From: an uncultured Spirochaetota bacterium
Lineage (GTDB): Bacteria > Spirochaetota > Spirochaetia > SZUA-6 > Fen-1364
Reading direction: 5' to 3'
DNA: 64,000 nucleotides
NCBI GenBank assembly: GCA_963745235.1
Contig: CAVUXE010000029.1
Span: 137,507 to 201,506 of the forward strand
Shown: in pieces, positions 1-64,000 of the stretch
How the letters are laid out: each line of letters starts with the position of its first letter
How positions within the stretch are numbered: position 1 is the stretch's first letter
Notes under the pieces: model-generated
Told to the model about the DNA's origin: nothing
What the model saw: only the letters and a program-made list of their open reading frames with translations
Database searches by the model: none
Program-made: the position numbers and the translations under genes

Positions 1-852
1 CCTTCCCTCGAGCCAGTTGCGCCGCTGCTCCGTGGCCGCGAGGGGGAGCTCACAGGAGATCCCTCCGCTGACTGAATGCAGTGAGACAATGGCGTCGAGA
101 CCCGAAGGCGCGTCCAGCCCGACTCCGCCGGACACGGTGCGCACGCTGACGGAGCCGCCCTGGTCCAGGGACGCGATCCGCCCTTCGATGGACCCCGACA
201 CCGTATGCGCGTCCAGCCTGCTGCCGGCGAACACGAACTGAACCGATCCGCTGGTGGAGGATGCGTCCAGGTTTCTTGCGCCGCTGGTCTCAATGGAACC
301 TGATATCGTCGAAAGATTCTGATCGATGCCCTCGCCCACGCCCCGCACCGTGACGCTTCCACTGACAGAGTGCGCCTCGATTGTCTTGATCCCCCGGGGC
401 AGGGTGATGACGAAGGAGACCGTACCGGCGCTCATGACGAATCCGCCCGCGTGGCGCTCCTCGATCAACAGCCGGTCACCGCGCTTCTCAATGGCGACGT
501 TCAGGTTTTCCATTGCCGCGGGAAACATCGCGGTTTTCACGGCGTGGATCCCTACGTTGCTCCCCGTGTCGTTGCCCGGCGTGGGGCCCTGGATGTCGAT
601 CCCGCCGGCGATGTTCCGGATCTCCACCGTCGTAAAGTCGCCGGAAACCTGTTCCTCCTTCTCTTCCCGCAGCCATCCGCCTCGTTGAAAAGACCTTTCG
701 TTCCAGAACCTTTTCATCTCAGGGCCGCCCGCCGGAAAGGAGAAGGCTCGTCCGCGGAAAATGAGGGCAATGCTGGCAATGACCACGACGAGCACCATCG
801 CCCCCATGGTGATGCCGACGATGTCTATCGGGCTAAGTCTTGTTCGATTCAT
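1..852 (-). CDS. DUF4097 (adhesin-like beta-strand repeat) membrane-anchored protein, truncated by the window edge
   Basis: Manual minus-strand translation from ATG at 852: MNRTRLSPIDIVGITMGAMVLVVV (TM), then repeated SVSG/TISG/TSG/TVSG motifs; open to position 1. Confidence 0.75.
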   Translation of the reverse strand, partial: MNRTRLSPIDIVGITMGAMVLVVVIASIALIFRGRAFSFPAGGPEMKRFWNERSFQRGGWLREEKEEQVSGDFTTVEIRNIAGGIDIQGPTPGNDTGSNVGIHAVKTAMFPAAMENLNVAIEKRGDRLLIEERHAGGFVMSAGTVSFVITLPRGIKTIEAHSVSGSVTVRGVGEGIDQNLSTISGSIETSGARNLDASSTSGSVQFVFAGSRLDAHTVSGSIEGRIASLDQGGSVSVRTVSGGVGLDAPSGLDAIVSLHSVSGGISCELPLAATEQRRNWLEGR

Positions 853-1114
853 CCATCTTCTCCATTTCGCGCCTTGCCACGCGGTCCACGAGGGTACCCG
901 ACTGGTAGAGGAAGGCGGAAAGGAAATGCGATGCCACTCCGATTCCCCATCCGAGGGCGGGCCACAGCCACCACTGGTATCCGCCCCAGGTCACGTTATT
1001 GATGAGGGCCAGCCCTCCGATAACCAGCAGGTAGATTGCCGCGTGGCGTATGAAGCCCACCTTCCGTTCGGCGATCTTTCTTGCCAGCTTGTACTTCTCA
1101 TTCGCATCAGACAT
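833..1114 (-). CDS. 2TM domain-containing protein
   Basis: MSDANEKYKLARKIAERKVGFIRHAAIY...WWLWPALGWGIGVASH, typical 2TM signature; overlaps start of next gene. Confidence 0.8.
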   Translation of the reverse strand: MSDANEKYKLARKIAERKVGFIRHAAIYLLVIGGLALINNVTWGGYQWWLWPALGWGIGVASHFLSAFLYQSGTLVDRVARREMEKMDESNKT

Positions 1115-1203
1115 CGCTGTCCCCCTCGCGCTGTAAGTTGGTTCCATAGTGCAACACCGAAAGGCGTCTTCACAGTCCCCCGCGGCCGGGCTATAAATGG
1201 CGC

Positions 1204-2715
1204 ATGGCAAAGCGTTCGGACGGGTACCTCCTGGGGTTCGACATCGGAAGCTCTTCCATAAAGGCGGCGCTGCTGGAAGCGGAGACCGGCAGGCTTGTTG
1301 CATCAGCATCATCGCCGAAAACCGAGCTCGCCATCTCGGCTCCCCGGCCGGGGTGGGCGGAACAGGACCCCGCCCTGTGGTGGGACAATGCCGTTGCCGC
1401 CGCCGCTGCTTTGAAGGCGGCCGCCGGAAAGGAGTACGGCGCCGTCGCGGCCATCGGCATCTCCTACCAGATGCATGGCCTGGTCGTCATGGACAAAGGC
1501 GGGAGGGTCCTTCGGCCCTCCATCATCTGGTGCGACAGCCGGGCGGTGGACCTGGGGGAACGGGCGTTCAGGGGGATCGGAGAAAAGACCTGCCTCTCGC
1601 GCCTCCTGAACTCACCGGGCAACTTCACCGCCTCCAAGCTCGCCTGGGTCAAGGAGAACGAGCCGGACGTGTTCTCCCGGGTCAGCACGTTTCTCCTCCC
1701 GGGGGATTGGGTTGCCTTCCGAATGACGGGGGAGGCCTGCACCACCACCTCGGGTCTCTCGGAGGGGGTGCTGTGGGACTTCACCACGGGCGGGAAGGCC
1801 GACGTGGTTCTTGACTGGTATGGCATCCCCGGCAATCTGGTGCCGGAGGTCCGCCCCAGTTTTTCGACGCAGGGGGAGCTGTCAACGGAAGCAGCGAACG
1901 CTCTCGGCCTGGCAAAAGGGATACCCGTCTCCTACCGGGCAGGGGACCAGCCGAACAACGCGTTTTCCCTGCGGGTGCTGGATCCCGGGGAAGCGGCCAC
2001 CACGGCCGGGACCTCGGGGGTCGTCTACGGCGTGGCGGGCAAGCCGTGCTACGACCGCCTCTCCCGCGTGAACACGTTCGTCCACGTGAGTCACACCGAG
2101 TCTGCGCCCCGCTACGGGGTGCTGCTCTGCGTCAACGGGACGGGAATTCTCAACAGCTGGATGAAACGCATCCTGGTTGGTGACAGCGGCGCCGTCTCCT
2201 ACGACCAGATGAACCGGGTTGCAGCCCAGGCCCCCATTGGCGCGGAAGGGGTGACGATCCTCCCCTTCGGCAACGGCGCGGAGCGAACGCTGGAAAACCG
2301 GACTATTGGCAGCTCCCTACTGGGGCTGGATTTCAACAGGCACGGCATCCCTCACCTGCTGCGCGCCTCCCAGGAGGGCATCGTTTTCGCTCTCCACTAC
2401 GGCTTGAAGATCATGCGGGACATGGGCACGGAGGCAAGGACGGTGCGCGCCGGCCATGCGAACATGTTCCTCAGCGCCATCTTCCGGGAGGCATTCTCGA
2501 CCGTGACCGGGGCTCGCGTGGAGCTGTACAACACTGACGGCTCGCAGGGCGCCGCGCGCGGCGCCGGGCTCGGGGCGGGCATGTACCCGAGCAGCAAGGA
2601 AGCCTTTGTCGGGCTGACGGCAGTCATGACGGTGGAGCCTGATCCCGCCAAGGGGCCCGCCTACCAGGAGGCATACGGGAGGTGGGAGCGCGCCCTGGAA
2701 GCTGCCATGCGATAG
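1204..2715 (+). CDS. xylB: Xylulokinase (FGGY carbohydrate kinase)
   Basis: GFDIGSSSIKA, ISYQMHGLV, IIWCDSRA, AGDQPNNA, AGTSGVVY motifs. Confidence 0.85.
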   Translation: MAKRSDGYLLGFDIGSSSIKAALLEAETGRLVASASSPKTELAISAPRPGWAEQDPALWWDNAVAAAAALKAAAGKEYGAVAAIGISYQMHGLVVMDKGGRVLRPSIIWCDSRAVDLGERAFRGIGEKTCLSRLLNSPGNFTASKLAWVKENEPDVFSRVSTFLLPGDWVAFRMTGEACTTTSGLSEGVLWDFTTGGKADVVLDWYGIPGNLVPEVRPSFSTQGELSTEAANALGLAKGIPVSYRAGDQPNNAFSLRVLDPGEAATTAGTSGVVYGVAGKPCYDRLSRVNTFVHVSHTESAPRYGVLLCVNGTGILNSWMKRILVGDSGAVSYDQMNRVAAQAPIGAEGVTILPFGNGAERTLENRTIGSSLLGLDFNRHGIPHLLRASQEGIVFALHYGLKIMRDMGTEARTVRAGHANMFLSAIFREAFSTVTGARVELYNTDGSQGAARGAGLGAGMYPSSKEAFVGLTAVMTVEPDPAKGPAYQEAYGRWERALEAAMR

Positions 2716-2727
2716 GCGGGGGCCGAC

Positions 2728-4350
2728 CTATCGGAGGGGAACGCCCGCGTTCAAGGGACTCTCTTTCTTGCCGGCCCCGATTATTTTCCGGCCGTTCATG
2801 AAGACGTAGTCGATGCCTTCAGGGGTGCGGTTCCCGTCCGGGGATGCCCTCACGTTCTCCCAATCCAGCACGACAATGTCCGCGGCCAATCCTTCCTTGA
2901 GCAGTCCGCGGTCACGGAGGTCAAACCTCTCCGCAACGGCCCCCGTCATCCTGCGGACGGCTTCCTCCAGAGGCAGGACCTTCTCCTCTCGTGAAACCTG
3001 CAGCGCCCGCACCAGCCCACAAAACGCCGAGGGGTTGTCTCCACCGAGGCGCTCAACCGCAGCCCCGGTCATGAAAAGGCAGGCCCGATGCCGCATGAGC
3101 TCCGTCAGCAGCTTGTCGTTTCCCATTTTCTGGCAGAGAAGACGCGCCCGACCGCCGCTCCTCCGCGCTATCTCGATCAGCGCATCAGAGGGGCTGAGCC
3201 GGCGAAGCCGCGCAATCTCCGACAGCGGCTTGCCGTTGTATTCCGCCATGTCCTGGGTCATCGTGTCGGTTATCCGTAGATCTGCCGCTGACATGGCAAG
3301 CTGTCTCCCGGATTTGCGGACTTCTTTGCGGAGAGTCCGCAACGCTTCGCCATCTTCGAATGCGGCCGCTCCCCTGGCGAGGAACCATGGTGACAGCGCC
3401 GTGCTGACACGGGTCACTGCTTCGTGGACGGCGCAAGTGTCGAACCTCACGTCCAATCCGTCGGTGAGGGCCTTGTCGATGAGTCGAAGAGCCGTCTCCG
3501 CGGTGCGCCAGGTTCGGGAGCCGAGAAACGCAAGGTGCGAGATCTGGAGCCTGACCCCCGTCTGTCGGGCAAGATCCAGCAGCTCCCGCAGCGCCGCGAT
3601 GTTGCTCGGTTCGCTGAACGAGCGCCGGGATCGTCCCGGGGCCTCGGCGCAAACGCTCCGCGGATGAACGGACAGGATCCTCCCGCGGTGCTTCACCAGG
3701 AGCGCAATCTCCTTCAGCTCCTCCGGGCGCGCAAAGAGCCCGGGCGCCAGGTGCAGTCCCACGGAAACCCCGCGGGCCCCCTGCTCCATCGCGATCTCCA
3801 GGAGGCGCAGCAGCTCCTTTGACTCGTAGGGATGAAGCGGGGACGGGTCCAGTCCGCGGATGGACGCTCGACTGGAGCCGTGCCCGGCCATCAGGGCGAG
3901 GTTGTGGCTTGTCCCCGAACCCTGGAGCCTCTCGAACAGCTCATCCACGGTGTCCCACTGGAGCGCCAGCTGACCGCTTGAAAACGGGTTGTCCGCCACC
4001 TGTTCCCGCCAACGTGAGCTTTCGCGCAGCCCGGCCGGCGCCCATCCGCAATTGCCGCCGATCACCGTCGTAATGCCCTGGGCCAGGAAGGGGTACCTCA
4101 GCTCGTCATGTCCCTTGAGCGGCAGGTGCCAATCCAGGTGTGAGTGCGCATCGATGAACCCGGGGGCCACCACCCGGTCGGTGCAGTCGATCATCACGCC
4201 GGTGGTTCGGATGGGGCGTGCGGAGATGCGATGCACGCGGCCGGCGCGGATGAGGAGGTTGCCGACAACCGGCTTGTCCCCTGTCCCGTCCACGATGAGG
4301 CCGTTTTTCAGCACCAGGTCCTGGTTTTCCCTGCCGGCATCCCGCTTCAT
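2728..4350 (-). CDS. N-acyl-D-amino-acid deacylase family amidohydrolase
   Basis: APGFIDAHSH, GITTVIGGNCG, DRGLLKEGLAADIVV, GIDYVFMNG. Confidence 0.8.
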   Translation of the reverse strand: MKRDAGRENQDLVLKNGLIVDGTGDKPVVGNLLIRAGRVHRISARPIRTTGVMIDCTDRVVAPGFIDAHSHLDWHLPLKGHDELRYPFLAQGITTVIGGNCGWAPAGLRESSRWREQVADNPFSSGQLALQWDTVDELFERLQGSGTSHNLALMAGHGSSRASIRGLDPSPLHPYESKELLRLLEIAMEQGARGVSVGLHLAPGLFARPEELKEIALLVKHRGRILSVHPRSVCAEAPGRSRRSFSEPSNIAALRELLDLARQTGVRLQISHLAFLGSRTWRTAETALRLIDKALTDGLDVRFDTCAVHEAVTRVSTALSPWFLARGAAAFEDGEALRTLRKEVRKSGRQLAMSAADLRITDTMTQDMAEYNGKPLSEIARLRRLSPSDALIEIARRSGGRARLLCQKMGNDKLLTELMRHRACLFMTGAAVERLGGDNPSAFCGLVRALQVSREEKVLPLEEAVRRMTGAVAERFDLRDRGLLKEGLAADIVVLDWENVRASPDGNRTPEGIDYVFMNGRKIIGAGKKESPLNAGVPLR

Positions 4351-4448
4351 GCGTATTCTCCATCTATATCACACGCGGTACAGAATTGACAGGGCGAGGA
4401 TTGTTTTGTGAGGCTTTACTGCAACGCTCTCATGCGCCGGCGCCGGAT

Positions 4449-4994
4449 TCAGGCGCGCGCCGGCTTGTGCATGTGAATCCTGATGCCGAGTGCGATCAGG
4501 AAGATGCCGAAGACGATGGCGTAGAGTCCCAGCAGCCAGACCAGGCCCAGGATCCCGGCGCCGGGGAAGACCATCAGGATGACGGCGAATGCGATGGAAA
4601 CGAGCCCGGTAAGTATCCACCAGAGCTCGCCTTTGATCTCCTTGCGCATGCGGATGGCCCCCACTATCTCGATGATGCCGGTTGCGAGGCTCCAGGCCGC
4701 GATGTAGAAAAGAAGGCCGATGGCGGTGACTCCCGGGGAGAAGAAGGTGATTATCCCTATGCCGATCCCCAGAAGCCCCTCGAACAGGAGGACCCACCGG
4801 TCATCCCGCTCTTTCCGGCTTCCTATTGCCTTGATCACGAGGAAAACGCCGTCAACGAAGGCGTAGGCGCCGAAAACGATGATGAGCGCGGCGAGGGTGA
4901 TCCCCGGCCAGACCCAGGCCAGCACACCGAGCCCAATGGCGAGGATCCCCCTGATGAGGAAGGCCCACCAGTAGCGAGACAGCGCTTCGATCAT
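4449..4994 (-). CDS. HdeD/DUF308 family membrane protein
   Basis: WWAFLIRGILAI..WPG, repeated hydrophobic helices typical of DUF308. Confidence 0.85.
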   Translation of the reverse strand: MIEALSRYWWAFLIRGILAIGLGVLAWVWPGITLAALIIVFGAYAFVDGVFLVIKAIGSRKERDDRWVLLFEGLLGIGIGIITFFSPGVTAIGLLFYIAAWSLATGIIEIVGAIRMRKEIKGELWWILTGLVSIAFAVILMVFPGAGILGLVWLLGLYAIVFGIFLIALGIRIHMHKPARA

Positions 4995-5168
4995 GCTGCA
5001 TCTCCTTTCACGCGACGCTCACTCGGGCGCACCGCCAGCAGTCCCCGGGACAGGTCATTTGTCTGGCGCTCGATCGAAAGATACCGACGTTCACGGCAAC
5101 GCGACCACAGAATTGTCGAACCGTTGTTTGTTGCCAGAACGCCTCACCAGGGGTACTTTCGTTGAGAC

Positions 5169-5570
5169 ATGAGAAGACTGTTGCTGCTCTTCCTTTTTCT
5201 TGCAGTTTTTTCATCCGCCTGCCTGTCTTCCCAGTCCCTGGTTGGCACCTGGGTATCCACGGAGCACTCCCTGGTGAGCCTGAGATTCAGTCTGACCTTT
5301 TACGAGAAGGACTATCTCATAAATACTTCCTTCGGGCAGACAATCGGCACGTACTACTGCACGACAGACAAGATCTACTTCAGCCCCACGAAAGCGGGAA
5401 TCAACGGCGGAGACATCGGGAAGAACGATACGTGGAGCTACAGGTTCGCTGACGAGGATTCCTTCTCCATGAGCAGCGGCATCATCACGATAAGGCTCGT
5501 CAGGGCAGGCTCGAAAGAATGGGAACAGGCTCAACGGGAAGAGGCCGCGGCGGGCCGCCATGGCAGGTAG
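5169..5570 (+). CDS. Hypothetical lipoprotein
   Basis: MRR + hydrophobic stretch + SSAC lipobox-like motif, followed by LVGTW. Confidence 0.6.
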   Translation: MRRLLLLFLFLAVFSSACLSSQSLVGTWVSTEHSLVSLRFSLTFYEKDYLINTSFGQTIGTYYCTTDKIYFSPTKAGINGGDIGKNDTWSYRFADEDSFSMSSGIITIRLVRAGSKEWEQAQREEAAAGRHGR

Positions 5571-5614
5571 GTCACCTTTCTGTTTGCTGGAAAATCGCCT
5601 AAGATATCACCCAT

Positions 5615-5652
5615 GATCGAGTCGCGGGAATAGGATCGAGTCGCAGGAACAG
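5615..5652. repeat. 19-bp tandem direct repeat immediately upstream of the PfkB kinase start
   Basis: gatcgagtcgcgggaatag / gatcgagtcgcaggaacag (17/19 identical). Confidence 0.8.
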
Positions 5653-5653
5653 C

Positions 5654-6484
5654 ATGGTATTCGTCGTCGGCGCCGTTGCAATCGACCTCGTTGCCGTCAA
5701 GGAAAAGTTCCTCGAAGGCACGTCCAACCCGTCTGACATCCGCCTGGGGCTTGGCGGCGTGGGATACAGGATATTCAGCAATCTCGACGCCCCCCGGAAG
5801 TTCATCACGGCTCTCGCGAACGACCCCATTTCGCGGTGGGCACGGGAGGCCCTGGAGGCGGATGACGGCGTGGCCATCCAGCGCGTGAGGGAGAAGGATG
5901 CAGGCCCGCCCTTGTACCTTGCGCTCATGGAGAGCGGGAGCCTCAAAGTCGCCGCATCGGATTTCAGGATCGTCGAACAATCCCTGTCCGTTTCCTTTGT
6001 CGTGGAGCAGATCGGAGAGCCGGGGCCGCGGGACTTCCTCATCCTGGATGCAAACCTTTCTCCCGCGGTGCTTGCCGACCTCGCACGGAGATACTCGGCA
6101 GGCACCCGCGTCATCGTCGAGCCAGTGTCAGTGGAGAAGGCCGCCCGCCATGCGGATGCCCTGCGGGACTTGTTCCTTCTCACCCCGACAGAGGAGGAGA
6201 TGGCCGCCCTGGCGGGAGGAATTCCTCAAGACTATCGCCGCGCCAGAAGGATCGGTTCACTGCTGGTCACACTCGGGAGGCGCGGGGTGCGGTTGTACGA
6301 TGATGAGGGGGAGGAGGCAATCTCTCCGACCCTCGTGGTGGATGCCCCGGACACGACGGGTGCGGGGGACCTCCTGCTGGCCTCACTCGTTTCCCGGGTG
6401 CATGCGGGAGAGGGCGTGCGGACAGCCGTGCGCGGAGCCATGCAGGCCGTGGAGCAGAGACTGCAGGCAGGAGACCTCTTGTGA
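5654..6484 (+). CDS. psuK: PfkB-family kinase, probable pseudouridine kinase
   Basis: ILDANLS, EPVSVEKA, DTTGAGD motifs; stop overlaps the psuG GTG start. Confidence 0.7.
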   Translation: MVFVVGAVAIDLVAVKEKFLEGTSNPSDIRLGLGGVGYRIFSNLDAPRKFITALANDPISRWAREALEADDGVAIQRVREKDAGPPLYLALMESGSLKVAASDFRIVEQSLSVSFVVEQIGEPGPRDFLILDANLSPAVLADLARRYSAGTRVIVEPVSVEKAARHADALRDLFLLTPTEEEMAALAGGIPQDYRRARRIGSLLVTLGRRGVRLYDDEGEEAISPTLVVDAPDTTGAGDLLLASLVSRVHAGEGVRTAVRGAMQAVEQRLQAGDLL

Positions 6485-7395
6485 CAGACTTTGTGTCCCT
6501 CTCTCCCGAGGTGGCGCAGGCCCTGGCGGACCACCGGCCCGTTCTGGCCTTCGAGTCCACCATCATCAGCCACGGCATGCCCTATCCCCGCAACATGGAG
6601 ACGGCCCAGGAAGCGGAGCGACTGGCTCGGGCTGCCGGCGTTGTTCCCGCCACAATCGCCGTCATGGACGGCAGCGTTGCAGTTGGCCTCTCGGAAGCCC
6701 GGCTTTCCCGGCTCGCCACGGAGAAGGACGTCCTCAAGGTGTCACGGCGAGACCTCGCGTGGGCGCTTGCGGCGCGCCGGACGGGCGCGACAACGGTGTC
6801 TGCAACCATGCTCGCCGCCAGACTGGCCGGCATCAGCGTGTTCGCGACGGGCGGCATCGGCGGGGTCCACAGGGGCGCCCAGGATACCTTCGATATTTCC
6901 GCTGATCTTGCCGAGCTTGCTTCCACGTCGGTCCTCGTGGTGTCCGCCGGGGCAAAAGCCATCCTGGATCTGCCCCGGACTCTGGAAGTGCTGGAAACCC
7001 TCGGTGTCCCCGTGATCGGCTTCGGGACCGCGGAGTTTCCCGCATTCTATTCGAGGTCCAGCGGCCTGCCCCTTTCCCTCCGCGCGGACACCCCTGCCGA
7101 GGCTGCGGCGGTGCTTCGGGCCCAGCGCGCCCTGGGTCTTCCCCAGGGCATCCTTGTGGCCAATCCAGTCCCCGCGGAGTGGGAGATTCCGCTCGCAACC
7201 ATGGACGCCTGGATTCGCCAGGCCCTTGCGGACCTGCGGAAACGCGGCGTCACGGGGAAGGCGGTCACGCCGTTTCTCCTGTCACGCATCGTCGAGCTTT
7301 CCGGAGGCAAGTCGCTGGAAACGAATGTGAAGCTCTTTCATCACAATGTTCGGCTCGGAAGCGCAATAGCGGCGGACCTTGCTCGAACGCCCTGA
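6481..7395 (+). CDS. psuG: Pseudouridine-5'-phosphate glycosidase
   Basis: ESTIISHGMPYP, TTVSATM, FATGGIGGVHRG, DISADL, GKAVTPFLL. Confidence 0.95.
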   Translation: MTDFVSLSPEVAQALADHRPVLAFESTIISHGMPYPRNMETAQEAERLARAAGVVPATIAVMDGSVAVGLSEARLSRLATEKDVLKVSRRDLAWALAARRTGATTVSATMLAARLAGISVFATGGIGGVHRGAQDTFDISADLAELASTSVLVVSAGAKAILDLPRTLEVLETLGVPVIGFGTAEFPAFYSRSSGLPLSLRADTPAEAAAVLRAQRALGLPQGILVANPVPAEWEIPLATMDAWIRQALADLRKRGVTGKAVTPFLLSRIVELSGGKSLETNVKLFHHNVRLGSAIAADLARTP

Positions 7396-7407
7396 GGTGC
7401 AGGAGAT

Positions 7408-8373
7408 ATGCAGATGCAGAACCGCATCGAGGCAATAGATCAGTACCGCGGGATAGCGATCATCCTCATGGTCATCGCAAACTACCTCTTCGATGTGACA
7501 ACCATACCTGGTTGGCTCAAGCATGCGCCGGACATCGGGCTCACCGTCATCGACCTGATAGCCCCGTTCTTCATATTCGCGATCGGGCTCACCTACGGCG
7601 CCTCGTACCGCGCCCGCGTTGAGCGCGACGGGGCGGCACGGACGTGGGGACACTTCCTGCGGAGATGGCTCGCGTTGATCGGCATCGGGGCCATCATCTC
7701 CGCCGGCGAGGTCCTGGTGGGCAAGAACGCGAGCCCCATCAGCTGGGGCGTGCTGCAGGCAATCGGCGTGGCCGGCATCGTCACCCTGCTCGTGATCCGC
7801 GTGCCGCCGCTGTGGCGCGCGCTCATCGCGCTGGTGATGCTTGCGGCCTACCAGCTCCTTCTGGACAACCTGTGGCTCTCCACCGTGCTGCACTCTGAGC
7901 ACGGCGGCATGGAGGGCGCCGTTGCCTGGTCAGCCATGCTCATACTCTCCAGCGTGGTTGCCGACGTGTGGCGGAGGAATGGTTCGAGCGAGCTCGGCGT
8001 TGCCTGGCCCAGCGCGGTGGCTCTTGCGGCCGGCCTCCTCCTGTCTCTCGTTGCTCCCATCAGCAAGAACCGCGTCTCAGCGAGCTACGTTCTGGTCAGC
8101 CTCGGGGCGAGCGGCCTTCTCTTTGCAGTTGTGCAGTTTGCTGTAAGCCGGCTGCGCTTCCGTCCCGCGTATCTCAGGTGGTGGGGAATCAATCCGCTCC
8201 TGCTGTACGTGATGCACTACCTGCTGCTTGCCCTGGTGGTCCTCCCGGACGCCCCCTGGTGGCACGTGCAGGCCTCCATTCCCCTTGTGGTGGCGCAGGC
8301 CGCGGGGATCATAGCCATTCTGAGTGTTGCCGCGTGGCTCCTCTCGCGACGGAAGCAGCCGTTCTCCCTGTAA
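7408..8373 (+). CDS. Heparan-alpha-glucosaminide N-acetyltransferase-like (DUF1624/DUF5009) membrane protein
   Basis: RIEAIDQYRGIAIILM, DLIAPFFIFAIG, WGVLQAIG, PISKNRVSASYVL. Confidence 0.75.
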   Translation: MQMQNRIEAIDQYRGIAIILMVIANYLFDVTTIPGWLKHAPDIGLTVIDLIAPFFIFAIGLTYGASYRARVERDGAARTWGHFLRRWLALIGIGAIISAGEVLVGKNASPISWGVLQAIGVAGIVTLLVIRVPPLWRALIALVMLAAYQLLLDNLWLSTVLHSEHGGMEGAVAWSAMLILSSVVADVWRRNGSSELGVAWPSAVALAAGLLLSLVAPISKNRVSASYVLVSLGASGLLFAVVQFAVSRLRFRPAYLRWWGINPLLLYVMHYLLLALVVLPDAPWWHVQASIPLVVAQAAGIIAILSVAAWLLSRRKQPFSL

Positions 8374-8374
8374 G

Positions 8375-8415
8375 CGCGCTTCCCTGGGCGCGTAGTCGCG
8401 CTTCCCTGGGCGCGT
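8375..8415. repeat. Two identical 19-bp GC-rich hairpin units in tandem between convergent genes
   Basis: cgcgcttccctgggcgcgt at 8375-8393 and 8397-8415. Confidence 0.8.
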
Positions 8416-9248
8416 CATGGCTTGCGGTGCTTCTCCATCCATGCAAGGACGAAGTCAGCCACTTTCTCCCTGTCCAGATCGTTGTGCAGCTCGTGTCTCC
8501 CGCCCTCCCAGACCTTCAGCGTGACGTCCCCGGAGAGACGCTCGGCAAAAGCGATGGCCTCCTTCGGGCTCACATGGTGGTCGTCGGTCCCCTGCATCAG
8601 GAGCAAAGGCAGCGGGAACCCGGTCTGACGCCTGATCCACTCACCTGCGCGAAGCAGCTCCGCCCCGAGGCGAACGCTGACTCCTTCCTGAAAAAGGGGA
8701 TCCTTCTTTGTCCGCTCAATGACCGCTGAATCCCGTGAGAGACTCTCCCAGGGTACCTCCGTCGTTATGATCGTCCTGGGAACGATCCGGGAGAGCACTT
8801 TGCCGCCTGCTGTCTTCAGCGGCGACAGGGGTGTCCCGGGAGCCAGCAGAGGACTTGTGGCAATGACGCCGTCAAGCGACGGGGAGCGGCGCAGCACGTA
8901 GTACAACACCTGTTCTCCGCCGAGACTGTGACCGTACAGGAAAAGAGGCATGCGGGGAAAACGAAGCCTGGTCTGCTCGATGTGCCTGTCGATGTCTCCC
9001 ATCAGGTCCTCGAATGACGAGGCGTAAAGCCGTGGCCCTCCCGTCCTGCCGTGGCCGCGCAGGTCGAACGCGCTGAGCGCGTAGCCCGCCGCCGGCAGCC
9101 TTTCCACCAGCAGGGGGTAGCGGCCCGAGTGCTCTCCCAACCCGTGCACCAGCGCGACCACCGCCTTCGGCGTTCCCTCCGGCGCCCATGACTGCGCGAA
9201 CATCTCGAGACCGTCCGCCGCCTTCCATGAATACTCCGCATGTTTCAT
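8415..9248 (-). CDS. Lysophospholipase-like alpha/beta hydrolase
   Basis: VHGLGEHSGRY, DLRGHG, GHSLGG nucleophile, HELHND; likely start MKHAEYSW at 9248. Confidence 0.9.
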   Translation of the reverse strand: MKHAEYSWKAADGLEMFAQSWAPEGTPKAVVALVHGLGEHSGRYPLLVERLPAAGYALSAFDLRGHGRTGGPRLYASSFEDLMGDIDRHIEQTRLRFPRMPLFLYGHSLGGEQVLYYVLRRSPSLDGVIATSPLLAPGTPLSPLKTAGGKVLSRIVPRTIITTEVPWESLSRDSAVIERTKKDPLFQEGVSVRLGAELLRAGEWIRRQTGFPLPLLLMQGTDDHHVSPKEAIAFAERLSGDVTLKVWEGGRHELHNDLDREKVADFVLAWMEKHRKP

Positions 9249-9305
9249 CAGGGAACCCCCTTTTCCGGATGCCTCGGATTCTACTATGATCCGACCAGGT
9301 CCGCC

Positions 9306-10074
9306 ATGCGAAATATCATCACCGTTGCCATTGACGCCGCCCGGGAGGCCGGGACATTTCTCCGTGAAAGCCATCACACGTCGCTCACCGTGGAGACCAA
9401 GGAAGACAGGAGCCTCGTGACCAACGTTGATCGCGAAGCGGAACGGATCATCGTCTCACGCATCGAAGCCGCCTTTCCGTCCCATGACATCATCGCGGAG
9501 GAGAGGGGACAGACCTCGCGGGGCTCGGACCACTGCTGGGTGATCGATCCCATGGATGGCACTCACAACTACATCCGGGGGATGGGGATCTATGGCGTCT
9601 CGATCGGCGTGATCCAGCGGGGCTCCTTCGTTGCCGGGGCCATCTTCATACCGGAGACCGATGAGATGTATGGCGCAGAACAGGGGGCGGGATCCTTCCG
9701 AAACGGGAACCGCATCCACGTCTCCCGGCGATCCGACCTTTCCGCCTGTACCATGGCTTTCGATTCCGAGCTTCGCCAGGAGACGCCTCGCAAGCTGCGC
9801 GTGCTGGGAGAGCTCTGCCCGCGCATTTTCAACATACGGCTTTTCGGCTCCACGGCCAGAAACCTTTCCCACATCGCGGAAGGAGTCCTTGACGGGGTGA
9901 TCGAGTTCTCGGACAAGCTCTGGGATTTTGCCGCCGGCGCCGTGATCGTCACCGAGGCGGGAGGACGGATGACCGCGCTTCGACGGAGCGGCGCTGACCC
10001 CCGGTGATACCGCCTACATCGCGTCCAACGGGCTCGTCCATGAATCGCTTGAAAGAATCGCCAACTCTGCATAA
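9306..10074 (+). CDS. Inositol monophosphatase family protein (one frameshift near 9980)
   Basis: WVIDPMDGTHNY and WDFAAG motifs; C-terminal IASNGLVH lies in a shifted frame ending TAA 10074. Confidence 0.85.
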
Positions 10075-10123
10075 AGATGCGCGGCGCTCAAGTTTACAAG
10101 CAGCGCCGGGATGTGGATTTTTC

Positions 10124-10152
10124 TTGCGCTGAATGATTTTCGGGAATAGAAT
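10124..10152 (+). promoter_or_regulatory. Putative sigma70 promoter of the gdhA operon
   Basis: TTGCGC-17bp-TAGAAT, followed by AAGGAG RBS before ATG 10181. Confidence 0.5.
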
Positions 10153-10180
10153 GGCGCATCCACCAAAGGAGATGCTCAAC

Positions 10181-11431
10181 ATGGCGGAACTCAATCCATT
10201 CAAGATCGCCCAGAAACAGCTGGACACCGCGGCCGCCACGCTCGGCCTCGACGAAGGCGACCCACCAGCTCCTGCGCTGGCCCCAGCGCGAGCTGCAGGT
10301 GACCTTTCCCGTTCGCATGGACGACGGGTCCGTCAGGATCTTCCACGGCTACCGCGTGCAGTACAACGGCGCGCGCGGCCCCACCAAGGGCGGGCCTGCG
10401 CTGGCACCCGGATGAGACCATCGACACGGTGCGCGCGCTTTCCGCGTGGATGACGTGGAAGACGCGCGGTCGTCGACCTGCCCCTGGGCGGAGCCAAGGG
10501 CGGCGTGACCTGCAACCCCAAGGAGCTGTCCACCGCGGAAAAGGAGAGACTGGCCCGGGCGTACATCCGGGCCGTCGGACGGTTCCTCTCCGAAACGCAG
10601 GACGTCCCGGCTCCCGACGTGTACACGACACCCGAGATCATGGCGTGGATGATGGACGAGTACGAGACGATCATCGGCCAGCACAGCCCCGGCGTCATCA
10701 CGGGCAAGCCCATCCCGCTGGGCGGGTCCGCGGGCCGCGGGGACGCCACCGCGCGCGGCGGCATCTACGTTACCCGCGAGGCGGCAGCGAAGCTGGGCCT
10801 GGACCTCAAGGGCAAGGCAATGGCCATCCAGGGCTTCGGGAACGCCGGCCAGTACGCCGCGCTCCTGGGCTCGGAGATCCTCGGGCTGAAGCTCGTGGCG
10901 GCCTCGGATTCCCAGGGCGGCGTGTACAACGCCAAGGGCCTGGACGCGAAGGCCCTGGTGGACTACAAGCAGAAAACCGGCAGCCTGTCGGGGTTCCCCG
11001 GCGCGGAGAGCATCTCCAACGAGAAGCTCCTGGAGCTGGACGTGGCGGTGCTCTTCCCCGCGGCCCTGGAGAACATGATCACGGACATGAACGCGGCGCG
11101 CATCAAGGCGAAGATCGTCTGCGAGCTGGCCAACGGGCCCACGACCCCGGAGGCGGACGCCGTCCTCTACAAGAACAAGGTGTTCGTCATCCCCGACTTC
11201 CTCGCCAACGCGGGCGGCGTCACGGTGTCCTACTTCGAGCAGGTGCAGAACGCCTACAACTACTACTGGAACCTCGACCTGGTCTACAGCAGGCTGGATG
11301 AGAAGATGACCAAGGCGTTCCACGACGTGTACGCGATGCACGAGCGGCACAAGGTGAACATGCGCGAGGCTGCCTACCTCGTCTCCGTGAGCAGGGTGGC
11401 GGAGGCCTGCAAGCTCCGCGGGTGGGTGTGA
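10181..11431 (+). CDS. gdhA: Glu/Leu/Phe/Val dehydrogenase, glutamate dehydrogenase (three +1 frameshifts near 10256, 10396, 10465)
   Basis: Rejoined: [71 protein letters not shown]. Confidence 0.9.
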
Positions 11432-13735
11432 GCGAGAACTTTCTCCCGCGCACCCTCAGCCCGATCAAGGGCTACCGTCTCTTCCGGAAGATCGCGCGGT
11501 TCCCCGAGCTGCTCCCGCAGATGCGGAACACGTTCCTGGAAGTGCTGCTGGAGCGCGGGATCACCACGCCGGAGCAGCTCGCCGCCCTGGCGGCCCGGCA
11601 GATGCGCGCCGACGGCGTGGAGGACACGGAGGCCAACCGGGCCGAGTACACGGATGCGCTGATCGACCTGCTGTTCGCCAACAACCTGAGCCCGGAGGAG
11701 GTGGAGAACTAGGTCAACCTGGTGCGCAAGCGGGACAGGTGCCAGGAGCTGGGCCGGGTGGTGGCGAGCGACCATGCCAGCGCGCTCACCATCTGGCGGG
11801 CCCTGCGCGAGTTCTGCGACATCCCCAAGGGGGAGCTGTACATCTCCCGCGAGGAGGCGGAGGGCATCCGGGTCTCCCTGCTCTCCTACTACATCTCCAG
11901 CCAGCTCCCGTTCATCGGCATCGCCAAGAACCACGTCACCATCCGGGACATCGACACCGTGCTGGGCAACACCATCGGCCACGTCACCTACCCGGGGAAG
12001 CTGGGGGGCAAGGCGGCGGGCATGATCGTGGCCCAGAAGATCCTCCTTCCCATCCTCAGCGAGCGTGACCCGGAGTTCGAGAAGTACATCGCGGTGCCGG
12101 ACACGTGGTACATCAGCTCCGGCGTATTTTCGGATTTCATCGACAGGAACCATTTCTACGTTTTCCACACCCACAAGTACCGCGACCGCGAGGCCATCGA
12201 CGAGGAGTACCAGCGCGTCGGGGGGCTGTTCGAGAAGGCCGACTTCTCCCCGGACGTCGTGGAGGAGTTCCGCGGCCTGATCCGCCAGATCGGGGAGCAC
12301 CCCATCATCGTGCGCTCCTCCAGCTACCTGGAGGACAGCTTCGGCCTCGCCTTCTCGGGGAAATACCAGTCCATCTTCCTCGCCAACCAGGGCGAGCGAG
12401 GAGGCGCGCCTGGCCGCGTTCATCCGCGGCGTGAAGACGGTCCTTGCCAGCATGTACGGCCCGGACCCCATCATCTACCGCCGGGACCACGGCCTCCTGG
12501 ACTACAACGAGCGCATGGCCATGATCGTGCAGAAGGTCGTGGGCCGCAGGTTCGGCGACTGGTTCTTTCCCCTGGCGGCCGGGCGTCATGTACTCGTCCA
12601 ACTCCTGGGCGTGGAACCCGAAGATCAGGAAGCGCGACGGCCTGGTGCGCCTGGTCTTCGGGCTGGGAACGCGCGCGGTGGACAGGGTGGGCGGGGACTA
12701 CCCGCGCATGATCCCGCTGAGCCATCCCTGCTTCGGCCCGAGGTCACCGCGGACCAGATCCACAAGTACTCCCAGAAGATGGTGGACGCCATCAACCTGC
12801 GCACGGGCACTCTGGAGACGGTGGACTTCCGCACCCTGGCCGCGGAGACGCGGCCACCCGGACCTGTTCCTGGCCGTCTCCGTGAACGCGGACGGGGAGA
12901 TGCGCGCCCCCCTGTTCCGGACGCAGGAGCTGCCGCCCGCCTCGCTGTGCCTCACGTTCGAGAACTTCCTTTCGAAGTCCGCCGTTCGTGCCCCTGGTGA
13001 AGAAGGTGCTCGCCACGGTGCAGGCCGCCTACGGGAGGCCCGTGGACATGGAGTTCGCCTGGGACGAGGAAAAGCTCTACATCCTCCAGTGCCGCTCCCT
13101 TTCGCTGCGGCGGGAGATGGAGCGCGTGGTGATCCCCGGCGGCGTCCCGGAGGAGGACAAGCTGTTCGTCTCGACCCAGGGAGCTCTCCAACGCTGTGGT
13201 GACGAACATCGAGTACGTCGTGTACGTGGATCCCCGCGCCTACGACCGCTCTGGACACGTGGAGAAGAAGCACAGGGTCGGGTGGGCGGTGGGGCAGCTC
13301 AACTAGCGGCTGGCGGGCAAACGCTACGCGCTCCTGGGCCCCGGGCGCTGGGGGAGCAACGACATCAACCTCGGCGTGCGGGTCACCTATTCCGACATCA
13401 ACAACACGCGGCTCCTGGTGGAGATCGCGTTTGCCCGGGACGGCTATACGCCGGAGGTCTCCTACGGCACGCACTTCTTCCAGGACCTCGTGGAGGCGGA
13501 CATCGCCATGATGCCCCTGTATCCGGACGCGCCGGGGTGCATGCTGGGGGAAGGGTTCCTCCTGGGAGCGGAGAACTCTCTTTCCAACCTGGTCGAGTCT
13601 CTTCGAGATCTCGGAGACGTCATGCGCGTCATCCACGTCCCTTCCGCCCGGGAAGGGAAGATGCTTCACGTCTACCTGGACGAGGAAAAGCAGGAAGGGA
13701 TCGGCATCTTCGGGCCGCTCATCGAGGCCGGCTGA
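11428..13735 (+). CDS. PEP/pyruvate-binding (PPDK_N ATP-grasp) domain protein of the GDH-associated type; several frameshifts and two in-frame TAGs
   Basis: [78 protein letters not shown] spread across frames; GTGA overlap with gdhA. Confidence 0.8.
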
Positions 13736-14358
13736 AGATTGCCACCTGCCAGAGACCCGGTGAGGAAGCGCCTCTCGAGCGTCAGTCCGCGGGACCCCAC
13801 AAAAGCCTCCACCCTTTCCCTTCGATGCACGTAGGTCTTGAAGTCTTCCATCCCGACCCAGAGATTGAATGCCCAGTTGATGACCCGGGAGACCCACATG
13901 TCGCTCGGATAGACGAGGCCCAGGGTCCTGCGCGCTTTCTCCGCCGACAGCGTGAGGAGGGACTCCGCATCGGGGTAGCAGCAGACAACCTTGTCCAGCA
14001 CGACAAAGTCCGCGGGGGCGATCTCGGGGGCAAGGTCCACCAGGTCTCCGTGAAGATGCTTCACACGATCACGCACGCCGCGGCGGGCGGCTTCTCTTTC
14101 AGCCGCCTTCAGGAAAGCCCGGGATGCATCCACATCCGTTGCTGAGCTTGCTCCCGCGGCCAGAAGCGCCAGGTGCGCGGCGCCCACGCCGCCGCCGACG
14201 TCCAGGACGGTGCTCCCGGTCACTCCTTCACGGATGAGCTCACGGACGAGCCGGCGGGTCGTCATGCGAGGCCCGCGTTTTCGATAGCGCTTCAGCTCGT
14301 CTTTGGCGTGTTCGGCGTCGAACATTTCCTCGATTCCGGCGCACTGTTTGCAGCTCAT
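13719..14358 (-). CDS. Class I SAM-dependent methyltransferase (probable frameshift near 13755)
   Basis: VLDVGGGVG motif I, LDKVVCCYPD; shifted frame gives [10 protein letters not shown] ending at 13719. Confidence 0.8.
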
Positions 14359-14417
14359 CTTGCGTTAGAATATGACTTCCAGTAGGATGCCGTGTCAAAC
14401 GGTGCTCGCGGGGAGGG

Positions 14418-15723
14418 GTGCATATTTCGACTCAGCAGTGGATTGCACTTGGTATTTTCGTCCTTTCGTATGCTCTGATCATTTCAGAAAAAGTAGACCG
14501 CACAATCGTCTCCATCCTTGGAGCGGTCCTTGCGTTCATTCTTGTCCTCGGCCCCAGCCAGGCTCTCCAGTACGAGAACTGGGAGACCATCATCTTCGTC
14601 TTCGGAATGATGATTATCGTGGAGGCGCTGAGCCTCTCGGGTTTCTTCCGCTGGCTCGGCCTCCATGGCGCGCGCTGGGTGAAGCTGGACCCCGTGCTGC
14701 TCTTCATCCTGCTGCCGCTGCTGACCGGGTTCCTTTCCGCCTTCATGGGCAGCATCGCGGTCATGCTTTTCATGTGCACGTTGACCCTTGAGCTGGGGGA
14801 GATCATCGGGATCAATCCGCTTCCGCTCATTCTCTCCGAGATAGCGGCGTCAAACATCGGCGGGGCCTCCACCATGGTGGGTGACCCGCCCAACGTCATC
14901 CTGGGCACCTATTTCCAGCTCTCCTTCCTCGACTTTCTCAGGAACACCGGGCTGATTGCCCTCATCGGGTTCGTGGTCAACACCGCCTTCTTCATCTGGT
15001 TCTACCGGCGGGACATCTTCGCGCCGCGCAGGCGGCTCAGGGAAGATCCGCAGAGGCTGCAGCGGCAGGTTGACTCCCTGGAGCCCAGGAGGGCGGTCCG
15101 CGACCAGCGCCTCTTCGCGGTGGGCCTTGTGGCAATGCTGTATGTCACGGTGGCTCTGCTCACCAACGGCGTGACGCACCTGTCGGTGGGCATGATCGCC
15201 ATGACGGGGGCGCTGGGTGCGCTGCTGCTGGGCGGCAGGGAAATGGGGAAGGTGGTTCAGAAGCTGGACTACTCCACGCTTGTCTTCTTCGCCGGGCTGT
15301 TCATCATTGTGGGCGCGGTTGAGCACGCGGGTCTGCTCACCATCGTGGCGAACGGGGTGAGAGAGCTGTCAGGGGGAAGCTTTTTCATTGCGTTGTCCAT
15401 CGTCCTGTGGGTGAGCGCGTTCGGCTCCTCCATCGTGGACAACGTCCCTTTCGCCGCGACGATGGCGCCGCTGCTCAGGCACCTGGGCGGGGCGCCCGGG
15501 TTTCTCGATTGCCCCCCTGGTCTGGTCCGCGTCGCTGGGGACGGACATCGGGGGAAATGGGACCCCGATTGGCGCCTCGGCGAACGTCGTTGCGGTTGCG
15601 ACGTACGAGCGCACCACGGGAAAGAAAATCGGCTGGGGCTACTACTGCAAGTCTTCCTACCCGGCCATGATGCTGGTCGTTCTTGTCTGCAACCTGCTCA
15701 TCTACTTATTTCATATCCGTTGA
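14418..15723 (+). CDS. ArsB/NhaD/SLC13 (P-protein-like) ion transporter (frameshift near 15500)
   Basis: ASNIGGASTMVGDPPN, SSIVDNVPF; GTDIGGNGTPIGASANVV in a shifted frame ending TGA 15723. Confidence 0.85.
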
Positions 15724-15740
15724 AAAGTATCCGTTGAAAA
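15714..15740. repeat. 13-bp perfect tandem duplication spanning the transporter stop codon
   Basis: tatccgttgaaaa at 15714-15726 and 15728-15740. Confidence 0.8.
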
Positions 15741-15770
15741 AAGAATGCCGGCCCCGGTGGCCGGCATTCT
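15737..15770 (-). terminator. Intrinsic terminator for mmsA
   Basis: 12-bp stem agaatgccggcc/ggccggcattct with an A-run on + (U-tract on -). Confidence 0.75.
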
Positions 15771-15787
15771 GAAGTCCTCAAACAGCG

Positions 15788-17338
15788 CTACTTCCTGTCC
15801 GGCATCGACATCATGCCGTCCCAGGTGCTCACCTTTCCTTCCCGCGCTTCCTCCTCGGACCACCAGTGCGACGTGACGCTCTTCAGCTCCGTGTAGAACC
15901 GCACGGCGTCCGTCCCCATTGCATGCAGGTCCCCGAAGAAGGAGTTCTTGTGCCCGGTGAAGCCGATCATGCCGAGCGGCACCGGGATCCCGACGTTGAT
16001 TCCCACCATTCCGCCATGGGTGCGGCGGGAGAACTCGCGGGCATAGTAGCCGTTCTGCGTGTAGATCACCGAGCCGTTGGCGAACTCGTTCTTGTTCATC
16101 AGGGCAAGGCCTTCCTCGAAGTCCTTCACCCTCTTGATGCAGAGCACCGGGCCGAATATCTCCCGATCCCCGATGGTCATTCCCGGCTTCACGTGGTCGA
16201 AGAGGGTCGGCCCCAGGTAGAAGCCCTTCTCGTAGCCCTTCACGCAATGATTGCGTCCGTCCAGCACGAGCTTCGCGCCCTCTTCAACGCCCTTCTGGAT
16301 CCAGTTGATGACCGACTGGCGATGGTCCGCGTTCACCAGGGGCCCGAGCTGGCTGGTCTTGTCGTACGCGGGTCCGACCTTCAGCTCCTTCATGACTTTG
16401 ACCAGCGCCTCGACGAGCTTGTCGGCAATGGCCTCCTCCACCACTGCAACCGGCAGCGCCATGCACCTTTCACCCGCGCATCCGCACGCGGAGTTCACGA
16501 TGCCCCGCGCCGTCCGCTCCAGGGGAGCGTCCCGCAGAACGAGGGCGTGGTTCTTTGCCTCCGTGAGGGCCTGCACGCGCTTCCCGTTGGCTGCGGCGGT
16601 GGCGTAGATGTGCCTGCCGATGGAGGTCGAGCCGACGAACGTGACGCCCTTGATGTCGGGGTGACGGAGGAGGATCTCCGCCTCATTGCGGGAGCAGGTC
16701 ACGAGGTTGATGACGCCCTTGGGAAGCCCCGCCTCCTCCCACAGCTCCATGATCCTGACCGCGGACTGCGGCACGAAGCTTGCGAGCTTCAGGACAAGCG
16801 TATTGCCGGTGGCGATGCACAACGGGGCAACCCATCCCATGGGAAGCATGGCCGGGAAGTTCCAGGGCACGATTCCCGCAAATACGCCCAGGGGCTCCAT
16901 GTACTGCACCGTGTCGTGGCCCGAGGTGATGTTCATGATTGCCGGGCCCTTCATGAGGTGGGGGATGCCGCAGGCGAACTCCACCAGCTCCGTCACCTTG
17001 ACCGCGTCACCCACCGCTTCATCGATGACCTTCCCGTGCTCTTTTGCAACGAGCAATGTGAGCTCGTCGAGGTGCTTGTCCAGGAGGCCTTTCATGCGGA
17101 AGAGGACCTGGACCCGCTTGCTGGCCGGAGTATCGGCCCATGCCGGAAAAGCGGCAGAGGCCGCCGCAATGGCTTCCTCCACTTCAGACGGCGTGCACTG
17201 GGGCGCCTGTGCGATCACCTCGCCGGTCGACGGGTCGTAGCAATCCATGTACTTGGAGCTCTTGGACTCCTTCCAACCTCCGGCGTAATAACGCAGCTTC
17301 CTGACAGCCTGCTTTTGAACAGTCTGGGTCTGAGGCAT
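15788..17338 (-). CDS. mmsA: CoA-acylating (methyl)malonate-semialdehyde dehydrogenase
   Basis: VPWNFP, TFVGST, EAKNH, AGERCMA catalytic Cys, EIFGPV, VGINVGIPVP. Confidence 0.92.
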   Translation of the reverse strand: MPQTQTVQKQAVRKLRYYAGGWKESKSSKYMDCYDPSTGEVIAQAPQCTPSEVEEAIAAASAAFPAWADTPASKRVQVLFRMKGLLDKHLDELTLLVAKEHGKVIDEAVGDAVKVTELVEFACGIPHLMKGPAIMNITSGHDTVQYMEPLGVFAGIVPWNFPAMLPMGWVAPLCIATGNTLVLKLASFVPQSAVRIMELWEEAGLPKGVINLVTCSRNEAEILLRHPDIKGVTFVGSTSIGRHIYATAAANGKRVQALTEAKNHALVLRDAPLERTARGIVNSACGCAGERCMALPVAVVEEAIADKLVEALVKVMKELKVGPAYDKTSQLGPLVNADHRQSVINWIQKGVEEGAKLVLDGRNHCVKGYEKGFYLGPTLFDHVKPGMTIGDREIFGPVLCIKRVKDFEEGLALMNKNEFANGSVIYTQNGYYAREFSRRTHGGMVGINVGIPVPLGMIGFTGHKNSFFGDLHAMGTDAVRFYTELKSVTSHWWSEEEAREGKVSTWDGMMSMPDRK

Positions 17339-17472
17339 ATGGCTCTCCTTGTTTCGCTTGATGATCAGCGGGATTGCAGCATGATACCACCTGCGGCATG
17401 AGCCGTCAACGAGAATATGCGGCGGGCTCTCCGTGTCTCTCCCGCATCTTTATGAATTTCTTGAGAATTTTC

Positions 17473-17501
17473 TTGCTTTTTGAGGGGGCCCATTTTATAG
17501 T
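17473..17501 (+). promoter_or_regulatory. Putative sigma70 promoter for the NCS1 gene
   Basis: TTGCTT-17bp-TATAGT. Confidence 0.55.
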
Positions 17502-17624
17502 GAGCTACTTCGCTCTGTTGGTCTGCCAGTCAGAGGAGCGAGCTCCCATGGACTACCTGACTGGGGACAGGGTGTCACCAGCCGGAGAATAATTCCAAGC
17601 CACTAAGAAACAAAGGAGGTTTCC

Positions 17625-19103
17625 ATGGCGGAACAGATGTATGAGCTGCAGCGGGATGTCTCGCAGAACCACCGGCTCTACAACAAGGACCTGGCGCCCA
17701 TTGAGATCAAGCGGCGCAAGTGGGGCACCTACAACTTCGCTGCGCTCTGGATCGGTATGGCGCACTGTGTCCCTACGTATCTGCTGGCAGGAGGGCTGAT
17801 CGCCCTGGGCATGGACTGGAAACAGGCCCTGTTCACCATCACCCTGGGCAACTTGATCGTCCTGGTCCCGATGCTCCTGAATGCACACCCCGGCACGAAA
17901 TACGGGATTCCCTTTCCCGTCTTTGCCCGCGCCTCGTTCGGGGTTTTCGGGGCGAACATCCCCGCCCTCCTGCGCGCCATCGTGGCCTGCGGATGGTTCG
18001 GGATCAACACCTATATCGGCTCGCTTGCAATCGACATCTTTCTTGGCAAGCTGATACCGGGATGGAGCGCCATCGGAGGCGCAACGACATTCGCCTTCGG
18101 AATGACGGTGCATGGGGCCATCGCGTTCATGATCTTCTGGATCTTCCAGATCTACATCATTCTCCGCGGCATGGATGCGGTGCGCGTATTCGAGAACTGG
18201 GCGGCACCTTTCGTCATCATCCTCGGCCTTGCCCTGGTAATCTGGATGATCACCGCCGCCAAGGGCTTCGGTCCCCTTCTTTCGCAGCCCAGCAAGTTCC
18301 ACAGCTTTGGCGACTATTTCAAGGTATTCATTCCCGCCCTGACCGGCATGGTCGGGTTCTGGGCAACCCTGTCTCTGAACATCCCGGACTTCACCCGGTT
18401 CGGAAGAGGCCAGAAAGAGCAGATGATCGGGCAGGCCATCGGCCTTCCCCCGACCATGCTGGTCTTCTCCGCGTTTGGCGTCATCATCACATCCGCATCA
18501 GCCATCGTGTTCGGTGAGGCCATCTGGGACCCGGCTGTGCTCCTGGGCAAGTTCAGCAACCCCATCACCCTGGTCCTGGCGCTGGTCGGTCTGGTAGTTG
18601 CCTCCTTGTCGGTGAACATTGCCGCCAACACCGTCTCCCCGGCGAACGACTTCTCGAACACCATCCCCAAGCTCATCAGCTTCAGGACGGGCGGAGTCAT
18701 CACGGGGATAATCGGCATCCTGATCATGCCCTGGAGGCTTCTTGCTGATCCCAGCGGATACATCTTCGGCTGGCTGGGAACGTACTCGGGCTTCCTCGGA
18801 CCCATCGCGGGGGTCCTGATCGCCGACTACTGGGTCATCAGGAGGACAAGGCTCAACCTGGATGATCTGTACACGGAAAAGGGAGAGTATGCTTTCTCGC
18901 GGGGCTTCAATATCAGGGCAATCATTTCCCTTGTCGTCGGCGTGATTGTTGCTCTGATCGGTCTCGTGGTGCACCCGCTCAGGTTCCTCTTTGACTACGC
19001 GTGGTTCGTCGGCTTCGCGGCCGCGTTCCTGACTCACTGGGCCCTGATGTCAGGGCAGGTTGCGGCGCCGGCTCGGCGGACCCCGGCAGCAAAGCCTGCC
19101 TGA
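17625..19103 (+). CDS. NCS1 nucleobase:cation symporter (uracil/hydantoin-type, PydP-like)
   Basis: RKWGTYNFAALWIGM, KYGIPFPV, WATLSLNIPDFTR, NIAANTVSPANDF. Confidence 0.92.
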   Translation: MAEQMYELQRDVSQNHRLYNKDLAPIEIKRRKWGTYNFAALWIGMAHCVPTYLLAGGLIALGMDWKQALFTITLGNLIVLVPMLLNAHPGTKYGIPFPVFARASFGVFGANIPALLRAIVACGWFGINTYIGSLAIDIFLGKLIPGWSAIGGATTFAFGMTVHGAIAFMIFWIFQIYIILRGMDAVRVFENWAAPFVIILGLALVIWMITAAKGFGPLLSQPSKFHSFGDYFKVFIPALTGMVGFWATLSLNIPDFTRFGRGQKEQMIGQAIGLPPTMLVFSAFGVIITSASAIVFGEAIWDPAVLLGKFSNPITLVLALVGLVVASLSVNIAANTVSPANDFSNTIPKLISFRTGGVITGIIGILIMPWRLLADPSGYIFGWLGTYSGFLGPIAGVLIADYWVIRRTRLNLDDLYTEKGEYAFSRGFNIRAIISLVVGVIVALIGLVVHPLRFLFDYAWFVGFAAAFLTHWALMSGQVAAPARRTPAAKPA

Positions 19104-19123
19104 TTCCGGGAGCCACCAGGCTC

Positions 19124-19162
19124 ACAAAAAAGAGCGCCGGGTCACCCCGGCGCTTTTTGTTT
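19124..19162. terminator. Bidirectional intrinsic terminator
   Basis: aaaaaagagcgccggg-tcac-cccggcgctttttg between convergent genes. Confidence 0.85.
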
Positions 19163-19258
19163 ACGCGGTCCGTGGCCTCAATGTCCCTGGCGCGCTCGGA
19201 GCCCCTGGACTCGGCGCGGCTCCGCCATCCCTCGCGCGCCCTCCGGGCGTGCTATGGG

Positions 19259-20128
19259 CTAGGGCAGCTGCTCGCCGATCTCGGCATACAGCTCGGGCCG
19301 CCTGTCCCTGAAGAACTGCCAGCCGTCGCGGACCTCGCGGATCTGCTCGAGGTCCAGGTCTGCAACCACGACCTCGTCCTTGTCCTCCGAGCCCTTGACC
19401 AGGATCTTTCCGCGCGGATCCACGAAGTAGCTCGATCCGTAGAACTTGCCGAACTCCCAGGGCTTCTCCAGGCCGACGCGGTTGTTTGCGCCGATGAACA
19501 CGCCGTTGGCCACCGCCTGGGCGGGCTGCTCGAGCTCCCACAGGTACTTGGATTTGCCTTCCGTTGTCGCCGACGGGTTGAAGAGGATCTCCGCGCCCTT
19601 GAGGGCCAGGATCCTGGCGCACTCGGGGAAATGGCGGTCGTAGCATATGTAGATCCCCACCTTCGCATACGCGGTCTGGAACACGGGGAAGGGAAGGGTG
19701 CCGGGCTTGAAGTAGAACTTTTCCCAGAAACCGGGGTAGGTGTGCGGGATGTGCACCTTCCTCATCTTGCCAAGGTATTTTCCGTCAGCGTCGAGAACCG
19801 CGGCGCAGTTGTAGTACACGCCCTCCTGCTCCATCTCGTAGATCGGGAGCACGAGCACCATGCGGAACTTTTTCGCGAGAGGGGCCATCCTTTCCGTGAT
19901 AGGGCCAGGCACGGGCTCGGCTGTCCGATACCACTTGATATCCTGTTCTGCGGCGAAATACGGGCCGTGAAACAGCTCCTGCAGGCAGAGGATCTGGACT
20001 CCCTTCTTTCCCGCATCCTCGACGAGGCCGACGTGCTTCTGGATCATTGCCTCCTTGATTTCCTGGAGGGAACCCTCGTGTCGGGGGGTGGAGGCCTGGA
20101 TGAGTCCGCAGCGAATGACTCGGGGCAT
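19259..20128 (-). CDS. Nitrilase-family beta-ureidopropionase-like hydrolase
   Basis: Catalytic triad: LQELF (E), MRKVHIP (K), YICYDRHFPE (C); GFWEKFYF. Confidence 0.85.
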   Translation of the reverse strand: MPRVIRCGLIQASTPRHEGSLQEIKEAMIQKHVGLVEDAGKKGVQILCLQELFHGPYFAAEQDIKWYRTAEPVPGPITERMAPLAKKFRMVLVLPIYEMEQEGVYYNCAAVLDADGKYLGKMRKVHIPHTYPGFWEKFYFKPGTLPFPVFQTAYAKVGIYICYDRHFPECARILALKGAEILFNPSATTEGKSKYLWELEQPAQAVANGVFIGANNRVGLEKPWEFGKFYGSSYFVDPRGKILVKGSEDKDEVVVADLDLEQIREVRDGWQFFRDRRPELYAEIGEQLP

Positions 20129-20160
20129 GGGTAACTCCTTTTGGTAGATCTTGGTGGCTC

Positions 20161-20227
20161 ATTATAGAATGAATGAATTCCATTCGGCAACATTTTTATT
20201 TACAACCGGCCTTCGACGTCGTATACT
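20161..20227. promoter_or_regulatory. Back-to-back sigma70 promoters with a palindromic operator candidate
   Basis: + strand TTTACA-17-TATACT (20199-20227); - strand TTGCCG-18-TATAAT (20190-20161); GAATG-N5-CATTC at 20171-20185. Confidence 0.6.
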
Positions 20228-20231
20228 GGGG

Positions 20232-20313
20232 CGGTCCCGCAGGGGATTCGGCATGATGTATCGGCTCCGTGTGGCGTGCGCAACACGGGGTCCCACGGCC
20301 CTGCGACGGACCG
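20232..20313 (+). ncRNA. Candidate structured 5' leader RNA of the preT operon
   Basis: Nested stems cggtcc/ggaccg, cgcaggg/ccctgcg, ctccgtgt/acacgggg beginning at the predicted TSS. Confidence 0.4.
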
Positions 20314-20419
20314 GAAATAAATCCTTTCTCCGAAGCGCATTGATCCACAGCTTGCCCGTGCGCAGGAACTCTTTCCGCCCGGCAGGCGATGAGATTCTTC
20401 TTTTCAAGGAGGCTCCACC

Positions 20420-21736
20420 GTGAGCTACGCCGAGCGCTTCAAAGTGATGGAGAAGGGCCTGGATCTGGCCCAGGCCATGGCGGAGGCCGACCGCTGTCTT
20501 CTCTGCCATGATCCCCCCTGCTCCCAGGGATGTCCCGCGGAGACAGACCCCGGCACTTTCATCAGAAAGCTGCGCCTTCGCAACGTAACGGGCGCCATCC
20601 GCACGGTGAAGGAGAACAACCCGCTGGGCGGCGCATGCGCGGTGTTGTGCCCCACGCCCCGGCTGTGCGAAAAGGCATGCAGCGCCACGGGCATTTCCCG
20701 CCCCGTTGACATTGGAAAGATCCAGAGGGCGTTGATCGAGCATTCCTGGAAAACCGGTGCACCGGCCCTCCAGAAGGCGGCTGCGCGCCCTGAAAAAGTT
20801 GCCGTTGTCGGTTCCGGGCCGGCGGGACTCTCCTGCGCCGCCGAGCTGGCACGGCACGGATTTGCCGTCACCGTCTTCGAGGAGCGCGCGGAGCCGGGAG
20901 GCGTCATCCGCTACGGAGTTCCCGCCTACCGGTTCGACGCGGACTTCCTGAAGCATGAGCTTGCAGATATCGAGTCGCTGGGCGTGAAGTTCGTTTGCGG
21001 CACGCGCGTGGACGGGGCCAGGGGCGCGGAGAAGCTGCTCTCCCAGGGATACCAGGCCGTGTTTCTTGCGCCCGGCCTCTGGGGTGCGGAGAGGATTCCC
21101 GGAGGAGACGCAACGAAAGGCGTGTATTCCTCCGTGGAGTTTCTGGCCGCTCTTCGCGAAGGCCGCATTGCCGAGATGGCCGGCCAGATCGAAGGCAGGC
21201 AAGTGGCCGTGATCGGCGGTGGAAGCGTTGCAATGGACTGCGTCCAGTGTGCCCTCAAGCTGGGGGCGCAGGATGCGTTCCTGGTCTATCGCAGGTCTTT
21301 CTCCCAGATGCCGGCTGAGGAGGATGAGCGGCTGGCCGCTCTTCGACTGGGCGCTCATTTCCTGGCGTTGAACCAGCCCGTCAAATACCGGGTGGACGCG
21401 AAGGGAATGCTCACAGGCATTACACTCGCCCGCACGCGCCTGGGCCAGGAGGATTCCTCCGGCCGGCGCGCTCCCACCGAGATCCCCGGATCCGAGTGGG
21501 TCCTGGAAGCCCAGATCGCAATAGAGGCCATCGGCAACAGGACGGATTCCGCGGACTGGTCGGGGGCCATCAAGGTGGACCGCACAGGCCTCATCCTTGC
21601 GGACTCCAGGACGCGCAAGACATCGGCAAAGACGATCTTTGCCGGCGGCGACATTGTTCGGGGGGCGGGTCTCGTTGTGGAGGCCGTGCAGGATGGGAAG
21701 CTTGCGGCCCGCGCAATCCGGGAAGCTCTGAGCTGA
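20420..21736 (+). CDS. preT: Dihydropyrimidine dehydrogenase subunit PreT (GltD-like)
   Basis: EADRCLLCHDPPCSQGCP, GSGPAGLSCA, IGGGSVAMD, FAGGDIVRG; adjacent to preA. Confidence 0.9.
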   Translation: MSYAERFKVMEKGLDLAQAMAEADRCLLCHDPPCSQGCPAETDPGTFIRKLRLRNVTGAIRTVKENNPLGGACAVLCPTPRLCEKACSATGISRPVDIGKIQRALIEHSWKTGAPALQKAAARPEKVAVVGSGPAGLSCAAELARHGFAVTVFEERAEPGGVIRYGVPAYRFDADFLKHELADIESLGVKFVCGTRVDGARGAEKLLSQGYQAVFLAPGLWGAERIPGGDATKGVYSSVEFLAALREGRIAEMAGQIEGRQVAVIGGGSVAMDCVQCALKLGAQDAFLVYRRSFSQMPAEEDERLAALRLGAHFLALNQPVKYRVDAKGMLTGITLARTRLGQEDSSGRRAPTEIPGSEWVLEAQIAIEAIGNRTDSADWSGAIKVDRTGLILADSRTRKTSAKTIFAGGDIVRGAGLVVEAVQDGKLAARAIREALS

Positions 21737-21747
21737 GGGGAGATGCC

Positions 21748-23043
21748 ATGACGACAAAAAACAAGACCGATATTTCCGTGAGCTTCTGCGGCGTGACTTT
21801 CAAGAACCCGTTTCTTCTTTCCTCTTCTCCCGTATCCAACTGCGCGGAGATGGTGGAAAGGGCATTCGAGCACGGGTGGGGCGGAGTCAGCTACAAGACT
21901 CTGAACTCGGACCGCATCACCATTGTCCATCCCTCACCGCGCATGGCGCCGTATCACTACGAAGACAAGCACCTCGTGGGCCTGCAGAACGTGGAGATGA
22001 CCTCCGACCGTCCGCTCAAGGACAATCTTGCGGATTACCTCTACCTGAAAAAGAAGTTTCCCGACCGGCCCATCATCGCGAGCATCATGGGGTTCTCCAA
22101 CGACGAGTGGGCATACCTTGCCCGGGCGGCGGAGGACCACGGGGCGGACATGCTGGAGCTGAACTTTTCCTGTCCCCACATGTCGGTGGAGGGCTCGGGA
22201 TACAAGGTGGGGCAGGCGTTCCACCTGCTGGAGAAGTTCACTACCACGGTCAAGAATGCGGTGAAAATCCCGGTCCTGGCCAAATTGACGCCCAATATCA
22301 CGGACATGACGGAGCCCGCCCTCTTCGCAAAGAAAGGCGGTGCTGACGGCATATCGGCCGTCAACACGTTCCGGGCGATATCCGGCATCGGGCTGGACGA
22401 CCTGGTGCCGAAGCCCAATGTCTTCGGAGTGGGCGCCATGAGCGGATACTCGGGGGCGGCGATAAAGCCCATCGCGCTGCATTTCATTGCCGAAATGGCC
22501 CAGTGCTCCGATCTCGACCTTCCACTGTCCGCAATGGGCGGAATCGAGACGTGGATCGACGCCCTGGAGTACATCCTCGTGGGGGCAACGACGCTCCAGG
22601 TGACCACGGGCGTCATCCACTATGGGTACCGGATCGTGGAAGACATGATCGAAGGAATCACCGATTACATGGTTTCTCGGGGAATCACGAGCATGGCGGA
22701 CCTGATCGGCAAGAGCCTGCCTCACCTGAAGGAAACTGACCACTTCGACCTGAAGCGCCAGGGGGTCGCGCAGTACGACCTGGAGAAGTGCGTGGGCTGC
22801 GGGCAGTGCTATATCGTCTGCCACGACGCGGGGGGCCAGGCCCTCGAGTGGGAGGCTGACAAGAGACGGCCGAAGCTCGACGAGGACAAGTGCCTGAGCT
22901 GCATGATCTGCAACTTCATTTGCCCGGTGCCGGAGCTGATCACGTACAAGGAAAAGCCCGCGGGCTGGGAGAGACGGCATACTCCCATGAAGGAAGCCGC
23001 GCTGCAGAAGCAGGTGAAAGTGGCGCCGTTCCAGGGCGCATAG
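21748..23043 (+). CDS. preA: Dihydropyrimidine dehydrogenase subunit PreA
   Basis: NPFLLSSSP, ELNFSCPH, AKLTPNITD, SGYSGAAIKPIAL, two C-terminal 4Fe-4S motifs. Confidence 0.93.
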   Translation: MTTKNKTDISVSFCGVTFKNPFLLSSSPVSNCAEMVERAFEHGWGGVSYKTLNSDRITIVHPSPRMAPYHYEDKHLVGLQNVEMTSDRPLKDNLADYLYLKKKFPDRPIIASIMGFSNDEWAYLARAAEDHGADMLELNFSCPHMSVEGSGYKVGQAFHLLEKFTTTVKNAVKIPVLAKLTPNITDMTEPALFAKKGGADGISAVNTFRAISGIGLDDLVPKPNVFGVGAMSGYSGAAIKPIALHFIAEMAQCSDLDLPLSAMGGIETWIDALEYILVGATTLQVTTGVIHYGYRIVEDMIEGITDYMVSRGITSMADLIGKSLPHLKETDHFDLKRQGVAQYDLEKCVGCGQCYIVCHDAGGQALEWEADKRRPKLDEDKCLSCMICNFICPVPELITYKEKPAGWERRHTPMKEAALQKQVKVAPFQGA

Positions 23044-23057
23044 GAGGAGGGTGGGCC

Positions 23058-24449
23058 ATGAGCGTACTCTTGAAAAACGGGCTTGTCGTCACGTCCACGG
23101 GCTCGTACGTCGCTGACGTGTTCGTGGACGGTGAGAAGATCAAGTCAATCGGGACGGGGCTGTCCGTGAAAGCGGATGACACGGTGGACGCAACGGGGAA
23201 GTACATCCTCCCCGGCGCCATCGACCCCCACACCCACATCGAAATGCCGTTTATGGGGACCACGTCCTCCGACGACTGGAAGACGGGGTCCGTCGCTGCT
23301 GCCTGCGGCGGGACCACGACGATCATCGACTTCAGCCTTCAGGGCAAGGGGGAGATGCTCCAGGACGCGGTGGAACGCCAGAAGGGAAAGGCGAACGGCA
23401 AGTCGGTGGTGGACTTCAGCATCCACCCCGGAGTCACCGACGCCCGGCCGGAGGTGATCGAGGAGGTGAAGAAGGCAATCCACGAATACGGGACCCCGAG
23501 CTTCAAGATCTTCCTGTTCTACGACTTCCGCGTGGACGACTACACCATGATCCGTCTCCTGGAGGAGACGAAGAAGCACGGCGGCCTGGTCCAGGTGCAC
23601 GCGGAAAGCTTCGACATGATCCGCAGGCTGAACGAGCAGTTCGAAGCGGCAAAGACGCTGGATCCCATCCACCACGCCTGGGCGCATGCGGCGCTCGCGG
23701 AGGAAGAAGCGGTGGACAGGGCGGCAAAGGCCGTGGAGTTCACCGGCAGCCGCATCTATATCGTGCACCTCTCATCGAGCCGGGGCCTGTGGAAGATCAA
23801 GCAGGCCCGTGACAAAGGCGTGCGGATCCAGGCGGAAACCTGCCCGCAGTACCTGACGCTCACCGAGGACAGGTACAAGGAGCCGAACTGGAACGGGGCG
23901 AAGTACGTCATGTCTCCCCCGCTGCGCTGCCAGGAGAGCCTTGATGAGCTGTGGCTTGGCCTCAGGGATGGGGACATCCAGACCATCGGGACCGACCACT
24001 GCCCGTTCAACTTCAAGGGGCAGAAGGACATGGCGGGGAAGGATGACTACAGGAAGATCCCCAACGGCGCGCCCGGCATCGAGACCATGCTCATGCTCAT
24101 GCATACCGAGGGAGTTGTGAAAGGCCGCATCACGCTGGAGCGCATGGTGGACGTCCTGTCGACCGCCACGGCGCGGATGTTCGGCCTGGCAGACAAGGGC
24201 GCCATCGCGGCCGGCAAGGATGCCGATATCGTTGTCTTTGATCCAAAACGAAAATTCACCATCACGCAGAAGAAGCTGCATCAGAACGTGGACTACACCC
24301 CCTGGGAAGGCTTCGAGATGACGGGAATGCCCGACATCGTGTACTCTCGGGGAAAGCGCGCGGCCGAATGGTCCGGGGACCAGATGAAGTTCGTCGGTGA
24401 GGTCGGGCGCGGCAGGTTCGTGAAGAGGCAGCCCCTCTCCCCGTTCTAA
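23058..24449 (+). CDS. hydA: Dihydropyrimidinase (D-hydantoinase)
   Basis: PGAIDPHTH, GGTTTIIDF, VHAE, YIVHLS, KYVMSPPLR, GTDHCPF, IPNGAPG. Confidence 0.93.
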   Translation: MSVLLKNGLVVTSTGSYVADVFVDGEKIKSIGTGLSVKADDTVDATGKYILPGAIDPHTHIEMPFMGTTSSDDWKTGSVAAACGGTTTIIDFSLQGKGEMLQDAVERQKGKANGKSVVDFSIHPGVTDARPEVIEEVKKAIHEYGTPSFKIFLFYDFRVDDYTMIRLLEETKKHGGLVQVHAESFDMIRRLNEQFEAAKTLDPIHHAWAHAALAEEEAVDRAAKAVEFTGSRIYIVHLSSSRGLWKIKQARDKGVRIQAETCPQYLTLTEDRYKEPNWNGAKYVMSPPLRCQESLDELWLGLRDGDIQTIGTDHCPFNFKGQKDMAGKDDYRKIPNGAPGIETMLMLMHTEGVVKGRITLERMVDVLSTATARMFGLADKGAIAAGKDADIVVFDPKRKFTITQKKLHQNVDYTPWEGFEMTGMPDIVYSRGKRAAEWSGDQMKFVGEVGRGRFVKRQPLSPF

Positions 24450-24461
24450 GAATGGCAAGCG

Positions 24462-24495
24462 GCGCCTCCCCGGGCCGGGGGGGCGCGTTCTTTCT
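24462..24495 (+). terminator. Internal hairpin/terminator between hydA and the M20 hydrolase
   Basis: gcgcctcccc-gggcc-gggggggcgc followed by gttctttct. Confidence 0.5.
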
Positions 24496-24518
24496 CACCC
24501 TGACACGGAGGAATACCC

Positions 24519-25761
24519 ATGGAAACAGGCAAGATGAGGGTCAATGGGGCGCGCCTTCGGGCGAGCCTCGAGGAGATGGCAAAGATCGGCGCGACCCCCG
24601 CGGGCGGGGTTCACAGGCTTGCCCTTTCGGATGAGGACAAGCGGGCGCGCGACCTTTTCGTGAAGTGGCTGAAGGAGATCGATTTCACGGTGACAATCGA
24701 CGAGATGGGAAATATCTTCGGCCGCAGGCCCGGGCAAGGACGACACGCTGGCCCCGGTCATGTGCGGCTCCCATGTCGACTCGCAGCCGAAAGGGGGACG
24801 GTTCGACGGCATCCTTGGAGTCATGGGGGCCCTGGAGACCATGCGGACCATCCACGAGAACAGGGTCCAGACGGAGCGGCCCCTCGTCATTGTGGATTGG
24901 ACGAACGAAGAAGGATCGCGGTTCGCCCCCGCCATGATAGCCTCCGGCGTGTGGGCCGGCGCCCTGGAACGTGACTGGGCGTACAGCCGCACGGACATCA
25001 ACGGCAAGAAGCAGGGGGATGAGCTTGCCCGAATCGGGTACAAGGGCGCGGCGCCGGCAAAGAAATGGACCACCCACGCCTACTACGAGTACCATATCGA
25101 GCAGGGTCCCACGCTGGAGAGGCTGGGGAAGACTATTGGCGCGCCCAAGGGCATCCTCTGCCTCCACTGGTACGATGTGTACCTGCAAGGGGAGGCGAAC
25201 CAGGTGGGACCGACCCCCATGGAAGGCAGGCACGACGCCCTGTGCGCCGCCGCGGAGATGATCCTGGCGACAAACACGCTCCCTGACCGCATGAAAGGCA
25301 ACATGGTCGCAACGGTCGGCGAGATCCAGAACGGCCCCAACTCGCGCAACATCATCCCGGACAAGGTCCACTTCACCGTTGACATCAGGTCGTGGGATGA
25401 CGACCATGCGCTGCGGGCCTGGGAGCTTTTGAAGAAGGACTTCCAGGAGATCGCGGCTCGACGCGGCACTCCCATCCGCATCGAAGAGACCTGGCAAGTC
25501 CCCCATGCGCCCTTCAACGACAAGCTGGTCCAGAGGGTGCTGGACACGGCGAAGGAATTGGGGTACTCCACCCACCATATGGTGAGCGGGGCGGGGCATG
25601 ACGCGAGCTACATGAACCAGGTCTGCCCCACGGCCATGATATTCGTGCCGAGCATCGGCGGCAGAAGCCATGTCGAAGTGGAAAGCACAAAGTGGGAGGA
25701 CTGCGAAGCGGGGGCGAACGTGCTCCTGCATTGCATCGTGAAGACTGCAAACGAGCGCTGA
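24519..25761 (+). CDS. M20 Zn-dependent N-carbamoyl-amino-acid hydrolase / beta-ureidopropionase (frameshift near 24735)
   Basis: GSHVDSQPKGGRFDG, WTNEEGSRF, EYHIEQGP, SGAGHDA, GRSH. Confidence 0.88.
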
Positions 25762-25780
25762 GCAAGAGAGAGGAGATTCG

Positions 25781-27109
25781 ATGAATACCGCGGAACTGCA
25801 GAAGCTTGACCGACAGCACGTGATCTACAGCTGGAAGGCCCAGGGGGGCTGGACGCCCACCGTGATCGACCACGCGGAGGGCATCTACATGTACGACACG
25901 GACGGCCGCAAGATCGTGGACGGCTGCGCCGGGCTTCTCAACATCAACCTCGGGCATGGGAACAAGCACGTCATCGACGCGATGAAAGCGCAGATGGACA
26001 AGCTGTGCTACGTGTCCCCCGGGTTTTCAACCGAGCCGAAGGCGAAACTCGCCTCCTTGGTGGCAGATGTCACCCCCGGGGACCTCGACTACGTCATGTT
26101 CACCAACGGCGGCGCGGAGGCCAACGAGAACGCCATCAAGTCCGCGCGCTGGTTTACCGGAAGGAACAAGATCTATGCGGCCTGGAAGAGCTACCACGGG
26201 GCGACGGCGGGTGCCATCACCGTGACGGGAGACCCGCGGCGGTGGCCGGCGGAGCCCGGCATCCCCGGCGTGGTCCACTTCTTCGGGCCCTACCCGTACC
26301 GCTGCCCCTTCGGCTCGAAGGACGAAGTGGAGTGCGGTGAGCGGACCCTCGCGGTGCTCAAAGAGCAGCTGATGTACGACAATCCGAAGTCGGTTGCCGC
26401 CATCATCATCGAGCCGATAGTCGGGACGAACGGGATCATCGCTCCCCCCGTGAACTACATGAAGGGGCTGCGCCAGCTGTGTGACGAGAACGGGATCCTC
26501 CTCATTGTGGACGAGGTCATGTCCGCCTGGGGCAGGTCGGGGAAGTGGTTCTCCATTCAGCACTACGACATCGTCCCTGACATCATCACGACGGCGAAAG
26601 GCATCACCTCCGGGTACGTTCAGCTCGGCGCGACCATCTGGAGCAGGAAGATCTGGGACTACTTCCAGGAGCGCAAGTTTGTGAGCGGCCTGACCTACAC
26701 GGGTCACGCGCTGGCGTGCGCCTGCGGCGTGGCGAACCTCGAGGTGTACAAGAGCGAGAACCTGATCGAGAAGTCCGCCGACGACGGGGAGTACCTTGCA
26801 AAGAAGCTCAAGGAGCTGGAGAAGAAGCACTGCTCCGTCGGGGACACCCGGTGCGTCGGCCTGTGGGCGTGCATCGAGCTTGTGGCGGACAAGAAGACCA
26901 AGAAGCCCATCGCGGGGTTCAATGACTCCCTCAGGAACGTCTCCGGACAGCTCGGCAAGATCTTCATGGAGAACGGGTTGTACCTGTACTGCAACTGGGA
27001 TTACATCTTCATCTCCCCGCCGCTCATCATCAGCAGGCAGGAGATCGACGAGATGGTTGCCGTGATCGAGAAGGGACTGGCCTGGACGGACACGCTGGCG
27101 AAGGGCTGA
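25781..27109 (+). CDS. Class III PLP aminotransferase (beta-alanine/omega-amino acid type)
   Basis: TNGGAEANENA, SYHGAT, IVDEVMSAWGRSG, TTAKGITSGY. Confidence 0.88.
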   Translation: MNTAELQKLDRQHVIYSWKAQGGWTPTVIDHAEGIYMYDTDGRKIVDGCAGLLNINLGHGNKHVIDAMKAQMDKLCYVSPGFSTEPKAKLASLVADVTPGDLDYVMFTNGGAEANENAIKSARWFTGRNKIYAAWKSYHGATAGAITVTGDPRRWPAEPGIPGVVHFFGPYPYRCPFGSKDEVECGERTLAVLKEQLMYDNPKSVAAIIIEPIVGTNGIIAPPVNYMKGLRQLCDENGILLIVDEVMSAWGRSGKWFSIQHYDIVPDIITTAKGITSGYVQLGATIWSRKIWDYFQERKFVSGLTYTGHALACACGVANLEVYKSENLIEKSADDGEYLAKKLKELEKKHCSVGDTRCVGLWACIELVADKKTKKPIAGFNDSLRNVSGQLGKIFMENGLYLYCNWDYIFISPPLIISRQEIDEMVAVIEKGLAWTDTLAKG

Positions 27110-27133
27110 AGCGTGCCGGCTGGCCCGCAAAGG

Positions 27134-27162
27134 AAAGGCGCGCCGCGGGGCGCGCCTTTGTT
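27134..27162. terminator. Bidirectional terminator hairpin
   Basis: aaaggcgcgcc-gcgg-ggcgcgccttt between convergent genes. Confidence 0.75.
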
Positions 27163-27176
27163 GTCGACGGATCCTC

Positions 27177-28904
27177 TCAGAGCGGGAACTGGATTGCCTG
27201 TCCTGCCACGATATACCACGTGACGAAGAGCGCGTTGACGAAAGACCCCGCCCAGACGCGGCCGGTCTTTTCGTAGAACCACGTTGAGAAGATCGAAGCG
27301 ATGACCATGAGAGGCAGGAACTGGATGGCGATGATGGTGTTCAAGGGCTGTGACGCGCTGAGAAGCATGCCCCGGGCAAAGAGCGTGATGTACTCCAGGA
27401 GCAGGAACACGAGGAAGCCGCCCGCCATGATCCCCATGTTGGCGAAATACCGGGCAGCCGGGGGAGACCCCGGCAGGCGATACTGCGCGTGCAGCGTGGT
27501 GGAAGAGATGAGGAAGAAGGCGGCAAACGGGATCAGGTAGCGCAGGAATATCCCGAACTGCAGGGGGCTCATGGGCTTCAGGGCCAGCACCCAGAAGCGG
27601 AAGTCGATCTTGAAGAAATACCCGGCCATTGCAAGAAGCAGGTAGCCGGCGAAGACCACGGCAACGGCGTACAGGGCGTCCATCCCTATCAGTCCCCACC
27701 CGAGCCCGTACGTCGCGGCGTTTGCCCCGCGTCGGGAGCTCGTGGTGAGGTGCCAGGCGATGAAGAGCACCAGGAAGATTGCGCCGTCCATGAGCGCCCA
27801 CACCATGATCTGGCTGGTGATTGTCTGCGGGAAAAGCCAGGAAGCCTTGATTCCCGCGCCGAGGGTCATGAAGAGATAGAAGAAGACGACCGGGATGGCG
27901 GCCGTCACCGCTGCCCAGATCCACCAGGGGGCGCCGGTGAACGGAGTCACCGCCGGCAGCGGGCCTGCCAGGCGCGCGAACGTCCTGGTCCCCAGGAGCG
28001 TGCGCCCCATCCCCAACAGGAAGAACACGAACCCAATGAATCCAAGGAGCGTCGCCAGCTCTTTCCAGATCCAGATCTGGTCAGTGGAGGGAAGGGGCGA
28101 TCCTCCCTTGAGTGTCTGGCCGAACCAGTCGATTGCATATCCGATTGCAGCGTTGGAGATGTGGTCTCCCGGATGGGTCGTGACGGGCGTGTACAGGACC
28201 CGGGCGGTTCCGTCCGCAATCGAGCCATACACTTTCCCCGGCTGGATGTCGTCCGTCACGCCGAATACCTTCTTCAGCTTTTCGCTCTTTGTGACGTCCG
28301 CCGCGCGCGGGATCCCCCACATGAGCACGGAAAACTCGTCGTACTTGCTGTAGACGACGGCAAGGTTCTTCGGCCAGGTGGGGCTGCCCTCCGCCGCGAA
28401 GGGCTTGCCGGTGGACGAGCCTTCCAGAACGGCGGACTTGTAGCCATCAGGCATGACCGCGGCGGCGGCAAGGAATGTCCAGCCGCCCATGGAGTGCCCT
28501 TCCAGCCCGATGTTGTCCTTGTCCACGATGTCCAGAGACCTGAGGAACTTGAGCCCGTCCGGGCCGCCGAAGCCGTTGCCGAACGCCGGTGGGTCGGAGT
28601 AGCCGTGGCCTGTCTGGTCCAGGGCCAGCACGACGTACCCGCGCCGCGCGAGCTCGATAGCGAAGCCCGACTGCGTCTCCCGGGAATTGATATACCAATG
28701 GACCGCAAGGATGCCCGGCGCGGGAGTCTTTGCGGTCGCGGACTTCGGCACGTAGAGGAGCGCGCTCATGCGCGTCCCGTTTGCGCCGATGAACCGCACG
28801 TCGCGAACGGCCACCTGGCCTCCGTCGGTCTGGACGAGCCATCCGACGATGCCCGCCACGACCACCAGTGCGACTGCGAGGATCAGGAACGTGTTCCGTT
28901 TCAT
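27177..28904 (-). CDS. Alpha/beta hydrolase fused to a multi-TM C-terminal domain
   Basis: N-terminal TM/signal, GHSMGG, YDEF, HPGDH, then about 8 hydrophobic helices. Confidence 0.8.
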   Translation of the reverse strand: MKRNTFLILAVALVVVAGIVGWLVQTDGGQVAVRDVRFIGANGTRMSALLYVPKSATAKTPAPGILAVHWYINSRETQSGFAIELARRGYVVLALDQTGHGYSDPPAFGNGFGGPDGLKFLRSLDIVDKDNIGLEGHSMGGWTFLAAAAVMPDGYKSAVLEGSSTGKPFAAEGSPTWPKNLAVVYSKYDEFSVLMWGIPRAADVTKSEKLKKVFGVTDDIQPGKVYGSIADGTARVLYTPVTTHPGDHISNAAIGYAIDWFGQTLKGGSPLPSTDQIWIWKELATLLGFIGFVFFLLGMGRTLLGTRTFARLAGPLPAVTPFTGAPWWIWAAVTAAIPVVFFYLFMTLGAGIKASWLFPQTITSQIMVWALMDGAIFLVLFIAWHLTTSSRRGANAATYGLGWGLIGMDALYAVAVVFAGYLLLAMAGYFFKIDFRFWVLALKPMSPLQFGIFLRYLIPFAAFFLISSTTLHAQYRLPGSPPAARYFANMGIMAGGFLVFLLLEYITLFARGMLLSASQPLNTIIAIQFLPLMVIASIFSTWFYEKTGRVWAGSFVNALFVTWYIVAGQAIQFPL

Positions 28905-29011
28905 GCTGAACCTCCGGTTGTTTCAGGATGGCGTAGTATACAGCCGCCGCCGCTGCGATGCCATGGCGCCACTTGACGGTGTCGTTATCTTCTGAGGAGG
29001 GAGGAAGAGCG

Positions 29012-29917
29012 ATGTCAATTCGACCAGTCAAGGATCTCATAACCGCGCAGCCAACCGTGGAAGGCGCAGGCGTTCGGCTTCGGCGGGCGTTCGGGTTCGG
29101 TGACACGGAGAGCTTCGATCCCTTCCTCCTGCTCGACGATTTCAGAAACGACCGGCCCGCCGACTACCTTGCGGGCTTCCCGTGGCACCCCCACCGCGGC
29201 ATTGAGACGATCACGTATGTCCTTTCCGGCACCGTGGATCACGGTGACAGCATGGGCAACAGGGGAACGATCTCCGAGGGCGACGTCCAGTGGATGACGG
29301 CCGGCCGCGGCATCATCCACCAGGAAATGCCCAAGGGGGATCAAAAGGGAAGGATGCACGGCTTCCAGCTGTGGTCGAACCTGCCTTCGTCCCTCAAGAT
29401 GACGGCCCCCCGATACCAGGAGGTCCATGCGGCGGAGATCCCCGAGGTAACCGATGATGACGGCACGCGGGTGCGCGTCGTGTGCGGGAGCATCTGGGGG
29501 GCCGTTGGTCCCGTTGTGGGTGTGGCCTCCGAGCCGCACTACATCGACGTGTCGGTCCCGCCGAACCGCAGGAAGTCGATTCCGGTGGAGACTTCGCGCC
29601 ACGCTTTTGCGTACGTCTTTGCCGGCTCGGGCAGGTTCATGAACGCCTCAGGTCCGCGGCCGGTAGCCACCGAGTATGTCGGGGACCCCGATGGCGCCGA
29701 CGGCGTCGCCGCGGAAAACCGCTCCCTGGTGCTCTTCGATTCGGGGGACGAGGTGACGGTCCAGGCGGGAGAAGAGGGGATCCGGTTCCTCCTGGTCTCC
29801 GGGAAGCCGATTGGCGAGCCCGTGGCGTGGCAGGGCCCCATCGTCATGAACACGGCGGAGGAGCTGCGGGCGGCATACTCCGAGCTTCGTGACGGCACGT
29901 TCCTGGACAGGAAATAG
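29012..29917 (+). CDS. Pirin family protein
   Basis: DPFLLLD, FPWHPHRGIETITY, WMTAGRGIIHQEMP, GPIVMNT. Confidence 0.95.
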   Translation: MSIRPVKDLITAQPTVEGAGVRLRRAFGFGDTESFDPFLLLDDFRNDRPADYLAGFPWHPHRGIETITYVLSGTVDHGDSMGNRGTISEGDVQWMTAGRGIIHQEMPKGDQKGRMHGFQLWSNLPSSLKMTAPRYQEVHAAEIPEVTDDDGTRVRVVCGSIWGAVGPVVGVASEPHYIDVSVPPNRRKSIPVETSRHAFAYVFAGSGRFMNASGPRPVATEYVGDPDGADGVAAENRSLVLFDSGDEVTVQAGEEGIRFLLVSGKPIGEPVAWQGPIVMNTAEELRAAYSELRDGTFLDRK

Positions 29918-29924
29918 CGGCGTC

Positions 29925-30359
29925 CTATTTCTTTCCCTCCAGGAGCGCCTTGAGGTCCTTGAGCGCCGCAACCTCGGACTGCATCTGCCTGGTGATCATG
30001 GGGTCCATCAGCTTTGCAAGTCCCTTCGGCTGGAAGTCGAGGACGAACGTCACCGAGGTCGCGTTGCCCTGCTTCTCGAGCTTGAATGTCCCCGCGGGCC
30101 GGGCAGGCCCCGCGGTGACTTCGAACCTGATGAGAGCACCCGGGACGCACTCGACGACCTTGTAGTCCGCATCGATCCGTCCGGTCGGTCCCTTCATACC
30201 CTGCTTGAAGGCGGCGCCGACTCCGGCCGGAGTTCCTGGCACTTTCCCGATGTCCAGGACGCCCTTGCGCCACCGGGGGTTGTTCGTTCCGTCCAGCAGG
30301 AAGTCGTAGACTTCTCCGGCTGGCCTGTCAATGATGATCGAGCTCTCAGCGTGCGCCAT
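29925..30359 (-). CDS. SRPBCC (START/polyketide cyclase-like) protein
   Basis: SIIIDRPAGEVYDFL..N.PRW; C-terminal LKDLKALLE helix. Confidence 0.85.
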   Translation of the reverse strand: MAHAESSIIIDRPAGEVYDFLLDGTNNPRWRKGVLDIGKVPGTPAGVGAAFKQGMKGPTGRIDADYKVVECVPGALIRFEVTAGPARPAGTFKLEKQGNATSVTFVLDFQPKGLAKLMDPMITRQMQSEVAALKDLKALLEGKK

Positions 30360-31644
30360 TTTCTGCCTCCTGTCTCTGCGCTTTTTCGAGCTTATTGTGA
30401 AGGAACGCCCGTTCCGTTTCGTTTTGCACGAGCCCAAGCGCCTCGCGATAGAACTCAGCGGCTTTCATCGGATCGCCGGCGCGCTCATGCAGCTCACCGA
30501 AAGTCGCCGGGAGCAGGTAGTACGACTGAAGGCCCGGTTCGCTCCTGATCTTTTCCAGCGCCGCCAGCCCGGCCGCGGGCCCCTCGAGCATGGCCACGGC
30601 AACCGCCCGGTTCAGCGCGGCAACGGGTGAGGGATGAAGATCCATGATCGCGTCATAGTAGAAGAGAATCCTGCGCCAGTCCGTATCCTGATACCTCGCG
30701 GCGGCCGCGTGGCATGCGCTGATGCCGGCGAGCAGGTGGTATTCGCTGAGAGTGTGTCCCGTGCCGGCGCGGCCGAGGTGCAGAAGCCCTTCCTGGATGA
30801 GCCGGTCGTTCCAGAGGGAACGGTCCTGCTCCGCCATCAGGAGGAGGTTCCCGTGAGGGTCGGTCCGCGTCTGAAACCGGGACGCCTGGAAAAGCATGAG
30901 GGCAAGGAGCGCGTGCACCTCGGGCCGGTCTCCGATGCGATGACCCGCCAGGAGCGTACACAGGCGGATGGCCTCCGCACACAGGTCCTCCCGAACAAGG
31001 TTGCGGCCTTCACCCACCGTGTAGCCGTCGTTGAACAGGAGATACAGTACCCGGAGCACGGCTTCGAGGCGGGGAGCGCAATACTCTGGAGGCGGAAGCG
31101 CGAAGGCCACCCGCTCCGCGGCCAGCCTTCTTTTCGCCCTGACCAGGCGCTGGGCAATTGTCTCCGGGGAGACGAGGAATGCGCGGGCAATCTCTGCGAC
31201 CCCGAAGCCGCTGACGGTCTTCAGTGTCAACGCTATCTGCGCTTCGCGGGACACCACGGGATGGCAGCACAGGAACATCATCGTGAGCTGGTCGTCCCCG
31301 AAGGGGTCCTCCAGGAACCGCTCCGGATCAGCAAAGACGGGGCTCCCCGCGCCTCCAGTCTTGCGGATCTTCCCGTGGAGAACCTTCTCCCGCCGCAGGA
31401 TATCGAGGGCCCGGTTCCGTGCAACCGTGGCAAGCCAGCCTCCCGGGTTGTCCGGCACGCCCCGGTAGGGCCATATCTGCAGCGCCGCCACAAGGGCCTC
31501 CTGGACGACATCCTCGGCGAGCTCAATGCGCTCCACGCCGAACAGGCGCGTCAGCATGGACACCAGCTCTCCCGCCTTGTGGCGGAAAAGGTTCCCGACA
31601 AGGCTCTCCACGGGCGCTTCCGCCGCGGCGGGGACAGTGGTCAC
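30346..31644 (-). CDS. ECF sigma factor with long C-terminal extension (YciI-associated type)
   Basis: AEDVVQEA, WLATVARNRALD, LCCHP, QRLVRAK, LYLLFNDGY, QDRSLWN, LNRAVA. Confidence 0.9.
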   Translation of the reverse strand: MTTVPAAAEAPVESLVGNLFRHKAGELVSMLTRLFGVERIELAEDVVQEALVAALQIWPYRGVPDNPGGWLATVARNRALDILRREKVLHGKIRKTGGAGSPVFADPERFLEDPFGDDQLTMMFLCCHPVVSREAQIALTLKTVSGFGVAEIARAFLVSPETIAQRLVRAKRRLAAERVAFALPPPEYCAPRLEAVLRVLYLLFNDGYTVGEGRNLVREDLCAEAIRLCTLLAGHRIGDRPEVHALLALMLFQASRFQTRTDPHGNLLLMAEQDRSLWNDRLIQEGLLHLGRAGTGHTLSEYHLLAGISACHAAAARYQDTDWRRILFYYDAIMDLHPSPVAALNRAVAVAMLEGPAAGLAALEKIRSEPGLQSYYLLPATFGELHERAGDPMKAAEFYREALGLVQNETERAFLHNKLEKAQRQEAENGAR

Positions 31645-32003
31645 TGCTCCCTCGCGTTGTCGGGATCTATTTCCCGGACCTCCACGGTGCCTCCGTAAGG
31701 ATAGATAGGGCACGCCTGGGCGAGCTTCGCGGCTTCGTCGTAGTCGTTGGCCTCCACGACAAAGTAGCCGCCGATTGTTTCCTTGGTCTCGGGATAGGGG
31801 CCGTCCATGACGATCCTGCCGTTGTCCATCCGCACGGTGCGCACCCCGTCGTCCTTGAGCTTTTCTCCCCCGCGCAGCCTGCCCTGGCTCATCAGGGAAC
31901 GAGCCCAGTCCTCGTACTTCTGGATGGTCCGCTGGATCTCCTCCGGAGCCATTTCCCGAAACCCGGCCGAGCTTCCCCGCATGAAAAAGATGTATTTCGC
32001 CAT
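31641..32003 (-). CDS. YciI (DGPF) family protein
   Basis: DGPYPETKETIGGYF, VEVREI. Confidence 0.9.
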   Translation of the reverse strand: MAKYIFFMRGSSAGFREMAPEEIQRTIQKYEDWARSLMSQGRLRGGEKLKDDGVRTVRMDNGRIVMDGPYPETKETIGGYFVVEANDYDEAAKLAQACPIYPYGGTVEVREIDPDNAREQ

Positions 32004-32045
32004 CTGCTTCCTCCCCCTGGACTCACCATGCGACTCACCCTGAAA

Positions 32046-32072
32046 GACGAACGCCGATGCCGAAAATCGACA
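32046..32072 (-). promoter_or_regulatory. ECF-type autoregulatory promoter
   Basis: Minus strand TGTCGATT...CGTTCGTC, the motif commonly seen upstream of yciI-ECF operons. Confidence 0.65.
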
Positions 32073-32083
32073 CCCAGGGCAGT

Positions 32084-33385
32084 TTATTTCCACGACCAGA
32101 ACGCCGAGTCGCCGGCGGTCAGGAACCGGGGTTTGGCGCTGCCGTCTGCTCGAGCAACGTACACCGCGGGGTCCCCGTGCGGGGAAAGCGCGGTGAACAC
32201 GATGCGGCTGCTGTCTGGCGACCAGATGGTGGCGGACCTCTGGTACTGGTCGAAGAAGGGGAGGATGCTGAGAAGGCCCCGCGTGGCCGGGAATCGAGCT
32301 ATGGTCCACGTCTTCGCGGTGGTCGCGTCGCAGCCCACAATCCTGAGGTTGAGCTGATCCGGGGAGGCCTGGAACAGGGGGTCCGTTCCGCCGGAAGTGT
32401 CCGGCACAATGAGCGCGAGCCTCCGTCCGTCCGGGGCCCAGAAGAATGCGAGCACGGGAGCTTCCGTCACCTTCGTGGACACCGGCGTGCCGCGCAAGGA
32501 GACGATGCTGAGGATTCCCTGCGGCACCGGCTGCACACGGAATGCCGCCAGGTAGGCCACGTGATTCCCGTCCGGCGCGAATCCGAAGTAGGCCGTGCCC
32601 GTGTCGGTGGCTATGGTGCGCTCGGCGGAGCCGTCGAGGCCGCGCACGCGCAGAGTGAACCCGCCGTCGCTGCCCGTGGCATATGCGATGCTCCTTCCGT
32701 CCGGAGATATATCCGGGGCCTGGAAGAGGTCCGTCTGGACCGGCATGTCGGTCCTGTGGGGGACCGGGTCAAGGGTGATCATGGAAAGCCGCTCCCCCAT
32801 TTTACTGCCGAGCTGCGCATTTGCATGCGCCGCCACTGAAGAGCTGTCTGCAAGCCAGTTCCAGTAGTAGGGCGCGCCCCAGTCCACCGCCGTGTACGCT
32901 TCCTGCCTGCCCGCCGGTGAGACGCCGAGCTCGAGGTCGCTTTCCCCCTTGACCTGGGACAGCAGGCTGATGCGCCGGGAATCAGGGGACCAGGAGAGGT
33001 AGAAAGGCACGATGCGGCGGGAGGAGAACAGGCGCACAGGCGCGCGGCCGCTGGCCCCGGCTGAGTAGAGCGACGCCTCCGAAACGTCCCCTGAATGAAT
33101 GACGAAACGGGAGAAGGCCAGGTGGTTGCCGTCCGGCGCCCAGGTCACGGCGGTGTACATGACGGAGGTCTCCGCCTGGGAGCCCGCATCCCCGGTGATT
33201 GCCTTGTTTCCCGTCCCCGCCTGGTCGATGACGTGCACGTTCCCATCCGGAGCAGTGAAGCTGATGAGGCCGGACCTTCTCTCCAGCAACCGCAGGAGCG
33301 GAACCTCCGCAAGGTTGACCCGGCATGATGCAAGGAGCCCGCATGCAAGCCCGAGGAACAGGAGGAGAGCCGCTCTTTGCCGCAT
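32084..33385 (-). CDS. TolB-like beta-propeller (PD40 repeat) lipoprotein
   Basis: LLASC lipobox; repeated WAPDG/WSPDS/ISPDG/FAPDG. Confidence 0.8.
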   Translation of the reverse strand: MRQRAALLLFLGLACGLLASCRVNLAEVPLLRLLERRSGLISFTAPDGNVHVIDQAGTGNKAITGDAGSQAETSVMYTAVTWAPDGNHLAFSRFVIHSGDVSEASLYSAGASGRAPVRLFSSRRIVPFYLSWSPDSRRISLLSQVKGESDLELGVSPAGRQEAYTAVDWGAPYYWNWLADSSSVAAHANAQLGSKMGERLSMITLDPVPHRTDMPVQTDLFQAPDISPDGRSIAYATGSDGGFTLRVRGLDGSAERTIATDTGTAYFGFAPDGNHVAYLAAFRVQPVPQGILSIVSLRGTPVSTKVTEAPVLAFFWAPDGRRLALIVPDTSGGTDPLFQASPDQLNLRIVGCDATTAKTWTIARFPATRGLLSILPFFDQYQRSATIWSPDSSRIVFTALSPHGDPAVYVARADGSAKPRFLTAGDSAFWSWK

Positions 33386-33400
33386 CAAGGCAAAGATACT

Positions 33401-34204
33401 TCAGAAAATGTCGACCGACCCCACCCCTGTTTCCACGAGGATTTCCAACCTGTTGGCCGCCCTGTCATAGTCAGGCGACCGGTAGCCCCCGCCCGCCTGG
33501 GGAAACCTCGCCTGGTCCACGTGAACGCCGGCCAGCGCGCTTCGCACCTGGATGGCCGCGGAGACTCCCTGGGGGACATGCAGTCTCACGGCGGCGGCCC
33601 CGGATTCCACCATCACGCGGGTGAGTCCCGCCGAGGCGGGCAGGTCTACAGTGGTCGAGCTGGCTCCCGTCTTCACGCGAAGCTCCCGGACCTGCAGTGC
33701 CGTCAGGCTGAGCCTGCTCTCGCTTGCCCCGGTCTCCAGGCTCAGGGTCAACGGGATGCCCATGGCAAGGGTGAAGTCCCAGTCCAGAAGCCCTGCCCAT
33801 CCCCGGGTCCAGGGAAAGATGTAATGCGAAACGTCCCTGTCCTTCACGCGCATGTCAAGGATCAGGTGGTCCCCCTCACGCCTGCGTGATGCATCAAGCC
33901 CTCCTCCAAAGGTGCCCGCGAGGAGAAGGTCGTTCGCCGCGGCCAGCCCGCCGCCGATCAGCAGGCGCCCCGCGCCGTGGTGCACCGTTACTGAGGCTTC
34001 TTTTGCTCCTTCCAGCGGAATGGAGACCTGCTCCCGGGGAACGCGGCCAGGACCGCCGCGGTTCCACCCGGATATCAGCCAGAGCCCAGCGCCGATCAGG
34101 ATGAGGGGCCAGAAGATCCATCCGATGCCAAGCACGATCTGGAGGAGGGCGGAGACGCCGATCAGGATGAGGACGATCCCGATGACGACACTCCAGCGCC
34201 TCAT
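33401..34204 (-). CDS. LiaF/DUF4097-related membrane protein with beta-repeat domain
   Basis: Two TM helices with WPLILIG, followed by ETGAS/KTGAS/ESGAA repeats. Confidence 0.7.
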   Translation of the reverse strand: MRRWSVVIGIVLILIGVSALLQIVLGIGWIFWPLILIGAGLWLISGWNRGGPGRVPREQVSIPLEGAKEASVTVHHGAGRLLIGGGLAAANDLLLAGTFGGGLDASRRREGDHLILDMRVKDRDVSHYIFPWTRGWAGLLDWDFTLAMGIPLTLSLETGASESRLSLTALQVRELRVKTGASSTTVDLPASAGLTRVMVESGAAAVRLHVPQGVSAAIQVRSALAGVHVDQARFPQAGGGYRSPDYDRAANRLEILVETGVGSVDIF

Positions 34205-34716
34205 TGCTTCTGGCTCCTTCCCCGTCTGACGAGGGGACGCAGGAGGACAAGGACCCCGATCACGATCAGCACCACGGCCCACCATGGTCCGAGCCAGGGC
34301 AGACGGCCGAAGAAAGAGCCGAAGAGGAAGAACAGCAGCAGGCCGATGAGCACGGGCCATCCCCCATCCACGATCCCCTTGAGAGGTCGTCCTTCCATGG
34401 ATTCATTGAGAAAGACGCCGACGCCGCTGAACGCCGGGATCAGGGCCCACGCGTATGACCACGTGTCCCACGCGCCGGTCTGGTTCTGCCAATACAGGAT
34501 GGCGCCAATGCCGCCAATGACGCACGCCGGCACCATGAGCCCCGGCGTCCAGGTTGCAAGGGCGATGACCAGGAAGACTATCCCGACCCCAATGATGATG
34601 GACGGCCAGGAGTAGGCGCCGAAGAAGCCCGGTGCGAAGCGCGTGACGAGGAAGAAGACCCCCAGCGCAATGAGGAGAGCCCCCACAACGATGGCGGATT
34701 TCGAACGTCCCTCCAT
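34201..34716 (-). CDS. LiaF-like (DUF5668-type) multi-TM protein
   Basis: WPSIIIGVG, WDTWSYAWALIP, WWAVVLIVIG; overlaps the downstream gene. Confidence 0.65.
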   Translation of the reverse strand: MEGRSKSAIVVGALLIALGVFFLVTRFAPGFFGAYSWPSIIIGVGIVFLVIALATWTPGLMVPACVIGGIGAILYWQNQTGAWDTWSYAWALIPAFSGVGVFLNESMEGRPLKGIVDGGWPVLIGLLLFFLFGSFFGRLPWLGPWWAVVLIVIGVLVLLRPLVRRGRSQKQ

Positions 34717-34800
34717 ATCTGCCTCCTTGTTCTTGGCTCCGTCCCAGTATAGCCGCCGCGCCGGCGGGTGTCGAGGCCGCGACATTTTTCTTTGACTCCC

Positions 34801-34829
34801 TTGACATGCGCGATTTCTTTCCATAGTCT
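34801..34829 (+). promoter_or_regulatory. Putative sigma70 promoter of hppA
   Basis: TTGACA-17bp-TAGTCT. Confidence 0.6.
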
Positions 34830-34834
34830 ACCAT

Positions 34835-34952
34835 GGGTTCTTTGATCGCCGACGAGGCATGTCGGTGCGGGACCTCGGGTCTGCCGGCGGGCGGTTCGGC
34901 TGCATCCCCAAGAAGAAGAGCGTTATTCTTTTCCCCGAACCCAGCCGGACCC
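34835..34952 (+). ncRNA. Candidate cis-regulatory leader of hppA (partial resemblance to the Na+-I/DUF1646 riboswitch)
   Basis: ggttc/ggacc and cgccgac/gtcggtg stems, then a long second stem; gggttc could alternatively pair with gaaccc. Confidence 0.4.
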
Positions 34953-34980
34953 TTGTCATTTTCCTGCGTGGAGGAAACTC

Positions 34981-37263
34981 ATGTCTCACCTGTCGAATGC
35001 AACGATGTTCGAGACCGTCTCCCTCTGGGTGGTGCTTGGCATTGCCGTCCTCGGGCTTCTCTATGCGCTCCTTCTGCGCAAGCAGGTCCTGCGCAACGAC
35101 AAGGGCAGCTCGCAGATGCAGCTCATCTGGAACGCCATCCGTGAAGGCGCTGACGCCTACCTGGGGCGGCAGCTGCGGACCATCATTCCGCTGATCCTCA
35201 TTCTGACTGTCGTTCTTTTCCTCTCCGTCTTCGTCGTGGCACCGAGCGAGGCGGCCAGCGCCCGGTTTGCAGGCTACGCGGACGGGCAGATCAGGCTGTT
35301 CGTCGGATTTGCGAGGGCAATTGCCTTCATCATGGGGGCAGTCTTCTCCCTCCTCGTCGGGCAGTTCGGCATGCGCATGGCGGTGCAGGGCAACGTCCGT
35401 GTCGCCGCCGCGGCTCGCACCAGCTTCGCGGATGCCCTGAAGATTGCGTACCGGTCGGGGACCATCACGGGGATGCTGACCGACGGCCTCGGGCTCCTGG
35501 GCGGAACGGCCATTTTCCTCTACATGGGGATGGACGCCCCGGATGCTCTTCTGGGCTTCGGCTTCGGCGGGACCCTCCTGGCTCTCTTCATGAGGGTTGG
35601 GGGAGGCATCTACACGAAGGCCGCTGACGTCGGCGCGGACCTCGTGGGCAAAGTGGAAGCGGGCATGCCGGAGGATGACCCGCGCAACGCCGCGGTCATC
35701 GCGGACCTGGTCGGTGACAACGTCGGTGACTGCGCCGGAATGGCCGCGGACATTTTCGAGTCCTACGAGGTAACCATCGTCTCGGGATTGATCCTCGGCG
35801 TGGCGCTGGTCATGGCCACAGGAGACTTGAAGTGGATCATCTTCCCGCTGCTCGTGCGCGGGATCGGCGTCCTTTCCTCCATCGTCGGCACCTACCTGGT
35901 GCGGGGAAGCAAGAAGGCAGGGGGAAACGAGAACGCCCTCGCCTCGATCAACAGGGGCTTCTATTCGTCGGCGGCCATCTCCCTCGTTGCATTCTTCATC
36001 CTGGCCATGCTCTACATGCACGAGTGGCGCGCGTTCCTCTCCGTGGCCGTTGGTATCATCCTGGCAATCGCTCTTGATGAGCTGACCAAGTACTTCACGG
36101 ACACACACCACAAGCCGGTCAAGGACATTGCGGCGGCAACCAGAACGGGACCCGCAACCGTCATCCTGCGCGGCCTCGTGGTCGGCTTCGAGGCGACAGT
36201 CTGGCAGGCCATCGTGATCGGTCTGACAATCCTCGCCGCCGTTCTCATCTACTGGGGCCAGGACGTCGTCTACGTCCTGTACGGCGTGGCCATGACGGGC
36301 ATCGGGATGCTGACCCTGACGGGCAACAACGTCGCCATGGACTCCTTCGGCCCCATCTGCGACAACGCGAACGGGATCGGAGAAATGGCCGGGCTGGACC
36401 AGAAGGCCCGGCAGATCATGGCGGACCTGGATGCGGTGGGGAACACGACCAAGGCCATCACCAAGGGCGTTGCAATCGGCTCCGCGGTCATTGCCGCCGT
36501 GTCGCTCTTCGGATCGTTTCTCACGGACGTGTCCCTGGTGCAGAAGACTCTCGGGTTTGCAAAGGAGACCTGGCTGACCGTGACGGGCATCCGGATCTCG
36601 GTGCCGAATGTCTTCATTGGCATGCTCATCGGAGGCACCATCCCGTGGCTGTTCTCCTCCCTCACCGTCAACTCGGTGGCGCGCGCCGCCGGGCTGATCG
36701 TGGAAGAGGTCCGGCGCCAGTTCAAGATCCCCGGCCTCCTCGAGGGCAAGGTCAAGCCTGACTACGGCCAGACAGTATCCCTGTGCACCAAGGCCGCGCA
36801 GCGGGAGCTCATTCCGTTGGCCCTGATCGCGGTCCTTTCCCCCATCGCCGTGGGGCTTCTCCTGCACGTCGAGGCCCTGGGCGGCTTCCTCGCGGGAGTC
36901 ATCCTCTCCGGCCAGCTGCTGGCGGTCTTCATGGCCACCTCCGGCGGCGCGTGGGACAACGCGAAGAAGACAATTGAGGACGGCCTGTACGGCGGCAAGG
37001 GATCGGAAGCGCACAAGGCCTCAGTCATCGGCGACACGGTCGGAGATCCCCTCAAGGACACCTCGGGTCCGGCCCTCAACCCGATGATCAAGGTCATCAA
37101 CCTCGTGTCCCTTCTTGCGGCGCCCCTTCTCATCTCGCTCACAATGTCCGTCGGCGTGGCAATTGCGGGAGCCGTGTGCGTCGTGATCATCCTCGGCTCC
37201 TTCTGGTTCTCCAAGCGGGGAGGATTTGCCCGGGCGGCGGGAAAGAGCGCGGCGAACTTTTGA
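34981..37263 (+). CDS. hppA: Membrane-bound pyrophosphatase, K+-independent type
   Basis: GGGIYTKAADVGADLVGKVE, EDDPRN, DNVGDCAG, GNTTKAITKG (Lys determinant), GDTVGDPLKDTSGPALN. Confidence 0.95.
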   Translation: MSHLSNATMFETVSLWVVLGIAVLGLLYALLLRKQVLRNDKGSSQMQLIWNAIREGADAYLGRQLRTIIPLILILTVVLFLSVFVVAPSEAASARFAGYADGQIRLFVGFARAIAFIMGAVFSLLVGQFGMRMAVQGNVRVAAAARTSFADALKIAYRSGTITGMLTDGLGLLGGTAIFLYMGMDAPDALLGFGFGGTLLALFMRVGGGIYTKAADVGADLVGKVEAGMPEDDPRNAAVIADLVGDNVGDCAGMAADIFESYEVTIVSGLILGVALVMATGDLKWIIFPLLVRGIGVLSSIVGTYLVRGSKKAGGNENALASINRGFYSSAAISLVAFFILAMLYMHEWRAFLSVAVGIILAIALDELTKYFTDTHHKPVKDIAAATRTGPATVILRGLVVGFEATVWQAIVIGLTILAAVLIYWGQDVVYVLYGVAMTGIGMLTLTGNNVAMDSFGPICDNANGIGEMAGLDQKARQIMADLDAVGNTTKAITKGVAIGSAVIAAVSLFGSFLTDVSLVQKTLGFAKETWLTVTGIRISVPNVFIGMLIGGTIPWLFSSLTVNSVARAAGLIVEEVRRQFKIPGLLEGKVKPDYGQTVSLCTKAAQRELIPLALIAVLSPIAVGLLLHVEALGGFLAGVILSGQLLAVFMATSGGAWDNAKKTIEDGLYGGKGSEAHKASVIGDTVGDPLKDTSGPALNPMIKVINLVSLLAAPLLISLTMSVGVAIAGAVCVVIILGSFWFSKRGGFARAAGKSAANF

Positions 37264-37354
37264 AGCCGGAGACGGCGTACTCGCTGAACGGGTGTTCCCG
37301 TATGGCGAGGCCACCCGCGTGGTGCATCGCCGAGGGGTCGGTTGAGGACGGCGC

Positions 37355-37984
37355 GTGGGGATAACGGAGGCAATTGCCGGGCTCGGGACGACAATCGTCG
37401 GGAGCATCGGCTATGGGGGGGTCTTCCTCCTCATGGTTGCGGAGAGCATGGTGCTCCCGGTGCCCAGCGAAGCCGTCATGCCTTTTGCGGGTTTCCTGGT
37501 GGCGGACATGGCGCTGGCGCCGGGCTGGGTCATCGTGTCCGCCACGCTGGGAAGCATCGTCGGGTCACTGATCGGCTACGCGATTGGCAGGTTCGGGGGG
37601 AGGCCGTTCGTGTCGCGGTGGGGCAGGTTCCTGTTGCTGGACCAGCGGGACCTTGCCTGGACAGACCGCTTCTTCCAGTCCCGGGGAGGCGTGACCATCC
37701 TGGTGAGCAGGTTCATCCCCATTGTGCGTCACCTCATCTCCATACCGGCGGGCATCGGGAGGATGCGGCTTCCCGGCTTCATCATTTTCACCATCCTGGG
37801 AGCCGGCCTCTGGAACTCGTTCCTTACCTGGTGCGGCTACACGCTGAAGCGAAACTGGAACACCGTGTTGCGCTTCAGCCACGTCATCGACATCGCGGTG
37901 GTCCTCATCCTTGCGCTTCTCCTTGCGGTGTACCTGTTCCGCCATCTGCGGAGGGAACCGGCAGGTCCTCCATCAGCGCCTTGA
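37355..37984 (+). CDS. DedA family membrane protein
   Basis: ESMVLPVPSEAVMPFAG, SRFIPIVRHLISIPAG. Confidence 0.92.
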   Translation: MGITEAIAGLGTTIVGSIGYGGVFLLMVAESMVLPVPSEAVMPFAGFLVADMALAPGWVIVSATLGSIVGSLIGYAIGRFGGRPFVSRWGRFLLLDQRDLAWTDRFFQSRGGVTILVSRFIPIVRHLISIPAGIGRMRLPGFIIFTILGAGLWNSFLTWCGYTLKRNWNTVLRFSHVIDIAVVLILALLLAVYLFRHLRREPAGPPSAP

Positions 37985-38919
37985 TCTGACCCAGCTTCAT
38001 GCCGCGCGCGGCAGCCGGGCAGGTACAGGAGCGTCGAGTCCCGCCGGCGGACCAGGGGGAACAACTTCATGGCGCGAAGGCCCTCTTCCGTCACCGCGGC
38101 ATTCTCCAGCAGCCATTTTCCCAGCGGTGTGTCCGCCGGCGAAAGCCGTGTTGCATCTCCCGTGTAGACATAATCCGGCATGTCGAACATCGCCATGAGG
38201 TGATTCGAGGAAAGGTGATACGTGCGGCGGATCCTTTCCGACCACACCAGCGAATCCAGCCTCTCCCCGTCGATGAGCGGCGTCTCGGATCTTGATGTAA
38301 TCTCCTTGAAGATCGTCTCGTTGGAATCCTCGAAGAAACGGTTCGCCCCGTCGCGGGAGCGCGCCACCACGGCAAAGACGTTGGCCGGCGGCGCGTGGCG
38401 CTTGACGATTGCCGGCAGGTTCGGGTTCACCACGATTGCCCCTGCCAGCTTCTTGAAGGATTGCCCGCAGCAGCCCAGGTAGTCCGCGGTCGGGACGATG
38501 GTCTCGAACAGGTCTTCCTCGCTCATCCCCAGGGCCCTGGCGGCCTCGAAGGAGCCCAGGAGCCGAAGATCATCCACGGGCTGGTGGAAATGCCGCTCAA
38601 TACGCGCGCCTATCTCAGGGAAGCGCGCCAGCTCACCTCGCGGGTCGCGGGCAAACCTGAACTGGGCGGGGTAGTGGCGCTGCAGAATGGAGTCGCGCGC
38701 GAAGATGCTTCCCGGGAGGTTGGCGCAGTAGATGATCTTGCCATGAGCCCGAAGCCCCGAAAGGATTGCCCTTTCGTACGCCACGTTGTTCGTTTCAGGC
38801 CGAACATAGACCATTGTGTATGCTGAATCGTCCCCGCAATCCGCAAAACCGCTCTCCCCCCGGGGATAGGGGATGATGATGTCGGGCTTTACGGCCGGAC
38901 TGGTGGAATGCGCCCCCAC
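37837..38919 (-). CDS. Hypothetical protein, possible remote NDK-like fold; C-terminus probably frameshifted near 38020
   Basis: Long ORF with protein-like composition; VYVRP, RHY, YHLSSN motifs; start uncertain (GTG 38919). Confidence 0.6.
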   Translation of the reverse strand: MGAHSTSPAVKPDIIIPYPRGESGFADCGDDSAYTMVYVRPETNNVAYERAILSGLRAHGKIIYCANLPGSIFARDSILQRHYPAQFRFARDPRGELARFPEIGARIERHFHQPVDDLRLLGSFEAARALGMSEEDLFETIVPTADYLGCCGQSFKKLAGAIVVNPNLPAIVKRHAPPANVFAVVARSRDGANRFFEDSNETIFKEITSRSETPLIDGERLDSLVWSERIRRTYHLSSNHLMAMFDMPDYVYTGDATRLSPADTPLGKWLLENAAVTEEGLRAMKLFPLVRRRDSTLLYLPGCRARHEAGSDQGADGGPAGSLRRWRNRYTARRSARMRTTAMSMTWLKRNTVFQFRFSV

Positions 38920-39009
38920 AATGGTAAGGTGGCGCTCGCGAAGCCCGATGTCAAGGCAAACGGGCGTTTCGCCTTGACCGGACATCCCGCGCGGCATTAT
39001 ACACGTCTC

Positions 39010-40288
39010 ATGGCCGAGCACGCACGCACGGAGGCGGGCGACGCTCCACTCCCTCTGGAAAGCCACGTTCCTCGTGTCCCTTCCCTTCGGCGTGCTTTCC
39101 TTTGCCCTGCCGATCTACGGCAGAATGCTCAAGGCATCGGCATTCGAGATCGGGGCGCTCTTCTCCGCGGCGGCTTTCTTCCCGGTCATCGTGCGGCCAT
39201 TCCTGGGGCGTTTCCTGGACCGGCACGGCCGCCGGCCTTTCCTCCTGGCCGGCCTGGCCGCCTATGCAGTTTCCATGGCGCTGCTCTGCGCGGCAAAGAC
39301 GGTCCTCGTGCTCGGCATCGGCCGCTTTGTCCAGGGCATGGGCCAGGCCCTTCTCTGGATGTCCGCGTATGCCATCGTGGCGGACCTCTCCCGGGCGGAC
39401 GGACGGGGCAGGGGCTTCGGCGCCATTGATGAGGCCACGAACAGGGGCGCCCTTTTCGGCGTCCTGCCGGGTCTCCTGGCCATGGTCCTCATGCAGTTTG
39501 CGGGCCTCTCCTGGCAGCTCGCCTGGCCGGTCCTGTTCGGCGGGTACGCGCTTGCCGCCTGCTGCGGCCTTCTCCTCGGGACGAGGCGCATCGGGGAAAC
39601 GCGACCCGCGGCGGGGCGAAGGATCACCTCGCGCCCCCTCTCCTTGCAGATTGCGGCGCTCATGGGGATCGTGTTCATCACCGGGGCTTCCACCGCCATG
39701 GTCTGGCCCATCATCGTGATTTTTCTCCAGGATAAGCTGGGAGCAAGCGCCATAACACTCGCTCTCGCCTACCTTCCGGCCGCGCTCGTCTCGAGCTTTC
39801 TTCCCTCGCGGCTGGGGAGGATCACGGACCGCTTCGGCCGCAGGCCGGTGATGGCCGTTGGCCTCGCCATCGGCGCCGTCGCCTCCGCCCTGATTCCGCA
39901 GCTTTCAAGCCTCATCCTGCTCGCGCTGTTGTGGGGAGTGGATTCCCTGGGTTACACGGCCTCGTTTCCCGCCGAGCGCGCGTTTGTTGCCGACATTGCC
40001 GGAAGCGACGCGCGGGGCACGAGCTACGGCCTGTATACGTTTGCCTACTTCCTGGGGACTGCCATTGGCCCGCTCGCGGGCGGCTGGCTCTATGACGCTC
40101 TCGGAAGGGCTTCGCCCTTCTACGCGAACAGCGTGATGCTTCTGGCCGCCGCTGTCCTGGTCATGACCCTGCTTCGGGAGCCTGCGCCAGGCATCGTGAA
40201 AGAGCCTGGACTGCCTCCTCGACTGCCTGGGCCACTTCAGGAGTCAGCCCGGCGTCGAATTCCAGGGACCGGGGCTGGATCCCCATGA
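39010..40288 (+). CDS. MFS transporter (probable frameshift near the N-terminus)
   Basis: GRFLDRHGRR and GRITDRFGRR motif A copies, about 12 TM helices. Confidence 0.88.
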
Positions 40289-40688
40289 TGGAGACCGCGC
40301 AGCCAGTCTCATGCGCCAGGTAGCCTGCCAGGACGCTCAGGGGGAGAGCGTGCGTGCCGAAGGACATCCCGCCGATCTCCTTCGGATCGACCAGTCGGAT
40401 TGTCCCCGGTTCTTCTCCCATGTCCGCGGTGTCGACAATGATCAGGTGGGAAGGGGAAAGCTGCCTGATTTCCCCGGTGAGATTCTCCGGCGCCGTGCCG
40501 CCGGCAAGCGCGCGCACATCCGGGAAATGGAGAGACTCGATGCGCTCGGCGATAAGGACGCCTGCCGCATCATCCCCGCGGAGCTCCGCGCCGACGCCCA
40601 GAAGGACGACCCGTCGCTTCCGCCCCTGCCCGGGACGCCTTTCGCTAAGGGCTCTCGTCAGGGCAGGCGCCAGCTGCGGGTTCCGCAT
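40161..40688 (-). CDS. hycI: Hydrogenase maturation endopeptidase HycI
   Basis: LGVGAELRGDDAAG, GGTAPEN, IIVDTAD, THALPL, GIQP. Confidence 0.9.
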   Translation of the reverse strand: MRNPQLAPALTRALSERRPGQGRKRRVVLLGVGAELRGDDAAGVLIAERIESLHFPDVRALAGGTAPENLTGEIRQLSPSHLIIVDTADMGEEPGTIRLVDPKEIGGMSFGTHALPLSVLAGYLAHETGCAVSIMGIQPRSLEFDAGLTPEVAQAVEEAVQALSRCLAQAPEAGS

Positions 40689-41049
40689 GGAAGGTGACTT
40701 TCAGCGTTCCTCGGTCAGTCTGCGCGAGCTCGAAATCAGTCGAGATCTCGATCACCTTGCGGGGGCAGGTTTCGGCGCACTGCGCGCAGTACACGCATTT
40801 CCCCAGGTCTATGGAGGCCTCGAACTTGCGGTCCCCGACCTTCGTGATGGTGATTGCCTGCGACGGGCAGTCCCTGATGCAGAGGCGGCAGCCCGTGCAC
40901 TTGGAGGAATCAAACTTCGGCGCGCCGCGGAAATGGTCCGGCATCCTGAAGCTGGCGTACGGGTACTTGATGGTTGCGGGCTTCTTGAACAGGGAGCCGA
41001 GAACGGAAAAGATCATCCTCCCCGGCCGCCAGGGATGTTTATCGCTCAT
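40645..41049 (-). CDS. 2x[4Fe-4S] subunit (NuoI/HycF/EchF-like)
   Basis: KPATIKYP, CTGCRLCIRDCP, CVYCAQCAETCP. Confidence 0.9.
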   Translation of the reverse strand: MSDKHPWRPGRMIFSVLGSLFKKPATIKYPYASFRMPDHFRGAPKFDSSKCTGCRLCIRDCPSQAITITKVGDRKFEASIDLGKCVYCAQCAETCPRKVIEISTDFELAQTDRGTLKVTFHAEPAAGACPDESP

Positions 41050-41051
41050 GG

Positions 41052-41993
41052 CTATAACAGCTCCTTCACGACAAGGTCAACGAGGACCTGCAGGAATGCA
41101 ATGGGTGCGACGACCTTCCAGCAGAAATTGATCATCTGGTCCAGCCTCAGCCGCGCGAAAACCGTGCGCAGGAGAGCAAGAACGGCAAGGATTGCCAGGA
41201 TCTTCGCAAGGTACACGAGAAATGCGAGCCAGGGCGCCAGCCCGAAACCGAAGGGCAGAAAGACGGCCGCCACAAGGGACGCTGAAACGATGGCCTCGGT
41301 GTCGATGGCCAATCGGAAGAACGCGAGAAACCGGCCCGAGTATTCCGTGAACGTGCCGGCAACGATCTCCGTCTCCGCCTCGGGGATGTCGAAAGGAACC
41401 TTCTCCAGCTTCCCAAGGAGAGTGACCATGGCAACGGCAAGGCCGATGAGGTTGAACAGCCATCGCCCGGGATGCGACGTGTAGTACTGCACCATGCCGG
41501 AGATGGACCAGGTGTTGGCCAGCAGGGCGGGGGAGATCACCGCTATCAGGAGCGGGATCTCGTAGGCGAACAGCTGCGTGATTGACCGCACTGCCCCGAG
41601 GGTCGAGAAGATCGAACGAGAGTACCAGCCACCCAGGAAGAAGGTGAGCGTCGGAATGAGAAGCAGGTACAACACCACCAGAAGGTCCCCTTCGAATGCA
41701 AGCAGGGGTTTTGCGTTCCACAGGGGAATGTAGAAAGAAGATGCGATGACCGCCCCCAGGGCGAACACGGGGGCCAGGGTGAACATCCGCTTGTCCGCTT
41801 CCTCCGGGATCACGGATTCTTTTCCCAGCAGCTTGAAGAAATCCGCGACGGGCTGGAACCAGGGGGGGCCGACCCGGTTCTGCAGCCGGGCGTACAGCTT
41901 CCTGTCCACGAACTGCCCGGCCAGGCCCAGGATGATCAGAAAGAAAAACCCGGGGAAAATAAGCATCTGAAAGAGAGCCGCTGCAGCTGTCAT
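41052..41993 (-). CDS. Membrane anchor subunit (NuoH/HycD/EchB-like)
   Basis: RKLYARLQNRVGPP, ADFFKLLGKE, PFDIPEAETEIVAG..TEYSG. Confidence 0.92.
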   Translation of the reverse strand: MTAAAALFQMLIFPGFFFLIILGLAGQFVDRKLYARLQNRVGPPWFQPVADFFKLLGKESVIPEEADKRMFTLAPVFALGAVIASSFYIPLWNAKPLLAFEGDLLVVLYLLLIPTLTFFLGGWYSRSIFSTLGAVRSITQLFAYEIPLLIAVISPALLANTWSISGMVQYYTSHPGRWLFNLIGLAVAMVTLLGKLEKVPFDIPEAETEIVAGTFTEYSGRFLAFFRLAIDTEAIVSASLVAAVFLPFGFGLAPWLAFLVYLAKILAILAVLALLRTVFARLRLDQMINFCWKVVAPIAFLQVLVDLVVKELL

Positions 41994-43222
41994 GCCGCGG
42001 AACCTCCCCGAAGGGTGATCCGTGAAGGATCGATTCCTTTGCGCCGGTAGAAATCCACCCCGTAGCGCGAAAGCTCCTCCCAGCTCATGACCCGCCGAGG
42101 CCCGCTGCCGTGATCGTTGATGCCGATCATGCGGTCCGTGCAGGAGAAGCACGGGTCAATGGCGGCAATGACGATGGGAAGGTCAGCAAGGTAGCCGTCT
42201 TCCAGCATTTTTGCCACCGCCTGCGTGTTGGCCAGCGTCGGTGCCCTCACTTTTACGCGTTCGGGCTTCTCGGTTCCGTTCGCGCGCACGTAGTGAACGT
42301 CCTCTCCTCGCGGGGCCTCGTAGCGGCTCACGGCCTCCCCCTCGGGAATCCTTCGAGGCGCCTTTACGAGAATCGGTCCGTCCGGGATGTTCTTCACGAG
42401 CTGACGGATGATGGAATACGCCTCCATCAGCTCCCCAAGGCGGACCACTGTCCTGCCGTACACGTCGCAGTGGTTGTCCGTGACGACCTTGAATGACACG
42501 TCCCTGTACGCGCCATAGGGATCATCACGCCGGGTGTCGCGGTCCACCCCCGAAGCGCGCGCCGTGGGACCAACGGCTCCCAGGGCCAGCGCGTCTTCCT
42601 TCGACAGCTTCCCGACGTTGGCAAGCCGCTGACGCAGCGTCTCCTCTGTCTGGGCAAGCTCGATGTAGTACTTCGTGCGCTCCTCCAGGGAGTCGACGAC
42701 CTTGAGAATGCTGGGCAGCTGCTCCGAGGTGATGTCACGGCGCACCCCCCCCAGCGTGTTGAGACCGTAGTTGACGCGGTTTCCCGTGAGCTGGGCAAGG
42801 AGGATCATCACCAGTTCCCTGTCCCGCCACGTGTACATGAGGAGAGTGTCGAACCCTATCTCGTGACCGGCCACGCCGAGCCACAAGAGGTGGCTGTGGA
42901 CCCGCTCGAGCTCCGCGACGAGGGTCCTGATGTACAGCGCGCGCCGCGGGACTTCGAGCCCGGCAATCTCCTCCACCGCCTGCACGAAGGCCGTGGAGTG
43001 CGAGTACGAGCAGATCCCGCAGATGCGCTCCACCAGGTAGAGGTCCTGGGTGTACGAGCGCTGCTCGCATCCCTTCTCGATTCCGCGGTGGTTGTAGCCG
43101 AATCGCATGCGCACCGCGTCGATCTTCTCCCCGCGGAGGTCAATCATGAAGCTCTCCGGCTCCTTCAGGGCGGGGTGCTGGGGCCCGACCGGGATCTGGA
43201 CGATATGCTCGATGTCGCTCAT
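41990..43222 (-). CDS. Group 4 [NiFe]-hydrogenase large subunit
   Basis: GPQHPALKEP, L1 ERICGICS, YEAPRGE, L2 DPCFSCTDR followed by a C-terminal extension. Confidence 0.95.
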   Translation of the reverse strand: MSDIEHIVQIPVGPQHPALKEPESFMIDLRGEKIDAVRMRFGYNHRGIEKGCEQRSYTQDLYLVERICGICSYSHSTAFVQAVEEIAGLEVPRRALYIRTLVAELERVHSHLLWLGVAGHEIGFDTLLMYTWRDRELVMILLAQLTGNRVNYGLNTLGGVRRDITSEQLPSILKVVDSLEERTKYYIELAQTEETLRQRLANVGKLSKEDALALGAVGPTARASGVDRDTRRDDPYGAYRDVSFKVVTDNHCDVYGRTVVRLGELMEAYSIIRQLVKNIPDGPILVKAPRRIPEGEAVSRYEAPRGEDVHYVRANGTEKPERVKVRAPTLANTQAVAKMLEDGYLADLPIVIAAIDPCFSCTDRMIGINDHGSGPRRVMSWEELSRYGVDFYRRKGIDPSRITLRGGSAA

Positions 43223-43728
43223 GTCTTTGTTTCTCCCTGGGGTGCCGGTGCGGCAGCATCGGGTGCGGCCGCTGCCGCCGGAGCACCAGCCGGCTTCCAG
43301 TCTTTCAGAAGGGGATGCTGGTCCGTGGGCCATTCGTCGGGCAGCGGGTAGCGGGGCCCCGGCGGCAGGCCTTCCACGCGCGCCCCGAGAAGATCTTCCA
43401 GCTCCCGCTCGTAGATCGAGGCTCCCGTGAAGAATGGCGTTACCGTCCTGATGGACCGGCCCTTGGGGCAGCGGGTCTTCAGGTTCACCATGACCCCGCC
43501 GTCCTTGGCGAGATGATATATGAACTCCAGGTCCGCGCCCACGTCCAGACCCGTGATCGTGCAAAGAGTGGAGAATCCCATGGTCTTCACGAGGTGCTCG
43601 AAGACCTGGGGGAAGCTCTCCTGCGGCACGTCGACCCACACCCGCCTCTCCCGCTGGATTCTCACGGACGCGGCCAACTGGGGGAACGTCGCCTCCAGAC
43701 CCGCTTTTACCGCCTCGGTTTCACTCAT
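43219..43728 (-). CDS. NuoC-like subunit (EchD/MbhK)
   Basis: LCTITGLD, YERELEDLLG, DEWP..HPLLKDW. Confidence 0.9.
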   Translation of the reverse strand: MSETEAVKAGLEATFPQLAASVRIQRERRVWVDVPQESFPQVFEHLVKTMGFSTLCTITGLDVGADLEFIYHLAKDGGVMVNLKTRCPKGRSIRTVTPFFTGASIYERELEDLLGARVEGLPPGPRYPLPDEWPTDQHPLLKDWKPAGAPAAAAAPDAAAPAPQGETKT

Positions 43729-44162
43729 TTCTGCTCCTCGAGCTTCTTGATCAGCTTGACGAACCCGTCGATGATGGCCTGCGGGCTTGCCGGGCAGCCG
43801 GGGATGTAGGCCGTGACGGGAATGGCCTTGTCAATCCCGCCCTCGACGTTGTACAAGCCCTCGAACACGCCCCCGCTGGTCGCGCAGCTTCCCACCGCCA
43901 CCACGATCTTCGGCTCCGGAACCTGCTCGTAGATTCGAATCAGCCGGGAGCGGATCTGCTTGGTGACCGGGCCCGAGCACGCCATGATGTCGCAGTGACG
44001 CGGGGTGCCCTTGAGCTGGACACCGAGGCGCTCCAGGTCGAAACGCGGCGTCAGCGCTGCGATGATCTCTATATCGCATGCGTTGCATGCCCCCGTGTTG
44101 AAGTGAAGGATCCAGGGAGACTTGCGCTGCGCCCAGCGCACGATTCTATGGAAAACGCTCAT
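43725..44162 (-). CDS. Hydrogenase small subunit (NuoB/EchC/MbhJ-like)
   Basis: GACNACDIE, TPRHCD, VGSCATSGG, IPGCPASP. Confidence 0.93.
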   Translation of the reverse strand: MSVFHRIVRWAQRKSPWILHFNTGACNACDIEIIAALTPRFDLERLGVQLKGTPRHCDIMACSGPVTKQIRSRLIRIYEQVPEPKIVVAVGSCATSGGVFEGLYNVEGGIDKAIPVTAYIPGCPASPQAIIDGFVKLIKKLEEQK

Positions 44163-44168
44163 AGGGCG

Positions 44169-44501
44169 CTACCTCCGAAACAGCATGAACAACCCGAGCA
44201 AGGCGCCCAGGACGTAGATTGCCGCAATGGACAGGCTCTCCAGCGTCCGGGCCGGCGATGTGGCTACGATCAGCGTAACCACGTGCATGATTGTAAAAAA
44301 GAATGCAAACGGGAAGAACTGGCCGTAGTCGGGCTGGAACCTGTGCTTCTGCACATCCTCTCCGCCGGCGTACGGCTTGTCAAGCGCCCCTCGCGGGCCC
44401 TTGCGCTTCAGGGACAGCGTGCCCGAGGCCGTGGAGAGCGCCCACACGACGATGAGGATGATGGTGAAGGCAACCGGGGGGACGAGGAGCAGGATTGACA
44501 T
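44169..44501 (-). CDS. NuoA-like membrane subunit
   Basis: Three TM helices, KPYAGGE loop, FAFFFTIMHV. Confidence 0.7.
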   Translation of the reverse strand: MSILLLVPPVAFTIILIVVWALSTASGTLSLKRKGPRGALDKPYAGGEDVQKHRFQPDYGQFFPFAFFFTIMHVVTLIVATSPARTLESLSIAAIYVLGALLGLFMLFRR

Positions 44502-44505
44502 CTCG

Positions 44506-44826
44506 CTACCCCTTGAGGTTCCGGGTGTTGCGCACGTTCATGGAGTCGTGCGCCCGGAAGAAGCCCAGGATGATCCCGGCGGCAACCACCACCACCACCA
44601 CCTCGATCACGATCACGGTTATCACCATGGCCTGCGCCAGGGCCAGGCGGTGGCCCAGGTACCCGGCCACGATCAGGAAGAAGGTCACGGACTTCATCAG
44701 GATCTCCAGGCCGATCAGCATCCGCAGGAGGTTGTACGTCGCCAGCATGCACCACGCGCCGTCCACCAGGAGCAGGACGAAGAAGGCGAAGTACAGCCAG
44801 AAAGACTGGGGGATGTCAATTGTCAT
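44506..44826 (-). CDS. NuoK/MnhC-like subunit
   Basis: NLLRMLIGLEIL, ITVIVIEVVV. Confidence 0.8.
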   Translation of the reverse strand: MTIDIPQSFWLYFAFFVLLLVDGAWCMLATYNLLRMLIGLEILMKSVTFFLIVAGYLGHRLALAQAMVITVIVIEVVVVVVAAGIILGFFRAHDSMNVRNTRNLKG

Positions 44827-45310
44827 CTTTGCTTTCCCTCTTGAATAATACCAGAACGCCGATGACGCCGGCGAGGAGGATGAGGATCTGGCCGAACAGG
44901 TCCAGCTGGCGCAGGTTCCACAGAACGACGCGGACGTCTCCTTCGGCGCCCGGCACCGGGAGGGCAACCTGCACGGGCGAGTGGACGAACGAAAGCGCCA
45001 CGCCCGCCGCAACGAGGACCAGGGGCAGGGGCCAGAACCGGGTGAGCCGGCTTGCGCGCCGCACCACGTAGTCCTTGAAGGGCTTCCTCTGCGTGAGGCT
45101 GATGACGCTGACGAAGACCACGGAGATCAGCCCCGCGCACACGGAAAGCTCCAGCACGGCGGCAATGGTCGCCCCGAGGGTATACATGACCACCGCCAGC
45201 ATTGCGCTTGCCAGCGCAAGGGCAATGGTGGCGCGCAGAAGAAGCGTCGTCATGGATGCCCAGAGCCCCGCGAGCACCAGGAGAACGAGAAGGATCGTCA
45301 TGAGGGTCAT
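44816..45310 (-). CDS. NuoJ/MnhB-like subunit
   Basis: AAVLELSVCAGLI, LWNLRQLDLFGQ. Confidence 0.75.
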   Translation of the reverse strand: MTLMTILLVLLVLAGLWASMTTLLLRATIALALASAMLAVVMYTLGATIAAVLELSVCAGLISVVFVSVISLTQRKPFKDYVVRRASRLTRFWPLPLVLVAAGVALSFVHSPVQVALPVPGAEGDVRVVLWNLRQLDLFGQILILLAGVIGVLVLFKRESKDDN

Positions 45311-46720
45311 TGGCCGCCTCCGAGCAGCATCGACAGAACGAAGGGGAACCCGAGCCCGATGGCCACGGTGATCAGGGAGAGCGCCAGCGCGGGCACCAGG
45401 AGCCTGCCGCCTGCCTCTTTCACGGAAGCCCATTCGGGAAGCGGCGTGCCGAAGAACACGCGCCGCTGCAGGGAGAGGAAGTAGCCCAGGGTGACGAGGC
45501 TCGTGAGGACGGCGATGGCTGCAAACGTGTACTGCCCGACCTGCCAGAGCGCAATCACGATGAGCAGCTTGCTCCAGAACCCGGCCAGCGGCGGCAGCCC
45601 CGCGATGGAAAGGGAGGCGACGGCGGATGTCCCGGCGGTGACAGGCATGCGGGATCCCAGGCCGCCCATGCGGTCCATGGAAACGGTCCCGAGCTGCTCC
45701 TCAATGGCCTCGGCGTTCGCGAAGAGCTGGCTCTTCGAGACCGCGTGGTTGAAGAAGTGCAGCGCCGCGGCCACGATCCCCAGCTGCGGGGAACCCCCCA
45801 GGGCCAGGACGATGTAGCCGATCTGGCTCACGCTGGAATACGCCAGCATGCGTTTCATGTCGGACTGCGTGAGCGCAAGGAATGCGCCGACAACGAGGGT
45901 GACCGCCCCCACCACCAGGAAGATCCACCGGGCCGGGCAGCGCATCAGCGAAGACTGACTGGGCCAGCCGCATGAGCGCGAATACTCCCGAGGCCTTTGT
46001 CACGATCCCCGCCATGAAGATCGAGGCGGGGGCGGGGGCCGCGCTGTAGGCGTCCGCCAGCCATCCGTGGAACGGCACGAGGCCGCCCTTGATGAAGAGG
46101 CCGCACAGGAAAAGGGCCGCCGCAATCCACGGTATGGGCCCGGGAGAAGCCAGGGCATGCGTGACGGCGGCGAGGGATACCCCTCCTTCGACCAGGATGT
46201 ACAGGGCGATGGAGGAAAGCATGAGGACGCTTGCGACCGCGGAAAGGACCACGTACTTCCATGCCCCCTCGAATGCGTCCGTGCCATGGCGGATCGCAAC
46301 GAGGATGAAGGTCGCAACCGCGGTCACCTCGATGAACACGTACAGGGAGAAAAGGTCCCGCACCATGGAGATCCCGTTGATGCCGATCAGGGCCACCAGG
46401 ACGAGGTTGGCGAAGAGGAACCTCTCGCGTCCCGTCTTCAGACCAGGACCCGCCGCCATGAGGGACGCCATTCCGGCAAGACCCGCGCTCAGGAGAAGCA
46501 GGATGCTGAGGTTGTCCATGGATACGCGCAGGCCGATGGCCGCATCGACCGGATCCAGCGCGGACCAGTCCGTCAGCCCGAGGGGCTGGAGAACAACGGC
46601 AACTGTCTGCAGGGCAAGCACGCCGAATGCAATCCAGGTTGCCGCGGGACGCGCCGACCGGGGGAGGAGGTTTGCCAGGATGAGGGCGGCGAATGGCACA
46701 AGAAGGAGAAGGTGACTCAT
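45307..46720 (-). CDS. Antiporter-like subunit (MrpD/NuoN type), frameshift near 45940
   Basis: LYVFIEV, IKGGLVPFHGWLADAY, KRMLAYSSVSQIGY, NHAVSK, GLPPLAGFWSK. Confidence 0.88.
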
Positions 46721-48570
46721 TTTCCACCCCCAAGGACTGCAAGAACCGCCAGGACCACCGCCACCGCCCCCGCGAGGGACCACAGCACGTACCTGTTGAC
46801 GTTGCCGTTGTGGAAGAACCGGCTGATGCGGGATATTCCCAGGGCGGAGCCCACGGCAACGGTCTCATACATCCAGTCAAAAGCCCTGTCGATCCCCCAG
46901 AGCGCGACGGCACCGCCTTTGACGACCCAGCGGCCGATTGTGTAGGGGTCGATCTGCCCTTTCTCAGCTGCCGAGTAGATCGAAGCGAGCACCGGCGCGT
47001 GGTGGATGTGGTCAGCCGCGCCCAGGCCCCGGCCGGTCCTGCGCACGCCGAAAATGTGGTTCAGAACGGCAAGCGCGAGGGCAAGGAGCGTCATCCCCAC
47101 CAGCAGGGCACTGGCGGGGAAGCCGGCAAAGCTTGCGCCGCCGGTGACTTTTTCTCCGACAGCGGGCTGCACCAGCGAGCCAAGGGGCAGCTGGTTGGCG
47201 ACGCCGAAGAGCACGCACAGCGCCGCCAGCACGATCATGGGAACGAGCATGGGCCACGGCGCCTCTTTCACGTTCTTCGTCTGCTCGGTGGGCTTGCCGA
47301 AGAATGCGGCGTGTCCCAGCTTGAGGAACGAGGCCGCCGTGAGGACGGAGCCGAGCAGGGCCGCTGCGTAGAAGATCCAGCCGCGCTCCAGGGCCCCGTC
47401 GTAGACGAGCTCCTTGGAGAAGAACCCGTTGAAGGGAGGGACACCGGAAATCGAGGCGGCCGCCACGATGAAGCTGATTGCGGTCACGGGCATGCGCCGC
47501 GCAAGGCCGCCGAGCTTTTCCAGGTCCGTGGTCCCCGCCTGTTTTTCAACCGCTCCTCCCGTGAGGAAGAGGCAGGATTTATACATGGCATGGTTTACCA
47601 TGTGGAAAAGGCCGCCCACGATGCCCGCCGGTACCGCCGTCCCGATGCCGAGCACCATGTAGCCGACCTGGCTGATGGCGTGGTAGGAGAGGAGGCGTTT
47701 GTAGTCCTTCTGGACCAGCGCCATCATGACCGCAAACAGGATGGTGACCGCGCCGATGATCATGAGCACCGTGCTGACCCAGGTCCCCGGGGCCAGCTCG
47801 AAGAGATCCAGGGAGATGCGCGCAAGGAGGTAGATCCCCAGCAGCTTGTCGATGCTCGCCGGCAGGATTGCCATGAAGGGGAGGGGCGCGTCTATTGCCG
47901 CGTCCGGGATCCAGCTGTGAAACGGCATTGCCCCGGCCTTGCCGATGGCGCCCGCCATGAGAAGGAGGAAGGCTGCTCCGCCCAGGCCGTCCAGGGGAAG
48001 CCGTATGGCGGACATCGTGAGTGTGCCTGCCAGCCGGCCCGTGATCATGACGCCGAACATCAAGGCGAGGTCGGAAACCCCCAGGATGATGAATGCCTTG
48101 ATGGCGGTGGCGTACGGCCTGCTGCGGCCGGCGGCGATCATGGCGAACTGGGTCAGCAGGAGTCCCTCGCCGAAGAACAGCAGAAGGACCAGGTTGTTCG
48201 CCAGCACCATCCCGCTCGCCATGGCCAGCGTGAAGAGCACCCAGGCGTGAAACTGGCGGGCGCGGGGCGCGTTCATCATGAAGGCAACTGAATAGAGGGA
48301 AATGAGGATTCCGAAGCCGGCCGTGGCCAGAAGGATGAAAGCGCTCATCCGGGAGAGCACCAGCGAGATTTCCACCCCGTAGCCCAGCCACGGCAGCGTG
48401 AGCGCCATGTCGTTCGGGAAGAGAAGGATGGCCACCATCAGCTCCGCGGCGCTGGCTGCCACCGCGATCAAGCCGGGCAGGACGGCGCGTTCGCGTGAGG
48501 GCAGAATGAGCGCCAGGAGACCGGCAGCCGCGGGGACGAGGATGGGCAGGATCAAGAGGTTCGGATTCAT
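46717..48570 (-). CDS. Antiporter-like subunit (NuoL/MrpA/HyfB type)
   Basis: GKAGAMPFHSWIPDA, KRLLSYHAISQVGY, NHAMYKSCLFL, GVPPFNGFFSKE, NuoL-like C-terminal tail. Confidence 0.9.
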   Translation of the reverse strand: MNPNLLILPILVPAAAGLLALILPSRERAVLPGLIAVAASAAELMVAILLFPNDMALTLPWLGYGVEISLVLSRMSAFILLATAGFGILISLYSVAFMMNAPRARQFHAWVLFTLAMASGMVLANNLVLLLFFGEGLLLTQFAMIAAGRSRPYATAIKAFIILGVSDLALMFGVMITGRLAGTLTMSAIRLPLDGLGGAAFLLLMAGAIGKAGAMPFHSWIPDAAIDAPLPFMAILPASIDKLLGIYLLARISLDLFELAPGTWVSTVLMIIGAVTILFAVMMALVQKDYKRLLSYHAISQVGYMVLGIGTAVPAGIVGGLFHMVNHAMYKSCLFLTGGAVEKQAGTTDLEKLGGLARRMPVTAISFIVAAASISGVPPFNGFFSKELVYDGALERGWIFYAAALLGSVLTAASFLKLGHAAFFGKPTEQTKNVKEAPWPMLVPMIVLAALCVLFGVANQLPLGSLVQPAVGEKVTGGASFAGFPASALLVGMTLLALALAVLNHIFGVRRTGRGLGAADHIHHAPVLASIYSAAEKGQIDPYTIGRWVVKGGAVALWGIDRAFDWMYETVAVGSALGISRISRFFHNGNVNRYVLWSLAGAVAVVLAVLAVLGGGK

Positions 48571-50000
48571 CTGGCCACCCCCGGCATCTGGCTGATCGCT
48601 GTCTGGGCAAGCTGCGCCGGCCACCCCACCAGGAAGCCGGCGGCAAGGGACAGAACGGCAAGGGCGACCACGCAGGCCACCATCAGGGAGGAGCCTTCCG
48701 CGGCCAGCTTCCCCCTGGTCTCGCCAAGGAACACGCGGCTGAACAGGCGGAAAAGGTACAGGATCGTGAGCACCGCCCCGACCATGAACACCGAGCTGGT
48801 GGCAATATGCCCGGCGCCGACGGCGGCGGAAACCACCATGTATTTGCCGAAGAAGCCGCCCAGGGGCGGGACCCCCATGACGGAGAATGCGCACAGGAGG
48901 AACGCCACGGCGGTGACGGGCATCGTGCGGAAAAGCCCGCCCAGCTTCGTGATGTCCTTGGTGCCCGCGTTCTGCTCGACGATCCCCGCTGACAGGAAAA
49001 GGCCGGCCTTGGCGAGGCCGTGCATGAGGATGTACAGGAGCGCCCCCAGCGCGCCAAGCGCGCTCCCCGTGGCCAGGCCCAGGAAAATGAAGCCGATCTG
49101 GCTCACCGTTGAGTAGGCGACGATCCTCTTGAAGTCGGTGTCCACCAGCGCCGCCCCCGCGCTCACCAGGGCGCTGGCCGCCGCGATGATTGCGACCGCG
49201 GTGCGCATGGACTCATCCAGGGCGAACGTTGCAAGGAACAGGCGCGCAAACACGTACACGCCGATCTTGACCAGGACCGCGGCGTGCAGCAGCGCCGTCA
49301 CGGGGGATGGGGCGACGCCCGCGTCAGGAAGCCACGTATGGAAGGGGAGCGTGGCGGACTTGGAGAGCATTCCCACCAGGAGGAGCGCCGAAATGGCCCA
49401 GGGAAGGGCCCTGCCTTTCAGCTGGTCCAGGTCGAAGGTGCCCGTGAGGCCGTTGACGGCAAGGATTCCCAGCAGCATGACCAGCGCGCCGAACGCGGTG
49501 ACCAGGAATGCCTTGTCCGCGCGCAGGACATCGGTCTTGCTGCGGTAGAAGCCGATGAGCCGCCAGCTCGCGATGCCGGTGATCTCCCAGAAGACGTAGA
49601 GGAAGATGAGGTTCGCGGAGAAGATCAGCCCCATCATGGCGCCCAGGAAGAGCACGGCCATGAGGTAGTACTCGTCCTGGTTCTGGTAATGGCTGATGTA
49701 GTCCCAGGAGAAGAGGATGATGATGGCGCCCACCAGGGAAGAAACGAGGGCCATGAACACGGCAAGCGCGTCCGCCTCCAGGTGGAAGGACAGGCCCAGC
49801 GGTCCGTTCAGGAGGAAGGACGCCGTCTGGCCTGCCAGGGCCCCCGGCACCAGCGCAATGGACGCCGCCAGGGACACCAGCACGAACACCAGGGCAAGCA
49901 GGTTTCGCAGGCGCACGGATGCGAGGCCTGCAAGAGGCAGGAGGAACGCCCCGGCGAGCGGCACGATGACAGCGATGAGAGCCCAGAGTCCACTCTGCAT
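48567..50000 (-). CDS. Antiporter-like subunit (MrpD/NuoM/L type)
   Basis: YVFWEITG, KSATLPFHTWLPDA..APSPVTALLHAA, AYSTVSQIG, HGLAKAGLFL. Confidence 0.9.
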   Translation of the reverse strand: MQSGLWALIAVIVPLAGAFLLPLAGLASVRLRNLLALVFVLVSLAASIALVPGALAGQTASFLLNGPLGLSFHLEADALAVFMALVSSLVGAIIILFSWDYISHYQNQDEYYLMAVLFLGAMMGLIFSANLIFLYVFWEITGIASWRLIGFYRSKTDVLRADKAFLVTAFGALVMLLGILAVNGLTGTFDLDQLKGRALPWAISALLLVGMLSKSATLPFHTWLPDAGVAPSPVTALLHAAVLVKIGVYVFARLFLATFALDESMRTAVAIIAAASALVSAGAALVDTDFKRIVAYSTVSQIGFIFLGLATGSALGALGALLYILMHGLAKAGLFLSAGIVEQNAGTKDITKLGGLFRTMPVTAVAFLLCAFSVMGVPPLGGFFGKYMVVSAAVGAGHIATSSVFMVGAVLTILYLFRLFSRVFLGETRGKLAAEGSSLMVACVVALAVLSLAAGFLVGWPAQLAQTAISQMPGVAR

Positions 50001-50052
50001 ATATACTCCCAGGATTTACGAGTGTCTTTTTTTCTTCGAAACGGGGGGCCTG

Positions 50053-50793
50053 CTACTGCTGCTCGACAATGTCGATGTCGACCCGCCGGTTGTACGACCT
50101 GCCTTCCGGCGTATCGTTGGACTGCACGGGTCGGGTGTCCCCGTACGCCGATTCGGAAAGCCGGTCTGACTGCACGCCGTAGTCCTCCAGGGCCTGGAGC
50201 ACAGAGATGGCGCGCTCACCGGAGAGCTGCCAGTTCGAGACCCACTTTTTGGGATCAGGCGGAACATTATCCGTATGTCCTTCCACGATCACGGAGTTCG
50301 GAATCCTCGAAAGGAAGTCGCTCACTTCCTGGAGCACCGGCATCGCATCCGCCCCGAGATCTGCTGACCCGGAGCCGAAGTACAGGTCCGACGTGAGCGA
50401 TATTGCGAACCCGCGGTCTGTTGGGATCACGCGCACTCTACCTGATTTCACGAGGTTCTGCAAGGAGGAAAGCGCCTGTGTGTGAAGGGTGGATTGCCCC
50501 CCCGTTCCCTGTTTTTTCCCCGCGCCCCGGGACTCCACCTTCTGGCCCGATGTGACGCCCGGCAGGACGCCAGCTCCCCCGGTGGTGTTCTGGTCGAAGA
50601 TCGTGAACTCCCCGCCGTTGAACACACTGGCCAGGGCCTGCGCAAGCTGCGTGTATTTAGCGGTGTCGACGTTGCTCATCGCGTACAGAATGATGAAGAA
50701 AAGCATCAGGAGCGTGATCATGTCCGCATAGGTGAGAAGCCACCTATTCAGGTCTTCCTTGTGCTCCCTCTGGCGCCGTATCCTCCTGGCCAT
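50053..50793 (-). CDS. motB: Flagellar stator protein MotB
   Basis: WLLTYADMITLLM TM with the conserved Asp; OmpA-like EGHTDN, NWQLSGERA, NRRVDI. Confidence 0.92.
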   Translation of the reverse strand: MARRIRRQREHKEDLNRWLLTYADMITLLMLFFIILYAMSNVDTAKYTQLAQALASVFNGGEFTIFDQNTTGGAGVLPGVTSGQKVESRGAGKKQGTGGQSTLHTQALSSLQNLVKSGRVRVIPTDRGFAISLTSDLYFGSGSADLGADAMPVLQEVSDFLSRIPNSVIVEGHTDNVPPDPKKWVSNWQLSGERAISVLQALEDYGVQSDRLSESAYGDTRPVQSNDTPEGRSYNRRVDIDIVEQQ

Positions 50794-50828
50794 CTGTCAA
50801 TCCCTTCCACTGCCACTCAGCCGCGCGC

Positions 50829-51626
50829 CTAGTCGGCGCGCGTCTCGTCCAGGGCCTTCTTATCGCGTTCCTCGAGAAAGCCCTCTATCTTTTCTTTCAC
50901 GAGCGCCGGACTCTCTCCCTGCTGGATGGAGCGCACGCCGACGATGATGAGCTGCTTCTCCAGCCGGAACTGTTTTACCTGATTCTTCAGCTTGTTGGCA
51001 ATGGGCAGCCAGATGAGGTTCGCAAAGGATATGCCGTACAAGGTCGCAATGAAGGCAACGGCGATGGATCTGCCCAGCTCCTTCGTGTCCGCGCCCAGCC
51101 TTCCAAGAACGAGGACGAGGCCCATGACCGTTCCGATGATTCCCATGGTGGGGGAGAAGCCGCCCGCAGTCTCGAAGAGAGCCGCTTCCTCCATCTTGCG
51201 CTGCTCCACGATGGCAAGATCGCTTTCCAGCACTTCCACGAGGATTTCTGATTCCGTCCCGTCCACGACCAGCCGCAGCCCCTTTCGGAGCGTCTCGTCC
51301 TCCAGGTCCTCGACCGTATCCTCGAGGCTGAGGATCCCGTCCCGCCGCGCCTTTTCTGCGAACTCAAGGAGCTGCTGGGCGAGCTGCGGCGAGGGACCGG
51401 GGACTCTGCGAAGGGACTGGCGGACAAGCCGGGGGATGCCGAGCACCTCTTTCAGGCTGTACGAGATCGTGCAGGCGCCCAGGGTGCCCAGCACGATGAT
51501 GATCAGGGCGCTGACACCGACAAGGCCCATCGGGTTTCCGCCCTCCAGGAGGAAGCCCAGGAGCAACCCCCCGAAACCCATGATGAGCCCGATTGCCGTC
51601 GATGTATCAGAACCTCTTCTGGCCAT
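50829..51626 (-). CDS. motA: Flagellar stator protein MotA
   Basis: ARRDGILSLE, GGFSPTMGIIGTVMGL, AFIATLYGI..ANL.WLPIANKL. Confidence 0.93.
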   Translation of the reverse strand: MARRGSDTSTAIGLIMGFGGLLLGFLLEGGNPMGLVGVSALIIIVLGTLGACTISYSLKEVLGIPRLVRQSLRRVPGPSPQLAQQLLEFAEKARRDGILSLEDTVEDLEDETLRKGLRLVVDGTESEILVEVLESDLAIVEQRKMEEAALFETAGGFSPTMGIIGTVMGLVLVLGRLGADTKELGRSIAVAFIATLYGISFANLIWLPIANKLKNQVKQFRLEKQLIIVGVRSIQQGESPALVKEKIEGFLEERDKKALDETRAD

Positions 51627-51712
51627 CGAATACTCCTTGTCGCATTACAATTCTCCATTATAGAGAGTCGGAGAGTCCAACGCCATACATAAGGCAAAGC
51701 GTAAGGGGGGGG

Positions 51713-52027
51713 CTAGCTCTCCATCTGGATCAATGTGTCGAACTTTATCATCTTCAGGAGCTGTGCTATCTGCGGGCTGCATTTACGGATGGTGAGCTTG
51801 ATGCCTTTCTGGTCGCACTGCGTGCGGAAGTGCAGGAGCTTCCCGATGGCGGAGGAGCTGAGGCTCTTCAGGCCCTCGAAGTTGAGGACAATTGCACCCT
51901 TGGCGCGCCCGAGGGCTTCCGCCAGCCTGGCGGCAAGCTCATCCATGTCTTCCCGGGCAAGGTGGCCCGTTGTCAGCACTTCAATCTCTCCTGAGGCCCC
52001 TTCTCTCACCTGGATCATGTCTGCCAC
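51713..52027 (-). CDS. STAS-domain anti-sigma factor antagonist
   Basis: IVLNFEGLKSLSSSAIGKLL. Confidence 0.85.
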   Translation of the reverse strand: MADMIQVREGASGEIEVLTTGHLAREDMDELAARLAEALGRAKGAIVLNFEGLKSLSSSAIGKLLHFRTQCDQKGIKLTIRKCSPQIAQLLKMIKFDTLIQMES

Positions 52028-52030
52028 CTC

Positions 52031-53404
52031 CTACAAGGCCTTCAGGAGATCCACGAAATACGGAAGGACCTGCTTTTTGCGGGAGAGGATGCCCTTCATC
52101 TCGAAGAGGTTCTCTTCCGCGCGGGGGTAGGAGATGGCGCCGAGCACGCGCGACTCACCCCGGCACAGGAGGAGGCTCGTCTCCCGAGAGACGTCGGTAA
52201 TCATCAGGCCCGCGAACGAGCAGGCCTCTGCGGTGATGATCCCGTCCAGCACGTCCACCAGCCCGCCTTTCAGCGACAGTATCTGGCTGAAGCCGATGGT
52301 CTCGAACTGGCTGAGGCTGAAGCGCCTCTCCCCCTCGGTGAACACCTTCCGGTCCCTTTCAACGATCTTCTTCGCGTCCATGCCCTCCAGGGAGGACCCC
52401 GCGGCGAACATGGCGGCGCCATGCTTCTCGATGTCCACGCCGCTCAGGGCGGCGAGCCACGCGGCAAGCTCCCTGTCCAGGGGCGTCGTGGTGGGAGAGT
52501 GAAGGATGATGGTGTCAGACAGCATGGCGGAGAGCATGAGGCCGGCGTCCCGGGCGGTGGGGGCGGCCCCGGCTGTCCGGTAGAGGTCCGCGATGATGGT
52601 GCAGGTCGAGCCGACCACCCGGTTGATGAACGTGATGGGAAGGCTCGTGGTGCGTGCCGCCAGCCGGTGGTGGTCGATGATTTCCTGGACGTCCGCCTCT
52701 TCGATCCCGTCCACCGCCTGTCCTGTCTCGTTGTGATCCACCATGACCACGCGCAGCCTGTTCTCCGCCAGGAAGTTCACCCGGGTGATCACCCCCGCGA
52801 GGCTCTTTTCCTCTCCCAGGATGATGAAGCCGCCTTCGTTGCTCTTGCCGATTGCGCGCTGCACGTCCTTGACCAAGGCGTCCGGCGAGAAGGTGGTGTG
52901 ATCCCGTTCCACGAGCGCGCCGATTGTGCCGGCCAGGAGGTTTCTCTCCGTTTCGCCGATGGGCTCATCATCACGGCACCTCTTCACCAGGCCGCTCAGC
53001 ACGGAGACGAGCCGCAGCGTGGTGAGCTTGCCGAGGCATTTGCCGTCCGGCCCGATGACGGGAAGGAACGAGAAGCGGTTCGCCGTGAGCAGGTCGCACG
53101 CCTTCTGCAGCGTGTCCTGCTCCTTCAGGGCTATCAGGTCCTCCCGGGGGATCATGATGTCCTCGATGCGCGAGCGCACATCCGTGACCAGCGGAGGGGC
53201 GTCCGTCTCGAAGCGCGAGAGGACGAACTGGGTCTGCGGGTTGACGTTTCCGGCGCGCCGCGCAATGGCCTCCTCGTGAAGCACCTCGGTCTTCAGCCGG
53301 GCATACACGAGGGCCGCGCAAATGGAGTCGGTGTCCGGGTTCTTATGCCCGACGACGATGAGAGGTTTCTGGCTTCGGGGCATCGCTTTCCTCGTGGCGA
53401 CCAT
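52031..53404 (-). CDS. ppaC: Mn-dependent family II inorganic pyrophosphatase with CBS pair (no DRTGG)
   Basis: GHKNPDTDS, VDHNE, IIDHH, VGSTCTI, SRKKQV; start may be 53383. Confidence 0.9.
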   Translation of the reverse strand: MVATRKAMPRSQKPLIVVGHKNPDTDSICAALVYARLKTEVLHEEAIARRAGNVNPQTQFVLSRFETDAPPLVTDVRSRIEDIMIPREDLIALKEQDTLQKACDLLTANRFSFLPVIGPDGKCLGKLTTLRLVSVLSGLVKRCRDDEPIGETERNLLAGTIGALVERDHTTFSPDALVKDVQRAIGKSNEGGFIILGEEKSLAGVITRVNFLAENRLRVVMVDHNETGQAVDGIEEADVQEIIDHHRLAARTTSLPITFINRVVGSTCTIIADLYRTAGAAPTARDAGLMLSAMLSDTIILHSPTTTPLDRELAAWLAALSGVDIEKHGAAMFAAGSSLEGMDAKKIVERDRKVFTEGERRFSLSQFETIGFSQILSLKGGLVDVLDGIITAEACSFAGLMITDVSRETSLLLCRGESRVLGAISYPRAEENLFEMKGILSRKKQVLPYFVDLLKAL

Positions 53405-54620
53405 TCCTTTGTACCGAGCTCGTGTACTGCGAAAGGGCAGTGGACAGGATCTTCACGGATTCCTCGATCTTGCTCTGCTCCAGGACGTATGCAATGCGCA
53501 CCTCGTTGCGTCCGAGATCCGGCGTGTGGTAAAAGCCGGCTCCCGGGGTCAGCATGACCGTCTTCCCCCCGAGGGAGAAATCCGCAAGGAGGAAGCGGCA
53601 GAAATCCTCCGCATCCGTCACGGGAAGCCGGGCCATGAGATAGAAGGCGCCGTCAGGCACGTTGAACTGAACGCCGGGGATGGCTCGAAGCCCGGCAACC
53701 AGGGCGTCCCGGCGTCGGCGGTACTCATCCTTGATGGGAATGAAATACGAGGGATCCATCCGGTAGGCGGCGTCCGCCGCCAGCTGCCCGACGGTGGGGG
53801 GACACAACCGCGCCTGCGCAAACTTGTCCACCAGCTCCATCACCCCGGTGTTGAAGGAAACGATGCACCCCACGCGCGCGCCGCAGGAGGAGAAGCGCTT
53901 GGATACGGAGTCAATCAGGATGGCGTGCTGTTCGAAGCCCGGAAGGCCGAGCACCGATGTGAACTGAACGTGCTCGTCATAGATGAACTCCCGGTAGACT
54001 TCGTCCGCAATGAGGTACAACCCGTATCTCTCGCACAGCTCACGCAGGGTATCCATTTCCTTTCGGTCGTAGATGATCCCGGTGGGGTTCTCCGGAGAGA
54101 TGTAGAGGATGGCTTTCGTTCGCGGCGTTATGAAACGCGCAATTTCTTCCCGCGACGGGAGGGCGAACGCATTGTCGAGGGAAGACGGAATGGGCACCAC
54201 CTTTGCGGAAATCATTGCGGCAAATGCGATGTAGTTTGCGTAGAACGGCTCACGGACCAGGATTTCGTCTCCCGGATCGCAGAGGGCGGAGAGCGCGAAG
54301 AATATCGCCTCAGACCCTCCGACTGTGACCGCGACTTCCTGGGCGGTCACGGGGTGGCCGTAGCGCTGATAGTAGCCGGCGATGGACTGGCGGAGCTGGG
54401 GGATCCCGAGAGACGGGCTGTACGCAAGCACCTCCGCGTTGAAGCTCCTGTACGCGTCTATCACGGGCCGGGGCGTCCTGATGTCCGGCTGCCCGATGTT
54501 GAGATGGAAGATCTCCACCCCTCTCTTCCTGGCCTCGTCAGCCAGGGGAGTCAGCTTGCGAATGGGTGAAAGCGGTACCGCACCCCCTCTTGCGGAGAGG
54601 GTCAAACGTCTCTGCTCCAT
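53343..54620 (-). CDS. Class I/II PLP aminotransferase
   Basis: HLNIGQPD, PENPTG, DEVYREF, DSVSKRFSSCGARVG. Confidence 0.92.
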   Translation of the reverse strand: MEQRRLTLSARGGAVPLSPIRKLTPLADEARKRGVEIFHLNIGQPDIRTPRPVIDAYRSFNAEVLAYSPSLGIPQLRQSIAGYYQRYGHPVTAQEVAVTVGGSEAIFFALSALCDPGDEILVREPFYANYIAFAAMISAKVVPIPSSLDNAFALPSREEIARFITPRTKAILYISPENPTGIIYDRKEMDTLRELCERYGLYLIADEVYREFIYDEHVQFTSVLGLPGFEQHAILIDSVSKRFSSCGARVGCIVSFNTGVMELVDKFAQARLCPPTVGQLAADAAYRMDPSYFIPIKDEYRRRRDALVAGLRAIPGVQFNVPDGAFYLMARLPVTDAEDFCRFLLADFSLGGKTVMLTPGAGFYHTPDLGRNEVRIAYVLEQSKIEESVKILSTALSQYTSSVQRNGRHEESDAPKPETSHRRRA

Positions 54621-54656
54621 CAGTTCCTTTCCTGCGCCGGCGGCTCGCCCGGCTTC

Positions 54657-55302
54657 CTACGTCTCTCTCACATCATCGATGGATTTCGCCATGGGCCTGA
54701 GCAGCGCGACCAGCGCGTCGCGGGTCATGCCGTCCACTTTCATCGTCACACGGCCGACGCTCGGGTCCTCTCCGAGGAACGTTCCCAGGGCAATGATGTT
54801 GCCGCCCGCGTTCGCGACTCCCGCGGAGACCTTGGCGAGCTCACCCTTCACATTCGGCACCGTCACGGAAATGCGGATGCCCTTCTGCCGGGCGCCGAAC
54901 AGCTCGATGAATACGCGGAAGAGGTCGCTTTCCGTGATGACGCCGACCACCGCGCTCCCTCGCACGATGGGCAGACCGCCGATTCCCTTGTCCGCCATTG
55001 TCCGCGCCGCCTCTTCGAGAGGGACATCCTCCGTCACGGTGATGACGTTCCTGGACATCACTTTTTCCACTTTGAGCTTGGCCAGGAGCGATGTCATCTC
55101 GTAGACGCTGAGGGTGGAAGCGGGAGACGGGGAAGCGTAGAGAAGGTCCTTTTCCGACACGATCCCCACCAGCTTCTCGTCCTTGTCCAGCACGGGGAGG
55201 TGGTGGATCTTCTCGCGCTTCATCAGCGCCTGCGCCTCGGTTACCGGGCATGTCAGGCCTGATGGTGATTGGATTGCGTGTCATGCGCTCCTTCACGAGC
55301 AT
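54657..55302 (-). CDS. CBS-pair + ACT domain protein (AcuB-like), frameshift near 55245
   Basis: MLVKERMTRNPITI joins MKREKIHHLPV...SPASTLSVYE...GVITESDLF...ACT. Confidence 0.85.
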
Positions 55303-55373
55303 GGCTTCCCTCCTCGGTTCTGAATGCTTGTCAATACTAAAGAAGATTCCGGGCAGTGGTCAATTGCCGGCGA

Positions 55374-56429
55374 CTATGGCGCGCGGCGTCTTCGGCGATC
55401 CCGGTAGCGGCCCAGCAGCATGGCGATCCGCGAGGTGGCCGGGATCCGCTCCAGGATGATTTTCAGGGACGCGGTGACGGGGACGGCCAGGAGCACTCCG
55501 GCGGGGCCCCACATCCATCCCCAGAAGAACAGGGAAAGGAATATCACGAAGAAGGAAAGGTCCAGCTGCTCTCCAAGGACGCGCGGCTCGATGAAGCTGG
55601 ACACCCCTACGTGGAGCGCGCCGAGGCTTGCGGCAATGGCAAGGGGGAGAAGCGACCCGGGGAACTGCACCATCGATACGAGGACCGGGAGGACGATGGC
55701 CGTGAGAGGCCCAAGGGTGGGGACGAAGTTCAGGACAACGGTGACGAACCCCCACGTGACCGCGAACTCCACGCGGAAGAGCAGCAGGATGCCCATGGTC
55801 ACGATCCCAATGGCGAGGCTCGCCAGGGCCTTGATCCCGAGGTAGGCACGCAGGTGGCGGTCCACGTGCTTCAGGACAATGGGCACCAGGCTGTGTCTGC
55901 GCGGGAACACGGTGAGGATCTTCCGCACGAAGCGGTATTTCCCCAGGAGGAGGATGATTGCGAAGAAGAAGATCAGGAGGAACTCGGAGAGGAACCGGAT
56001 TGAGCTTCGCGCCGCCCCCATGACGATGGGCCGCACGGGCAGAGTCCGCAGCTCCTCGAAGGGGTCGATGCTGATGGTGGTGCCAATGGACTCTTCGACG
56101 CTGTGCAGCAGCGCCTGCGCCCGCGTCGTGATGGCTTCCTGGAACCGCGGGAACGTGCGGCCGAAGTGGGGCAGGTCGAAGAAGATGAGGATTGCGAGAC
56201 CCAGGAAAAGAGCGAAGAAGAAGACAATGGCGATGAGAGCGGCAAGCCACAGGGGAAGCCGGCGGCGATGCAGGAACACGACCAGGGGGTCGATCACGTA
56301 GACCAGGAGGACCGTGAGAAGCAGCGCGATGAATACCGGCGCGGCGAACTTCAGGGCTGCTCCCGTCAGGAAGACGACGATCACGGTGAGCAGCTTGTTC
56401 GTTGTCCTGACGGGATTCGGCTCCGGCAT
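55374..56429 (-). CDS. AI-2E family transporter
   Basis: LNFVPTLGP, IEPRVLG, WGWMWGPAGVLLAVP. Confidence 0.9.
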   Translation of the reverse strand: MPEPNPVRTTNKLLTVIVVFLTGAALKFAAPVFIALLLTVLLVYVIDPLVVFLHRRRLPLWLAALIAIVFFFALFLGLAILIFFDLPHFGRTFPRFQEAITTRAQALLHSVEESIGTTISIDPFEELRTLPVRPIVMGAARSSIRFLSEFLLIFFFAIILLLGKYRFVRKILTVFPRRHSLVPIVLKHVDRHLRAYLGIKALASLAIGIVTMGILLLFRVEFAVTWGFVTVVLNFVPTLGPLTAIVLPVLVSMVQFPGSLLPLAIAASLGALHVGVSSFIEPRVLGEQLDLSFFVIFLSLFFWGWMWGPAGVLLAVPVTASLKIILERIPATSRIAMLLGRYRDRRRRRAP

Positions 56430-56463
56430 CGCCACCAATCGATCAGAACGCGGGCGCGCTGTC

Positions 56464-56491
56464 AAGGGATCATCGAAAAGGGATCATCGAA
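56464..56491. repeat. 14-bp perfect tandem duplication in a divergent intergenic region
   Basis: aagggatcatcgaa x2. Confidence 0.85.
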
Positions 56492-56534
56492 AAAACCCTG
56501 TACAGCCGGCCCGGTCTGCGGTAGCCTGCCGGCG

Positions 56535-57188
56535 TTGAAGACCTACATCATCATCGCGGGAAACATTGGAGCGGGAAAGTCGACCCTCGTTCGCATGATG
56601 TGCGAGCTGCTGGGCTGGGAGCCATACTATGAGCCGGTTGCGGAGAACCCCTACCTTGCGGACTTCTACCTGGACATGAAGCGGTGGGCCTTCAACTCCC
56701 AGGTCTTTTTCCTGACGCATCGCGCCCGGTCACATCGCGCGCTCATGGACTCACGGCGGTCCGTTGTCCAGGACCGCTCCTTCTACGAGGATGCGGAAGT
56801 CTTTGCCCGGGCCCAGTACATGATGGGCTCTCTCAGCGAGCGTGACTGGCAGACGTACCAGGGGCTGTACCACACGCTCACCATGCTCCTGGCGCCGCCC
56901 GACCTGGTGGTCTACCTGCGCGCATCAGTAGCGACGCTTCGCCGGCGCATTGCCCGGCGCGCGCGGAGCATTGAGGCCGACATCTCCGACACCTACCTCA
57001 TGAGCTTGAACGACCTCTACGAACGGTGGATCGGCACCTTCGACGTGGCCCCGGTGCTCGTTGTGCCCTCGGACCGGCTGGACTTCGTGGAAGAGTCGCG
57101 GGACCTTCATGCCATTGTCGCAACCATCCAGAAGCAGCTTCACGGCCGCCAGGGGCTTCTCTTTCCGGATGAAGTTCCTGGTCGCTAG
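56535..57188 (+). CDS. Deoxynucleoside kinase
   Basis: AGNIGAGKST P-loop, ENPYLADFY, QDRSFYED, PDLVVYL; TTG start. Confidence 0.92.
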   Translation: MKTYIIIAGNIGAGKSTLVRMMCELLGWEPYYEPVAENPYLADFYLDMKRWAFNSQVFFLTHRARSHRALMDSRRSVVQDRSFYEDAEVFARAQYMMGSLSERDWQTYQGLYHTLTMLLAPPDLVVYLRASVATLRRRIARRARSIEADISDTYLMSLNDLYERWIGTFDVAPVLVVPSDRLDFVEESRDLHAIVATIQKQLHGRQGLLFPDEVPGR

Positions 57189-58151
57189 CCCCGTATCCAG
57201 GTTCCCGTTTCTCCGCGCAGGGCGCGGCCGATGTTTTCAGGATTGGTGATGAGCGCCTCTTTTCCGCCCGCCTCCAGGTACCAGACTGCCGCCTGGATCT
57301 TCGGCGCCATGGATCCCTTTGCAAAGTGCCTGCCCTCGGAGAGAAGCTTCTTTGCCTCCGCCAGGGTGAGCGAGTCCAGCCAGCGTCTGCTCGGGCGTGC
57401 CGAAGTTGATGGCCACCCTCTCCACGGCCGTGGCGATCAGGAAAAGGTCAGCCTTCAGCTCGCGGGCCAGGAGACTGCAGGCGTAATCCTTGTCGATCAC
57501 TGCCGCGATCCCCCGGTACTCGCCGCTTCCCACGTCGACAACCGGGATGCCCCCGCCCCCCGCGGCGATCACGGTGATGCCGTCATCCATGACGGCCCGG
57601 ATGGAGTCCAGCTCCACGATCTCCTTTGGCAGGGGTGACGGCACCACTCGCCGCCACCCGCGGCCCGCGTCTTCCACGACGGCCCAGCCCATCTCGCGCC
57701 GGCGCCTCTCCGCTTCTGCAGCGTCCATGAACCCGCCGATTGGCTTGGTCGGGGCGGCGAAGGCCGGATCTTTCTGATCGACGAGGACCTGCGTGATGAT
57801 TGTCGCCACGTTCTTGTGCACGCCCCGGTGGTAGAGCTGGTTCTGGAGCGCCTGCTGCAGCTCGTACCCGATGGCCCCCTGCGTGTCGGCTCCGCAGACG
57901 TCCAGGGGGACTTCATGCATTCCTTCCGCCTTGTGGGCTATCTCCGAGCGGCGCAGGATGAACCCTACCTGGGGTCCATTCCCGTGCCCAATGGCGAGGT
58001 CCCAGCCGTTCTCCATCATGTCCGCAAGATGGGCGGCGGTGTCCCGAAGGGCTTCCTCCTGGTCCTCCACCGTCTGGTGCTTCGAGTCCCGGATGAGTGA
58101 GTTGCCGCCGATTGCAACGACGGCGCGACGCGACGAGCCTTGCGTTTTCAT
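57185..58151 (-). CDS. arcC: Carbamate kinase (frameshift near 57385)
   Basis: VAIGGNSL, HGNGPQVG, PTKPIG, WRRVVPSP, GGGGIPV, AVIDKD; GSMAPKI...TGTWI in a shifted frame. Confidence 0.92.
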
Positions 58152-58225
58152 CCTCGCGAGTATAGCCGAAAAATGCCCTCCCGCGCCACCAAATCTGGTA
58201 GAATGGCGCCGGAGGAGGAATACTC

Positions 58226-59257
58226 ATGGCCGCAACCGCAATCGACTGGTATCGGATCCCGATTGAGAAGGAAATGCTGCGGAAGCTCACGCAGAGAAGC
58301 GACCTGCGCGGCTGGCTCCGCTCGGGGAGCTTTCTCCTCATCTACGCCGCGCTGACCGCCCTGGCGGTGTATTTTTTCCTGCATCGCTGGTGGGCGGCCA
58401 TGGTGGTTGCATGCTACTTCCATGCCCTGTTCGTGAACATGATGAGCATTTCCGCGGCTGTCCACGAGCTCAGTCACGGCACTCCCTTCAGGACGAAGCC
58501 GGTGAACGAGTTCTTCCTGTACCTCTTCAGCTTCCTCACGTGGAACAACCCCGTGCATTTCAGGGCCAGCCACATCCTGAACCATCACCAGTTCACCCTT
58601 TACCGCGGCAGGGACAAGGAAGTCATCCAGGTGCCGGTGAAGGAGAAGCTCAATCCCGCCGCCATCGTGAGCTGGCTCACCTTCGACTGGGCCTGGTTCG
58701 CCAACGTCATGCGCGCCAACGTCCTGCACGCGCTCGGCAACGGGGATGCGGACTTCTTCAACTGGGATCCTCTCTTCCCGAAGGATGATCCGCGCAGGAA
58801 GGCGATGTGCTCCTGGGCACGGATCGTCGTGGTCGGGTATGTCGTTCTCCTTGCCCTGTTCATTGCGCTGCACCTGTGGGTTGCGATCTTCCTGGTGTTT
58901 TCCTATTTCTTCGTGCGCATCCTTGCCAACCTGACCGGGGCAATCCAGCACACCGGACTGGGCTCCAACGTCCCCGACTGGCGCGCCATCTGCCACACGG
59001 TGAAGCTGGGCCCCGTGGTGCGCTACCTGTACTGGAACATGAACTATCACACCGAGCACCACATGTACGCCGCGGTGCCGTTCTTCAACCTGCCGAAGCT
59101 GCGCGCGGTGCTTGAGAAGGACATGCCGCCGGCGCACCAGAGCTTCGCGGCGTGCCTTCGCAAGCTCTCCGAGATCAGGCGCGAGCAGGAAAAGGACCCG
59201 GCTTACACCTGGCTGCCGGAGTTTCCCGCGGGCGCGGTCCCTCCCCGGCTGGCATAG
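58226..59257 (+). CDS. Fatty-acid-desaturase-superfamily membrane di-iron enzyme (MocD-like)
   Basis: Three His boxes: HELSH, HILNHH, NYHTEHH. Confidence 0.85.
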   Translation: MAATAIDWYRIPIEKEMLRKLTQRSDLRGWLRSGSFLLIYAALTALAVYFFLHRWWAAMVVACYFHALFVNMMSISAAVHELSHGTPFRTKPVNEFFLYLFSFLTWNNPVHFRASHILNHHQFTLYRGRDKEVIQVPVKEKLNPAAIVSWLTFDWAWFANVMRANVLHALGNGDADFFNWDPLFPKDDPRRKAMCSWARIVVVGYVVLLALFIALHLWVAIFLVFSYFFVRILANLTGAIQHTGLGSNVPDWRAICHTVKLGPVVRYLYWNMNYHTEHHMYAAVPFFNLPKLRAVLEKDMPPAHQSFAACLRKLSEIRREQEKDPAYTWLPEFPAGAVPPRLA

Positions 59258-59271
59258 CTCTGCAGCCGGAA

Positions 59272-60723
59272 GGGTGGGAATTCGGGAATAGGCAATCATA
59301 GTTGACATTCAAGCGACGGCCGACTCCGGAGTCCATCTCTGCGGCTGCGGCTGGAAGTAGCGGTGGAGATTGCCGTTGAGCTTCTCCACCCTGACCCTGA
59401 GCACTCGGACGTTATCTTGGCGTTTCCAGCGCATCCCACTCCCCTTGAAGCGCTTGGCCACAACGAACTTGCAGCTTCCTTCTACCAGCCCACTGCCAAT
59501 CGGGAAGCCCTGCGCCCTGTAGGTGTCGTAGTCCATGCGAGACAAGTTGTTTTTGAAGTAGTTGATCTCCCTGATCGCTGAGTCCCGCTGGGCAAGGGTG
59601 TCGGCCCTGCGCCGCATCTCCTGGGTGACCTGCAAGGCCTGTCCGTCCAACAGCATGCGCGCCCATCGAGCATGAGTCACCTTTGCTTTGCGTTGATCGG
59701 TAAGAAGGCTGCAGAAAACTCCAAGATGCTCACTGGCGTGATAGAAATCCAGGATTCCCACAGAGCCGGGGAAGTTTGTCTGTTGCAGTTCCCAGTTGGT
59801 GTGAGCCCCATCGGCCAAGAACACAAGTTTCTTGGCGAAGTGTTGACCCATGGCCAGAGCTGCTCGTCCCGCGTAGATATCAAACTCTTGGTGCTGGCCA
59901 TAGCGAGCCCCTGTCCACCGATCGACTTCTTTTCCTTCGTGAATCTTCTGCACGACGACCACGTTGCATTCTTTCCAATCCGTGGGTTGCTTCAGGCTTT
60001 CACGCCCACGGAGGCCCTTCTTTTCCAGGATTTGAGGGCTGATGGTCCCGTCAACTTCCACTACCATCAACTCGCAGGGTTTCTGCCCCCGTTGAGCCGA
60101 GATCATCGCGTAGGGATTGTCCGGGATGCGCTCTCCAACGGCCTCGGTATTACGCTGCACCGCCGTGGCACTCACGGCAAATCCCAGCGCCTCCCCCAGC
60201 AGATTCGCCGCCCGAGCAAAGGCCTCAGTGCCGCCGAAACTGGATAACAGATAGCTCATCAACGGGGAGTACCCCAAACAGCGATCCAATCCCAGCTTCT
60301 CATCCAGCGGAATCCACCCTCCCGCCTCTGTGACAAACTTGTAGCACCGTCGCGGCAGCACTACCTCTCCGCCAAACCGATTGAGAAACCGCAGATTGCG
60401 TTTGCCCGAGTACACCGCCCTACGTTCCCCGACGCGAAGGCTGTTTTCAATGGTCGGTTCCTGCACTCCATGCAAAATCTCTTCCTCCAAGGCTCGCCCC
60501 AGTTCATAGATGAACTGCAAGATCCGCTCTTCCACCTGCTCAAAGGTGCATTTGCCCAAGTTCAGACCCTCGGCAAGTTCCTTGACCAGGATCTGGCTGC
60601 GCGGTAGAACATCAGTGATTTCCATGGCCTATCTCCCCTCCCTAAAAAGGAATCAGCAAGGTGGAGATAGGCTTTTTTCTTCAAAAACTCAATGACAAAA
60701 AACCCGTTCTTGAAATCGCACCC
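59272..60723 (-). mobile_element. Insertion sequence, ISKra4/ISLre2-like
   Basis: Imperfect terminal IRs gggtgggaattcgggaa (59272) and gggtgcgatttcaagaa (reverse complement, ending 60723), 13/17 match, enclosing a transposase. Confidence 0.8.
59309..60625 (-). CDS. Transposase (ISKra4/ISLre2, UPF0236-like DDE)
   Basis: VEVDG, FLADGA..NW, LDFYHASEHL, PIGSGLVEGSCK..V.KRFKGSGMRW. Confidence 0.9.
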   Translation of the reverse strand: MEITDVLPRSQILVKELAEGLNLGKCTFEQVEERILQFIYELGRALEEEILHGVQEPTIENSLRVGERRAVYSGKRNLRFLNRFGGEVVLPRRCYKFVTEAGGWIPLDEKLGLDRCLGYSPLMSYLLSSFGGTEAFARAANLLGEALGFAVSATAVQRNTEAVGERIPDNPYAMISAQRGQKPCELMVVEVDGTISPQILEKKGLRGRESLKQPTDWKECNVVVVQKIHEGKEVDRWTGARYGQHQEFDIYAGRAALAMGQHFAKKLVFLADGAHTNWELQQTNFPGSVGILDFYHASEHLGVFCSLLTDQRKAKVTHARWARMLLDGQALQVTQEMRRRADTLAQRDSAIREINYFKNNLSRMDYDTYRAQGFPIGSGLVEGSCKFVVAKRFKGSGMRWKRQDNVRVLRVRVEKLNGNLHRYFQPQPQRWTPESAVA

Positions 60724-60812
60724 CCTACGCTTGACGGCGCAAGTAAATTGATATATGAAAGCGATGACTTGGGCGGCCGATTATTGGAGCAGGAGAGGAG
60801 GTCTTGGCCGCA

Positions 60813-61214
60813 ATGAGCGGAAAGTGTAATGCTCTCCTGATGGCGGACCGCGTCATCAGAGAGGACAACGGCAAACGCGGGATCATCGGATCCTTCAACA
60901 CGTTCAATTTTCCGACCTTCCCTTTCACTGCGCCGCCGTTCCTCGTCTACGCAAACCTCGAAGACTTTGCTGGTGATCACGAGTTTTCTGTTACCATAGC
61001 TCGCGAGGGTGCTGAGCTTGTCGTGTTTTCAGCGGGTGGAGAGATACACTTTGAGGACGAAAATCGAGAGGCTGAGATCGTCGTTCCTGCTTTTGGAGTT
61101 ACCTTTCCCAAAGAGGGCAGCTATAATCTGATTCTCAGGGTGGGGAACGGCCAGTACGGTTCAAGAAGGATTATTGTGAACAGATTGTCCGTCCCGCAGA
61201 TCGGAGGTACATGA
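60813..61214 (+). CDS. DUF6941-like beta-sandwich protein
   Basis: LLMADRVIREDNGK..IIG.F..F.FP.FP...FPKEGSY pattern; start 60804 or 60813. Confidence 0.65.
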   Translation: MSGKCNALLMADRVIREDNGKRGIIGSFNTFNFPTFPFTAPPFLVYANLEDFAGDHEFSVTIAREGAELVVFSAGGEIHFEDENREAEIVVPAFGVTFPKEGSYNLILRVGNGQYGSRRIIVNRLSVPQIGGT

Positions 61215-61414
61215 TGTCAGACTCGGCACTCGTGATGGGCACCATCTACAATCCCCACGATTCGTCGGCGGAGTCTGCATTTGCGGCAAACAACGCTCAG
61301 GAGATCGTGATCGAGCCGCCCACTTTGGGCAAAGAGATAATGCTGGCATCAGAGAAGTCCCTCGCATCGGTTTGGATGACCACCGACGAAGAGGAGGCTT
61401 GGAAGGATCTATGA
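61211..61414 (+). CDS. Putative antitoxin (DUF2281-like C-terminal motif)
   Basis: LASEKSLASVW...EEEAWKDL tail typical of MazF-associated antitoxins; GGAGG RBS; ATGA overlaps on both sides. Confidence 0.7.
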   Translation: MMSDSALVMGTIYNPHDSSAESAFAANNAQEIVIEPPTLGKEIMLASEKSLASVWMTTDEEEAWKDL

Positions 61415-61728
61415 ACAAGGGAGAGGTCGTCGTCGTCCCCTTTCCCTTCTCTGATCTGTCGTCTGCAAGGAATCGCCCGGCCTTGGTGCTGATCGATCTC
61501 CCCGGGTCAGACGCAGTTCTGGCCGCCATCACTTCCACGCGTAGCGAGCCGCACGCGATTGTCCTCGAGGAGAAAGACTTCCAGCACGGGGCGCTATCGC
61601 ATGCGTCTTACATTCATCCCGCCAAGTTATTCACTTTCCAAAAGAGCCTCATCCGCAAAGTTGTTGGCAGGGTCACTGAAGCAAAGCGGAAGGAAGTTGT
61701 CGCGAAGATTGTCTCCCTTCTGGCATAA
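61411..61728 (+). CDS. mazF: PemK/MazF family toxin
   Basis: KGEVVVVPFPFSD, RPALVL, AITS, VG.V. Confidence 0.9.
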   Translation: MNKGEVVVVPFPFSDLSSARNRPALVLIDLPGSDAVLAAITSTRSEPHAIVLEEKDFQHGALSHASYIHPAKLFTFQKSLIRKVVGRVTEAKRKEVVAKIVSLLA

Positions 61729-61765
61729 AGGCTCGGTAAGACAAGCGGACAGTCATCATGTTGGA

Positions 61766-61797
61766 GCCCCCGGGATGATACCCGGGGGTATTCTTTC
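61766..61797 (+). terminator. Terminator after the TA operon
   Basis: gcccccggg-atgata-cccgggggt followed by attctttc. Confidence 0.6.
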
Positions 61798-61862
61798 CTG
61801 CTGCACAAGGGAGGACGTGGGATACTGCAACTCGTTCATTAAAGCCGAAAGTGTGACAGCTC

Positions 61863-62200
61863 ATGAAAAGAGTCATCGCGACCACTATGGGCTATTTTTT
61901 GCGCCAGCATTGCACGTGCGCAGCAATGGCACGTTGTGGAAAACAAAGTTCCTTTCAAGGACACTTCTGGAGTCATGTTCGGAACGCAGGCAACGAACGG
62001 AAAGGGAGTCCACGGAGATCCAGTCGAGCCTGTAATCCGATTGTCCGGAAGCAGTTCTGACCTTCTGATAATCTGGCATTCCTTCATTACCACGGACAAA
62101 ACGGCCACCATGCTGCTAAGAGTCGACAAGGATGAGCCCGCCGAGGAGTCTTGAAGTCTTTCGACTGACCAGAAGGCTACCGTGTCTTTCAACGAGAAGG
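61863..62200 (+). pseudogene. Degraded gene for a small secreted protein
   Basis: MKRVIATT..AIFCASIARAQQWHV signal peptide broken by a frameshift; in-frame TGA at 62152-62154 followed by SLSTDQKAT; 3' end approximate. Confidence 0.45.
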
Positions 62201-62310
62201 ATCGTTCCGCGTCATGGCAATTCAGCCAGGGTTCCGCATCATCGCAAGACAACGAAGCGAGCAGCGCCCCGCGAGGCCGAGGCGCGCTCTGGAGCGTTTG
62301 GGATGAGGAA

Positions 62311-63348
62311 CTAGAAGTGAAACGTGTACGAGACTTTCACCGAGGGGTCGAAGGTTGGGTTCACATTTGTAAGTCCGTCGGTGTTCGAGTCGTCGTAGTT
62401 GTGGATCTTGAATACAGCTTCCACATAAAAAGGTCCCGTAGCATAGATGATTCCGGGATAGAGACTGGATCCCAGCGCTTTGGCGGAACCGGAGTGGCCT
62501 CCGTAAAAGGCGGAGCCCGGAGTGCTTCCATTGGGAACGTTCTGGTAAGTGAATAAAGATGCTCTAAAATATGCCTTGAGGCCGGGAACGCCTATGCTTG
62601 TGAAGTCAAACGTCAACTTGGGATATGTATAGAGACGCAGGTTATACCCCGCATCGCTGAACGAAGGGGTTGTGCTCCCCTGGTCGGAAAAATAAACGGC
62701 TTCCAGCACATCGAGCTGCCAGGGTCCGTAGATAAGGCTCACTTGCGGATTTACATCATACAACCACGCTGGAGAGAACCCGATTTCAGCGCTCACGGAG
62801 AATACCAGTGCCGTGGTTTTGTCGAAAGAGAGCTTGTATGCGATATTCTCGTAGTTTGTAAAGAGAAAAGTGTTCATCCCGCTCCCAAAGAAAGTCCCAA
62901 GAGAGATCCCTTTGTAGGCGTAGTCCATGAGGTATTTGATCTCTGCGTAGGCGGGATCATTTGTCGCGTCAGTGCCAATGAAATACAAAGGGAAGCTGAC
63001 ACGCACCGTCAAAGGCCCGTAGAGAAGGTCTACAAAAGGTTCCGCTCGGGCAAAGTTCACAAAGGAAGGGGAAATGGTCCCCATCATGTCTTCTGCACGC
63101 AGGCCAAGCCTCAGTGTCGTGGAATCATTTGGCTTGAGTGAGTAATAGCCGTTGACATAGGGGTCCGGGACCAGATTCAGATTGCTCGTGATTGCCGTGG
63201 CGGCCCCCGGCTTTTGCTGCGCGGAGGAGAAGGCGTTGAGTGCCGCGCCGAGAGCGCCGACTTCCAGCGTGATTCCCTCCGCGAAAGCAGCAAACCCAAC
63301 TGCGGGAACGAGAAGAATCGTCACAACAATAAGACGCAAGAGTTTCAT
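62311..63348 (-). CDS. Hypothetical exported protein, probable outer-membrane beta-barrel
   Basis: Signal peptide MKLLRL...AAFA, Tyr/Phe-rich amphipathic strands, C-terminal VKVSYTFHF; AAGGAG RBS. Confidence 0.7.
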   Translation of the reverse strand: MKLLRLIVVTILLVPAVGFAAFAEGITLEVGALGAALNAFSSAQQKPGAATAITSNLNLVPDPYVNGYYSLKPNDSTTLRLGLRAEDMMGTISPSFVNFARAEPFVDLLYGPLTVRVSFPLYFIGTDATNDPAYAEIKYLMDYAYKGISLGTFFGSGMNTFLFTNYENIAYKLSFDKTTALVFSVSAEIGFSPAWLYDVNPQVSLIYGPWQLDVLEAVYFSDQGSTTPSFSDAGYNLRLYTYPKLTFDFTSIGVPGLKAYFRASLFTYQNVPNGSTPGSAFYGGHSGSAKALGSSLYPGIIYATGPFYVEAVFKIHNYDDSNTDGLTNVNPTFDPSVKVSYTFHF

Positions 63349-63595
63349 GAGGGCTCCTTTTTTCAGAAAGCTTTGCCAAGAGAGTTCTTGTTGCCCGACC
63401 ATAAGCAACTATGAGCCGGAGTCGATCGTTGCTCGGGACCAAATAGCTTCGTCTGCTTGCCGGGCGATCAAACCAGGACTTGTGACGGGCGATCAGGTAC
63501 GTCGAAGAATTTAACTTTGCATGCACGGCATTCAGGACTTCCTCCTTGAAACTTTGGATAAGGAATCCCCTCGAATGCCAGCATGAAGGGAGGCA

Positions 63596-63694
63596 GGTCC
63601 CCTTTCCACGCTGGGAGGCAATCCAGTTTCCCGGATTACCCTACCGCCTTGAGGTCCGTGGCAATTCGCTTTAGAACGACGAGGTCGGGGATTG
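63596..63694 (-). ncRNA. Moco/Wco (molybdenum/tungsten cofactor) riboswitch, P3-less variant
   Basis: Minus strand UCCCCGA...CUAA...CACGG...AGGGUAAUCCGG-GAAA-CUGGAUUGCCUCCC-AGCG-UGGAAAGGGGA; matches the Moco motif 3' half, GNRA-capped P4 and P1 pairing. Confidence 0.8.
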
Positions 63695-63699
63695 GCAAC

Positions 63700-63728
63700 A
63701 TGCTACACTCGCGATTGTTGCCTGTCAA
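63700..63728 (-). promoter_or_regulatory. Sigma70 promoter placing the TSS at the riboswitch 5' end
   Basis: TTGACA-17bp-TAGCAT on the minus strand. Confidence 0.65.
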
Positions 63729-64000
63729 CAATTTTTTCAGCAGTGACCATTGAACCGCAACCGACGCAATGTCCGAGAAACAGCAGGCAAGGACTCTGAC
63801 AAAATAAGGCCGCCCTCGCCATACGGGCGTTTGATGGCGAAAGGTGCGCGCGTGAGCGGGATGTCGCGGCTTCACGCGCAGAAAGTCGGCGGTCCGCGTG
63901 GCCAGCTCGCGGACACGATTCCAGAGTCCGTAGTACCCTTGAGCAGATACTGATTCTCTCTTACGCGCACTCAAAAACTTCCCAGAGGGAGAACATGACG

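Follow-up and report, generated by a model that had tools for sequence, protein, structure and literature searches.

A predicted eleven-subunit group 4 [NiFe] hydrogenase with a complex-I-type membrane arm in an uncultured spirochaete

Hydrogenases related to respiratory complex I differ in how much of the complex I pump they carry, and the locus described here raises the question of whether a working Ni-Fe site can be joined to a complete complex-I-type membrane arm and, if so, in which direction and with which ion such an enzyme would run. The window, i.e. the whole 64,000-nucleotide stretch that was analysed, comes from an uncultured spirochaete from soil or peat and holds a 12-gene operon on the minus strand, from 50000 to 40161. 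In the 5' to 3' direction the genes, all on that strand, are ant1, ant2, ant3, J, K, A, B, C, D, H, I and hycI. The first-pass annotation had listed three Mrp/NuoLMN-type genes, then J, K, A, B, C, D, H and I equivalents and hycI, and every gene it named is present and tightly packed: judged from the coordinates, six junctions are 4-nt overlaps and one is an 11-nt overlap, gaps measure 2-6 nt, and I and hycI overlap by 44 nt. A Pfam search of the window matched Proton_antipo_M in the three antiporter genes as well as the NuoK, NuoB, NuoC, NuoD, NuoH and HycI types. Scanning positions 39000-52500 returned one promoter-like site (1.7 expected) and 16 terminator-like sites (8.8 +/- 2.9 expected), none of them at the operon ends, and no RNA run was listed as holding the stretch. 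The motA-motB pair lies directly upstream, with a 52-nt gap; it recurs in only 2 of 80 related loci, the two closest Spirochaetia, so we treated it as local synteny and rejected a functional link. Read from its genes, the cluster is one operon for a predicted eleven-subunit membrane-bound group 4 [NiFe] hydrogenase plus a dedicated HycI protease.

The catalytic module is complete. The large subunit (NuoD/MbhL type, 410 aa, 41990..43222) matches Pfam Complex1_49kDa (2.6e-70) and NiFeSe_Hases (2.1e-15), and its best solved chains are MbhL of Pyrococcus furiosus (6cfw_L, 2.6e-101) and HycE (7z0s_E, 4e-82). It displays the L1 motif as CGICSYSH and the L2 motif as DPCFSCTDR followed by a C-terminal tail of 46 residues, so that both CxxC motifs and the cleavable tail proposed earlier are indeed there. 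Using the regular expressions given in PMC7886697 (L1, C[GS][ILV]C[AGNS]xxH; L2, [DE][PL]Cx[AGST]Cx[DE][RL]), L1 was found in 80/80 relatives and L2 in 79/79, with tails of 35-53 aa. The small subunit (NuoB/HycG type, 145 aa, 43725..44162; Pfam Oxidored_q6 7.9e-29) has four cysteines for one [4Fe-4S], C26, C29, C93 and C123, conserved in 76/76 sequences. A NuoC-like subunit of 169 aa (43219..43728; Complex1_30kDa 1.7e-19) and a NuoI-like 2x[4Fe-4S] subunit of 134 aa (40645..41049; Pfam Fer4 families, with NCBIfam models of NuoI and HycF type scoring about 1e-25) accompany them, and the eight cysteines of the latter are conserved in 68-69 of 69 sequences. The features that define group 4 are all in the operon: besides the L1/L2 motifs and a 4-Cys small subunit of NuoB type, these are a NuoI-type 2x[4Fe-4S] subunit, an anchor of NuoH type and one or more antiporter-like subunits.

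Maturation is provided for in part by the operon itself and in part by genes elsewhere. The last gene encodes a HycI-type maturation endopeptidase of 175 aa (40161..40688; Pfam HycI 1.3e-21) that scores 133.7 bits against the TIGR00142 hycI model, above the cut-off of 119.1. As previously noted, neither hyp genes nor an electron-input module occur in the window; the hyp matches all lie on two other contigs of the same genome, with hypF, hypC, hypD and hypE on one (C35) and hypA on the other (C52). Canonical GTPase-type HypB (TIGR00073) had no match in the genome. A MinD/NUBPL-type ATPase adjoins hypA and, by analogy with T. kodakarensis (PMC13202556), this MinD-type ATPase might stand in for HypB. 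The maturation set expected for a group 4 enzyme is therefore represented by the 46-aa tail, a HycI equivalog above its cut-off and the hyp genes, GTPase-type HypB being the one component for which no match was found.

The membrane anchor is a NuoH-like protein of 313 aa (41052..41993; Pfam NADHdh 5.5e-73) whose glutamate cluster (E145, E197, E205, E207, E209, E217 and E233) is conserved in 72/72 sequences. Three small membrane proteins are encoded upstream of the catalytic genes. The J-like subunit (164 aa, 44816..45310) has a weak NuoJ match in Pfam (E 0.0034), while a profile built from 31 orthologues matches MbsD (7.5e-10), MbhD (2.6e-7) and NuoJ (6.6e-4), which describes it as MbhD/MbsD plus NuoJ-like; its E54 is invariant (65/65). 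The K-like subunit is of NuoK/MrpC type (106 aa, 44506..44826; Oxidored_q2 2e-14) and conserves E41 in 69/70 and E75 in 70/70 sequences. The A-like subunit (110 aa, 44169..44501) has three predicted TM helices, a Y-x-C/G-G-E motif and two residues, E48 and H73, that are invariant in 73/73 sequences. It has no match in Pfam or NCBIfam, and its 32-sequence profile reaches ND3/NuoA chains only, 4 of 177,635 sequences with E-values of 0.0042-0.69. Predicted as a complex with H, J and K, the A-like protein gave an ipSAE of 0.51 (median of three runs; best control 0.07), with contacts agreeing by at least 77% between runs and partner pLDDT of at least 59. The ipSAE mark is reached by 116/157 solved complexes and 2/215 mismatches, and values at or below 0.60 within it belong to only 18/157 solved complexes plus both mismatches, so the result was graded as weak support; since similar complexes have been solved, the score may also reflect likeness only. 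The A-like subunit is tentatively taken as NuoA-like, a weak assignment given E-values of 0.004-0.04 and the weak complex score.

The first three genes encode the antiporter-like subunits. ant1 (477 aa, 48567..50000; Proton_antipo_M 1.8e-68, plus Proton_antipo_N) is of the MrpA/NuoL-core type lacking the C-terminal extension; its best solved chains are MrpA (6z16_A, 9.3e-57) and NuoL (8e9g_L, 1.7e-54), and E139, K214, K245 and K386 are conserved in 57/57 sequences. ant2 (617 aa, 46717..48570; Proton_antipo_M 2e-55) is NuoL-like, with a C-terminal lateral helix and a terminal TM helix, and matches positions 3-612 of the 615 in the NCBIfam NuoL model. Its AF2 model (pLDDT 84.1; helices at 488-512, 542-586 and 591-613) has NuoL 8e9g_L as top Foldseek match, a full-length fit with TM 0.80/0.79, and E135, K211 and K386 align to Nqo12 E132, K216 and K385. 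NCBIfam HyfD and HyfB models rank among the top matches for ant1 and ant2. ant3 (45307..46720) is MrpD/MbhH-like; it lies in two frames in the assembly and is 470 aa long once an extra base is taken out. Its halves match Proton_antipo_M at profile positions 3-136 (1.6e-20) and 148-294 (4.2e-36), and the best solved chain for an orthologue (locus L007) is MbhH 6cfw_H (2.3e-49). The canonical Glu(TM5)/Lys(TM7)/Lys(TM8)/Lys(TM12) set is present in each of the three, and the charged residues are at least 95% conserved throughout. Altogether, the first-pass proposal is supported in that the operon encodes an energy-converting [NiFe] hydrogenase of group 4 whose Ni ligands are intact and which comes with a protease of its own and a complete complex-I-type membrane arm.

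How new is such an enzyme? The first-pass annotation had argued from the premise that Ech/Hyc have one antiporter-like subunit and that Ehr/Mbx-type complexes lose their Ni ligands, and the novelty this implied was overstated because an archaeal 11-subunit enzyme, Hfo, and the three-antiporter Hyf/FHL-2 are already in print. Hfo is reported from Bathyarchaeia as an 11-subunit, Ni-ligand-bearing hydrogenase of subgroup 4g-6 (Loh et al. 2021, PMC7886697). Hfo and our operon both have counterparts of the 11 complex I core subunits (NuoA-D and NuoH-N) and intact Ni-Fe motifs, with the caveat that our A-like assignment is weak (E 0.004); both also lack a NuoEFG/FpoFO input module and an Mbh Na+ module, and both are biochemically uncharacterised. 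Hfo differs in being archaeal and in following the Fpo/Nuo gene order (A B C D H I J K L M N), whereas in our operon the antiporters come first, then J, K, A, B, C, D, H, I and hycI. Hyf (hydrogenase 4 or formate hydrogenlyase-2, group 4a) is likewise a group 4 hydrogenase with three antiporter-like subunits and one NuoK-like subunit (PMC13645896). However, Hyf has a fused C-D large subunit, a HyfA/HycB-type ferredoxin and a formate dehydrogenase partner, whereas our operon keeps C and D separate and has no HycB-type, molybdopterin or formate-module gene. Hyf is not known to have NuoA- or NuoJ-like subunits.

Relations to the better known complexes rest, for MBH, Ech2, Hyf and NuoD, on phmmer scores. 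MBH of P. furiosus (group 4d; PDB 6CFW) provides the closest solved large subunit; the N-terminus of our J-like subunit resembles MbhD, ant3 resembles MbhH, and ferredoxin is the presumed donor in both. MBH is built of 14 subunits, a single one of them antiporter-like, and includes the MrpEFG-type MbhA-C, in contrast to the three antiporter-like subunits, NuoL-like lateral-helix subunit and NuoA-like subunit of our operon, which has no MbhA-C. Respiratory complex I (Nuo/Nqo) and the 11-subunit Fpo-like complexes have the same eleven core subunit types, and the likeness extends to the superposition of ant2 on NuoL and to the conserved pump residues; but NuoD lacks Ni ligands and binds quinone, while our operon keeps the Ni-Fe site, the cleavable tail and the HycI protease. 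The Ni-Fe cysteines lost from the NuoD homologue of Ehr/Mbx-type complexes and complex I are all four present in D. Among characterised group 4g enzymes, Ech2 of Thermoanaerobacter kivui has been purified as an H+-translocating ferredoxin:H+ oxidoreductase with demonstrated coupling, 4g being a catch-all group in HydDB; it consists of eight subunits (A1, A2, B, C, D, E, F and HycB2) without a J/K/A-like trio (PMC9356269), a composition different from that of our operon. Neither of the two findings that would have told against the first-pass reading, a well-characterised complex of equal composition or a genome devoid of hyp genes, turned up.

The operon is not confined to this host. An operon of identical make-up and gene order, with all 13 query pieces colinear, was found in 49 of 80 fetched loci; the other 31 miss at least one piece, most of them being contigs cut by their ends. 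At least a dozen phylum-level labels are represented among these loci. In the Velamenicoccus archaeovorus locus (L056) the large subunit is 72% identical and the gene order is the same, and the membrane-bound hydrogenase of V. archaeovorus is reported as HydDB group 4g (PMC10066038). The "group 4g-like" label given earlier fits the literature through this relative, with the reservation that group 4g is described as polyphyletic (PMC13582414). This bacterial operon type is thus widespread, common in uncultured anaerobes and already catalogued, and our copy adds little except one more host lineage (Spirochaetia). On three-antiporter group 4 enzymes of such a make-up, the open-access papers searched yielded nothing specific to the bacterial operon.

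Taken as a whole, the locus is best explained by ferredoxin-driven H2 evolution coupled to proton translocation, with the split in ant3 being an assembly error, a reading to which we give a probability of about 0.7. The sequence shows a peripheral module (I-, B-, C- and D-like) seated on the H-like anchor, and a membrane arm of A-, J- and K-like subunits and three antiporter-like subunits. Hyp proteins encoded elsewhere would insert the cofactor, after which HycI would cut off the 46-residue tail. Reduced ferredoxin, e.g. from the pyruvate:ferredoxin oxidoreductase of the genome, would deliver electrons to the I-like subunit and on through the small subunit to the Ni-Fe site, where protons would be reduced to H2; this reaction would drive proton translocation by the complex-I-like arm. 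Catalytic direction, coupling ion and stoichiometry are inferred here, and the enzyme is probably reversible.

Energetics set a limit on this scheme. From three pump modules and an E-channel one would expect as many as about 4 ions for each H2, which ferredoxin at -450 to -500 mV can pay for only if pH2 is about 1e-4 to 1e-5 atm and the membrane potential about 100 mV. It follows that not every module pumps in each turnover, or that the enzyme is often reversed. Of the earlier suggestion of a ferredoxin:H+ oxidoreductase with a full arm and a higher ion stoichiometry, the arm stands, while a higher stoichiometry would be energetically possible only where H2 is very scarce and the membrane potential low.

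The same consideration feeds the most serious competitor, an enzyme working mainly in reverse that oxidises H2 and reduces ferredoxin while several ions per H2 flow in, the gradient being maintained by an H+-pyrophosphatase and/or reversed ATP synthase. The complex-I-like count of pump modules implies a high ion/electron ratio, which suits uphill reduction of ferredoxin better than forward pumping, and a reverse role has been proposed for archaeal Hfo (PMC7886697). Gene linkage points the same way: an H+-pyrophosphatase gene lies within the available DNA of 28/80 loci, or 19 of the 38 with adequate flanks, and in six loci it is on the same strand, 128-218 bp upstream. For such linkage between pyrophosphatase and hydrogenase genes, too, the open-access papers searched contained nothing specific to the bacterial operon. 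In the present locus, however, the pyrophosphatase gene lies 2.9 kb away and convergent, and is thus not co-transcribed with the operon. The genome (85.7% complete) contains PFOR, RnfD of the Rnf complex and several FeFe hydrogenases, and at that completeness acetyl-CoA synthase (PF03598) had no match, which fits a fermenter disposing of reduced ferredoxin. We therefore hold a mainly reverse role to be unlikely, though a real contender. Rather unlikely as well, and offered as speculation, is an H2:ferredoxin machine of high ratio, with about 3-4 ions moved for each H2, that would pump only at extremely low H2 and would otherwise be reversed by the gradient of the frequently linked H+-pyrophosphatase to reduce ferredoxin from H2. 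If true, no living bacterial enzyme would be a closer model of how hydrogenase gave way to complex I, and low-potential electrons could be obtained by a route linked to pyrophosphate.

As in P. furiosus MBH, a part of the antiporter arm could instead serve for secondary Na+/H+ exchange and leave a sodium gradient as net output. The large subunit being nearest to MbhL and ant3 to MbhH/MrpD would agree with this, and papers on metagenome-assembled genomes call the type "Mbh linked to Mrp" and ascribe to it the generation of a Na+ gradient (PMC8542988). Yet no MrpE/F/G-type (MbhA-C) subunit is encoded in the operon, whose 12 packed genes are all otherwise assigned, and MrpG (PF03334) is unmatched anywhere in the 85.7%-complete genome. 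The neighbouring pyrophosphatase, moreover, is of the K+-independent type (GNTTKA), with the K+-insensitive H+ pump 8b37 as best solved match. To our knowledge, all characterised pyrophosphatases of this class pump H+. A sodium output is accordingly very unlikely.

The split in ant3, which the first-pass annotation had missed, could mean that the operon is decaying, with ant3 a true pseudogene and the complex non-functional or down to two pump modules. The deposited assembly does contain one extra base, at 45935, that divides the gene into two frames, and alignment to two related loci (L007 and L008) confirms that ant3 is longer by one base. Against decay, contigs at least 99% alike from 4/4 independent metagenome runs, from four studies, are without this base; ant3 is intact in 66/66 relatives; removal of base 45935 gives a continuous ORF of 470 aa; and every other gene of the operon is open. 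In addition, unrelated genes of the same assembly (hypD, a group-3 large subunit and PFOR) are likewise split across frames, which suggests indel errors. We read the frameshift as an error of the deposited assembly and not as a feature of the organism, and regard a pseudogene as highly improbable. In practical terms, the deposited assembly holds frame errors in several hydrogenase-related genes, of which users should be warned. Finally, an Ehr/Mbx/Fpo-like oxidoreductase reducing another acceptor, e.g. quinone or sulfur, would share the eleven-subunit make-up of Fpo-like and Nuo-like complexes and would suit the NuoD-type models that NCBIfam ranks best for D, albeit below their cut-offs, but it is scarcely credible in view of the four canonical Ni-Fe cysteines here and in all relatives, the cleavable tail with its HycI equivalog and the hyp genes of the genome.

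Ferredoxin-driven, proton-coupled H2 evolution thus remains the preferred reading for an enzyme type in which a full pump arm of the complex I style is joined to a working Ni-Fe site, and which many uncultured anaerobes of peat, sediments and groundwater possess. The coupling ion of such an enzyme, its direction and its ion-to-electron ratio matter for energy conservation by fermenters and syntrophs close to the thermodynamic limit, and equally for the origin of complex I from hydrogenases.

Twelve genes run near-contiguously on the minus strand of the window, from 50000 down to 40161, in the order ant1, ant2, ant3, J, K, A, B, C, D, H, I and hycI, with the single letters denoting complex I (Nuo) counterparts. 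Six of the junctions are 4-nt overlaps and three are gaps of 2-6 nt, J and K overlap by 11 nt, and I and hycI by 44 nt. As the G+C content around the operon is high (~0.62-0.66), spurious ORFs are abundant in the window. The antiporter-like genes ant1 (477 aa), ant2 (617 aa) and ant3 (two pieces in the assembly) all match Pfam Proton_antipo_M; Pfam and NCBIfam models identify the K-like protein as NuoK-type and B, C, D, H and I as NuoB-, NuoC-, NuoD/NiFe-, NuoH- and NuoI-type, while hycI encodes a HycI peptidase (TIGR00142 equivalog, 133.7 bits; cut-off 119.1). For the J-like protein (164 aa), a profile of 31 orthologues matched MbsD (7.5e-10), MbhD (2.6e-7) and NuoJ (6.6e-4). For the A-like protein (110 aa), a 32-sequence profile matched ND3/NuoA chains only (4 of 177,635 distinct sequences, best E 0.0042), with its Y-x-C/G-G-E motif aligned onto the F-E-C-G of ND3. 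Complex prediction of the A-like protein with H, J and K gave an ipSAE of 0.51 (median of three runs; best control 0.07), with contact agreement of at least 77% and partner pLDDT of at least 59. Of 157 solved complexes, 116 reached the ipSAE mark, only 18 of the 157 doing so at values up to 0.60; of 215 mismatches, two reached it, both within that lower range. Since complex I is already solved, the score indicates likeness at most, and the model lends weak support to docking of the A-like protein on H/J/K. The first-pass annotation had proposed an eleven-subunit complex-I-like group 4 [NiFe] hydrogenase plus its HycI protease; with Pfam, NCBIfam or profile matches for all 12 genes, its subunit list and coordinates are correct, and the finding is real and was well read.

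The membrane arm is complex-I-like. Among solved chains, ant1 is nearest to the MrpA/NuoL cores, without the extension, and the ant3 orthologue is nearest to MbhH and MrpD. The ant2 protein matches the full length of NCBIfam's NuoL model (model positions 3-612 of 615), and its AlphaFold2 model (39-row alignment, pLDDT 84.1, pTM 0.82) ends in a transmembrane helix (488-512), several short helices, one of 45 residues (542-586) and a final transmembrane helix (591-613). Foldseek placed mycobacterial complex I NuoL first for this model (TM 0.80/0.79 over 642 aligned columns), with E. coli and T. thermophilus NuoL at ~0.75 and MbsH' at rank 45. Each of the three antiporter-like subunits retains, with the same spacing, one Glu, a pair of Lys and one more Lys, conserved in no fewer than 95% of 55-59 sequences; those of ant2 align with Nqo12 E132, K216 and K385. 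Conserved residues also include two Glu in the K-like subunit, one Glu in J, Glu48 and His73 in A, and a Glu cluster in H. The operon has no MrpE/F/G-type gene, and no MrpG match was found in the genome (85.7% complete).

The ant3 reading frame shifts near 45935, where comparison with the two closest relatives reveals one extra base within a C-run of the coding strand. This base is missing from contigs at least 99% alike in four of four runs from four different studies, among which the source sample may be included, and its removal restores a single frame of 470 codons; all 66 relatives containing both halves have one open frame. Frame-split genes elsewhere in the same assembly comprise hypD (C35:144410-145460), a group-3 hydrogenase large subunit (C35 ~150051-151423) and PFOR (C73:58074-61624; broken into four fragments over two frames, with a single TGA), which suggests that indel errors are frequent in the deposited sequence. 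Given the four runs without the base, the intact relatives and these further split genes, the extra base is probably an assembly error.

Judged from its sequence, the catalytic core appears functional. Both Ni-Fe cysteine motifs, CGICSYSH and DPCFSCTDR, are present in the large subunit D, and 46 residues separate the second from the C terminus. Among the best 80 of at least 555 relatives, the first motif is present in 80/80 loci and the second in all 79 with a complete C terminus, with tails of 35-53 residues. Four Cys of the small subunit are kept in 76/76 sequences and eight Cys of the I-like subunit in 68-69 of 69. The solved chain nearest to D is P. furiosus MbhL (2.6e-101), ahead of E. 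coli HycE (4e-82), mycobacterial NuoD (6.6e-62) and MbsL (4.6e-52). A genome devoid of hyp genes was the observation that the first-pass annotation had set against its own reading; hypF, hypC, hypD and hypE are clustered on contig C35, adjoining a cytoplasmic group-3-type hydrogenase, and hypA lies on C52. No match to GTPase-type HypB was found in the genome (85.7% complete). Next to hypA, in the stretch C52:176187-177377 (positions 746-1935 of locus L100), follows a MinD/NUBPL-type P-loop ATPase (PF10609, 7e-41) and, as a MinD-type ATPase is described as acting as HypB in T. kodakarensis (PMC13202556), it is by analogy a candidate for a bacterial HypB of the ATPase type.

The enzyme type is widespread. 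A protein search returned at least 8000 matches among 8000 scored candidates, the best 120 being 73-100% identical, and at least 597 stretches of species-representative genomes matched, at least 555 of them encoding a relative. Within the best 80 of these, all 13 query pieces are colinear and in the same order in 49 loci, and the other 31 miss at least one piece, mostly where contigs are cut short. Host labels among the 80 include Spirochaetia, Bipolaricaulota, Thermotogae, Omnitrophota, several Planctomycetota orders, Elusimicrobia/Endomicrobiales, Saganbacteria, Margulisiibacteriota, Verrucomicrobiota, Kiritimatiellia, Krumholzibacteriaceae, Victivallis and others; the closest relatives among the matches listed carry Spirochaetia MAG labels. 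The V. archaeovorus enzyme is presented in PMC10066038 as a 4g membrane-bound hydrogenase, and PMC8542988 terms such enzymes of Antarctic-lake Omnitrophota and Cloacimonadota 'Group 4g Mbh linked to Mrp', group 4g itself being described as a loose, polyphyletic bin (PMC5037454; PMC13582414). Archaeal Hfo is, according to Loh et al. (PMC7886697), the first [NiFe] hydrogenase to share the 11 subunits and gene order of Fpo/Nuo; the bacterial operon has the same parts but a different gene order. Three antiporter-like subunits are also attributed to Hyf/FHL-2 (PMC13645896). T. kivui Ech2, a purified 4g enzyme, is reported with eight subunits (PMC9356269) that, as listed there, differ from the set encoded here. 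Being widespread and already catalogued, the hydrogenase type is in that sense ordinary.

Beyond hycI, at a distance of 2.9 kb, is a gene for a membrane pyrophosphatase (34981-37263, plus strand; Pfam H_PPase 3.3e-244); its GNTTKA signature is of the K+-independent type, and the solved structure that matches it best is a K+-insensitive H+ pump. Among the best 80 loci, a PPase gene occurs in the available DNA of 28 and in 19 of the 38 whose flanks reach 2.5 kb or more upstream and 4 kb or more downstream; in six it is co-oriented with the operon and lies 128-218 bp upstream. On the other side, motA and motB (50053-51626, minus strand) directly precede the operon with a 52-nt gap, an adjacency that recurs among the 80 only in L007 and L008, the closest Spirochaetia loci. 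Upstream of motA, 52031-53404 (minus strand) encodes a DHH/DHHA2 protein that has a CBS domain inserted and is probably a soluble pyrophosphatase of family II; a membrane pyrophosphatase and one of the soluble type are therefore both encoded in the region.

The genome (5.85 Mb, 104 contigs, 85.7% complete, 5.9% contamination; window on C29) also encodes, on C52 (~94500-102400), another group 4 [NiFe] hydrogenase. Its fused NuoC-D large subunit has both cysteine motifs intact and a 12-residue tail; the cluster further comprises a NuoK-like fusion protein, a pair of antiporter-like subunits, a small subunit and a 2x[4Fe-4S] subunit. A true NuoD is encoded on C58, and a further cluster on C9 (~194200-199300) encodes a pair of antiporter-like proteins together with a NuoH-like one and contains a partial Complex1_49kDa match. 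PFOR, RnfD and several FeFe hydrogenases are also encoded, and acetyl-CoA synthase had no match in the genome (85.7% complete). By gene content, the profile is that of a fermenter producing reduced ferredoxin. With ferredoxin at -450 to -500 mV, the computed free energy is -7 to -17 kJ per H2 at 1 atm H2 and -30 to -45 kJ at 1e-4 to 1e-5 atm; the latter would pay for ~1.7-3.1 ions per H2 against 150-180 mV, and for four ions only if the potential is near 100 mV. The higher ion stoichiometry envisaged by the first-pass annotation is therefore energetically possible only with strong H2 scavenging. Alternatively, the enzyme design may favour the reverse reaction. In the H2-forming direction, electrons from reduced ferredoxin would likely pass through the I-like subunit and the small subunit to the Ni-Fe site, and this ferredoxin-driven H2 formation would likely be coupled to proton translocation.

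Follow-up and report, generated by a model that had tools for sequence, protein, structure and literature searches.

We found a riboswitch of the Moco/Tuco class followed by a gene for a predicted outer-membrane barrel in a 64,000-nucleotide stretch of DNA (the window) from an uncultured Spirochaetota bacterium of peat. By its sequence the riboswitch is genuine. Its leader derives from that of a dihaem/porin operon found in other genomes, and a barrel of another family now stands in place of the original cargo. Our results are best read, with about even confidence, as a cofactor-repressed outer-membrane channel, possibly for tungstate or molybdate.

Promoter, riboswitch, leader, ORF and terminator make up a 1.56-kb cassette (62180-63737, minus strand) with the following features.

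63700..63728, minus strand: sigma-70-type promoter, TTGACA-17-TAGCAT (10/12 matches; columns invariant in riboswitch loci)
63583..63702, minus strand: Moco/Tuco-class riboswitch aptamer, P3-less (RF01055, 61.5 bits)
63520..63585, minus strand: predicted expression platform, a 23-pair hairpin burying the SD AAGGAGG (63547-63541) and the ATG at 63531 (RNAfold)
63511..63531, minus strand: stub ORF of 6 codons, MPCMQS*, with the predicted regulated start codon
63361..63510, minus strand: spacer, without detectable constraint (divergence from the second copy, C35)
62311..63348, minus strand: ORF of a predicted 345-aa outer-membrane barrel, with its own SD, AAAGGAG (63360-63354)
62257..62289, minus strand: putative terminator, a GC-rich hairpin and then GCUUCGUUGUCUU (terminator scan)

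When the whole window was scanned with cmscan, RF01055 was the sole match above the gathering threshold (61.5 bits, cut-off 36, E 2.5e-12, model positions 1-135). A repeat scan gave E 1.3e-13, and even with E allowed up to 1 the stretch 60600-64000 showed no other RNA family. P1 (UCCCC/GGGGA) and P2 are present, and P4 has 11 pairs capped by a GAAA tetraloop. In the alignment to RF01055 the conserved core reads GCCUCCC...UGGAAAGG, matching the CCUCCC...GGAAAGG core. The aptamer was assigned to the P3-less subclass because the P3 hairpin columns are deleted in this alignment; a P3 hairpin marks the Moco class, as against a proposed Tuco class. An earlier note, made from the letters of the sequence, had described a Moco-motif RNA lacking P3, with this P1 and a GAAA-capped P4. 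The covariance model agrees with it except in the length of P4, given there as 10 pairs.

The same note had placed a TTGACA-17-TAGCAT promoter just before the RNA. The match alone is no evidence, because one site in 2 kb is what shuffled sequence yields (mean 0.9 such sites per 2 kb). TTGAC and TAG..T are invariant, at the same offset 5' of P1, in all six aligned riboswitch loci (four genomes and one metagenome contig), and the promoter is thus conserved in position. It is the only promoter-like site on the barrel strand in 62000-64000. Transcription would start at about 63693, at the P1 5' strand, and leader and barrel would probably be co-transcribed.

The earlier note had the riboswitch driving the barrel. 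As written this is not supported: what the platform governs is the six-codon stub and not the barrel. The 234 nt between the aptamer and the barrel ORF, which that note passed over, contain the SD and ATG of this stub. The platform hairpin (-28.4 kcal/mol by RNAfold) recurs when the whole leader is folded. Its 5' arm has GGGGAUU, an alternative partner of the P1 5' strand AAUCCCC, and the layout AAGGGGAU...GGAGG is common to the riboswitch leaders of the window and of two other genomes, G441 and G409. In the C35 copy and on a metagenome contig (L016) the stub encodes MPCMQG* and ends in TGA. In G409, G441 and a further genome, G446, the same SD position opens the gene of a GEGP dihaem lipoprotein. 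The stub is a remnant of the start position of the former cargo.

Past the stub, 27 of 149 spacer positions differ between the window and C35 (JC 0.21, near the ORF dS of 0.19). The spacer has no matches outside the cassette and is unrelated to the DNA upstream of the 86, 77 and 71% barrel orthologues, which rules out that it kept a native barrel promoter. A scan of leader and spacer gave no intrinsic terminator. The tail past the big hairpin is not U-rich and has no U-tract, C exceeds G only mildly in the spacer (C/G up to 1.4), and no termination mechanism between aptamer and barrel is visible in the leader sequence. A long-range pairing of 5' UUGCCA with UUGGCAA near the barrel SD, seen in the MFE fold, was dropped as absent in L016. 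The mean unpaired probability of the barrel SD in the folded leader is 0.59. Since this SD is strong and the barrel's own, translation of the barrel could be independent of the switch. Regulation of the barrel by the riboswitch is something we infer, because the regulated SD and AUG open the stub, with about 150 nt of spacer and the barrel's own SD to follow.

The cassette and its duplication are real. There are two copies in the source genome (window and C35) and one on L016. Window and C35 copies are 93% identical across 62180-63737. Their homology begins 9 nt 5' of the -35 hexamer and stops at 62180, past the terminator hairpin. An ISKra4 transposase and a MazF-type toxin adjoin the window copy and a phage integrase adjoins the second, in line with the accessory DNA proposed earlier. 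A repeat search for mobile-element ends of the cassette gave short two-copy matches only. In a tree, the three riboswitch-linked barrel genes form one clade (100/98), with the C35 copy and L016 as sisters (99/96); the duplication therefore predates their split. One RNA-library contig (run X10, 236 nt, 0 mismatches; a single contig, possibly DNA carry-over) spans 63357-63592, taking in platform, stub and spacer and stopping 9 nt short of the barrel start codon. The ORF and the 5' part of the aptamer had no RNA coverage, which for contigs of one run counts neither for nor against transcription.

The 345-aa protein is predicted with high confidence to have an OmpG/CymA-like channel fold, and to belong to an undescribed family of Spirochaetia. 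It has a Sec signal peptide (residues 1-22, ending ...AFA before EG) and a C-terminus ...YTFHF with terminal Phe. The AlphaFold2 model (mean pLDDT 92.7, pTM 0.85) has 14 strands, with a helical insert (126-160) between strands 5 and 6. Hydrophobic and polar faces alternate in the strands, as in outer-membrane barrels generally. With VIA-align, the best five structural matches were OmpG entries (2wvp: Z 21.4, rmsd 2.9 A, 243 aligned), followed by CymA (Z 20.7). FadL/TodX barrels reached only Z 16-18, aligning from near chain residue 41. These too are 14-strand barrels, but with an N-terminal hatch domain that plugs the lumen. The window protein has no room for one, because strand 1 of the model begins at residue 23, directly past the signal peptide. 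Language-model look-alikes of the 86% homologue were OmpG-family porin clusters (score 0.96).

Sequence comparison placed the protein in no known family. None of 41 family members had a Pfam match at meaningful E or matched PF09381 (OmpG-type) at E up to 10. The window protein had no NCBIfam match, and a search of the family profile against PDB sequences found no porin. Nor did the window protein match Porin_O_P (PF07396) or any other Pfam family; BLASTP against the Porin_O_P protein of G409 gave E 0.29. Among the hits seen, the family is confined to Spirochaetia. Both the outer-membrane barrel and the uncharacterised family of the earlier note thus stand. The barrel ORF is under purifying selection (pairwise dN/dS of 0.12, 0.10 and 0.09 among the three riboswitch-linked copies, at dS 0.19, 0.28 and 0.16). 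The mature barrel has a net charge of -9. A strand-parity heuristic, applied without coordinates, put 12 basic and 11 acidic residues on the lumen side, with no obvious Arg/Lys ladder.

The pairing of riboswitch and barrel is young, the product of a recent gene swap. Moco RNA was found at three of 20 barrel homologue loci scanned, all in one clade. The other 17, including those of the 86% and 83% orthologues, had none, and no Mo/W neighbours were found; this check had been set beforehand, and it went against the expectation that homologues lie near Mo/W genes or Moco RNAs. The 71-86% orthologues have ordinary, unrelated upstream regions, and their neighbours include a PfkB kinase, an MCP, a STAS protein and an aldo-keto reductase. 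With so recent a pairing, tungstate or molybdate is a possible rather than an established solute of the channel. In a sister subfamily the neighbours are PhnC/PhnE, GDPD with PhnW and PhnX, GDPD, or PstA (clearly at four of five loci), as would suit a family whose channels pass tetrahedral oxyanions or compounds of phosphorus. Phosphorus genes adjoin none of the seven loci of the riboswitch-linked subfamily.

The leader came from a different operon. The nearest relatives of the window riboswitch belong to related spirochaetes. In G409 and G446 the same riboswitch lineage precedes the GEGP dihaem lipoprotein gene (NF041762) and then a Porin_O_P (OprO/P-family) porin (30.6 and 33.2 bits, respectively; cut-off 20.9). 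G441 has a decayed copy of this operon, and G104 has the dihaem/porin pair without any riboswitch. Promoter, aptamer (75-80% identity) and platform, as far as the SD, are homologous between the window and the dihaem/porin leaders, and both lead to outer-membrane barrels. In contrast to that operon, the window has no dihaem gene, and its 14-strand OmpG-like barrel is of a different fold class. By these comparisons the window leader derives from the dihaem/porin leader, and a barrel of another family took the place of its cargo. The riboswitch lineage is tied to an outer-membrane channel twice, because unrelated barrels follow it here and in G409/G446.

The driving of an OprO/P-family porin by this lineage in two other genomes supports the general idea of the earlier note. 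No homologue of the dihaem or Porin_O_P proteins of G409 was detectable in the source genome (85.7% complete), and a literature search on GEGP and diheme returned no paper. We rejected the idea that riboswitch, dihaem gene and barrel were once one operon. The window query found no barrel homologue in G409 or G441, and the gene past the dihaem gene is the Porin_O_P porin, unrelated in sequence to the barrel.

The source genome has Mo/W-related genes, in part under this riboswitch class. A third Moco RNA, also P3-less, lies 5' of a TupA-like gene and its permease, and there is an AOR-family gene (396 bits). These support the Mo/W role that the earlier note gave the channel; the homologue loci elsewhere, lacking any Mo/W context, do not. 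The aptamer in the window precedes no gene for Mo/W transport, cofactor synthesis or a cofactor enzyme, the next gene being the barrel. In the available text of Regulski et al. 2008 (PMC2408646), 58 of 176 representatives are without P3, and the P3-less class precedes tupA or moaA. The earlier note linked P3-less variants to tungsten. The absence of P3 does not settle tungsten, because Moco hits of 134-205 nt (by their length, able to hold P3) precede TupA-like genes in relatives and because the source genome also carries genes of the bis-PGD molybdoenzyme family and one like ModA. With these genes present, the ligand may be the molybdenum or the tungsten cofactor.

We suggest the following working for the cofactor-repressed channel; the switching model, an OFF switch, the coupling of leader to barrel and the substrate are all inferred. 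With cofactor bound, P1 would close and the 23-pair hairpin would bury the leader SD and AUG. The leader would then take no ribosomes, and the amount of full-length mRNA would fall, either because Rho-type premature termination cuts its synthesis or because it decays. With cofactor scarce, AAUCCCC would pair with GGGGAUU of the hairpin 5' arm and the leader would be translated. The channel would be made alongside the riboswitch-controlled TupA-like transporter, and would pass more of a small solute across the outer membrane, most plausibly tungstate or molybdate. The barrel has its own SD about 170 nt past the stub start.

The main alternative, possible but rather doubtful, is that a rearrangement put the dihaem/porin promoter and leader on a general porin gene. 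The riboswitch would still gate the stub, while the barrel, made from its own SD, would be an essentially constitutive general diffusion channel with no tie to W/Mo. This would account for a regulated start that opens only six codons, with the barrel SD 170 nt downstream, for a neutrally evolving spacer in a terminator-free leader and for the unrelated upstream DNA and ordinary neighbours of the 71-86% orthologues; the fold is also that of non-specific or sugar channels. However, selection acts on aptamer and platform, which diverge at about half the rate of the spacer. They differ at 16 of 192 positions between window and C35 (spacer 27/149; Fisher p 0.008), at 16/192 between window and L016 (spacer 32/149; p 0.0008) and at 4/192 between C35 and L016 (spacer 14/149), three comparisons that share branches and are not independent. 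Gene conversion could explain part of the low divergence; the 3' flank, a stretch of about 150 nt after the stop codon, has 3 differences between window and C35 (~98% identical). The aptamer itself has 12 differences in 120 nt from C35. Pairing is kept in all four P4 differences, one of which is two-sided (A-U to G-C). The sister aptamers score 66.8 (C35) and 66.2 (L016) bits, and all three are still at 61-67 bits after dS of 0.16-0.28. The duplicated unit also holds the entire leader, not a shorter promoter fusion. Finally, translational riboswitches can affect the downstream message through lost leader translation, as established for other riboswitches.

It is improbable, though not negligibly so, that the channel is cofactor-regulated for a non-metal solute, such as a substrate of W/Mo enzymes (aldehydes, organic acids) or a phosphorus compound. 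It would then be co-regulated with cofactor status, like the dihaem/porin pair and aldehyde dehydrogenases in relatives. Among 20 instances of Moco RNAs of family f1, two precede aldehyde dehydrogenases, one a shikimate-dehydrogenase-like gene and one the dihaem/porin pair, besides transporters. The riboswitch-free pair in G104, the phosphonate/phosphate genes beside the sister subfamily and a pore lining without net positive charge (by strand parity) point the same way. In contrast, the proposed OFF switch would better suit supply genes than consumer pathways, candidate pathway genes are absent from both cassette contexts, and the riboswitch-linked subfamily itself lacks phosphorus neighbours. 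A non-functional chance match or a mis-assembly of two copies is scarcely credible: the contig and window end 272 nt upstream of the promoter and the source genome is a MAG (85.7% complete, 5.9% contamination), but the E value and full-length model coverage, the 7% of sites at which the copies differ, their unlike flanks, the third copy on an independent metagenome contig and the DNA contigs of several runs covering the cassette all argue against it.

General porins are usually held responsible for letting tungstate and molybdate through the outer membrane, and a dedicated component there, under regulation, is not known to us. PhoE and OprP/OprO are phosphate-starvation porins, trimeric and 16-stranded with a basic ladder. 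The barrel would resemble them as a nutrient-regulated oxyanion route, and its sister subfamily has phosph(on)ate neighbours; unlike them, it has no evident basic-ladder lining (strand parity). It shares strand number and barrel geometry with OmpG and CymA but not sequence-level membership (Pfam, PDB sequences), and it has the helical insert. Its leader is like described Moco RNAs (PMC2408646) in its full-length model match, P1, P2, P4, GAAA loop and SD-sequestering platform, the last described there for E. coli moaA. It differs in that the regulated start is a stub and the cargo an outer-membrane barrel, a kind of cargo absent from the text of that paper, where the word 'membrane' does not occur. 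In a full-text literature search no publication linked a Moco riboswitch with an outer-membrane protein. Neither a literature search nor the available text of the Geobacter metallireducens genome paper (PMC2700814) gave a W/Mo outer-membrane channel. Outer-membrane importers under riboswitch control include BtuB, behind a cobalamin riboswitch, and a TonB-dependent receptor behind a TPP riboswitch, as described for Caldithrix abyssi (PMC5317091). Those loci likewise have a cofactor-sensing leader 5' of an outer-membrane uptake component. Those importers, however, are 22-strand TonB-dependent proteins that carry the cofactor itself, whereas the barrel here is predicted to be a small passive channel and is not expected to carry the sensed pterin cofactor.

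If the leader merely hitchhiked onto a general porin gene, the locus would be a caution that a riboswitch 5' of a gene does not alone assign the function of that gene. For the cofactor-regulated channel, one riboswitch lineage offers two testable candidates: this OmpG-like barrel and, in relatives, the Porin_O_P porin together with the dihaem protein encoded beside it. The locus also preserves a dated stage in the exchange of one riboswitch cargo for another, in which aptamer and platform were kept, the start codon became a stub and the new gene came with its own ribosome-binding site, and it is useful for asking how translational riboswitches work at a distance. Very tentatively, and as a proposal that we consider unlikely in full, peat and soil spirochaetes may have one P3-less lineage dedicated to outer-membrane permeability, serving an OprO/P-type porin and dihaem lipoprotein in several genera and re-used here for an OmpG-like barrel by a stub-leaving swap. 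Together they would be the first dedicated routes for tungstate or molybdate through the outer membrane with feedback regulation by cofactor, and here a translational riboswitch would have been re-wired, via a vestigial leader ORF, to a gene 170 nt downstream.

We found that a duplicated cassette in accessory DNA carries a real, still constrained cofactor riboswitch whose cargo was recently replaced, which fused it to an OmpG-like outer-membrane channel of a new kind. The features of the cassette are:

63728..63700, minus strand: promoter TTGACA-17-TAGCAT (promoter scan and conserved position)
63702..63583, minus strand: Moco-motif RNA, the aptamer (RF01055)
63585-63520, minus strand: platform hairpin of 23 pairs, directly 3' of the aptamer (RNAfold, -28.4 kcal/mol)
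63348..62311, minus strand: barrel ORF, 345 aa, with SD AAAGGAG, signal peptide ending AFA|EG and terminal Phe
62289-62257, minus strand: GC-rich hairpin with U-rich tail (terminator hairpin), inside the cassette homology

The riboswitch proposed in the earlier note was recovered with the Rfam model (61.5 bits versus a cut-off of 36; E 2.5e-12). The match covered model positions 1-135 and was the sole one above gathering when all 64 kb of the window were searched with cmscan. P3 was deleted, as had been claimed. P1 (UCCCC/GGGGA) and the CCUCCC...GGAAAGG core were found, and a GAAA loop capped the 11 pairs of P4. The promoter was the only promoter-like site on the minus strand within 62000-64000. 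This match alone proves nothing, because shuffled sequence also yields one such site. The TTGAC and TAG..T columns were invariant, at equal distance before P1, in 6/6 aligned riboswitch loci, which bears out the proposed promoter. Given this fixed distance, transcription would probably start at ~63693, at the P1 5' strand.

The downstream gene was the 345-aa signal-peptide ORF with terminal Phe that had been described. It had no Pfam or NCBIfam match, its 41 aligned family members gave 0 meaningful Pfam matches, and a profile of the family found nothing among PDB sequences. AlphaFold2, given the 41-sequence family alignment, returned a model with mean pLDDT 92.7 and pTM 0.85. The predicted structure has 14 strands in OmpG-like geometry with a helical insert (residues 126-160), in agreement with the outer-membrane beta-barrel that had been proposed. 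The model resembled OmpG (2wvp; Z 21.4, rmsd 2.9 A, 243 aligned), CymA (Z 20.7) and FadL/TodX (Z 16-18), and OmpG rows in Foldseek had TM 0.62-0.66 on target. Because strand 1 begins directly after the signal peptide, the barrel lacks a FadL-type hatch. The nearest language-model clusters of an 86% homologue were OmpG-family porins (score 0.96). The family comprised 61 proteins at E <= 0.001 in a collection of 5.8 billion sequences, all unnamed or "hypothetical", and was present in 8/401 sampled genomes of the class, this one counted. Source names were such as "Spirochaetia bacterium", and the matching DNA was in soil, peat and sediment metagenomes.

The genome (a MAG of 5.85 Mb, 85.7% completeness, 5.9% contamination) contains three Moco RNAs, on contigs C29 (the window), C35 and C44. 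The C44 RNA lies 39 nt 5' of a TupA-like gene (233.5 bits, the best match, under the 400-bit equivalog cut-off), and a permease gene comes next. The C35 RNA precedes a barrel paralogue 95% identical to that of the window. The two cassettes share 93% DNA identity from window 62180 to 63737, that is, from 9 nt 5' of the -35 hexamer to 131 nt 3' of the stop codon; beyond these limits the loci are unrelated. A third cassette, on metagenome contig L016, has a 66.2-bit Moco RNA and shares with the C35 copy its upstream lipoprotein gene. A truncated barrel paralogue (G000:C99:220153-220623; L059 6153-6623, minus strand; 156-aa ORF) was 74% identical over residues 1-147 and had no Moco RNA.

The placement on accessory DNA was supported. 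The C29 copy adjoins genes for an ISKra4-family transposase (59309-60625, 221.5 bits), a DUF6941 protein (60804-61214) and a PemK/MazF-type toxin (61211-61728); a 67-aa ORF upstream of and overlapping the toxin gene may encode its antitoxin. A phage-type integrase (L058 5966-7147, 66.7 bits) lies 5.4 kb from the C35 copy, and an int-alpA RNA (L005 664-733, plus strand; 39.5 bits versus 35.8) lies downstream of that cassette, which suggests an integrated element. The window corresponds to G000:C29:137507-201506, and its right edge, position 64000, is the end of C29. A 45-nt match of 89% identity (window 63895-63939, G000:C35:342691-342735) is near both contig ends, and both assemblies may be broken at one common repeat.

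Relatives carry the leader in front of a different operon. Outside this genome, a DNA search of 92 genomes of the order with the promoter-to-start region gave two matches on Moco aptamers: G441:C73 (75% identity, query 65-222, through the platform as far as the SD) and G409:C86 (80% over the aptamer). Three further matches spanned just 25-46 nt, with E no better than 7e-5; one of these lay inside the aptamer 5' of an aldehyde dehydrogenase gene in G403 (L045). In G409 and G441 the common SD is that of a gene for a lipoprotein with CxxCH motifs. The G409 lipoprotein belongs to the GEGP-motif dihaem proteins (NF041762, 414 bits versus a cut-off of 300). The next gene begins at its stop codon and encodes a 390-aa Porin_O_P protein (30.6 bits versus 20.9); GntR-type and MoaA genes come after it. 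Genome G446, from another family of the order, has the same arrangement, a P3-less Moco RNA (71.1 bits) followed by genes for a dihaem protein (431 bits) and for a Porin_O_P protein of 430 aa with terminal Phe (33.2 bits). The operon is broken into several frames in G441.

The dihaem lipoprotein followed by a 390-453-aa barrel forms a conserved pair (L056 8039-10599; L099, G446:C132, 2927-279, minus strand; L057, G441:C73, 3990 onward; L062, G104:C27, 1363-4037); in G409 and G446 the barrel is a Porin_O_P protein. In three genomes from three families the pair follows a P3-less Moco RNA, and in G104 it has none before it. The 12.7-kb contig G409:C86 (L056) has P3-less Moco RNAs at 3079-3200 (plus), 7828-7951 (minus) and 8039-8158 (plus), at 70.6-70.8 bits; two of these point away from each other across a gap of 87 nt. 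It also encodes XdhC, YqeC, two aldehyde dehydrogenases, a GntR regulator and MoaA; from its gene content, it is a dense cofactor regulon island.

In our genome, no homologue of the G409 dihaem or Porin_O_P protein was detectable, nor did the NF041762 model find one. Homology of the window leader to the relatives' leaders stops at the start codon. There a 6-codon stub opens (MPCMQS then stop in the window, MPCMQG then stop in the C35 copy and L016), and after it come a unique spacer of ~150 nt and the SD of the barrel itself.

The riboswitch-barrel pairing was rare. We ran Rfam scans (E <= 0.1) on every fetched homologue locus with the gene 5' end and upstream DNA; the count leaves out L018 (12 nt of upstream DNA only) and L014 (C-terminal half only). 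A Moco RNA preceded the barrel in 3/20 distinct loci: the window, C35 and L016. The 17 loci at which none was found were L007/L092 (86% identity), L093 (83%), L017 (77%), L026 (71%), L008/L095 and L022/L094 (56%), L021, L025 and L055/L098 (54%), L096 (53%), L009/L097 (46%), L015 (46%, partial), L010 and L011 (39%), L012 (34%), L013 (25%, doubtful) and the C99 fragment. A maximum-likelihood tree was built from 15 of these proteins. The riboswitch-linked barrels, three in number, grouped as one clade (100/98) nested in a subfamily (98/99); the remaining members of that subfamily lie beside unrelated genes (PfkB kinase, aldo-keto reductase, MCP, STAS protein). As judged from tree and loci, one gain followed by duplication explains this distribution, and the pairing is young. 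Just 3' of the 86% orthologue, in G353, is a group II intron D1-D4-like match (L007 1336-1458, minus, the same as L092 1830-1952, plus; 43 bits, below the gathering 49; E about 2e-6).

We compared the three cassettes in pairs; the three comparisons have branches in common. Barrel dN/dS was 0.12 (dS 0.19) for C29 versus C35, 0.10 (dS 0.28) for C29 versus L016 and 0.09 (dS 0.16) for C35 versus L016. Aptamer plus platform differed at 16/192 positions and the spacer (63510-63361) at 27/149 for C29 versus C35 (Fisher p 0.008), at 16/192 and 32/149 for C29 versus L016 (p 0.0008), and at 4/192 and 14/149 for C35 versus L016. Between C29 and C35, the aptamer alone differed at 12/120 positions, platform plus stub at 4/72, and the barrel SD and start at 0/15; P4 had 4 changes with pairing kept in all, one through a both-sided change. 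This pattern is that expected of an aptamer and platform still in use, and the spacer looks neutral. Gene conversion may have affected the C29/C35 comparison, because the 3' flank is ~98% identical. That identity (window 62180-62310, 131 nt past the stop) is far above that at ORF synonymous sites, and could reflect a tract of gene conversion or constraint on a 3' element with the terminator hairpin.

The leader is laid out as translational OFF switches usually are. In the RNAfold prediction, UUCCUU of the platform pairs with GAGGAA of the leader SD and the AUG is buried. The hairpin 5' arm has GGGGAUU, which offers the P1 5' strand AAUCCCC an alternative pairing, and the AAGGGGAU element is also kept in the G441 and G409 leaders. 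Ligand binding would close P1 and allow the SD-sequestering hairpin to form. No terminator was found in the leader, the spacer is only mildly C-rich (C/G up to 1.4) and the barrel SD is predicted to be largely open; from these we infer an effect at the mRNA level. The untranslated leader would lead to Rho-type termination or decay of the mRNA, as is known for other translational riboswitches. Co-transcription of aptamer and barrel is supported indirectly: the barrel's native upstream DNA is lost, the promoter-like site is the only one and begins the duplicated unit, and one RNA-library contig (236 nt, no mismatch) spans 63592 to 63357. We consider control of the barrel by the riboswitch somewhat better than an even bet.

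Which cofactor is sensed cannot be read from the missing P3 alone; the earlier note had mentioned a link of P3-less variants to tungsten. Regulski et al. 2008 (PMC2408646) give P3 as absent in 58/176 Moco RNAs and link P3-less RNAs with Tuco metabolism. In family f1 (20 Moco matches from 13/21 searched genomes), 11/20 precede TupA-like genes, and 9 of these 11 are 134-205 nt, long enough for P3 as judged from length alone (L035, L036, L037, L038, L039, L040, L041, L044, L046). A simple rule of P3 for Moco and P3-less for Tuco does not fit these matches, on length. The others precede ModA (1/20), aldehyde dehydrogenases (2/20), a shikimate-dehydrogenase-like gene (1/20), a dihaem gene (1/20) and the barrel (2/20), lie 496 nt 5' of an aminotransferase-like gene (1/20) or abut a contig end (1/20). 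Genes of the bis-PGD family and a ModA-like gene are likewise present in our genome.

That the barrel is a route for W/Mo oxyanions is possible, though we think it rather doubtful. We counted in its favour the TupA-like transporter under a Moco-class riboswitch together with an AOR-family gene (396 bits) in this genome, the tie, in two further genomes, of the riboswitch lineage to a protein of the phosphate-porin family, and the phosphorus-uptake neighbours in the barrel's sister subfamily (85/86 support, 53-56% identity), present at 4/5 loci:

L096: PhnC, PhnE
L055/L098: GDPD, PhnW, PhnX
L008/L095: GDPD
L022/L094: PstA, 2 kb away
L021: unspecific ABC ATPase fragment

These neighbours hint that the family may handle tetrahedral oxyanions or phosphorus compounds. 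Against the W/Mo reading, none of the homologues had a Mo/W neighbour, and few had the RNA. Phosphorus neighbours occurred at 0/7 loci of the riboswitch-linked subfamily. We also counted against it that OmpG and CymA are channels for sugars or of a general kind. The mature barrel has a net charge of -9, and by a strand-parity estimate ~12 basic residues point into the lumen against ~11 acidic ones, so that basic residues show no excess; many Tyr, Ser and Asn lie there too. By this estimate the pore is polar, without a mark of anion selectivity.

Searches of the full-text literature gave nothing tying a Moco riboswitch to an outer membrane or porin, nothing relevant on tungstate/molybdate with porins and nothing on the GEGP dihaem family; the article text of Regulski et al. 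2008 does not contain the word "membrane". Of the earlier note as a whole, what was observed (riboswitch, promoter and ORF) stands, and its interpretation stands in part. The locus is a clean case of riboswitch re-use and supplies concrete candidates for a regulated entry of W/Mo through the outer membrane.
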